From Candidatus Electronema halotolerans (GTDB lineage: Bacteria; Desulfobacterota; Desulfobulbia; Desulfobulbales; Desulfobulbaceae): a DNA stretch of 32,000 nt. Under the pieces are notes generated by a model that saw only the letters and a list, made by a program, of their open reading frames with translations, did not search any database and was not told the DNA's origin. The first letter of the stretch is position 1. Every line of letters starts with the position of its first letter. Made by a program: the position numbers and the translations under genes. Shown in pieces: positions 1-32,000 of this stretch. Location: contig OW818675.1 of NCBI GenBank assembly GCA_942493095.1, positions 2,700,001-2,732,000 on the forward strand, in the 5' to 3' direction.

Positions 1-2
1 GC

Positions 3-233
3 GCAATAGAGCTGCATAAAAGCGAGGACATGCTGCTGCCTGTGGAATTCCGGGCCAAAGGTGTGGTCGCGTGGGTGAGCAGCGACCGCATGGCCATTCA
101 ATTCACGGAGATGGAGCATGAGAGCCTGATTTTTCTTCAGACTGCTCTGCTGTATCAGGCTGATGACCCGATGCTGCTGGGCACGGAATTTGGTCGGGAT
201 GTGTCCTTTCAGGTGGTGGAGCAGGACGACTGA
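3..233 (+). CDS. PilZ-like domain protein, C-terminal fragment (gene starts upstream of the window)
   Basis: The frame is open from the window edge to TGA at 231-233. The segment ...GVVAWVSSDRMAIQFTE... resembles the C-terminal beta-barrel part of PilZ domains. Assigned from memory of the motif only. Confidence 0.4.
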   Translation, partial: AIELHKSEDMLLPVEFRAKGVVAWVSSDRMAIQFTEMEHESLIFLQTALLYQADDPMLLGTEFGRDVSFQVVEQDD

Positions 234-236
234 GGC

Positions 237-1325
237 TTACTGCTTCCTGACAATCGCCATTGCATCGCCGTAGCTGAAAAAGCGGTAGTTCTGTGCCACC
301 GCCTCAGCGTAGGCGGCCAGAATCCGTTCCCGCCCGGCCAAGGCTGAAACCAGAAAAAGCAGCGATGAGCAGGGCAGGTGAAAATTGGTGATCAGATTAT
401 CCACCGCTTTGAAGCGATAGCCCGGATAGATGTAGAGGCCGCAGAGTCCTTGGGTCGGCTGAACAAGGCCTGTCTCATCCGCAGCAAATTCAAGGGTGCG
501 GGCCGTGGTCGTGCCCACTGCCCAAATCCTGCGGCCAGCCTGCCGGGCCGCATTGACCGCCTCGGCAGTCTCTTCTGGAACGCGGACAAATTCCTGATGA
601 ATCTGATGCTCGCGAATGTCGCGGTGCCGCACCGGGGCAAAGGTGCCGTAGCCGACATGCAGAGTCACGGCAGCCTGCCTGATTCCTTTTTCCTCCAGCT
701 CCGCCAAAAGCTGCCGACTGAAATGCAGCCCGGCAGTAGGCGCGGCCACTGAGCCAAGCTGCTGCGCATATTCGGTCTGATACCGCTGCGCATCCGCCGC
801 TGTGCTGCCTGCGGGCCGCCGGATGTAGGGCGGCAGGGGTAGCTGGCCGTGCTGGTCAAGCAGCTGGGCAAGATCAGCCATTGGCGGGTGCAGCAGCCTG
901 ACCCTGACCTTGCCATCCGGCAGCAGCTCCTCAACGCGGGCTTGGAGATCATCAGCAAAATGCAGACGGCTGCCACGCTTGGGCCGTTTGGAACTCCTGA
1001 GCAGAGCCAAGGCCGTTGCCTCGCCCAGCCTGTTGCTCTCTGGAAAATGAAGCAGAAGCAGCTCCACCTTGCCGCCAGTGTCTTTTGTGCCAAAAAGGCG
1101 GGCCGGAAAGACCTTGCTGTTGTTGACCACAAGCAGATCGCCGGGCCGGAGCAGATCGCCTGCATCGGCAAAACAGCTGTGCCGGAGCGTGTCCTCGACG
1201 CAGTCAATAATCAGCAGCCGGGACTGGTCGCGCTGATCAGCAGGCTGCTGGGCAATCAGACGCTCCGGCAGAGGATAGTCGTAGGACGAGAGGCGGAACT
1301 GCGCCTCCGGGATATGTTCTGGCAT
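237..1325 (-). CDS. queA: S-adenosylmethionine:tRNA ribosyltransferase-isomerase (queuosine biosynthesis)
   Basis: 362-aa ORF. The N-terminus FRLSSYDYPLPERLIAQQPADQRDQSRLL and the internal VGTTTARTLE and ITNFHLP motifs are typical of QueA. Confidence 0.9.
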   Translation of the reverse strand: MPEHIPEAQFRLSSYDYPLPERLIAQQPADQRDQSRLLIIDCVEDTLRHSCFADAGDLLRPGDLLVVNNSKVFPARLFGTKDTGGKVELLLLHFPESNRLGEATALALLRSSKRPKRGSRLHFADDLQARVEELLPDGKVRVRLLHPPMADLAQLLDQHGQLPLPPYIRRPAGSTAADAQRYQTEYAQQLGSVAAPTAGLHFSRQLLAELEEKGIRQAAVTLHVGYGTFAPVRHRDIREHQIHQEFVRVPEETAEAVNAARQAGRRIWAVGTTTARTLEFAADETGLVQPTQGLCGLYIYPGYRFKAVDNLITNFHLPCSSLLFLVSALAGRERILAAYAEAVAQNYRFFSYGDAMAIVRKQ

Positions 1326-1388
1326 AAATCTGCTAAGATAAAGAACCGCTGCCGGGGACTCTCGGCAGCGGCTGGGAAGGAAGGCGGC

Positions 1389-2462
1389 TCAGAGCTGGGA
1401 ATCGTTGTAAGGGTTGCCGGGATAAATCGCTTCCGGCGCAGCGGGTCGGTATTCCGGCAGATACGGCCTGTCAAAGGTGATCTCACTGTCATCGCAGAAC
1501 GGAGCGCAGCTTTCTGTCTTGCTGCTTTCAACCTTGACCTTGCTTTTCGACCTGCCGTCAGCATCTGTGACCACAGAGATGTTGATCTTGGTTTCTGTGC
1601 GGTTGGCTGACTTGTTCACAGACGGTCGCACCTTCTTTTTCATGATCTCAATGCTGCGGCCTGTCCATGCGCTGGCGCAGCAGCTGTCCAAGGTGCGGCA
1701 GGAAATTGTCTGCCAGCCAAGATCATGAAAGCGGAAAGGGACATTCATCTCCTGTCCCGGCCTCACCCAGCCGGAATCATACGGATTGCTGTAATTCCAA
1801 TCAGAGCCGGAGGCCACGCACTGCACTCGCACATATCCACCTTGACGGCAGATGCCTGCGGTGACAGGAATGTCAATTGACCTGTCAAGCCGGGCTGCGC
1901 GGGGATGCTCGCTGACTAAGGGGCGGCCCAAGCCTTGGCCTGCGGGATATTTTTCAGGTTCAGGATAGGGAGAGGTTTCTTGGACATAGCCGAGAATCTG
2001 CTCGACAGGCTCAGGGTCTCTGGGGTAATATCCTCCTTGGGCCAAAATCCGCACCGGACCGACCCAAGCGTGGCCATAGCTGTTGGACATGCAGGCATAC
2101 AAGGGCTGATCCCGCTTCAGCATGTTCAGCCGCACCCTCAGCTCAACCGTGCGGCTGCCAGGCCGGACTGTGCCGGATTTGACGGTTTCTCCCCGCCAAC
2201 TGCCTGTTCTGATGAAGACATCACTTTCCGAATTAAACGGCAGCGCGTCTTTTTTGCGGATCATGAAGCGGGCATACGGACCGTTGACTTCCACGGACAT
2301 CTCCAGAATAGCCCCCCAAGAACCGCCTCCATCCTGAGTGTTGTTCACTGCCGGACCATAGCCGGCAGCGGCATTGTCAATTGGCAGGACAAGCAGACTG
2401 CATACGAAAAAAAGAAACACTGCTGCGGCAAGGTGCGCCGTTCTTCTGCAAGATAAAATCAT
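1389..2462 (-). CDS. hypothetical secreted protein (signal peptide, several Cys, no recognised domain)
   Basis: 357-aa ORF with a hydrophobic N-terminal signal-like segment (AAAVFLFFVCSLLVLPIDNAAA). Its GC content matches the neighbours and no competing ORF has a domain match. Confidence 0.55.
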   Translation of the reverse strand: MILSCRRTAHLAAAVFLFFVCSLLVLPIDNAAAGYGPAVNNTQDGGGSWGAILEMSVEVNGPYARFMIRKKDALPFNSESDVFIRTGSWRGETVKSGTVRPGSRTVELRVRLNMLKRDQPLYACMSNSYGHAWVGPVRILAQGGYYPRDPEPVEQILGYVQETSPYPEPEKYPAGQGLGRPLVSEHPRAARLDRSIDIPVTAGICRQGGYVRVQCVASGSDWNYSNPYDSGWVRPGQEMNVPFRFHDLGWQTISCRTLDSCCASAWTGRSIEIMKKKVRPSVNKSANRTETKINISVVTDADGRSKSKVKVESSKTESCAPFCDDSEITFDRPYLPEYRPAAPEAIYPGNPYNDSQL

Positions 2463-2615
2463 GACCAGCCTCCATTTTGAGCAAATTCATGACACAGCGG
2501 CTGCTGCTCCGGCTCCGGCGGGACTGCTGGCAGCCGGGAGATTCCATTTTCATTATACCAAGGCCAACAAGGAGCGTACAGTCCATTCTCAAGCACCGCA
2601 GCCGGAGTTCCGCGC

Positions 2616-3305
2616 ATGGCCATTCTGATCACTGCCGCGACCGCCTTGGAGATGCAAGCATGCAATGACGCAGGCGGCAAGGCTGACAGCACCTTGCGCC
2701 TGCTCACTGGCATCGGCCTGACCGAAACCGCCCTGTCGCTGACTTCCATGCTGCATCAGCATGCTGGAGCAGTTGAACTGGTCTTGAATTTCGGCATTGC
2801 CGGAGCCTATCCCGCAGGCAAGGCCGGACTGCTCGACATCTGCGTGGCTGACGAGGAAGTGCTGGGTGATCTCGGCATCGGCCTGCCGGAGCGGATTGTG
2901 CGTCTTGCTGACCGGGGCCTGTCTGTGGAGGACCGCTTTCTGCTCGACCCGCAGCTCAGGCAGGAGGCGGAACTGGCCTTGCAGCAGGCTGGCATGCGCT
3001 GCAAAACCGGGGTCTTTGTCACCGTCAATTGCGCCAGCGGCACAGAGCAGCGGGCAATGATGCTGGGCCGTCAGTTTCAGGGATTGTGTGAAAATATGGA
3101 AGGTGCGGCTGTGGCCAGAGTCTGCGGCCATTTCGGCCTGCCCTGCGTGGAGCTGCGCTGCATCAGCAATATGGCGGGCGAGACGGAGAGAAGCAGATGG
3201 CGGCTGCCGGAAGCCTGCGCACGGGCCGGACAGGCGGCGGCAGCGGTGGCTGACTTTTTCCTGCGGAAGGATGCCGCGAACAGGCATCCTTCAGGTCGGA
3301 CATGA
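2616..3305 (+). CDS. mqnB: futalosine hydrolase-like nucleosidase (PNP_UDP_1 / MTA-SAH nucleosidase superfamily)
   Basis: 229 aa. N-terminus ILITAATALE, NFGIAGAY, and the C-terminal ENMEGAAVA motif characteristic of this nucleosidase fold. Length and N-terminus fit MqnB better than MtnN. The subfamily call is from memory. Confidence 0.65.
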   Translation: MAILITAATALEMQACNDAGGKADSTLRLLTGIGLTETALSLTSMLHQHAGAVELVLNFGIAGAYPAGKAGLLDICVADEEVLGDLGIGLPERIVRLADRGLSVEDRFLLDPQLRQEAELALQQAGMRCKTGVFVTVNCASGTEQRAMMLGRQFQGLCENMEGAAVARVCGHFGLPCVELRCISNMAGETERSRWRLPEACARAGQAAAAVADFFLRKDAANRHPSGRT

Positions 3306-5351
3306 TCAGCCGTTTTTGATCACCAAGGTGGTGCCGGGCTGGAGCAGATTGCCGTTCAGTCTGTTCCAGTCCTTGATGTCGTTGGTGGAAACTTGGAGCT
3401 TCTTGGAAATGGACCAGAGCGAATCGCCGCTGCGCACTTTATAGTAGCTGACCGCCGCCTCTTCCACATCCGCAGTTTTCCGTTTCCCTTTCCCGGAAAG
3501 CGTGACCATGCCGCCTGAGCTGCTTTTCGGCTCTGCCGCCGCAGCAACAGCAGGCGCGCCTGCGCCGGGCTTCAATTTTGTCCCGCTGGCCGTCAGCTCA
3601 ACTGGGCCGCTCTGGTGCTGCGGCTGCGGAACAGAAGGAGTCGCCGAAGCAATCTGCACAGCTACAGGCTCGATTGCACCCTGCGGCAGATGGATTGTCA
3701 ATTTCCGGCCCGCTTGGATGCTGTTCGCCTTGCTGACATGGTTCCACTTCATCAGCGCGGCCACGGAGACCTTGTATTTTTCGCTGACATGAGAAAGGGT
3801 TTCGCCTTTGCCCAGCTTGTATGTGGTTGTCATGTCAGCTGCGGCCACCTCAACCTGCTTTGTTCTGACAGCCTGCTTTTTGCTGTTTGTCAGAGCATAT
3901 TGCTGGCCGTTTGATGAAGCTGCTGCGCCAGGAATGCGCAGATATTGACCAGCCAGCAGTTTTGATGAGTGGAGATTGTTGACCTTGAGCAGATCGGTCA
4001 TGCTGACATGATACTTTTCGCTGATCCCGGACAGGGTCTCGTTTCTCGCCACTTTGTGACTGCGGTAGCCGACCTGCGCGCCGCCTGAATTATGCAGCGC
4101 GTCCGGCAGATTGGCTGCCACCAAGGCACTGCGGCCTGCGGGAACCTTGAGCAGCCAGCCACCCTTGGCCTGCGGCACTCGATCTTTGAGCAAATCGTTG
4201 TTGAGTTCCCGGAGCTGATCCAAGCTGACTGCCGCACTGGCCGCCACTGTCTTGAGCGGCGTGCCAGCAGGCACTTTGACCACTTCATGGCGCAGCGGTC
4301 TTCTGTACCTGATGCCCCTGAAGCCGTACTGCTCAGGATCGCGGGAAATCAGCACTGCCGCAATCATCTGCGGCACATAGCGTTTTGTTTCCAGAGCCAG
4401 ATAATCATGCTGGGCCAGCTCCCAGAAATTCTTGGCATTGTATTTTTTCAGCCCTCTTTCTATGGAGCCTTCTCCGGCATTGTAGGCTGCCACAGCCAAA
4501 TGCCAGTCGCCAAAGCGTTTGTACAGGGCTTTCAGATAGGCCACAGCAGCCTTGGTCGCTTTTTCAGGATCACGGCGCTCGTCCGCCCAAGAATCAACGC
4601 GCAGACCATAATTGCGGCCTGTGCCCGGAATGAACTGCCAGAGACCAGAGGCGTGGGAGCGGGAATAGGCGGAAGGATTGAAACCGGATTCGATCATGGC
4701 CAGCCAGGCCAATTCCAGCGGCAGGCCAGCCTTGTTCAGCTCCTGCGTGATAAAGGGCAAATATTTGCTGGACCGCTCCAGCCAGCGGCGGAAATTTTTC
4801 CGCTGTCTGCCTTGAAAGAGACTGAGATAATACTCAACCTGCCTGTTGACGACCACCGGGAACCCGCAGGCGATCTTTTTGCCTGCCTGAGAGGGATTGA
4901 ATTCAGGAACAATCGCATTCAGGTCAGCAATGTCCGGTTCAGGCACTTCTGGACGGATCCGCTTTTCCGGCCAGACCGGCTCCTCGCTCGGCGCAGGCAG
5001 GTCGCACTGCGTTCCGCCCTCCGGCTCCACCGCTGTCCATTCGCCGGTCTCTTTCAGTCCCTTCAGCTCGTCCTGCAAATCCTGCTCTGATTCAAGAGCA
5101 ATCGAACTGTCATCCTCATGCTCCTCCTCGTCGGTCACGTCGATCCACTGCACGGCAGCCTCGGCCTGCTGCTGCTCCTGCCGCTCAAAATAGCGTTCAA
5201 CAATCAGCCGCAGCTGCTCCGACTCATCCGTCTCCGCCTGCTGGTCAGGACCGCCGCTGTATCTGCTGCTGTCAATGGGCGAACAGGCTGCGGGCAGGGA
5301 CAGCGGCACCAGCAGCATGATATACGAAATGACTTTCTTGGTTTTCTTCAT
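3306..5351 (-). CDS. mltD: membrane-bound lytic murein transglycosylase with C-terminal LysM repeats (MltD-like lipoprotein)
   Basis: SLT catalytic region (LAMIESGFNPSAYSRSHASGLWQFIPGTG). There are several LysM-like repeats (YKVRSGDSLWSISKK..., HKVARNETLSGISEKY..., YKLGKGETLSHVSEKY...). I moved the start to ATG 5351 (MKKTKKVISYIMLLVPLSLPAACS, a lipobox-like signal) instead of the ORF-track start at 5579. Confidence 0.85.
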   Translation of the reverse strand: MKKTKKVISYIMLLVPLSLPAACSPIDSSRYSGGPDQQAETDESEQLRLIVERYFERQEQQQAEAAVQWIDVTDEEEHEDDSSIALESEQDLQDELKGLKETGEWTAVEPEGGTQCDLPAPSEEPVWPEKRIRPEVPEPDIADLNAIVPEFNPSQAGKKIACGFPVVVNRQVEYYLSLFQGRQRKNFRRWLERSSKYLPFITQELNKAGLPLELAWLAMIESGFNPSAYSRSHASGLWQFIPGTGRNYGLRVDSWADERRDPEKATKAAVAYLKALYKRFGDWHLAVAAYNAGEGSIERGLKKYNAKNFWELAQHDYLALETKRYVPQMIAAVLISRDPEQYGFRGIRYRRPLRHEVVKVPAGTPLKTVAASAAVSLDQLRELNNDLLKDRVPQAKGGWLLKVPAGRSALVAANLPDALHNSGGAQVGYRSHKVARNETLSGISEKYHVSMTDLLKVNNLHSSKLLAGQYLRIPGAAASSNGQQYALTNSKKQAVRTKQVEVAAADMTTTYKLGKGETLSHVSEKYKVSVAALMKWNHVSKANSIQAGRKLTIHLPQGAIEPVAVQIASATPSVPQPQHQSGPVELTASGTKLKPGAGAPAVAAAAEPKSSSGGMVTLSGKGKRKTADVEEAAVSYYKVRSGDSLWSISKKLQVSTNDIKDWNRLNGNLLQPGTTLVIKNG

Positions 5352-5684
5352 TATTATTCGTGAATGCTTCCGTGATTGATCAGAGTACGAGCCGTTGGAC
5401 CGGCTTGTATTTTCAGGAAATGCTTCAGAGAGGACACCGTCGGATGTCTCATGCTCTGTTTTTACCATAGAACTGCTGCTTTTTACAAGAAAAAACACAT
5501 TGTTGGTCATAATTGCGATTGACGGGCCGAACCTTTTGTTTTTCCTGAAAATTTTAAACAACACCGCTTCAGATGCCATGCTCCGGCAGCCGATTCTGCT
5601 GGACAGCCTCAGCAGCAGAGAATATCATATTTGCCAAATCATGCTCCGCTGCCCGCTCTGTTCTGTTCTGACCGTGCCATCGCC

Positions 5685-8600
5685 ATGCGCCGTTTTTTTG
5701 CTGTGCTTTTCAGACTGTTTTTCTGCTGTGCCGTGCTTGGACTGCTGACAGCGGTCTGCGCCTTGGGCTGGGTCTATTATTTGGTCACCCAAGTGCCCTG
5801 CCCGGAAATGGCTCCTGCCCGGATTGCCGCCATTCTGGGCCGGGAAAGTCCGGTCTGCTACCGGGACGGACAGGAAAAAATCGGGGTGCTTTTTGACGAG
5901 ATTCACCGCCAGTATCTGACCTACGAGCAGCTGCCGGAGTCGTTTGTCAAAGCCATTGTCGCAGCTGAGGATGATCAGTTTTTTCATCATTACGGCATTG
6001 ATCCACCCGGCATTGCCAAGGCCCTGCTGGTGAACTGGCAGGCAGGTCACATTGTCCGGGGCGGCAGCACCCTCACCCAGCAGACCGTCAAGAATTTGTT
6101 CGGGCGCAGCGGACGGAGCTATGAGGCCAAGCTCAAGGAGATGCTCTATGCCCTGCGTTTGGAGCAGCGGTTCTCCAAGGAGAAAATTCTTGAATTTTAC
6201 AGCAATCAGTTCTATGTCAGCGGCAACGGCCACGGCTTGGGCTTTGCGGCCCGCTATTATTTTGACAAGGCTCCGGCAGAGCTGAACCTGCTTGAAACCG
6301 CCTTTATTGCCGGTTCAGTCAAGCAGCCCAGTCATTATGATCCCTTTATTCAGAAGGACCGGGCGGCGGCATCTCAAGCCAAGGAGCGGGCCAAGGAGCG
6401 GGCAGGCTATGTGCTCAACAGGATGCGCAAGTTTGAGATGATCAATGCGGCGGAATTTGCAGCGGCCCAAAAAAACAAACTTGTCTTCAAGCGCGGCAAG
6501 ACCAGCTATGCCCTCAACACGCTCATGGACATGGTCAGGGCCGGCCTGTCTTCCCAAGACCTTTCTGAGGTGCTGGCCGAGCACGGCATTGACGACATTG
6601 TCACCTCCGGGGCCAAGATCATCACCACCATTGACAAAAGTCTGCAAACTGAAACCCTGCACAGCCTGCGGCGGCAGCTTTCCAGTCTTGATGTCCAGCT
6701 GCGCGGTTATGACCGGGAGGAGGTGCGGAAGGAATACAAGGAGGCTGAGGGCGACAGCGAAGTCAGTGAGAAAAGTTTTGTCTTTGCCACGATCAAAAAC
6801 ATTGAGCAGAGCGAGCCGCAGCAGCCGAAAATCACCGTCCGCTTTGCTGACGGGCAGCCGCAGGAAGGGCTGATCGACCGCGAAGGACTGGAGCAGATGC
6901 TCATTGCCTTGGTCAAGCATCGCAGAGGGAAATGGGCCAAGCCGGGCAAAAAGGATTTGGCGGATCTGCTCAAGCGGCTGCGGGTCGGCGACAAGGTGTA
7001 TGTCAGTGTCCGGGAGGCGGATTCTTCCTTTAACGAGGTGCCGCTGCTGGACTTGGAACGCTATCCTGACAAGCTGCAAGGCGCGGCAGTGGTGATGCGG
7101 CAGGGCGCGGTGACGGCCTTGGCAGGCGGCATGGACAACCGGTTCTTCAACCGGGCTGTGGATGGCAAGCGGCCAATGGGATCAACCATGAAGCCTTTTC
7201 TTTATGCCGCCGCCCTTCAGCTCGGCTGGAGTCCGCTTGATCTGCTCAACAACCGGCGCAATGTCTTTGTTTTTCGGGATGATCCCTATTTTCCCCGGCC
7301 TGATCACAAAAGCCCGTTCGCCCATGTTTCCATGAGCTGGGCCGGAGTCAAGTCGGAAAATGTCGCCTCAGTCTGGCTTCTCTATCATCTGACTGACAAG
7401 CTGACCCCTGCCGGACTGCTGCAAACTGCGGCCGGAGTTGACATGACCCCCCGTGACCAAGAGGATTACGAATCTTTCAGTGCTCGAATGCGCAGCAATT
7501 TTGGTCTGTACGTCACCAAAGATGATCTTGACCAGAGCGCATACAAACAGGCTCTGAAAAAAGCGGAGGCGGATTTTCTTTTTGAAGGCAGGCAGGCGGA
7601 ATACCAGCAATGGCTGAAGATTCCTTTTGGTCTCCATTACAACAAGTTCCGGGCTGGCATCCGTCGGGAGCTGCAAAAACGCGGCTTGACCTCTGAGGAA
7701 AAATCAGAGGGTTGGCGGCAGCTTTCCATGCTGGGGCAGGGCTATCCTGATCTGGAGCGGAGTCAGCGCGCCTTGGAGCAGTACCGCAAATACCTTAGCC
7801 AGCTGGCCGCAGCCGCAGTGCCGCGCTTTTTTCAGCAGGAGCCGCCGGATGCAGCAGATCGTCCATCCGGCACGATGGCTTCAGATGAGCAGGGGCGGCT
7901 GATCTTCACCCAGAGCAGCGGCCTGCCAGAGAGCTGGGAGCCAGTCGATGATCAGAATCTGCGGCGGCGGCTGGCTGGCATGTATCCGGCAGAGCAGGAC
8001 ATGCTCTGGAGCAATGTCCTGCTCGAAGGCAGAGTCAGCTCCGGCAGTTTGGCCATCATCAAGCGGCAGATGGATAAAGAGCGGGCTGTCTTGGCCGGGC
8101 AGCAGCCGTATGCACTGGAGGTGCTGCTCAAGCTCCGTGACTACCGGGTCATGGTCGGCCTGCAATATCTGATCCGGCTGGCCCGCGCCGCCGGAGTCAG
8201 GAGCGATCTGGAGCCAGTGCTTTCCTTTCCTCTTGGCTCCAATGTCATCTCGCTGATGGACAGTGTCCGCATGTACGAGACCTTGGTCACTGGCAGCCGC
8301 TGGCAGGCCCGGCTGCGTGATGAACCCTTGCAGGCCGAGGCAGCGGTTCCAGAGGAGGAAAAGGAGAATATTCAGGCCGGACTGGCCCTGATTGAACGGA
8401 TTGAAACCCCGGAAGGCCGGGTCATTTACAGCCGCAGAGCAGCGGCCCGGCCTGTGCTGGACCGGAAAAGCAGCAGCGAGGTCAGCAACATCCTCCAGAA
8501 TGTGGTCCGCTGGGGCACTGGCCATCATGCTTGGGAAACTGTCCGCCTGCCCGGCATTGGCGAGGACAAGAAAAAAAGTCCGGCCCTGCCGCTGCTCGGC

Positions 8601-9098
8601 AAGACAGGCACGGCCAACGACTTCCGCAATGCCGCCTTTCTCGGCTTTGTCCCGGCAGAAACTGCCCCTGAAGGCGAGGCTCTGCTGGCAAATTCCGGCT
8701 ATGCTCTGGGCGTGTATGTGGGCTATGACAACAACGATCCGATGAAAAAAGGCAGCTTGCGGATCAGCGGCTCGCAGGGTGCCCTGCCCGCTTGGATCCG
8801 CATCGCCCAAGCCTTGGTCAGCAAAGAAGGTCTTGCCGACCGCCTGCATCCTGAAACCCTGACCGGCTCCAGCATTCCCCTGCAATATCCTGACACTGGT
8901 CAGCTCTTCATGCCAGTGGATAAAGAAAACGGCGGGCGGATGCGCCGGGGCAAGGCCGGGCTGCGTCAAGATACGGCTCCAGAAGAGCCTGCTGTTCTCA
9001 GTCACGGCGCACCGGGCCGGAACGGCGGTTTTGAGCCGGAGCGCCGCTTCCGGCCTTTCTGGCTGCTCCAGCAGGAAGCCGCTGCGGTTGCTGACTGA
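5685..9098 (+). CDS. class A penicillin-binding protein (GT51 transglycosylase plus transpeptidase), unusually long
   Basis: GT51 motifs (AAEDDQFFHHYGID, RGGSTLTQQTVKNLF). Transpeptidase motifs STMK (~7183-7194), SEN (~7353-7361) and KTGT (~8601-8612). The ORF-track start at 5631 is a TTG. The ATG at 5685 (MRRFF plus a TM segment) is preferred, but the start is uncertain. Confidence 0.85.
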   Translation: MRRFFAVLFRLFFCCAVLGLLTAVCALGWVYYLVTQVPCPEMAPARIAAILGRESPVCYRDGQEKIGVLFDEIHRQYLTYEQLPESFVKAIVAAEDDQFFHHYGIDPPGIAKALLVNWQAGHIVRGGSTLTQQTVKNLFGRSGRSYEAKLKEMLYALRLEQRFSKEKILEFYSNQFYVSGNGHGLGFAARYYFDKAPAELNLLETAFIAGSVKQPSHYDPFIQKDRAAASQAKERAKERAGYVLNRMRKFEMINAAEFAAAQKNKLVFKRGKTSYALNTLMDMVRAGLSSQDLSEVLAEHGIDDIVTSGAKIITTIDKSLQTETLHSLRRQLSSLDVQLRGYDREEVRKEYKEAEGDSEVSEKSFVFATIKNIEQSEPQQPKITVRFADGQPQEGLIDREGLEQMLIALVKHRRGKWAKPGKKDLADLLKRLRVGDKVYVSVREADSSFNEVPLLDLERYPDKLQGAAVVMRQGAVTALAGGMDNRFFNRAVDGKRPMGSTMKPFLYAAALQLGWSPLDLLNNRRNVFVFRDDPYFPRPDHKSPFAHVSMSWAGVKSENVASVWLLYHLTDKLTPAGLLQTAAGVDMTPRDQEDYESFSARMRSNFGLYVTKDDLDQSAYKQALKKAEADFLFEGRQAEYQQWLKIPFGLHYNKFRAGIRRELQKRGLTSEEKSEGWRQLSMLGQGYPDLERSQRALEQYRKYLSQLAAAAVPRFFQQEPPDAADRPSGTMASDEQGRLIFTQSSGLPESWEPVDDQNLRRRLAGMYPAEQDMLWSNVLLEGRVSSGSLAIIKRQMDKERAVLAGQQPYALEVLLKLRDYRVMVGLQYLIRLARAAGVRSDLEPVLSFPLGSNVISLMDSVRMYETLVTGSRWQARLRDEPLQAEAAVPEEEKENIQAGLALIERIETPEGRVIYSRRAAARPVLDRKSSSEVSNILQNVVRWGTGHHAWETVRLPGIGEDKKKSPALPLLGKTGTANDFRNAAFLGFVPAETAPEGEALLANSGYALGVYVGYDNNDPMKKGSLRISGSQGALPAWIRIAQALVSKEGLADRLHPETLTGSSIPLQYPDTGQLFMPVDKENGGRMRRGKAGLRQDTAPEEPAVLSHGAPGRNGGFEPERRFRPFWLLQQEAAAVAD

Positions 9099-9211
9099 GC
9101 TGCTCAGGATTGCTCCAGATCAAGGTGCTGCCGTTTTATCTTCAGGCCGCCGGAAAAGCCAGTCAACTGTTCGGCGCAGCCAATCACCCGATGGCAGGAA
9201 ATCAACGAATT

Positions 9212-10177
9212 ATGAAAACAGCTCTGATCAGCGGCGCATCCGGTCAGGATGGAGCTTATCTCGCCCAACTGCTTTTGGAAAAAGGCTATGCTGTCTATGG
9301 CGCATCCCGCGATGCCCAGACCTGCTCTTTTGCCAACCTGCGGCGGCTGGGCATCCGGGAGCAGGTGCGGCCCCTGTCCTTGGCAGTCAATGATTTCCGC
9401 AGTGTGCTTCAAGCCTTGCAGGCGGCAGAGCCGGACGAAGTCTATAATCTTGCCGGGCAGAGTTCAGTCGGCCTGTCTTTTGAGCAGCCAGTGGAAACCT
9501 TGGAGAGCATCAGCACCGCAGCCCTCAATTTTCTGGAGGCGATCCGTTTCACCGGGCGGCAGATTAAGTTCTACAATGCCGGCTCAAGCGAATGCTTTGG
9601 CGACACTGGCAGCCGGGCGGCGGATGAGGAGACTCCTTTCCGGCCCCGCAGCCCGTATGCGGTGGCCAAGGCCTCAGCCCATTGGATTGTGGCCAACTAC
9701 CGGGAAGCCTACAATCTTTTTGCCTGCACCGGCATTCTTTTCAACCATGAGTCGCCACTCCGGCCTGAACGTTTTGTCACCGGCAAGATCATTGCTGCAG
9801 CCTGCCGGATTGCAGCGGGCAGTCAGAAAAAGCTGTTCTTAGGCAATCTGGACATCCGCCGCGACTGGGGCTGGGCACCGGAATATGTGCAGGCCATGCA
9901 CCTGATGCTCCAGCAAGACATGCCGCAGGACTATGTCATCGCCACAGGGCGCAGCCATTCGCTGGAGGACTTTGTCCGTCTTGCCTTTGAGGAGCTGGGG
10001 CTGGACTGGCGCGAACATCTGGTGGCGGATAAAACCCTGCTCCGTCCGACCGACATCCGCGAAGGCCGGGGCAATCCGGCCAAGGCGGCGCAGGAGCTGG
10101 GCTGGCAGGCGAGGTTCCAGTTGGAGGATGTGGTGCGGGGCATGCTCAAGGGAGAGCAGGAGAAGCAGAGTCAGTAG
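9212..10177 (+). CDS. gmd: GDP-mannose 4,6-dehydratase
   Basis: MKTALISGASGQDGAYLAQLLLEKGY (Rossmann GxxGxxG), NHESPLR, and DWGWAPEYV typical of Gmd. The start was moved to ATG 9212, which follows an AGGAAA. Confidence 0.9.
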   Translation: MKTALISGASGQDGAYLAQLLLEKGYAVYGASRDAQTCSFANLRRLGIREQVRPLSLAVNDFRSVLQALQAAEPDEVYNLAGQSSVGLSFEQPVETLESISTAALNFLEAIRFTGRQIKFYNAGSSECFGDTGSRAADEETPFRPRSPYAVAKASAHWIVANYREAYNLFACTGILFNHESPLRPERFVTGKIIAAACRIAAGSQKKLFLGNLDIRRDWGWAPEYVQAMHLMLQQDMPQDYVIATGRSHSLEDFVRLAFEELGLDWREHLVADKTLLRPTDIREGRGNPAKAAQELGWQARFQLEDVVRGMLKGEQEKQSQ

Positions 10178-10851
10178 GGCCGCTGTCCTGCGACATTGCC
10201 GGGCGGATCATAATGACAGACCCATATTTGTTTTTTACTGGGGCAGACAGAGATCGCGCAGCCCACCCTCCTTGTATTCCGCCAGACAATTTGCGTGTAG
10301 TGGCCGCAGATGTCAGAAGAACAAGTGTTGCTGGCATAGTCATAGTATTGGATTTCGCTGGCCCATCTGTCAACAATTTCAGCGATATGCTTCTGCTGCA
10401 CCTCAGCCCTGCCGTCAGGCCAGACCACTGCCGCCGCCTGATAGATGTTTTCACCGTAGCCGCTGTTACCGTGCTGGATGAGACAGCCGCCCCTGCCGCT
10501 CAGATAATCAGCCCATTCCTGCGCGGTCTGCGCCAGATGCTCTGACCACTGCAAAGGCGGCTCCCAGGCAGCTCTCCGCCAGCGGTTATGCGCGGCCAGC
10601 ACTGCGGTCGGATCAAGGAGGCCAGTTTGTGCCTGCAAATCCGAACCACTGTAATACGGCGCAGCTCCTCTGCCGTAATAGGCGGTGGCTGGAGAGTATT
10701 CCTCAACAGGCGTTGCGCCGTCGTCCTTCACTATCCAGATGCCGTCAGCGTCCTGATAGTAGGAAGCGGCACTGTTCTGGCTGGTGCAGACGGCAAGGGA
10801 GAGCAGGAGGGAAAACAGCGTTATTTTCTGACAAGACAATGAGATTGGCAT
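10171..10851 (-). CDS. secreted CAP / SCP / PR-1-like domain protein
   Basis: Signal-like N-terminus, then HNRWR...PLQWSEHLAQTAQEWADYL...GENIY...GHYTQIVWRNTRRVGCA...VCHYDPPGN, the classical CAP-domain motifs. Confidence 0.8.
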   Translation of the reverse strand: MPISLSCQKITLFSLLLSLAVCTSQNSAASYYQDADGIWIVKDDGATPVEEYSPATAYYGRGAAPYYSGSDLQAQTGLLDPTAVLAAHNRWRRAAWEPPLQWSEHLAQTAQEWADYLSGRGGCLIQHGNSGYGENIYQAAAVVWPDGRAEVQQKHIAEIVDRWASEIQYYDYASNTCSSDICGHYTQIVWRNTRRVGCAISVCPSKKQIWVCHYDPPGNVAGQRPY

Positions 10852-10988
10852 GACTGCTCATGGCTTTCAGGTTGCTGGGAGAACGAACCTGCCCTGTTCC
10901 GCAGTTGGCAACGGCAGTGCAAGCCCCTGGATGCGTATCTGATCATACCCGATCAGGCGCAGGCAGGACAGCGAATTTTGTGCCGGGT

Positions 10989-11013
10989 GGCAAAGAAGCT
11001 GCGCGGGGAAAAA
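10989..11013. repeat. direct repeat copy 1 (GGCAAAGAAGCTGCGCGGGGAAAAA)
   Basis: Read directly. It matches copy 2 at 11122-11145 with 2 substitutions and 1 indel. Confidence 0.6.
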
Positions 11014-11121
11014 TCAGGACAGGCACAGGGACGCGGCATTGCGTGGGCCGTAGGGGCGGCCCTCTGTGGCGACCCGGTATTTCCCGTTATCCCATAATGT
11101 TGCAACCGGACAGGGCCGGGC

Positions 11122-11145
11122 GGAAAAGAATCTGCGCGGGAAAAA
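11122..11145. repeat. direct repeat copy 2 (GGAAAAGAATCTGCGCGGGAAAAA)
   Basis: Read directly, 133 nt from copy 1. Both copies lie in the 311-nt spacer between the caspase gene's stop and the CAP gene's start. Confidence 0.6.
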
Positions 11146-11162
11146 GAGGCAAAAAAACAAAA

Positions 11163-12617
11163 TCACTGTCCGCCGCGCACCAACCGGACCGCGTAGGAGT
11201 TGACGCGAACGTCGTAGTAGGAACCGCTGTAGAGGAAACTGACGAACCACGCGTAGCCCGAGTTGTCAGCATACGGCGAACCGGACCAGACAACAAATTT
11301 TGCCTCAGCATTCGGAAAAGCCTGCTGGTTGATCATCGGTCTTTCCGACCCCTCGTTGCAGCGACCACTCTCTTTGTCTGCCACTCCCTTGCTGCAATGC
11401 ACCAAGGTTTTCAGCTCATCAATGGTTGGCAGCCGCCAATCAGAATATCCTGCATATTCAACATTTTTGAAACGTTCAACCGCCTCATTCCATGTATAGG
11501 TTTTCACCTTTCCCTCTTCACAATTCACCCCTTCCAACCCTTCCAAACAGCGTTTCCACATCAAGCCAGTTTTCGTGTCAGTGACCGTTCCGTCGCCATG
11601 ATCAATATATTGCCCGATTGTTCTGCCTTTCTGCGGCTCAGGCGCGGCATGATGGGCAAAGCAAGTCCGCAGCCACTGCTCCGTGAACAGCAGCGGACTG
11701 ATCTTTGCCCCGGCGAGCTGTTCAATCAGCAGGAAACACTTCTGATCTTTCGCGGTCATCTCCCGCTTGGGGATGGAGAGCAGCTGCACCGCCTCCACGA
11801 CGATGCCGTCAGTCAGCTTGTCCTGCGCGGCCAGCTCAAAGAGCGTTTTCCGGGCCGCCTGCAGCCGCTTCTCCCGCGACTCTGTGCCGCTGCGGGAGAT
11901 GATCAGTTTGCCGCCAGCCTGAAGGTGCCATTGCAGCGGCTCCTGCTGCCCGCCTTCCTCCCGGATTTTCTCGCGCACATATTCGTGCAGCTCGGTCATG
12001 TCAACCCAGCCGTCCTCGTTCCTGTCCGCCTCGCCAGTGCGGATGCCCGCAAGCAGATGCTTGGTGAACAGGCTGTGCTGGTCGCCCTCTTTTTCAAACG
12101 CTTCCTGAACGCCGGTCGAAGCGGTCATGATGAAGGTGCCGCGCCCCTCCGCCATAAGCTGAAGCTGGCCGTCAACGCCGCCTTTGGCAAAATCCTTGCC
12201 CACCGCGCCGCTGTAGCAGCAGTCCAAAATGAGGACTTTTTTCCTGACAGAATACTCGTCAAACAGGGACTTGACCGCTTCCGCCGGAATGGAGGTGGTG
12301 CGGAGCGTTTTCAGTTTGGTGTCCGCAGTCGCAAAGCAGAGCTTCCCGAACAGACTGGTTTTGCCGTGCCCGGAAAAATAGACCAGCACCAGATCATTGC
12401 CGCCCGCATCGGCCAGAACGCTTTCAATTCCCACCAGCACCTCATGGCTGGAATCGTTCTTGAAAACAACGGTCTCGGTGAACCTGCCCAAGTCCGGCGA
12501 GACCAGCAGCTCGTTGAGCGCGTCAACGTCGTTCTCCGGGCAGCGCAGCTCAGTCAGGCCCGGCTCGTCCGGGAACTTGCTGCCAGCTATGAGGATGGCG
12601 AATCGCTTTCCGGCCAT
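11163..12617 (-). CDS. caspase-like peptidase (C14) with an EF-hand-like loop and a C-terminal DUF1566 (Lcl C-terminal, lectin-like) domain
   Basis: N-terminal KRFAILIAGSKF. Catalytic His in YFSGHG (His codon 12366-12368) and Cys in ILDCCYSG (Cys codon 12216-12218). DRNEDGWVDMTE fits the 12-residue EF-hand loop pattern. The C-terminus TGLMWKRC...YTWNEAV...GYSDWRLPTIDELKTL...VRLVRGG matches DUF1566. Confidence 0.9.
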   Translation of the reverse strand: MAGKRFAILIAGSKFPDEPGLTELRCPENDVDALNELLVSPDLGRFTETVVFKNDSSHEVLVGIESVLADAGGNDLVLVYFSGHGKTSLFGKLCFATADTKLKTLRTTSIPAEAVKSLFDEYSVRKKVLILDCCYSGAVGKDFAKGGVDGQLQLMAEGRGTFIMTASTGVQEAFEKEGDQHSLFTKHLLAGIRTGEADRNEDGWVDMTELHEYVREKIREEGGQQEPLQWHLQAGGKLIISRSGTESREKRLQAARKTLFELAAQDKLTDGIVVEAVQLLSIPKREMTAKDQKCFLLIEQLAGAKISPLLFTEQWLRTCFAHHAAPEPQKGRTIGQYIDHGDGTVTDTKTGLMWKRCLEGLEGVNCEEGKVKTYTWNEAVERFKNVEYAGYSDWRLPTIDELKTLVHCSKGVADKESGRCNEGSERPMINQQAFPNAEAKFVVWSGSPYADNSGYAWFVSFLYSGSYYDVRVNSYAVRLVRGGQ

Positions 12618-12973
12618 AACTGTTTCACTGCCTGAAGCGTCTGCTCAATCTGCTCCGGTCTGAGATGCTCGGCCTCAAGTTTCAGCTTCCTGCCATCCGG
12701 CACCTCAAGCTCAATCCGCAGCATTGGCTTCCGCTCAACGTAGGATTTTAGCACCTGCAACAAGGTCACGACCGTGCCACCGGAACCCAAAGCAACAAGA
12801 GCAATCTGGCCAATACTGACAAAATCGCCTTTGGCGCCAAGTCCGCCTGCGGTTTCAACCTGCCGTGCGGTCAGCTCAGTCTCTTGCTCAATGTCATGCC
12901 GCAGCCTGCCTGTCAGCTCGGCAATGTCCTCAGCCGTCATGCTGCTGTCGTGAAGGGAAAGTGTCGCGTTCAT
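12587..12973 (-). CDS. EACC1-like small protein (effector-associated constant component 1)
   Basis: 128 aa. It has an acidic N-terminal part, a Gly-rich hydrophobic core (IGQIALVALGSGGTVVTLLQVL), then a charged tail (RKPMLRIELEVPDGRKLKLEAEHL). This matches the EACC1 family pattern as I remember it. The start was moved to ATG 12973, preceded by AAAGGAGA. The 3' end overlaps the caspase start by 31 nt. Confidence 0.75.
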   Translation of the reverse strand: MNATLSLHDSSMTAEDIAELTGRLRHDIEQETELTARQVETAGGLGAKGDFVSIGQIALVALGSGGTVVTLLQVLKSYVERKPMLRIELEVPDGRKLKLEAEHLRPEQIEQTLQAVKQLWPESDSPSS

Positions 12974-12991
12974 AAACTGTCTCCTTTCATT

Positions 12992-13038
12992 AAAAAGTGG
13001 GGCGGATTTATTTTCAAATAATAAATCCGCCCCCTTTT
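12992..13038 (-). terminator. strong hairpin with flanking T/A runs (bidirectional intrinsic-terminator-like)
   Basis: GGGGCGGATTTATT (12999-13012) pairs perfectly with AATAAATCCGCCCC (13020-13033) across a 7-nt loop. AAAAA lies at 12992-12996 (a T-run on the minus strand) and TTTT at 13035-13038. On the minus strand it lies downstream of panC and the mini-ORF, and 8 nt upstream of the EACC1 Shine-Dalgarno sequence. Confidence 0.6.
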
Positions 13039-13092
13039 GCTTAAAAAGATTGCCAGTCATTGCTTTGGAATAATCAATTCTGCAATAATTCC

Positions 13093-13281
13093 TTAATCCT
13101 GATTTTTTGTCGCATCATAAGCTGAACTGGCTGCATAATCCTGTCCATCCAAATTTTCCTCTACAGAAGAAATTGCAAGCGGCTCATCTGTCCATTGACT
13201 CAATGTCTTGAGGCTCTTGCAGAAATTGAGACTAAAATGCTCCTCAACTTCGGCAATGGTCCATTTGGAGAAAGATTTCAT
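13093..13281 (-). CDS. small acidic hypothetical protein (62 aa), possibly a gene remnant
   Basis: ATG 18 nt after the panC stop, with GGAAG upstream. The patch is low in GC (one 60-nt line counted at 37%). No domain recognised. Confidence 0.3.
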   Translation of the reverse strand: MKSFSKWTIAEVEEHFSLNFCKSLKTLSQWTDEPLAISSVEENLDGQDYAASSAYDATKNQD

Positions 13282-13299
13282 AGCAAAACTTCCGTATGT

Positions 13300-14151
13300 T
13301 TAACTCAGCACCCGCCCATTATCAATCAGTCGCACTTTGCCGCCGATCTTCACCGCCAAAGCCAGCACGGTATCTTTATCCACTTCAGCAACTTCCTGCA
13401 CGGTCTGCTGATGAACAAAGCTGATATAATCCACCGCTGTTTCCGGGAAAGAATGGATGAACTCCCGCAGCGCCGTAGTCAGCTTGGCCGGGCTTCGTTC
13501 ACCCTCAGCAGCCATTTTGCGGGCCAAAGCAAGAGCGCGGGACAGACTGAGCGCGGCCTCCCGCTGCTCCGGGGCAAGATAGCTGTTGCGCGAACTCATG
13601 GCCAAGCCGTCCGCCTCCCGGACAATGGGATGACCGACAATCTCAACGCCCAGATTCAGATCAGCGGTCATCCGGCGGATCACGGCAAGCTGCTGAAAAT
13701 CCTTCTCACCAAAAACCGCCAGATCAGGCCGGATTATGTTGAAGAGCTTGCAAATCACGGTGGCCACTCCGGCAAAATGACCGGGCCGGGACGCGCCGCA
13801 GAGCTGGCTGGTCAGCTCCTTGCCAACCGTCACCGTGGTGCTGTGCCCGGCTGGATACATTGCTGCCGCGTCCGGGGCAAAGAGCACTGCCACGCCTTCG
13901 CCTGCCGCCATTGCCTGGTCGCGCTCAAAATTGCGCGGATAGGTGGCCAAATCCTCCTGCGGGCCAAACTGGGTCGGATTGACAAAAAGACTGACCACGA
14001 CCAAATCAGCGCGGCGGGCCGCCAGCCGCATCAGGCTGAGATGCCCTTCGTGGAAAAAACCCATAGTCGGCACCAAGCCAATGCTGCGCCCGGCCTGCAG
14101 CTGCTCTTTGGCCCAAGCCGTCATCTCGGCTGGCTGGCGGATGATGCGCAT
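13300..14151 (-). CDS. panC: pantoate--beta-alanine ligase
   Basis: LVPTMGFFHEGHLSLM (HxGH motif), FVNPTQF and FGEKDFQQ are typical of PanC. 283 aa. Confidence 0.92.
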   Translation of the reverse strand: MRIIRQPAEMTAWAKEQLQAGRSIGLVPTMGFFHEGHLSLMRLAARRADLVVVSLFVNPTQFGPQEDLATYPRNFERDQAMAAGEGVAVLFAPDAAAMYPAGHSTTVTVGKELTSQLCGASRPGHFAGVATVICKLFNIIRPDLAVFGEKDFQQLAVIRRMTADLNLGVEIVGHPIVREADGLAMSSRNSYLAPEQREAALSLSRALALARKMAAEGERSPAKLTTALREFIHSFPETAVDYISFVHQQTVQEVAEVDKDTVLALAVKIGGKVRLIDNGRVLS

Positions 14152-14871
14152 TTACTTCAGCAACCGGTTCAGGCTGGCTTGGACAATCTCCTGCTCCGGG
14201 AAATTCCGGGGCATCGCGTCGTCATTTTTATTTTTGCCCATTTCTGTCAGGCCCATGTACTGCTGATAGACCTGCACGGCCTTGCTGCTGTCGCCTTTTG
14301 CCTCATAGACCCGGCCCAAGCTGTCCAAGGCCATCGGCTCAAAACCCTTGATGTCTTTGAGCTGCTGATACACGCTTTCCGCCTTGTCAAACTGCTTCTC
14401 CTGCTCATAGAGACTGCCCAAGTTGACCAAAAGCAGCGGTTTGAGAGGGCTTTTCGTCTTCACCTCTTGTTCCGCAGCCGTGAGCCGCTCAATCGCGCCT
14501 TTGAAGTTTTTCTCCTCCTGCTCAAGATGAGCCAAGGCGATGCGGCTCCAGAGCGCGGCAGGCGTGGAGCTATAGTTGTCAGTAATCTTTTGCAAGGCAG
14601 CCTTTTGCTCCTCCGCCTTTTCCAGCTCCACAGCCTGATCATAAGCTGCTGCCGCCTTGTTCAAGACATGATTGCGCCATGTGCTGTACAGGGCCGCTGC
14701 TGTGACCACCACGGCGACCGCGATGACCACTCTCCAGATGATGCGCTGATTTTTTTGAAGAAAGGTGACTAAGGCCGGAGGGAGCTGAAGCTGATCAAGG
14801 ACACCAGGGGTGCCGACAGCCGCTTGATCCTCTAATTTCACATGAAATACGTTCCGCGATTTGTCTGCCAT
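14152..14871 (-). CDS. membrane-anchored TPR-like protein (YfgM-like architecture)
   Basis: One N-terminal TM segment (IIWRVVIAVAVVVTAAALY) followed by helical repeats rich in A/Y/E/K (ALWSRIALAHLEQE..., LGSLYEQEKQFDKAESVYQQ). The stop codon directly abuts the panC start. ATG 14871 is preferred over the TTG at 14889. Confidence 0.65.
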   Translation of the reverse strand: MADKSRNVFHVKLEDQAAVGTPGVLDQLQLPPALVTFLQKNQRIIWRVVIAVAVVVTAAALYSTWRNHVLNKAAAAYDQAVELEKAEEQKAALQKITDNYSSTPAALWSRIALAHLEQEEKNFKGAIERLTAAEQEVKTKSPLKPLLLVNLGSLYEQEKQFDKAESVYQQLKDIKGFEPMALDSLGRVYEAKGDSSKAVQVYQQYMGLTEMGKNKNDDAMPRNFPEQEIVQASLNRLLK

Positions 14872-15032
14872 GCGTCTTCTCTCAAGCAAAGGATGAATTT
14901 TTTTTGGAATGCTGAAAATCGGAGATTGGAGCGAATTATACCGTGCATTTTCAAAAAAAGCATATATCTTTTATTGAGCGTTGTTTCCCGATCACAACCA
15001 TGCTGAAGAGACCTTATGGAGGAGCAGCAGGC

Positions 15033-15824
15033 ATGACAGCCCAAAAGAACCAAGCGGCAAAGCAGAAGAAGTTCTGGGAGAAAATGGCGGAGAAGTATCC
15101 GCTCCCTTTTGAGGAGAAGCATTTAGCCAAGACCAAGCGGATCATCAGCATGGCCGAGCAGCGCGGGGTGCGGATTGACGGCGCGGCCATTCTTGATGTC
15201 GGCTGCGGCACTGGGGTCTATTCCCTGCCGCTGGCCCAGCAGGCAGCCAATGTGGTCGGGCTTGATCTTTCTGAAGAGATGGCCCGCCGTTTTGCGGCCC
15301 AGCAGCAGGAGCAGAGCATAGAAAACGCCTCTGTCATCCAAAGCCCGTGGAACGATACCGCAGTTGCCGAACATGGCTGGGACAAGGCCTTTGACATTGT
15401 CTGGGCCGCCATGACTCCGGCAGTGCGCAGCCCGGAAGACTTGGCCAGAATGCACCGCTGCGCCCGGACTTGGTGCGTCTATATCGGCTGGGGCGGCCTG
15501 CGGCGCAATCCTTTTTTGGAGGAGGTCTATCAGGCCCACGGCCAGGTCTTTGGCCCGCCGCCCGGAGCCAAGGCCGTGCAGGCCCATCTCTCGGCAATGG
15601 GCATTGCGGCGGAAATCGAACTGATCCACGATCATTGGGATTGGGAAGGCACAGAGGAAGAAGCGGCTGCTCATGCGGAAGGCTTTCTTCATGCCCAGAC
15701 CGAAGCCGAGCCCCAGCCGAAGCTGATCCGGGAAATCATTGCCCGCTTCAGCACAGACGGCATGGTGCGCTGCCGCAGCGAGGTGGAAAAGGGACTGATC
15801 GTCTGGCAGGCGCCCGCGCCCTGA
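15033..15824 (+). CDS. class I SAM-dependent methyltransferase
   Basis: ILDVGCGTGVYSLPLA (motif I). The start was moved to ATG 15033, which is preceded by GGAGGA. Confidence 0.8.
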   Translation: MTAQKNQAAKQKKFWEKMAEKYPLPFEEKHLAKTKRIISMAEQRGVRIDGAAILDVGCGTGVYSLPLAQQAANVVGLDLSEEMARRFAAQQQEQSIENASVIQSPWNDTAVAEHGWDKAFDIVWAAMTPAVRSPEDLARMHRCARTWCVYIGWGGLRRNPFLEEVYQAHGQVFGPPPGAKAVQAHLSAMGIAAEIELIHDHWDWEGTEEEAAAHAEGFLHAQTEAEPQPKLIREIIARFSTDGMVRCRSEVEKGLIVWQAPAP

Positions 15825-15856
15825 TGCGCGGGCGGCATTATGTTGATTTTTCCTTA

Positions 15857-15885
15857 TTGACAGAAGCAGACTATCTTCGTATGTT
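15857..15885 (+). promoter_or_regulatory. sigma-70-like promoter candidate for the cytochrome c gene
   Basis: TTGACA (15857-15862), a 17-nt spacer, then TATGTT (15880-15885), ~85 nt upstream of ATG 15971. Confidence 0.35.
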
Positions 15886-15970
15886 GTGAGCAAAGCACAT
15901 TGAGGTGCAATCAATGCGCCTCAGCAAGCAAACTTCAAACGCACTAATGCCTTGAGCAAGGAGAAGAAGC

Positions 15971-16294
15971 ATGAAAGCCCCAATTTTTGTTGCCGCCGCC
16001 GCATGTCTGCTGGTTGCCGGCACTGCTTTCGCAAGCCAGGACCTGTTCAACAAAAACAACTGCGCCCTGTGCCACAAGCCCACGCCGGACGAAAAAGGGA
16101 TGGGACCTTCTTTGAAGGACATCGCTGCTAAGTATAAGGATGATGCGGATGGCGCCAAGAAGATTCAAGAGGCCATCAAGAATGGCAGCAAAGGCGCATG
16201 GGGTGAGAACTCCATGATGGTTCCGCAGGCCGCAGTCAGCGATGACGATGCCAAGGCAATCGCCACATGGATAAAGTCTTTGGCTGGTGAGTAA
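15971..16294 (+). CDS. periplasmic class I c-type cytochrome (c551/c552-like)
   Basis: Signal peptide (MKAPIFVAAAACLLVAGTAFA), one CALCH haem-binding motif, a distal Met region (NSMMVP), and AAGGAGAA upstream of the ATG. Confidence 0.85.
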   Translation: MKAPIFVAAAACLLVAGTAFASQDLFNKNNCALCHKPTPDEKGMGPSLKDIAAKYKDDADGAKKIQEAIKNGSKGAWGENSMMVPQAAVSDDDAKAIATWIKSLAGE

Positions 16295-16318
16295 TTCATC
16301 TGCCTGATGCGTCGTGCC

Positions 16319-16341
16319 GCAGGGTCAGTCCTTGACCCTGC
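16319..16341 (+). terminator. hairpin downstream of the cytochrome c gene (weak terminator candidate)
   Basis: GCAGGGTCA (16319-16327) pairs with TGACCCTGC (16333-16341). No clear T-run follows, hence the low confidence. Confidence 0.3.
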
Positions 16342-16435
16342 GCAAACCTTCCGTTATTATCTGGTCTTCATTCCCGTCCCTGTCAGCAGTTTTTTTCTCT
16401 GACACCCTTTGCCTCAGACTCCAAGGAGCATCAGC

Positions 16436-17929
16436 ATGACTGAAGTTCGCGTCCGCTTTCCCCCCAGCCCGACTGGCTACCTGCATATTGGCAGTGCCCG
16501 CACCGCCCTGCTCAACTGGCTCTGGGCAAGAAAGAACAACGGCAAATTGGTGCTGCGCATTGAGGACACTGACGAGGAGCGCTCGACCCAGAAGTCGATA
16601 GACGGCATCTTGGACGGCCTGCAATGGCTGGGCTTGGACTGGGATGAGGGGCCGTATTTTCAGACTGAATTCGCTGACCAGCACCGCAAGGCGGCGGAGC
16701 GGCTCTTGGCCTCCGGTCATGCCTACAAGTGCTTCTGCACCAAGGAGGAGCTGGAGCGCAAGCGCGAGGCGGCTATGGCGGCCAAGCAGGATGAGGTCGG
16801 CTATGACGGTGCCTGCCGTCATCTCAGCCCGGAGCAGATTGCCGAGAAGGAGATTCAGGGCGCACCCTTTGTCATCCGCTTCAAGGTGCCGGAGCGCGAA
16901 GGCAAGGCAGGCTATGAGGACAAGGTGCTTGGCATCATTGAGCGGGCCTATAACGATATTGAGGACTTTGTCATTGTCCGCTCCAATGGCAAGCCGCTCT
17001 ACCTGCTCTGCAATGTGGTCGATGACATCCGCGACCGCATCACCCATATCATTCGCGGGCAGGATCATGCCAGCAACACCACCCGGCAGGTGCTCCTCTA
17101 CGAGGCACTGGGCGCGCCGCTGCCGATTTTCGCCCACATGCCCCTGACGCTGGACTTGCAGAAGCGGAAAATTTCCAAGCGCAGCCACGGCGAGATTGTC
17201 GCGGTGCAGTTCTACCGAGAGAAAGGCTTCATCCCGTGGGCCTTGTGCAACTTCCTTGCCCTGCTTGGCTGGAATCCAGGCACGGAGCAGGAAATCTTCA
17301 GCCGCGAGGAGCTGATCGAAGCCTTCAGCCTGGAGCGGATCAGCAAGGTCAACTCAGTCTTCAATCACCAGAAGGATGACCCCAAGTTCTTCACTGACCC
17401 CAAGCTGATTTCGATCAATGCCCAGTATCTTCACGCCCTGCCGCTTGAGGAGCTGGCCGTGATGGTCAAGCAGGATTTCATCAAGCAAGGCTTGTGGGAC
17501 GAGGTCTATGAGAGCGAGCGCAGGGACTGGTTCTTAGCCACGCTGGACCTAATCCGCGACCGCTTCCACACAGTTTGTGACTTTGCCACCCGGGGCCGGG
17601 CCTACTTTGCTGATGACTACGAAGTCGAAGCAGCTCCACTCAAGAAGAACATCCTCAAGCACCCTGATTTGAAAACGTGGCTGCCCATGCTGGCCGAATG
17701 CTTTGCCGTTCTGCCTGAGTTCAGCAAGGAGAGCGCGGAAGAGGCCACCCGCGCCCTTGCTGACGAGCTGGAGGTCAAGCCGGGAGTGCTGATCAACGGG
17801 ATGCGCACTGTGCTCACCGGTCAGCTGGCCGGGCCAGGCATGTTTGACATTCTGACTGCCCTTGGCAAAGACAAAGTGGTTGCCCGGCTGCGCAGCATTG
17901 AGCATCTGTACAGCAGGCCGTCAGAGTGA
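16436..17929 (+). CDS. gltX: glutamate--tRNA ligase
   Basis: VRVRFPPSPTGYLHIGSARTALLNW (HIGS), KISKRS (KMSKS variant), and AAGGAG upstream of ATG 16436. Confidence 0.93.
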   Translation: MTEVRVRFPPSPTGYLHIGSARTALLNWLWARKNNGKLVLRIEDTDEERSTQKSIDGILDGLQWLGLDWDEGPYFQTEFADQHRKAAERLLASGHAYKCFCTKEELERKREAAMAAKQDEVGYDGACRHLSPEQIAEKEIQGAPFVIRFKVPEREGKAGYEDKVLGIIERAYNDIEDFVIVRSNGKPLYLLCNVVDDIRDRITHIIRGQDHASNTTRQVLLYEALGAPLPIFAHMPLTLDLQKRKISKRSHGEIVAVQFYREKGFIPWALCNFLALLGWNPGTEQEIFSREELIEAFSLERISKVNSVFNHQKDDPKFFTDPKLISINAQYLHALPLEELAVMVKQDFIKQGLWDEVYESERRDWFLATLDLIRDRFHTVCDFATRGRAYFADDYEVEAAPLKKNILKHPDLKTWLPMLAECFAVLPEFSKESAEEATRALADELEVKPGVLINGMRTVLTGQLAGPGMFDILTALGKDKVVARLRSIEHLYSRPSE

Positions 17930-17940
17930 CTTGCTTGCTG

Positions 17941-19359
17941 CTAATAGGCGCCCTTGCCGCTGATCATGCAGCCAATAGTCTTGATGATGATCTTCAGGTC
18001 GCAGATGAGCGAGTGGTTGAGCACGTACCAGTCATCCAAATCCACCCGCTCGTCGTAGTTTTCGGTGTCGCTGCGCTTCATCACCTGCCACGGCCCGGTG
18101 ATGCCCGGCTTCATCGACACATAGCGGCCCGCGCTGCCTCGGCCCTTGTAGTATTCGGCCAGCTCCCTGCCGACTATGGGCCGGGCGCCGACCACGCTCA
18201 TCTCGCCCCTGAGCACGTTGATAAATTGGGGAAATTCGTCCAAGCTGGTGCGGCGGAGAAAGCGGCCCATGCGGGTGATGCGCGGGTCGTTCTTGAGCTT
18301 GAAATTGCGCCGCCATTCCTCAGCCAAGGCCGGATCAGCGGCCAGCAATTCCTCTAACTTCTTATCCGCATCCACAATCATGGTGCGGAATTTCAAACAC
18401 TCAAACTCCCTGCCCGTGGCCATGATCCGCCGATGCCGGTAAAGCACCGGCCCTCTGCTGTCTAACTTGATCAGGAGTATGAGCAGAAGCATCAGCGGCG
18501 CGGTCAGCAGAAGAATCAGGATGGAGAAGATGATATCAAAGGCCCGCTTCCAGCTGTGATCCGGGTTGAAGCTGAGAACAAGCATGTCGCCAAGAGACTG
18601 AATTTCGGCATGATGCAGGCCGAAGATGTACAGATCAGGCACTAAGTAAATCTGCGCCCCCAGCTCGCGGCATTCGCGCAGGATCCAGAAAATTTTCCGT
18701 TCAGCCCGCATGGGCAGGGCGATATAGACATAGTCAATATCATTGATTGACAGATAATCACGCAGATCACGGGTGCTGCCGAGCAGCGGCCTGCTGATCT
18801 CGCAGCTCTGCTGTTCCGGCTTGTCATCAAAAAATCCCAGAACCTCAATCCCGGCCCACGGAATTTCCTCAGTCTGCTTGGCCAGCCGCTGCCCCAGCTC
18901 GCCTGCGCCGACAATGACTGCATGGCGGATGTTGCGGCCTTGGGCGCGGTAATGGCGCATGGTCTGCCGGACAGCCAAATGCAGGAGAAAAAGCAGCAAT
19001 GGCGTGGTCAGCGACCAGATGCTGAACACGACTCTGGAATAGCCTTCAGAAACTTTGAAAATGAAGAAATAAAAGAGCAGGAGGCTGACCACTGCCGCCC
19101 ATGCCTTGCAGATGACGAAAAATTCCCGGTAGAGCCGCCAGCCCCGCCATGAGCGGTAGAGCTGGAAATAGTGAAAGCTGACAAAGCAGGCGGCAAAAAC
19201 AATCCCTTCCAGCCAAGTGTAGTAGCAGCTCCACGGCACCTGATACAGCTCCACCAGCAGCCAGAGATAGGCGCAGCCTAAGACGCAGTCAAGGATGTGC
19301 AGCAGCTTGTAGATGGAGGACGTGCGCTGGCGCAGATTCCAAGCAAGGGCGGGCGACAT
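17941..19359 (-). CDS. undecaprenyl-phosphate sugar phosphotransferase (WcaJ/WbaP-type priming enzyme)
   Basis: Multiple N-terminal TM segments, a central Rossmann-like region (VIVGAGELGQRL), and a C-terminal bacterial sugar transferase domain (KRAFDIIFS..., GPVLYRHRRI, DEFPQFINVLRGEMSVVGARP, PGITGPWQV). Confidence 0.88.
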   Translation of the reverse strand: MSPALAWNLRQRTSSIYKLLHILDCVLGCAYLWLLVELYQVPWSCYYTWLEGIVFAACFVSFHYFQLYRSWRGWRLYREFFVICKAWAAVVSLLLFYFFIFKVSEGYSRVVFSIWSLTTPLLLFLLHLAVRQTMRHYRAQGRNIRHAVIVGAGELGQRLAKQTEEIPWAGIEVLGFFDDKPEQQSCEISRPLLGSTRDLRDYLSINDIDYVYIALPMRAERKIFWILRECRELGAQIYLVPDLYIFGLHHAEIQSLGDMLVLSFNPDHSWKRAFDIIFSILILLLTAPLMLLLILLIKLDSRGPVLYRHRRIMATGREFECLKFRTMIVDADKKLEELLAADPALAEEWRRNFKLKNDPRITRMGRFLRRTSLDEFPQFINVLRGEMSVVGARPIVGRELAEYYKGRGSAGRYVSMKPGITGPWQVMKRSDTENYDERVDLDDWYVLNHSLICDLKIIIKTIGCMISGKGAY

Positions 19360-19365
19360 GGCGGC

Positions 19366-20301
19366 TCAGACATTCCAGCCCTGCCAGCCGGGATTCATGC
19401 TCAATTTGCGCGCCCAGCTCCGGGGCAGAAGCTGATGCTGCCGACCCAGCTTGTAAGCGGCGTATTTGCCCAGATTGCGGCAGAACCACTCTGGCAGGAG
19501 CTGATAGTGCCGCTGTTTCAAGAGCAGACGCAGCTCGGAGAGGACATAGTTCCGCCCTGCCCCGCCCGGGCCGCCAAATTGCATGAGCTGCTCCTGCTGC
19601 TGGGCATGAAAGACACCAATGTCAAAATAACGCTTCACGTCCTGCTGGAGGCTGTAGTTGTGGGAATGAAAGACGGTTGCTTCGCTGACATACTGAACAT
19701 GATAGCCCGTTGCCAGCAGTTTGGCTACTGCCAAAGTGTCTTCGCCAAAGAGCAGGCGTTCCGGGAAAAAATTTTGCTGTGCCAGCGGTTCACGCCGCCA
19801 CGCTGCGAATGAGTTGGAAATAAAGATGGTTTTAAAGCCGAAGATCGCTGCATCCTCGCGGCGGCGGAGCTGTGATTGGGCAGGATAATTGAAGTGCCGC
19901 AGATGGGCGCTGAAGAACGTGGCATCCGGCGCAGGCAGTTGGCGGCCATAGGTTGCAGCAAGTTTTTCGTCATGCTGAAACGGCTTGATCAGCAACTCCA
20001 AGGCATCATCTGCCGCAGGCACTGCGTCTTGGGTCATGTAAATGATGATTTCGCCCGCAGTCTGCCGGGCCGCCCAAGTTCTGGTGCCGCCGTGATCAAA
20101 ATCCTCCTGCCTGATTTCCAGCAAACAGAGGCGGGGATTGGCAGCTTGATGCTGCCGGACAATGGCCAGCGTCTCATCCATGGAACCGGAATCAACGATG
20201 AAAATTTTATCCGGCGCAAGGGTCTGCCGGGCCAGCATGGTCAGAACCTTGTCCATCCATCTGCCGCCGTTCCAAGTGGGAATGATCAGCGAAACCGTCA
20301 C
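19366..20301 (-). CDS. family 2 glycosyltransferase (rhamnosyltransferase-like)
   Basis: VSLIIPTWNGG...IVDSGSMDET...DFDHGGTR are GT2 (GT-A) signatures. The GTG start forms a GTGA overlap with the upstream gene's stop. Confidence 0.85.
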   Translation of the reverse strand: MTVSLIIPTWNGGRWMDKVLTMLARQTLAPDKIFIVDSGSMDETLAIVRQHQAANPRLCLLEIRQEDFDHGGTRTWAARQTAGEIIIYMTQDAVPAADDALELLIKPFQHDEKLAATYGRQLPAPDATFFSAHLRHFNYPAQSQLRRREDAAIFGFKTIFISNSFAAWRREPLAQQNFFPERLLFGEDTLAVAKLLATGYHVQYVSEATVFHSHNYSLQQDVKRYFDIGVFHAQQQEQLMQFGGPGGAGRNYVLSELRLLLKQRHYQLLPEWFCRNLGKYAAYKLGRQHQLLPRSWARKLSMNPGWQGWNV

Positions 20302-21140
20302 AGCCGCAGTCCTCGGACAAGCAGATATTTAGTCGCAGCCCAGAGCATGTAGGGTGAGGGGTGTTTTTTATAAAGGAGCAGCTCACTGCGGGCGGCAGTC
20401 AGGCGCAGGTGATAGGGGATGCGCTGTCGGTCCTGCTGCCAGCCCCGGCAATGATGGACGCGAATCTCCGGCAGATAAACGAGCTGCCAGCCTTGTTGTC
20501 GCAGCCGCAGACAGAGTTCAATATCTTCTTTGTAGAGAAAGAAATCCGGGTCAAAGACGGCCTTGCCGGGCAGGGGTATCGACTTCAGCGCAGTTTTCCG
20601 GCAGCAGAGAAAAGCCCCGCAAAGAGCCGGAACGTGCTCGCGCCGATTGTGCTGGCCGCAGTCTAACTGGCCTTGGTCGCGGTCATGCCAGCGGCCAAAC
20701 CATGTTCTGAACACGCCAGTGGAGTCAAGCAGGCCGGTGGGCTGATTACCTTGCATGTCAAAGCCGAGCAGCCTGCCGCCGATACAGCCGACTTTCTCAT
20801 TCTCAGCAAGAAAGGCAAGTGCTCGCTCGATGCTGTCTGGGGCAGGAAAAGCATCAGGGTTGAGAAAAAGGACGACATCCGCATTTTCTTGAACCGCCTG
20901 CCAGCCGAGGTTGTTGGCTCTGCTGAAGCCGATGTTTTCCTCCAGCAGCACCGTGCAGCCGTTCTTCTCCTGATATGGCCGCAAATACGTTGTGTTGTCT
21001 GAGCCGGAATCAACAATGACCGTCGCCGCAAGCCGTGCGGTCTGCCGCTCCAGCGCAGCCAAGCAGCGGCCCAGCACAGCTTGGGCATTATGAGTGACAA
21101 TGATGACAGCGATTCTGCTGCTGCTCCGGGAATTCAACAA
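20298..21140 (-). CDS. family 2 glycosyltransferase
   Basis: IAVIIVTHNAQAVLGRCLAALERQT...VIVDSGSDN...FLNPDAF are GT2 signatures. The only candidate starts are TTG codons at 21140 and 21137, so the start is uncertain. Confidence 0.8.
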   Translation of the reverse strand: MLNSRSSSRIAVIIVTHNAQAVLGRCLAALERQTARLAATVIVDSGSDNTTYLRPYQEKNGCTVLLEENIGFSRANNLGWQAVQENADVVLFLNPDAFPAPDSIERALAFLAENEKVGCIGGRLLGFDMQGNQPTGLLDSTGVFRTWFGRWHDRDQGQLDCGQHNRREHVPALCGAFLCCRKTALKSIPLPGKAVFDPDFFLYKEDIELCLRLRQQGWQLVYLPEIRVHHCRGWQQDRQRIPYHLRLTAARSELLLYKKHPSPYMLWAATKYLLVRGLRL

Positions 21141-22438
21141 TGAAGTTTTTTTGCTTGCAATTTGTTTCGATTAAACAAATATCCCCAACCTGATGCTGAA
21201 ATCACAGACAATGCAGGAACTATCGGAACTCTAAATCTTCCATAGGCTTCACCTCCTACGGAAAATAATGTAAAATAAAAAATAACAACAAGAAACAAAT
21301 AGATCACTTGTCTTTGATGCGGAAACAAATAGTTTTTTAACGCAATGACAGAACCTAAAATTAAACCTGCGTACAGAAGAAACAGATGAACAGCTCTCCA
21401 AAATATTATTATCTTAGAAGGAAAAGACTCTTCTTTTATTTTGAAATTTAAAAAAGATGTCATGTCGAAATACATTTCCATGCCCCCTCTGATACCCTGC
21501 CACAATGTAACAAGCAGATTATTTTTTAATATTTTTATCCCTTCATTTCTTTCCCATATTGCTAACTCGCCATCATTTAATCGCTCTTTTTCTTGTTTTT
21601 CAATCGCTCTTTGTTTTAATTCATCACGAACATCTTTAAAGTCCCTTTTTTCAATAAAAGAAATATTCCAAGCAGCCCTGTACAGAAAAATATCCTTTGA
21701 AGAAATCGTTGTGAAAAAGAATACTCCTGTATGAAAATAATTCCTAACTGACCATAATATCGGCATGGACGCTGAAGATAAACAAAAAAAACAAATCAAC
21801 ACGGATATATATTTCTTTTTTTCTCTTAAGGCGAAGAACATCCAGAGTGCAATAGGAACAAAAGCAAGGAAAGAGATTGGACGACATAATGATAAAACAG
21901 AGAGCCATCCTCCTAAAACAACTACAGTTCTCAAATCAAACAGAAACTGCTTATCCTCCTGTTGACACCAATCAACAAGCTTTATTAAAAATATACACAA
22001 AATCACTGTAAATAGAGTGTCAGAAAGAAGAAAATTAGCAGTAAGCATACTTTGAAAGTCAAGAGCTACAAAAAGCGCGCAAATAACCGCTGGAAAAAGA
22101 TCGAATATACGTCGAGATACAGCGTAGGATATCAACACGGCAGCAACTGAAATAAAAACCTGAATCAATGCCATGACAGCATTGCTGGAAGATATATATT
22201 TATGGATAAAAGCAATGAAAATTGGATATACTGGTGTTCTCGAAAAGCTTGGAAATGTTCCGTTTTCGATGAGCTGCATACCAGGATGCAGATAAGAGCT
22301 TGTGTCCGGCTGGATGAAATAACTTGGTTTTCCAAGAAAATCAAACCAAATATACAGCCTTGCCGCAAGCGCAAGCAAGAGGATAAGCAGCAATATAATA
22401 TTCTCTTTTCTCAAGGAGAAGCTTTTCATCAGCACCAT
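21134..22438 (-). CDS. polytopic membrane glycosyltransferase, GT-C fold (ArnT/PMT family 39/83-like), low-GC gene
   Basis: 434 aa with ~10 or more hydrophobic segments. An early periplasmic-loop acidic motif (IQPDTSSY) is typical of GT-C enzymes. AGGA lies 5 nt upstream of ATG 22438. The gene's GC is far below the flanks. Confidence 0.7.
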   Translation of the reverse strand: MVLMKSFSLRKENIILLLILLLALAARLYIWFDFLGKPSYFIQPDTSSYLHPGMQLIENGTFPSFSRTPVYPIFIAFIHKYISSSNAVMALIQVFISVAAVLISYAVSRRIFDLFPAVICALFVALDFQSMLTANFLLSDTLFTVILCIFLIKLVDWCQQEDKQFLFDLRTVVVLGGWLSVLSLCRPISFLAFVPIALWMFFALREKKKYISVLICFFCLSSASMPILWSVRNYFHTGVFFFTTISSKDIFLYRAAWNISFIEKRDFKDVRDELKQRAIEKQEKERLNDGELAIWERNEGIKILKNNLLVTLWQGIRGGMEMYFDMTSFLNFKIKEESFPSKIIIFWRAVHLFLLYAGLILGSVIALKNYLFPHQRQVIYLFLVVIFYFTLFSVGGEAYGRFRVPIVPALSVISASGWGYLFNRNKLQAKKLHC

Positions 22439-22520
22439 GATATTCCTGTTTTTTTAGTGAACCGACATAACCGAAGCTAAGAACTTTTCGTTAAAAAACG
22501 ACCGAGCAGCTCATGTAGAC

Positions 22521-22591
22521 GGCCAGGGCAAACGCATGACTTGTTCTTGACAAATCAGACAGTTGCAATAAGTCATGCGTTTGCCCTGGCC
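22521..22591. repeat. perfect inverted repeat, 22-bp arms with a 27-nt spacer
   Basis: GGCCAGGGCAAACGCATGACTT (22521-22542) and AAGTCATGCGTTTGCCCTGGCC (22570-22591), read directly. There is no adjacent T-run on either strand. Confidence 0.9.
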
Positions 22592-22709
22592 AGCAGGGTC
22601 TGCCAAGATGTGTTTCTGCTTATCTGCTTCTCCTTCTGATTGAAGTTGTGACAGGTGTGCATCCATACTCCTGATCAACGGATATGTCAAGATGAGATGC
22701 AATTTTTTC

Positions 22710-22738
22710 TTGACAGAGCCTGTCCGCCGTTTTACGCT
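22710..22738 (+). promoter_or_regulatory. sigma-70-like promoter candidate for cbiG
   Basis: TTGACA (22710-22715), a 17-nt spacer, then TACGCT (22733-22738), ~125 nt upstream of GTG 22863. Confidence 0.3.
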
Positions 22739-22862
22739 GCCACGTCATGATCTTGCCAAAGTCATGCAGCGCAGTTGCCCCTCACTTTCGACCGGAGAGC
22801 GGTTATGACCACAATTCAATGGCGACCATCTTGAACAACCTGCGGCAAGGAGCCTGAACAGC

Positions 22863-23858
22863 GTGCCAAGTCATGACAAAATTGCCCTCATTGCCCTGAC
22901 CAAGGGCGGCAAGGAACTGGCGGAACAGCTCGCCGCCCGGCTGCCCGGCAGCAGGTTAGTCAGCGCGCAGGGCGGCATCAGCAGGACGCTGGCCCGCGCC
23001 TGGCAGGACTGCGATGCGCTCATCTGCATCATGGCGACTGGCATTGTTGTCCGGGCCATTGCCCCGCTCCTTGGCGACAAACGGACTGATCCGGCAGTGC
23101 TGGTCTGCGATGAACAGGGGCGGTTCGCCATTTCCCTGCTCTCCGGCCATCTCGGCGGCGGCAACGCCTTGGCCCGGCAGGTCGCGGCTCTGCTCGGCGC
23201 GCAGGCAGTGATCACCACGGCCTCGGATGTGCTGGGCCACACCGCCCTTGACCTCTGGGCGCGTGACCTCAGCCTTGCCGTGGCAGACCGGCACCGCCTG
23301 ACCCGCGTCATGGCCAAATTGGTCAACAGCGGCTCGGTCTCCCTGTGCAGCGACTATCCCTTGCTGGATGCGCTGCCGCCGGATATTCTTCCTGCCGAGC
23401 AGGCGGCGCAGGCTGATCTGCGCATCACCTGCCGCACTGTCCAGGCTCCCGGCCAAGCCCTGCTCCACCCGAAAGTCTTGGTTGCCGGAGTCGGCTGCAA
23501 TCGCGGCACCCCGGCAGCCGAGATCAGCGAAGCTCTGCGCCGGGCCTGCGCGGAAAATGGGCTGGCCATGCAGTCAGTCCGCAATCTGGCTTCCATTGAC
23601 TTGAAAGAGGATGAGGAGGGGCTGCTGGCTGCAGCAGCGGAGCAGGGCTGGCCGATTGCCTTCTACTCGGCAGAGCAGCTCAATCAGGCTGAGGGCGCGG
23701 CCCGCAGCTCGGCGGCAGTGCTGCGGGTCACCGGAGCCAAAAGCGTGGCCGAGCCTGCCGCCATTCTCAGTTCCGGCGGCGGACGGCTCTTGGTGCGGAA
23801 ACGGAAGTCAGCCAATGTGACCGTGGCCATTGCCGAACTGCGTTTTTCCCCAACTTGA
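22863..23858 (+). CDS. cbiG: cobalt-precorrin-5A hydrolase (anaerobic cobalamin pathway)
   Basis: GIVVRAIAPLLGDKRTDPAVLVCDEQGRFAISLLSGHLGGGNALA and the C-terminal GVGCNRG...SIDLKEDEEGL are typical of two-domain CbiG. GTG start with AAGGAG 10 nt upstream. Confidence 0.85.
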   Translation: MPSHDKIALIALTKGGKELAEQLAARLPGSRLVSAQGGISRTLARAWQDCDALICIMATGIVVRAIAPLLGDKRTDPAVLVCDEQGRFAISLLSGHLGGGNALARQVAALLGAQAVITTASDVLGHTALDLWARDLSLAVADRHRLTRVMAKLVNSGSVSLCSDYPLLDALPPDILPAEQAAQADLRITCRTVQAPGQALLHPKVLVAGVGCNRGTPAAEISEALRRACAENGLAMQSVRNLASIDLKEDEEGLLAAAAEQGWPIAFYSAEQLNQAEGAARSSAAVLRVTGAKSVAEPAAILSSGGGRLLVRKRKSANVTVAIAELRFSPT

Positions 23859-23866
23859 GCAGAACC

Positions 23867-24631
23867 ATGCCAGAAGCTAAAACCATCTCCCTGACCCTGA
23901 AAATATGGCGACAGACAGAGCCGCAGGCAAAAGGCGACTTTGAAACCCACCGCCTGACTGATCTGAGCCAAGACATGTCCTTTCTCGAAATGCTGGACTT
24001 GCTCAATCAGCAGCTGACCTTGGCAGGCAAGGAGCCAGTCGCCTTTGACAGCGACTGCCGCGAAGGCATCTGCGGCAGCTGCGGGGCGGCAGTGGATGGC
24101 ATTGCGCATGGCCCGGAGCGCGGCGGCACCCTTTGCCAGCTTTATCTCCGCCATTTCAAGGACGGCCAGACCGTCTGGCTGGAGCCGTTCCGGGCCAAAG
24201 CCTTTCCGGTCATCAAAGACCTGATCGTTGACCGCTCCGCCTATGACCGGATCATCCAAGCAGGCGGCTTTGTCTCGGTCAACGCCGGTTCCGCGCCAGA
24301 GGCGAACAGTGTGCCAATTGCCCAGCCGCTGGCCGAGCAGGCTATGGACACGGCAGCCTGCATCGGCTGCGGGGCCTGCGCTGCCGCCTGCCCCAATGCG
24401 GCGGCCATGCTCTTTGTCTCGGCCAAGATTTCTCATCTCGCCCTGCTGCCCCAAGGACAGCAAGAACGCAAAAGCCGGGCATTGGCAATGGTCGCGGCTA
24501 TGGCCAAGGAAGGCTTCGGCGCGTGCGGCAATCAGCGCGAATGCGAGCAGGTCTGCCCCAAAGGCATTTCCATCCGCAGCATTGCCCGCCTGAACCGGGA
24601 GCATCTGGCCGCTGTCGCAGGGAAGGGCTGA
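23867..24631 (+). CDS. succinate dehydrogenase / fumarate reductase iron-sulfur subunit (Bacteroides/Chlorobium-type FrdB)
   Basis: KIWRQ...FLEMLD...DCREGICGSCG (2Fe-2S), CIGCGACAAACPN and CEQVCPKGI (cluster ligands), and LNRE at the C-terminus. ATG 23867 is preferred over the TTG at 23855. No frdA or frdC gene is present in the window. Confidence 0.85.
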   Translation: MPEAKTISLTLKIWRQTEPQAKGDFETHRLTDLSQDMSFLEMLDLLNQQLTLAGKEPVAFDSDCREGICGSCGAAVDGIAHGPERGGTLCQLYLRHFKDGQTVWLEPFRAKAFPVIKDLIVDRSAYDRIIQAGGFVSVNAGSAPEANSVPIAQPLAEQAMDTAACIGCGACAAACPNAAAMLFVSAKISHLALLPQGQQERKSRALAMVAAMAKEGFGACGNQRECEQVCPKGISIRSIARLNREHLAAVAGKG

Positions 24632-25204
24632 TCAGCGTTCTGTCATGAGCAGGCCAATCTGCCGTGCTTGAAAGCGTTCGATATTTCTCTTGACATTCTC
24701 TTGGATGAATTTCGAGTTGTCACGAAACGCCTGCTGCTGCACTGCCTGTATTTTTTGCAGCAGATCATCTGGCTGATTGTTCCACAAGGCAGTGCCGGTG
24801 AGTGGGTCGCGCACCTTCAGCTCCTGATTGTCCTGCGAGCAGTTGATGATCGTTGCCGCAAAGATGTTGTTCGGGGTGAGATTGGTGGCGAAGCGGGAGC
24901 CTGAAATGATCAGCAGATCACCTTTCTTAAATGAGAACAGCTCTGGATGCTTGTCAGCATACCATTGCGGGCAGATATGGATCAAATATGAACTGCCAAG
25001 ACTGTCTTTGACAATGAGATGCAGGCCCATTCTGCCAATGGTGGGATTCTTCAGGGTGTTGACGCTTTCCACCTTGGCCATGAAGCGGGTGAAGGTCAGG
25101 CGGCTGTATGGCGGCATGGTCCTTGCTGCCACTGAGGCCGCCATTCCGCAGGTGCAGAGGAGGAGAGCAGTGGCGAGAAAATGCTTCAGAGAAAGGCGCG
25201 GCAT
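24632..25204 (-). CDS. periplasmic hypothetical protein (MamS/MamX-domain-like pattern, tentative)
   Basis: Signal peptide, AGGAG 7 nt upstream of the ATG, and the pattern GLHLIVKD...YLIHICPQWY...KKGDLLIISGSRF...KVRD..G.ALW. That pattern resembles a conserved periplasmic family from memory only. Confidence 0.6.
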   Translation of the reverse strand: MPRLSLKHFLATALLLCTCGMAASVAARTMPPYSRLTFTRFMAKVESVNTLKNPTIGRMGLHLIVKDSLGSSYLIHICPQWYADKHPELFSFKKGDLLIISGSRFATNLTPNNIFAATIINCSQDNQELKVRDPLTGTALWNNQPDDLLQKIQAVQQQAFRDNSKFIQENVKRNIERFQARQIGLLMTER

Positions 25205-25338
25205 GGGAGGCTCCTGCTGGTGATTGTGCTGTCAATGTCCTGAAACAGAAACCGGTTATACAAAATTCATCCAGAAAAGACAAGCGCGGCGGCCAGAAGC
25301 GTCGTGCATCATTGCAAACCACGTTCAAAGGAGGAACA

Positions 25339-26760
25339 ATGCATCATGTCAGGATAATGCTCACCATAACCCTTGCCGTTCTTGCCTTCGCAGGCATCCG
25401 GCCTGCCGCCGCAGAGGAGGAATTTGTCACCGCTCTGACCGGCAAGTTTCCCCCGTTCAGCTATTACGACAGCCAAGGCGACTTGGCCGGGTTTGATGTC
25501 GATATGAGCCGGGAGATCGCCCGCCGCATCAACAAGAAATCACGGATCATCGCCACGGAATGGGACGGCATTCTCGCCGGTCTGCTGGCGCATAAGTACG
25601 ACGCGATCATCGGCTCAATGGCTGTCACGCCAGTCCGCCAGCAGAGCGTTGATTTCTCCACCCCGTACTACCATTCCGGCGCCCAGCTCTTTGTTCATCG
25701 CGACAATCCCAATAAAGTCTATTCCATCTCCGAGTGCGGCGGTCTAAGCATTGCCGTGGTTCTTGGCGAGACCTATCAGCACTTTCTCGAAGAGAGATTC
25801 CCGGCTGTCAAGGTCGTGACCCTCAAATCTGCGGCGGAAATCTTTGCCATGCTGGAGCAGAAGCGGATCACTGGCTTTGTCACCGACCGGCTGGTCGGGG
25901 CTTGGCAGATCAAGGAGGCGGGCCGTTCCTTTGTCCCGGTCGGCGAAATGCTCTACAAGGAGCGGATCGGCATTGCCGTGCGCAAGGACACGCCTGGTCT
26001 GCTCCGGCAGATCAACACCGCACTGGCGGCAATGGAAGATGACGGCACCATGCAGCGCATCCATCAACGCTATTTCGGCCTAGCCAAGACTGACAGCTCC
26101 GCCTTGGGCAAAATGCAGCCCTCGGTGATTGCCGCCAAGCTGCTCAAAGGTTTTGCCGTCAGCTTGGGCATTGCTGTGGCCTCCATTCTGCTTGGCTTCA
26201 TCCTCGCCCTGCCTTGCGGCCTGCTCCTGACCTTTCAGCGCGGCAGCCTCAAGCTGGTGCATTTTCTTGTGCGCGGCATTGTTGATTTCATCCGGGGCAC
26301 ACCGGTGCTGATCCAGCTCCTCTTTGTCTGGCTCGGCCTCGGCCTGTCGCCCTTCCCGGCAGCCATTCTCACCTTGGGCATCTGCGCAATGGCCTACATG
26401 GCTGAGGTCATCCGGGCCGGGCTGATGAGCGTTGATCCGGGCCAGGACTTGGCCGCTCGCGCATTGGGCCTTTCCTCGCTGGACCGCTTCCGCTTTGTCG
26501 TCTGGCCGCAGGCCTTCCGCATCGCCATCCCGCCGCTGATGAACTGCGTGGTTTCCCTGCTCAAGGACACCGCCTTGGTCTCGATCATCTCCATCCCTGA
26601 GCTGATCCGCGAGGCCCAGTCCATCATCAGCGTCACCTTTCAGCCGCGCCTTTATTATCTGATTGCCGGACTGCTCTTCTTTGCCGTCACCTTTCCGCTG
26701 ATGAAGCTGTCCTCCCGGCTGGAGAAAAACATTCAAGCAAAGGGATTCAGCCATGATTGA
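25339..26760 (+). CDS. amino-acid ABC transporter, fused periplasmic substrate-binding domain (family 3) and permease
   Basis: Signal peptide plus an SBP_bac_3-like region (FPPFSYYD..GDLAGFDVDM..EWDGILAGLLAHKYDAIIGSMAVT), followed by a His/Glu/Gln/Arg-type permease (RGTPVLIQLLFVW, EVIRAGLMSVDPGQ..AARALGL). AAAGGAGGA precedes ATG 25339. Confidence 0.85.
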   Translation: MHHVRIMLTITLAVLAFAGIRPAAAEEEFVTALTGKFPPFSYYDSQGDLAGFDVDMSREIARRINKKSRIIATEWDGILAGLLAHKYDAIIGSMAVTPVRQQSVDFSTPYYHSGAQLFVHRDNPNKVYSISECGGLSIAVVLGETYQHFLEERFPAVKVVTLKSAAEIFAMLEQKRITGFVTDRLVGAWQIKEAGRSFVPVGEMLYKERIGIAVRKDTPGLLRQINTALAAMEDDGTMQRIHQRYFGLAKTDSSALGKMQPSVIAAKLLKGFAVSLGIAVASILLGFILALPCGLLLTFQRGSLKLVHFLVRGIVDFIRGTPVLIQLLFVWLGLGLSPFPAAILTLGICAMAYMAEVIRAGLMSVDPGQDLAARALGLSSLDRFRFVVWPQAFRIAIPPLMNCVVSLLKDTALVSIISIPELIREAQSIISVTFQPRLYYLIAGLLFFAVTFPLMKLSSRLEKNIQAKGFSHD

Positions 26761-27424
26761 AGTCAAGAACGTTTCCTACACCTACGCGGACGGCACTCCG
26801 GCAGTGCAGGATGTCAGCATCACCTTTCCTGAGCAGGGCATCTTTGCGGTCATGGGCCTGTCCGGCTCCGGCAAGACCACCCTGCTCAACTGCCTTGCCC
26901 GTTTTCTCTTTCCGCAGGAAGGCAAGATTCTCTTGGACGGACAGGATATTCTGGAGATGGAGAAGACGGCCTTCCGCCAGCAGGTCGGGGTGGTGTTTCA
27001 GAAGCTCAATCTTTTTCCGCATCTGAATGTGCTGGAAAACATGATGCTGGCCCTTGAGCGGGTGCAGGGGAAGAGCAAGGGCACTGCGCAGGCAGAAGCG
27101 ATGGACATTCTTGAGCGGCTCAAAATCGCTGAACTGGCGGACAATTATCCGGCCCAGATCAGCGGCGGCCAGGCGCAGCGGGCAGCCATTGCCCGTGGCT
27201 TGGCTCTGAAGCCCAAGTTCATGCTTTTGGATGAGCCGACCAGCGCCTTGGATGCGGCAACCACCTCGAACTTTGCCCAATGGCTGCGTGAGCTTCAGGC
27301 AGTAACCAGCTTTATTATCGTCACCCATGACCTGCCTTTTGCTGAACAGGCGGCGGAGCTGGGCGTGTTCATGGAGCAAGGCCAAGTGCGGGAAAGAGGG
27401 CGGATCAGCGAGGTGCTTGCATAG
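26753..27424 (+). CDS. amino-acid ABC transporter ATP-binding protein
   Basis: Walker A GLSGSGKTT, signature ISGGQAQR, Walker B FMLLDEPTSALD. It overlaps the upstream permease gene by 8 nt. Confidence 0.9.
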   Translation: MIEVKNVSYTYADGTPAVQDVSITFPEQGIFAVMGLSGSGKTTLLNCLARFLFPQEGKILLDGQDILEMEKTAFRQQVGVVFQKLNLFPHLNVLENMMLALERVQGKSKGTAQAEAMDILERLKIAELADNYPAQISGGQAQRAAIARGLALKPKFMLLDEPTSALDAATTSNFAQWLRELQAVTSFIIVTHDLPFAEQAAELGVFMEQGQVRERGRISEVLA

Positions 27425-27638
27425 CTGAAGCGATGGTGTCCCGCTGCTGTCTCAAAAATGTGGTAATATTAACGAGTTCGTATTGCATCAACTTTTTTGA
27501 TTCACCAACAGAGGGGCATTTTACACTGCGGAAAAGTGATGGATGGCAAGCAGGAACAGCCTCATGATAGCTGTGGCCGTCTTTCACCCAGTCCCGGACA
27601 TCCTCCAGATCGATTCCCAGAAGAATGGCGCTCATTGT

Positions 27639-28688
27639 TCACCCGCCAATCCGTGACATCCGCCCGTGGCAGCCACCTTCCTGCTGGCGGAGCCGCTCCT
27701 CCATGCGATGGCCCTGCGGCTTGCTGCGGACAGCGGCCAGCAGCGCGGCCCGGATATCCTCGTCCGTGCAGCCTTGCCGAAGCAGGGCGCGGAGATCAGT
27801 CTCCGCATCGTGCAGCAGACAGGCCCGGAGTCTGCCTTCTGAGGTCAGACGGAGACGGTTGCAGCGGTCGCAGAAATGGTGACTGAGAGGACTGATGAAA
27901 CCGAGCCTGCCTTTGGCATCCGCACCGAGTTGGAACATCCGGGCCGGGCCGTCGGTTTCGCTGCGTGGCACAGGAATCAGCTCGCCCAAGTTGTGCAGCC
28001 GCTCTTTGATTCGGTCGGAACAGAGATAGGTATCCGCATTCCAGCGCGAGGATGCGCCCATCGGCATGAACTCAATGAAGCGCACGTGCAAGTCGGTGTC
28101 GCGGGAAAGGCGGGCAAAGTCAGCCAGCTCATCGTCGTTCACGCCGCGCATGACCACCATGTTCAGCTTGACTGGGGCAAAACCGACAGCCCGCGCCTTT
28201 TCAATCCCGCGCCAGACTTGCGCAAAGCAATCCACGCCGGTGATTTTGGCGAAGCGTTCCGGCTTGAGGCTGTCCAAGCTGATGTTGATCTTGCTGATTC
28301 CAGCGGCCCGCAGCCCTTCGGCATATTTTTCCAGCAGCACCCCGTTGGTGGTGATGCGGATGTCGCGCAGGCCGTCAATGTTGCCAAGCTGACTGATGAA
28401 ACGCATCACGTCCCGCCGCACTAACGGCTCGCCGCCGGTCAGGCGCAGCTTGCTCATGCCCATGCCAGCCGCCGCCTGCACCACCCGGAGCAGCTCCTCA
28501 TACGTGAGCAGGTCGCTGTGCCGGAGCAGTTTGCCTTGCCGTCCTTCTGGAGCGCAGTAAAGGCAGTTCAGGTTGCAGCGGTCAGTGAGCGAGAGCCGCA
28601 GATAGGAGATGGTGCGGTCAAAAAGATCGGTGAGCAGACGCTTTTCCGAGGAAGGCGCGGTGCTGGAAACGCTTTTGCTTGCGGGCAT
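27639..28688 (-). CDS. moaA: GTP 3',8-cyclase (molybdenum cofactor biosynthesis, radical SAM)
   Basis: YLRLSLTDRCNLNCLYC (CxxxCxxC), a C-terminal auxiliary-cluster region (CDRCNRLRLTSEGRLRAC), and the terminal GG. Confidence 0.92.
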   Translation of the reverse strand: MPASKSVSSTAPSSEKRLLTDLFDRTISYLRLSLTDRCNLNCLYCAPEGRQGKLLRHSDLLTYEELLRVVQAAAGMGMSKLRLTGGEPLVRRDVMRFISQLGNIDGLRDIRITTNGVLLEKYAEGLRAAGISKINISLDSLKPERFAKITGVDCFAQVWRGIEKARAVGFAPVKLNMVVMRGVNDDELADFARLSRDTDLHVRFIEFMPMGASSRWNADTYLCSDRIKERLHNLGELIPVPRSETDGPARMFQLGADAKGRLGFISPLSHHFCDRCNRLRLTSEGRLRACLLHDAETDLRALLRQGCTDEDIRAALLAAVRSKPQGHRMEERLRQQEGGCHGRMSRIGG

Positions 28689-28749
28689 TGATGTGAGCCT
28701 GTATTTTCTCTATGGTCAGTAATAATTTTCACCAGAACGTGCAAATGCC

Positions 28750-29493
28750 ATGCAGCAGAATATATACGACGATCCAACCTTTTTTGCCAAGTATAAAGCC
28801 ATGCGGGAATCAGCGGCTGAACTGAATCAGGTGCTGGAGCAGCCTGCGGTCCGTTCCCTGCTGCCGGAACTGAACGGCAAAACCGTGCTTGATCTTGGCT
28901 GCGGCACAGGGATTTTGTCCAGGTACCTTGTCCGGCACGGCGCAAAGCAAGTGGTCGGTGTTGACATCAGCAAAAAAATGCTTGAGACTGCCCGTCAACA
29001 AACAAATGACCAACGCATTGTTTTTCTTGAATCGGCAATAGAAAATTTTGATTTTCTCTCCGAACAGTTTGATCTGGCAGTCAGCTCGTTAGCATTCCAT
29101 TACCTTGCTGATCTTGATGACATTTTCAGAAAGATCAATGCTTGTCTGAAAGAAGACGGCCTGCTGGTCTTTTCTATGGAGCATCCCATCATCACCTGCT
29201 CGCAAGGCATTCATCCAGGCTGGGAAACAGATGAAACCGGTCAGAAAAAATACTGGCAGGTGGATGCCTATTCCCAAGAAGGGATACGACAAAGTCACTG
29301 GCATGTTGACGGAGTGGTCAGATACCATAGAAAGCTGTCATCCATTCTTAACAGTCTTTTTGCCAACGGTTTTTGGATCAACAAGGTCTGGGAGCCTCAT
29401 GCGCTGGAGGAGGCGGAACAGGAGCGGCCCTGTCTGCTTGAAGAACGAAGAAGGCCGCCTTTTCTCGTGATCAAAGCCAGCAAGCGCAGTTAA
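28750..29493 (+). CDS. class I SAM-dependent methyltransferase
   Basis: VLDLGCGTGILSRYLVRHGAKQVVGVDISKKML (motifs I/II) and DLAVSSLAFHYL. Confidence 0.8.
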   Translation: MQQNIYDDPTFFAKYKAMRESAAELNQVLEQPAVRSLLPELNGKTVLDLGCGTGILSRYLVRHGAKQVVGVDISKKMLETARQQTNDQRIVFLESAIENFDFLSEQFDLAVSSLAFHYLADLDDIFRKINACLKEDGLLVFSMEHPIITCSQGIHPGWETDETGQKKYWQVDAYSQEGIRQSHWHVDGVVRYHRKLSSILNSLFANGFWINKVWEPHALEEAEQERPCLLEERRRPPFLVIKASKRS

Positions 29494-30467
29494 GGCTGCT
29501 GCGTCCGCAGGCAGTTTTCGACCTTGACTGGCCGCTGAATCTGTTTCTCGCCCAGCATGATGGCCTCGGTCTGCTGCCACGCAGCCTTGTCAATCGTGCC
29601 GATGTTGACCGAAGCGTCAGGCTGAACCAGCTCCCGCGTGACGGCAAGCTGCTTGCGCATGGTCTCTTTTTGACCGTCCCGCTTCAGCTTGCCGACAGCG
29701 GCCAGCACCGCCTCCTCGTTGGCCGGATTCATGGCAGCTTCCCAGCCTGCCAGCAGAGCGGCAGTGAATTTCTCCACAAGCTGCGGCTGTTCCTTCAGCA
29801 TTCGTTCTGAGGTGATGACGGAATTGGCAACAAAGTTGACCCCGAATTTGGCCGGATCAAAGAAGCGCACTTGCTCACCTGCTTGAGCCAGTCTGTCCTT
29901 GAGCAGCACCCCCTGCGTGTTGCGATAGACCGGCCAAATATCGACCTTACCGGTCAGGAAGGGCGTGAAATCAAAGCGCACACCGCTCAGGCGGACATCC
30001 TCCTTGCTCAGACCGGCCTTGGCCAGCAGGGTGTTCATCACAGTCTCGTCGTTGCCGCCAAAAGTCACGCCAATATTCCTGTCTTTCAGGTCAGCCAAGG
30101 TTTTGATTTCCGGCTGATCAGCTCGGTAAATCCACTGCATCGGGCTGATTTGAAATATCTGCGCCAGCACAACTAATTTCGCCCCTTTCTCCAAGGCGCG
30201 GACGACCTGATCCGCTGAAGCGCAGCCAAAATCAGCCCGGCCCAGCTCCAGTTCCCTGATTGCATTTTTCTCCGGGCTGCCTTCCTTGACGTTGACCTTC
30301 AAACCAGATTTGGCGAAAAAGCCGCCGCTGTCCGCATAGATGTCGCCAGCCGCGCCGATGTTGAACAGCCACTTGAGCCGATAATTCAGCTCTGTCTGTT
30401 CAGCCTGCGCAGCAATTGCGAAAAAGAGCAGAAGAATGGCCGCGATAATTGCGCTGATTCTGTTCAT
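29490..30467 (-). CDS. ABC transporter substrate-binding protein (NMT1/THI5-like, SsuA/TauA/ThiY type)
   Basis: Signal peptide, AAAGGAGA upstream of the ATG, and the NMT1-like pattern (LKWLFNIGAAGDIYAD..GFFAKSGLKV). It forms an operon with the permease and ATPase genes. Confidence 0.8.
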   Translation of the reverse strand: MNRISAIIAAILLLFFAIAAQAEQTELNYRLKWLFNIGAAGDIYADSGGFFAKSGLKVNVKEGSPEKNAIRELELGRADFGCASADQVVRALEKGAKLVVLAQIFQISPMQWIYRADQPEIKTLADLKDRNIGVTFGGNDETVMNTLLAKAGLSKEDVRLSGVRFDFTPFLTGKVDIWPVYRNTQGVLLKDRLAQAGEQVRFFDPAKFGVNFVANSVITSERMLKEQPQLVEKFTAALLAGWEAAMNPANEEAVLAAVGKLKRDGQKETMRKQLAVTRELVQPDASVNIGTIDKAAWQQTEAIMLGEKQIQRPVKVENCLRTQQP

Positions 30468-30482
30468 GAAATGCGTCTCCTT

Positions 30483-31232
30483 TTATGTGCCGGACCATAT
30501 CTGGGTGATCCGTGCGCCAATGGTTTCAAGCAGGCCCTGATAGACGGTAATGACAATGCCGATCAGAAACAGGGCTGTGAGTATTTTGGCCATGTCGCTT
30601 TGATACAGCGCAGTGCGGATGCTGTAGCCAATGCCCGCGTCCGCAGCAATGAACTCGGCGACAATGGTTCCAGCCAAGGCCAAGGATGCACTGCCGGAGA
30701 TCACGGTGCTCAGTTTGCTCAGGTTTTCAAAGGCCCGGATTTTCACCTCCAGCCGCCAGTTCATCTGCCCTGTGGCGTGATAGAAATGCTCGATGTCCTC
30801 GACTGGCGCGGTCATGATGCCGAGCACCGAGAGAAGCAGCGGGAAGTAGCAGATCATCGAGGCGATCAAGAGCCGGGACAGGAAGCCGTCGCCGAGAAGA
30901 ATGAAGATGATCGGAGCAAGGGCGACAATCGGGTAGGACTGGATGCTGTAGGCTGCGGCTCTGATCAGCGAGCCGAGCCAGGAGGATTTGCGCCCTGCGA
31001 TGCCCACGGCAAAGGCTAGGGCGATGGAGATGAACTGGCCGAGCACGGTCACGGCCAAGGTGCTGAACACAGCGGTCACGTATTCTTTCACCACTTGGCC
31101 TGCGGTGCTGAAGAGCAAGGCAATGTCCGGCAGAACATAGTTGGACAGGCCGAGAGCATACTTCAGGCCGAAGAGAAAGGTCAGGCCGAGGCAATAGATA
31201 AAGAAAAATTGGCCGAGTTTTCTAACAAGCAT
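30483..31232 (-). CDS. ABC transporter permease (SsuC/TauC/ThiX type)
   Basis: 249 aa with ~6 hydrophobic segments. It is positioned between the ATPase and SBP genes and overlaps the ATPase gene by 11 nt. Confidence 0.85.
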   Translation of the reverse strand: MLVRKLGQFFFIYCLGLTFLFGLKYALGLSNYVLPDIALLFSTAGQVVKEYVTAVFSTLAVTVLGQFISIALAFAVGIAGRKSSWLGSLIRAAAYSIQSYPIVALAPIIFILLGDGFLSRLLIASMICYFPLLLSVLGIMTAPVEDIEHFYHATGQMNWRLEVKIRAFENLSKLSTVISGSASLALAGTIVAEFIAADAGIGYSIRTALYQSDMAKILTALFLIGIVITVYQGLLETIGARITQIWSGT

Positions 31233-31905
31233 TCATGATCTCCAACATGACGGCATCAAGTTTGCTTTTATCGAGGACATAATTCTGTCTGTAGTCTAAT
31301 CCGTGCAGCACCCGGTAGCTGGCAGCATCAAGCAGGACGACAACATCTTTGCAGAATTTGGCCACTTCAAGCAGGTTGTGAGATATGCAGAGAAACATCT
31401 TGTCCGGGAAAAGCTGCTTGATGTGCAGAATGATGCGCTCGCGCAGCTTTTCATCAACATTGGCAAGGCTTTCGTCCATGATCAGCAGATCGAAATCTTG
31501 CAGCAGATAGCGGAGGAGATTGATGCGGTTGCGCTGGCCCAAGGAAAGCTGGGAAAACTTGGCCTGCATAAGGTTGCGCAGGCCGAAAATTGCTGTCAAT
31601 TCCTGCCGCAGCTCTTCTTTGCCCGGCGGAGCTGCTTCGTCCAAATGCTGCTCAAGCGTTGCCCAGCCCGGCAGCCGCTCCAAGTTGTAGGAATAGAGAA
31701 TTGTGCTGATGCCTTCTGTCCTGATTTCACCTGCGGAAGGGGCAATGCTGCCCGCCAGAATGCGGGCCAAGGAGCTTTTGCCGACCCCAGAAGGCCCGAA
31801 GACCGCGTTGAAGCCCGGCTCATGCAGGGAAAAGCAGAGATTGTTCAGCACGTCAGCGCGGCTGTCCGGGTAGGTGAAGCGCAGCTCCTTGCATTCCAGC
31901 AGCAT
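31222..31905 (-). CDS. ABC transporter ATP-binding protein (SsuB/TauB/ThiZ type)
   Basis: Walker A GPSGVGKSS, signature-like LSLGQRNR, Walker B LLIMDESLANVD. Confidence 0.88.
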   Translation of the reverse strand: MLLECKELRFTYPDSRADVLNNLCFSLHEPGFNAVFGPSGVGKSSLARILAGSIAPSAGEIRTEGISTILYSYNLERLPGWATLEQHLDEAAPPGKEELRQELTAIFGLRNLMQAKFSQLSLGQRNRINLLRYLLQDFDLLIMDESLANVDEKLRERIILHIKQLFPDKMFLCISHNLLEVAKFCKDVVVLLDAASYRVLHGLDYRQNYVLDKSKLDAVMLEIMNAC

Positions 31906-32000
31906 GATGTTTCCTTGGCAAGAGTAACTGCAACAGGCAGTTCTTCATGGGGAGAAAGCAGGCCGAGCCTTCTTGAGGCAAGGCATATTTTCTGGACTTT

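Follow-up and report, generated by a model that had tools for sequence, protein, structure and literature searches.

A candidate EACC1–caspase suicide cassette of a cable bacterium with a DGR-type variable region on its predicted sensor domain

The 32,000-nucleotide stretch of Candidatus Electronema halotolerans DNA analysed here (the window) carries on its minus strand, from about position 11000 to 12985, what we read as a self-contained EACC1–caspase conflict cassette, in which a sensor-caspase would free an EACC1 pore and lead to suicide of the cell. Taken as one joint explanation, span included, this reading has in our estimate a probability of roughly 60%. Cassettes of this kind have already been described; new here is a variable region (VR) of the type made by diversity-generating retroelements (DGRs), recognised by its sequence, on the sensor tip of an EACC1-associated caspase, and this tip may still undergo diversification at present. 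Both genes are listed as ‘hypothetical protein’ in the deposited GenBank genome and can now be named.

The proposed course of events starts from the 484-aa protein, which would act as a cytoplasmic receptor-protease and whose Lcl_C domain would display a set of about 19 hypervariable residues generated by a DGR outside this locus. Binding of an invader-derived or danger ligand to the Lcl_C tip would render the N-terminal caspase (H84/C134) active, probably by oligomerisation, and the protease would then cut the co-translated EACC1 in a disordered, conserved loop (GGLGAKGD), after D50 or K48. The freed C-terminal fragment, about residues 51–128 with a Gly-rich hydrophobic segment at its start, would oligomerise to membrane pores that kill the single filament cell, an altruistic death of the abortive-infection type. 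Within this scheme we infer what kind of ligand is bound, how the protease is activated and that a cognate DGR is still active in this genome. The candidate parts are accordingly named as the sensor-caspase, the predicted cleavage loop (EACC1 residues 42–51) and the predicted pore-forming fragment. With them the EACC1 mechanism would be extended to an NTPase-free sensor with a specificity apparently written by a DGR elsewhere, in which a lectin domain on its own would have to trigger the caspase.

The preliminary description of this DNA, made from the letters alone, had reported open reading frames of 128 and 484 aa with a 31-nt overlap and had assigned them to the EACC1, caspase and DUF1566 families. 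Overlap and assignments are both confirmed. All three profiles pass their curated cut-offs: PF19953 (EACC1) with 35.4 bits (gathering cut-off 23.6; positions 5–106 of 107 in the profile), NF047832 (‘caspase, EACC1-associated type’) with 172.1 bits against 140 (positions 3–210 of 211) and PF07603 (Lcl_C/DUF1566) with 105 bits against 34.9. The same overlap is found in the closest homologous locus, L009. In its longest form the EACC1 reading frame starts at 13060, ends at 12587 and codes for 157 aa; the 128-aa form annotated in GenBank begins with the ATG at 12973. Position 13038, formerly given as the end of the pair, had to be given up, as it is not a start codon and lies in a hairpin region. 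The features of the locus are collected in Table 1.

Table 1. Features of the EACC1–caspase locus (positions in the window)
Feature	Position	Strand	Basis or remark
CAP-domain gene	10171..10851		sits between gmd and the caspase gene
Non-coding segment downstream of the pair, common to window and L009	11000..11081	minus	blastn, 74% identity over 93 nt
IMH-like element, GC-rich VR end across the stop codon, includes GGCGGACAGTGATTTTGTTTTTTTGC	11149..11192	minus	shared 3' flank
Caspase-linker-Lcl_C gene GCAAIG_12085, 484 aa, predicted sensor-protease	11163..12617	minus	
DGR-type VR, final 41 codons of the Lcl_C domain	11164..11292	minus	aligns to the L008 template repeat
Lcl_C/DUF1566 domain, class CLec2 of DGR targets, predicted ligand sensor	11175..11591	minus	PF07603; class from Wu et al.
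Four-helix linker, about residues 245–320	11658..11885	minus	AF2 secondary structure
Peptidase_C14 caspase domain	11937..12608	minus	PF00656, E=3e-17; H84 at 12366–12368, C134 at 12216–12218
EACC1 gene GCAAIG_12090, 128 aa	12587..12973	minus	PF19953 match; 100% match to annotated 128-aa protein
Overlap of EACC1 3' end and caspase 5' end, 31 nt	12587..12617	minus	translational coupling
EACC1 residues 51–75 (FVSIGQIALVALGSGGTVVTLLQVL), Gly-rich hydrophobic segment, start of predicted toxic fragment	12749..12823	minus	GRAVY 1.75; conserved core of the family
EACC1 loop 42–51 (AGGLGAKGDF), predicted to be cut by the caspase after D50 or K48	12821..12850	minus	disorder and conservation
EACC1 residues 1–41 (beta1, helix 1, beta2), predicted autoinhibitory N-terminal part	12851..12973	minus	AF2 model; analogy with non-toxic KrEACC1 N-terminal fragment
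Ribosome-binding site AAAGGAG	12981..12987	minus	7 nt ahead of EACC1 ATG; sequence read
Hairpin, 14-bp stem, terminator-like on both strands	12999..13033	.	25 nt upstream of EACC1 ATG; 5' edge of the cassette

The catalytic dyad of the caspase, already recognised as intact in the motifs SGHG (H84) and DCCYSG (C134), is invariant in 38 homologues. A Foldseek search with the caspase model returned MALT1, metacaspases and caspases as top matches, and the closest structural matches of the domain are Arg-specific paracaspases and metacaspases, which bears on the choice of the P1 residue discussed below. In this search, made with the whole caspase model, matches were obtained to the caspase domain alone and none to the lectin domain. 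The C-type-lectin-like fold of the Lcl_C domain rests on Pfam and the literature, because a sequence search of this domain against PDB chains gave no relative. For the gating of the caspase by Ca that had been suggested earlier we found no support.

In eight of eight related loci an EACC1 gene lies directly 5' of a caspase gene (L001–L007, E=1e-39 to 1e-45, and L009), while the flanking genes differ at every locus and none of the neighbours seen in the window travels with the pair. As the pairing is constant and the neighbours all differ, a conserved housekeeping pair was rejected and the earlier view of an EACC1/caspase conflict module stands; by this comparison of loci, the pair is a portable cassette. 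Its distribution is patchy, with different chromosomal sites and several paralogues per genome, and the C-terminal domain of the related caspases is either Lcl_C or FGE-sulfatase. A position between gmd and panC had been proposed for the pair. This is right on the panC side; on the other side the CAP gene separates gmd from the caspase, so that the immediate neighbours are the CAP gene and panC. The adjacent low-GC patch noted before is real (13001–13500, 44.6% GC).

Homology between the window and L009 begins at 12985, and the non-coding segment shared downstream of the two pairs is the likely 3' limit of the cassette, as judged by this alignment. A motif in that direction, GGGTCGCCACAGRGGG, was checked as a dispersed repeat and is present in L009 only. 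No sigma-70-like promoter was found, and a strong hairpin is located just upstream of the pair, which counts against our main reading. An Rfam scan of 10000–14500 gave no match.

The preliminary description had found no STAND or AAA NTPase, TIR, trypsin or vWA partner nearby, and indeed no NTPase, TIR, trypsin, vWA or reverse transcriptase (RT) is encoded across the whole 32-kb window; a STAND, AAA+ or GTPase component is present neither in the protease protein nor in the window. Membership in an NTPase-dependent family (STAND/Avs or MoxR-vWA ternary) was rejected for the locus on these grounds. The small number of genes and the missing NTPase had been called unusual, but by the definition of Kaur et al. 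2020 an EACC1 system consists of two genes, and the absence of an NTPase is therefore normal for an EACC1–caspase pair, and a new system type based on this lack was likewise rejected. The window matches their definition exactly: EACC1 is the 5' gene, the caspase encoded 3' of it belongs to a type whose C-terminal domain varies, and the host is multicellular. It differs in that DUF1566/Lcl_C is not named among the C-terminal domains in the text of that paper and in that the host belongs to the Desulfobulbaceae. PADLOC, which contains no EACC1 model, returned a weak generic caspase match alone.

Judged by its pattern of substitutions, the C-terminus of the Lcl_C domain is a typical DGR variable region, with the signs of a retroelement that has directed hypermutation to it. 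Comparison of homologues reveals a hypervariable core (11193–11273) with 19 NNC/NNT codons among invariant scaffold codons, and the third position of the variable codons stays C or T. The scaffold WSGSPxAxxSxxAWxVxFxx(G/S)xSxxxxRxxxxAVRLVRGGQ is common to paralogues and orthologues; entropy amounts to 2.66 bits at the variable positions compared to 0.33 at the scaffold positions. Counted by codon position, pairwise differences amount to 133:107:73 in the VR and to 81:35:197 in the part of the domain that precedes it, a reversed pattern (chi-square p=9e-24). The DUF1566 domain, previously taken as an odd stand-in for a death-like adaptor, is by this VR signature a DGR-type hypervariable domain, predicted to bind a ligand.

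A suitable reference for the VR is L008, a complete DGR cassette from a metagenome with a bAvd gene, an RT and a template repeat (TR). This TR codes for the VR scaffold with Asn (AAC/AAT) at most variable positions. The two VRs of L008 differ from their own TR at 19/33 and 17/33 A positions and at 0/90 other positions, whereas the window VR, compared to this heterologous TR, shows mismatches at 20/33 template A positions and at 8/90 elsewhere (p=1e-8). Because of the eight non-A mismatches, the L008 TR is not cognate to the window VR. A 26-nt flank, GGCGGACAGTGATTTTGTTTTTTTGC, recurs without change in the window, at both L008 VRs, in L003 and in L010; the RT-adjacent target of Electrothrix sp. 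AR3 has it too. The L008 TR departs from this 3' flank after GGCGGA, corresponding to the difference between IMH and IMH*. A search for a GC-rich inverted repeat after the IMH detected no stable or conserved hairpin (fold z-scores of 0.79, −1.12 and 0.49); such repeats occur in about 34% of DGRs and are not obligatory (Wu et al. 2018, PMC5758913).

These properties agree with those of the DGR-diversified C-type-lectin sensors in conflict systems of multicellular bacteria (Kaur 2020; Dore et al. 2024, PNAS, PMC10907252) and of the CLec2/DUF1566 targets (Wu et al. 2018, PMC5758913) with respect to a C-terminal VR in a CLec/DUF1566 domain, variable codons of the AAC type, an IMH-like flank, targets that are multiple and remote within one genome, and a lectin that is preceded by protease or NTPase domains. 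In contrast, most of the conflict systems described by Kaur 2020 and Dore et al. 2024 belong to the MoxR-vWA-VMAP ternary or STAND types and have lectins of the FGE-sulfatase type, and the latter paper (PMC10907252) mentions neither EACC1 nor cable bacteria. Legionella LdtA (PMC5758913) differs as well, being a surface lipoprotein, while the window protein is a predicted cytoplasmic protease fusion.

The DGR that wrote this VR might by now be lost or might no longer recognise the copy, in which case the sensor specificity would be fixed or the pair decaying. We consider this relic module somewhat unlikely. It draws on a series of negative searches: a generic repeat search and an A-tolerant scan for a TR in the window gave self-matches only; TR, RT and Avd are found neither in the 32 kb of the window nor within 10 kb of eight homologous loci; tblastn of the L008 RT and Avd yielded nothing in the window, L001–L007 or L009; and no RT from Ca. 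Electronema halotolerans is among the best 120 of 7904 RT matches, a result that carries little information with so many matches above the threshold. Based on these results the window VR may be a frozen relic. L009, although the closest homologue, has moreover lost the conserved IMH-like flank, which indicates that copies escape DGR control. On the other hand, both reading frames are intact, the dyad is invariant and all scaffold residues are kept in the window, where the IMH-like flank persists in non-coding DNA and does not differ from the flank of bona fide DGR targets. A distant RT would not be exceptional, since non-phage DGRs have documented targets more than 100 kb away from it (Wu et al. 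2018, PMC5758913), and at least three further proteins of the same genome carry this VR scaffold, the same-genome paralogues including P0011, P0044 and P0101. As a probe for the TR of the VR at 11164–11292, the sequence GCGTGGNNNGTCNNNTTCNNNNNNNNNNNNTCCNNNNNNNNNNNNCGCNNNNNNNNNNNNGCGGT is suited.

Among the relatives with the VR scaffold there are transmembrane forms, with a helix after the linker region (P0004, P0013), and signal-peptide forms (P0101, P0088). A wider proposal, which we regard as rather unlikely in its full extent, would be that cable bacteria keep a repertoire of cytoplasmic, transmembrane and signal-peptide receptor-caspases with one VR scaffold and IMH, all rewritten by one trans-acting DGR. 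Of these receptors, the cytoplasmic and transmembrane ones would act through EACC1 pores, and the anticipatory, antibody-like set would decide on the suicide of single cells in a conductive filament and give rise to its ‘ghost cells’.

The same biochemistry could also serve programmed death in the filament that is not antiviral, e.g. when filaments break up or disperse, when ghost cells form, under stress or in kin/non-self recognition. Cable bacteria are centimetre-long conductive filaments with unexplained ghost cells and uncharacterised caspase genes, for which deliberate cell death has been asked about (PMC12163305), and under either role the locus is a concrete candidate for such a death. 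The host is multicellular, and bacteria with this habit show a strong enrichment of EACC1 systems (650/671 organisms). For EACC1 modules fused to DnaK, Evans et al. raised roles in stress response (bioRxiv 10.1101/2025.11.14.688446). Continual diversification of a ligand tip, however, is more in keeping with a foreign target in rapid evolution than with a developmental signal from within; the patchy occurrence at varied chromosomal sites with several paralogues per genome resembles that of defence genes; and the sole homologue tested responds to a phage protein (bioRxiv 10.1101/2025.11.14.688446). Therefore we regard a non-antiviral role as improbable and keep to defence by abortive infection.

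That homologue is KrEACC1/KrAvs12 of Ktedonobacter racemifer, for which a preprint reported that the caspase cleaves EACC1, that the C-terminal fragment is toxic and that liposomes leak (Evans et al. 2025, bioRxiv 10.1101/2025.11.14.688446); the earlier statement that no member has a demonstrated mechanism is thereby superseded. Deletion of EACC1 ended toxicity and only cleaved EACC1 permeabilised liposomes. KrAvs12 includes a STAND ATPase sensor which recognises phage tail-connector proteins, and its C152 is experimentally essential (both bioRxiv 10.1101/2025.11.14.688446). In both systems the EACC1 gene is 5' of the gene of a caspase-type protease, and C134 of the window protein aligns with C152. 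By analogy we infer that cleavage, toxicity and leakage of the Kr type hold for the window pair. The two proteases are distant, with 19% identity of the caspase domains, and they differ in their sensors, the Kr protease being fused to a STAND ATPase and that of the window, which lacks an NTPase, to a lone Lcl_C domain carrying a DGR-type VR.

The EACC1 proteins share an acidic N-terminal part of about 5.3–5.7 kDa, a loop and a Gly-rich hydrophobic segment. In an hhalign comparison (probability 83%, E=9e-6) residues 54–96 of the window protein pair with residues 50–91 of KrEACC1, the part that is toxic there; the alignment is limited to the C-terminal half. The C-terminal fragment predicted for the window has 78 aa and is acidic (pI 5.8), in contrast to 65 aa and a basic pI of 9.5 for Kr. 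The reported KrEACC1 fragments of 5.7 and 7.1 kDa correspond exactly to a cut after Asp49 (computed 5727 and 7174 Da), a residue at the border that matches residues 50–53 of the window EACC1.

This border coincides with a peculiar region of the AF2 model (pLDDT 75.5). Between the beta-alpha-beta N-terminal part and the hydrophobic segment, the loop 42–51 is the sole internal segment with a pLDDT below 50, and it contains K/R48-G49-D50, the most conserved motif of EACC1. Position 48 is K or R in 30/30 homologues, G49 is invariant and D50 occurs in about 90%. The P1 residue of the predicted cut is ambiguous between K48 and D50, K/R48 being the more strictly conserved of the two. In the following segment G55, S64 and G66 are conserved. 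The monomer model shows a strand at 54–60 and a helix at 65–81, which places the supposed transmembrane (TM) stretch within a soluble alpha/beta domain. Foldseek against the PDB gave no significant fold match for this model; the matches were weak, generic and ferredoxin-like alpha/beta (best E=0.0075). By analogy with Kr, EACC1 is predicted to be a latent pore-forming effector.

The preliminary description had arranged the roles in the opposite way, with EACC1 as membrane anchor and the caspase as effector, which is inverted with respect to the Kr experiments, where the caspase is the sensor-activated processor and EACC1 the effector. A similar hypothesis of Kaur et al. 2020, in which EACC1 is a constitutively membrane-inserted partner or sensor and the caspase either attacks proteins of the cell or of a virus or sheds its own C-terminal domain by self-cleavage, accords with the intact dyad and with the conserved 25-residue hydrophobic segment, read by these authors as a single TM helix, but it is very improbable for this locus given that the tested Kr system needs EACC1 for toxicity and only its cleaved C-terminal fragment is toxic (Evans et al. 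2025, bioRxiv 10.1101/2025.11.14.688446), that a soluble domain preceded by a disordered conserved loop fits a latent pro-toxin better, and that the hypervariable tip of a lectin serves as a surface for binding and not as an effector.

Gasdermins offer a further comparison for a latent EACC1 pore. No gasdermin match was obtained for EACC1 in Pfam or PADLOC, and the 128-aa protein has no relationship with gasdermins in sequence or fold. In contrast, the logic, as Evans et al. discuss, is alike in the bacterial gasdermin/caspase-like protease pairs and in eukaryotic caspase–gasdermin pyroptosis, where a protease strips an autoinhibitory part from a latent pore former.

Curated profile searches bore out all domains named in the preliminary description (EACC1, caspase, DUF1566). 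The small protein scores 35.4 bits with EACC1 (PF19953; cut-off 23.6), and the 484-aa protein contains Peptidase_C14 (E=3e-17) and Lcl_C/DUF1566 (PF07603, 105 bits) and reaches 172 bits with NCBIfam NF047832, 'caspase, EACC1-associated type' (cut-off 140). The caspase dyad of H84 and C134 is invariant in 38 homologues. ORF reading reproduced the two-ORF layout, the 31-nt overlap and the ORF positions, and solely the end coordinate reported previously was imprecise. The length of 128 aa was likewise confirmed: its ATG lies behind AAAGGAG, and this form of the ORF, whose longest possible form has 157 aa, equals the deposited GCAAIG_12090. The larger protein matches GCAAIG_12085 at 100% identity; this protein belongs to Candidatus Electronema halotolerans, a multicellular filamentous cable bacterium of the Desulfobulbaceae. 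According to profile searches the other genes of the window are housekeeping genes, in the order queA, SLT-LysM transglycosylase, PBP1, gmd, CAP-domain protein, the pair, panC, TPR protein, methyltransferase, gltX, glycosyltransferase cluster, cbiG, ABC transporter and moaA. NTPase, TIR, trypsin, vWA or reverse transcriptase genes were not found in the 32-kb window. The gmd and CAP-domain ORFs converge and overlap at their 3' ends.

Coordinates of the gene pair, neighbouring features and related loci
Feature	Position	Strand	Remark
gmd ORF	9110..10177	+
CAP-domain ORF	10171..10851	-
gmd/CAP-domain overlap	10171-10177		7 nt
Direct repeat	10982-11012, 11115-11145		31 nt, 87% identity, 133 nt apart
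Non-coding stretch shared with L009	11000-11081
Caspase-Lcl_C ORF	11163..12617	-	484 aa; ORF reading
EACC1 ORF	12587..12973	-	128 aa; 3' end 12587, ATG 12973
Hairpin	12999-13033	both	14-bp stem, perfect
Low-GC patch	13040-13300		13001-13500: 44.6% GC
Orphan ORF	13093..13281	-	62 aa, no Pfam match
Sugar-transferase/GT2 cluster	17941-22438
AT-rich stretch	21000-22500		33-41% GC
PMT_2-family gene	21134..22438	-	434 aa
L004 duplication	8661-9405, 12311-13054		745 nt, 95.7% identity
L008 DGR	1-4671		RCNA010001981.1
L011 DGR	6925-11824		2.92-Mb ENA contig

Among the best 120 matches, the close homologues come nearly all from cable bacteria (Electronema, Electrothrix). Lcl_C is present in roughly half of these matches, FGE-sulfatase, the other classic lectin domain of diversity-generating retroelements (DGRs), in about 25, and WD40 repeats in a few. 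At least three further proteins of the same genome carry the same Lcl_C tail (P0011, P0044, P0101). The proposed gene neighbourhood was found again in seven other cable-bacterial loci, with an EACC1 homologue directly 5' of the caspase (E=1e-39 to 1e-45), and in the closest homologous locus, L009 (84% identity), which also shows the 31-nt overlap. None of the flanking genes of the window lies near the pair in the seven loci, and in L009 its neighbours are a gene for a tail-specific protease and nadA; these differing neighbours rule out a housekeeping pair. DNA homology to L009 spans 12985, just 5' of the RBS, to 11169, together with a short non-coding stretch, and these limits define a cassette of about 2 kb. 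A direct repeat borders this non-coding stretch; it lies in the 310 nt without coding sequence that separate the CAP-domain gene from the caspase stop codon. In L004 (Ca. Electronema sp. PJ) clpX and lon flank the pair, and a direct duplication of the clpX 3' part brackets it, with the complete clpX upstream and the truncated copy downstream. For a cassette insertion this footprint is unusual.

The DUF1566 tail carries a DGR-type variable region (VR), a feature missed in the preliminary description. Comparison of the window protein with more than 12 homologues and paralogues revealed the C-terminal scaffold WSGSP x A xx S xx AW x V x F xx (G/S) x S xxxx R xxxx AVRLVRGGQ, in which only x varies. 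Scaffold codons are near-identical across species, whereas variable codons change at positions 1 and 2 and keep C or T at position 3 (in the window TTC CTC TAC AGC GGT TCC TAC TAC GAC GTT CGC GTC AAC TCC TAC). The 19 variable positions have an entropy of 2.66 bits, the interleaved scaffold positions one of 0.33 and the remainder of the domain one of 0.84. Counted by codon position, pairwise differences come to 133:107:73 in the VR versus 81:35:197 upstream in the same domain (chi-square p=9e-24, for pairs that are not independent). Among DGR targets, DUF1566 forms the class known as 'CLec2' (Wu et al. 2018, PMC5758913).

Outside the VR, Lcl_C (residues 336-443) is more conserved across the homologues, with a mean entropy of 0.84 bits, than the caspase (residues 1-230, 1.22) and the linker (1.86), and at the DNA level it is 77-84% identical to other loci as against 64-70%, which suggests concerted evolution or exchange of lectin modules between paralogues. 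The same VR scaffold occurs in P0004 and P0013 behind a transmembrane helix that separates caspase/linker and Lcl_C, so that their sensor is probably periplasmic, and in P0101 and P0088, which have an N-terminal signal peptide ahead of the caspase. P0044, from the genome of the window, contains two Lcl_C domains with a VR each and lacks a caspase.

A retroelement that fits this VR is present in the lineage. Metagenomes were scanned with a pattern of the template repeat (TR) type, namely the scaffold codons with AAY at five variable codons, and one contig, L008, was returned. It contains a complete DGR in the order Lcl_C target, bAvd (PF22296, 44 bits, cut-off 40), TR, reverse transcriptase (RT, motifs IGNLTSQ and YVDD) and second Lcl_C target; the TR encodes VWSGSPNADNSDNAWNVNFNNGNSNANNRNNNNAVRLVRGG. 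Its two VRs differ from this TR at 19/33 and 17/33 adenines and at 0/90 other positions, and the element is apparently active. The window VR differs at 20/33 adenines and 8/90 other positions (Fisher p=1e-8), a pattern which marks the L008 TR as closely related to the template of the window, yet not cognate. From the VR end across the stop codon, the window shares 26 identical nt (GGCGGACAGTGATTTTGTTTTTTTGC) with both L008 VRs, L003 (E. laxa) and L010, the RT-adjacent target of Electrothrix sp. AR3. The partial L010 RT has 74% identity to the L008 RT and is likewise followed by a 173-aa target. The L008 TR departs from the flank directly after GGCGGA, which is the expected IMH/IMH* relationship. 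Past DGR action on the window VR is well supported. TR, RT and Avd were found neither in the window nor in the 10 kb around any of the homologous pairs; the VR, if still serviced, would be a remote target, as documented for non-phage DGRs (Wu et al. 2018, PMC5758913). A further DGR, in L011, consists of Lcl_C target, Avd-sized ORF, RT and short Lcl_C target; it lies amid transposase genes (DDE_Tnp_1, rve), with AbiEii and ParE toxin genes nearby, a setting that points to a mobile defence island.

The features deemed unusual in the preliminary description are canonical, and the supposedly missing mechanism is already published. Kaur et al. 2020 described a caspase with EACC1 on its 5' side and any of about 50 domains at its C-terminus, a system with strong enrichment in multicellular bacteria (650/671 organisms); the lack of an NTPase is the norm because their system consists of EACC1 and caspase. 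The statement that no member has a demonstrated mechanism was overtaken in November 2025 by Evans et al. (bioRxiv 10.1101/2025.11.14.688446). There, the caspase domain of KrAvs12 from Ktedonobacter racemifer cuts EACC1 into 5.7 and 7.1 kDa, putatively at Asp49. Toxicity is confined to the C-terminal fragment and requires both EACC1 and catalytic Cys152, and liposomes are permeabilised by cleaved EACC1 only.

With the KrEACC1 sequence from the supplementary table of that preprint, a cut after Asp49 was computed to give 5727 and 7174 Da, an exact match to the published masses. Residues 50-91, from its toxic portion, align with 54-96 of the window EACC1 (hhalign against a cable-bacterial EACC1 profile, probability 83%, E=9e-6). 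The equivalent border in the window protein is loop 42-51 (AGGLGAKGDF), the sole internal segment with pLDDT <50 in an AF2 model of otherwise good confidence (mean 75.5; beta1, helix 1, beta2, loop, beta3, helix 2, beta4, beta5, helix 3). No motif of the family is more strongly conserved than the one in this loop, with K/R48 in 30/30 sequences, an invariant G49 and D50 in about 90%; a cut after D50 would give 5.3 and 8.7 kDa. The caspase domains of KrAvs12 and the window protein are only distantly related (19% identity), yet their alignment spans the dyad and places C152 opposite C134. Structural matches of the caspase model (pLDDT 79) are MALT1, metacaspases and caspases. By this analogy the cleavage mechanism likely transfers to the window pair, with D50 or K48 as candidate P1.

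As a whole, the pair is best explained, with a probability of roughly 60%, as a cytoplasmic receptor-protease and its EACC1 substrate. The DGR-written lectin tip of the protease would bind a ligand, most likely invader-derived, the activated caspase would cut EACC1 in loop 42-51, and the freed fragment 51-128 would form pores, so that the cell dies and the filament is protected. The module is possibly a frozen relic, although its intact ORFs and preserved non-coding IMH speak against this. The same biochemistry in a developmental or stress-death role is attractive in view of ghost cells (PMC12163305), but fits poorly with the hypervariability and patchy distribution. An EACC1 anchor or sensor, as in the preliminary description and by Kaur et al., is contradicted by the Ktedonobacter racemifer experiments, where the roles of EACC1 and caspase are reversed, and by the soluble-looking model of the pro-form. 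EACC1-caspase systems are already known as a kind, including DGR-linked versions; added here are one specific cable-bacterial instance, whose DUF1566 tail is recognised as a presumably remote DGR VR with defined IMH, the predicted cleavage loop and evidence for movement as a 2-kb cassette.

A hairpin, terminator-like on both strands, lies 25 nt 5' of the EACC1 start codon, and no sigma-70-like promoter was found in 10700-13400. The operon may be expressed solely via panC read-through or from an unrecognised promoter type. Between hairpin and panC, a low-GC patch with an orphan ORF is absent from L009 and may be the remnant of a cassette insertion. Elsewhere in the window, the AT-rich gene of a PMT_2-family glycosyltransferase membrane protein, which lies at the end of the sugar-transferase/GT2 cluster, has the look of a gene for polysaccharide modification gained by horizontal transfer.
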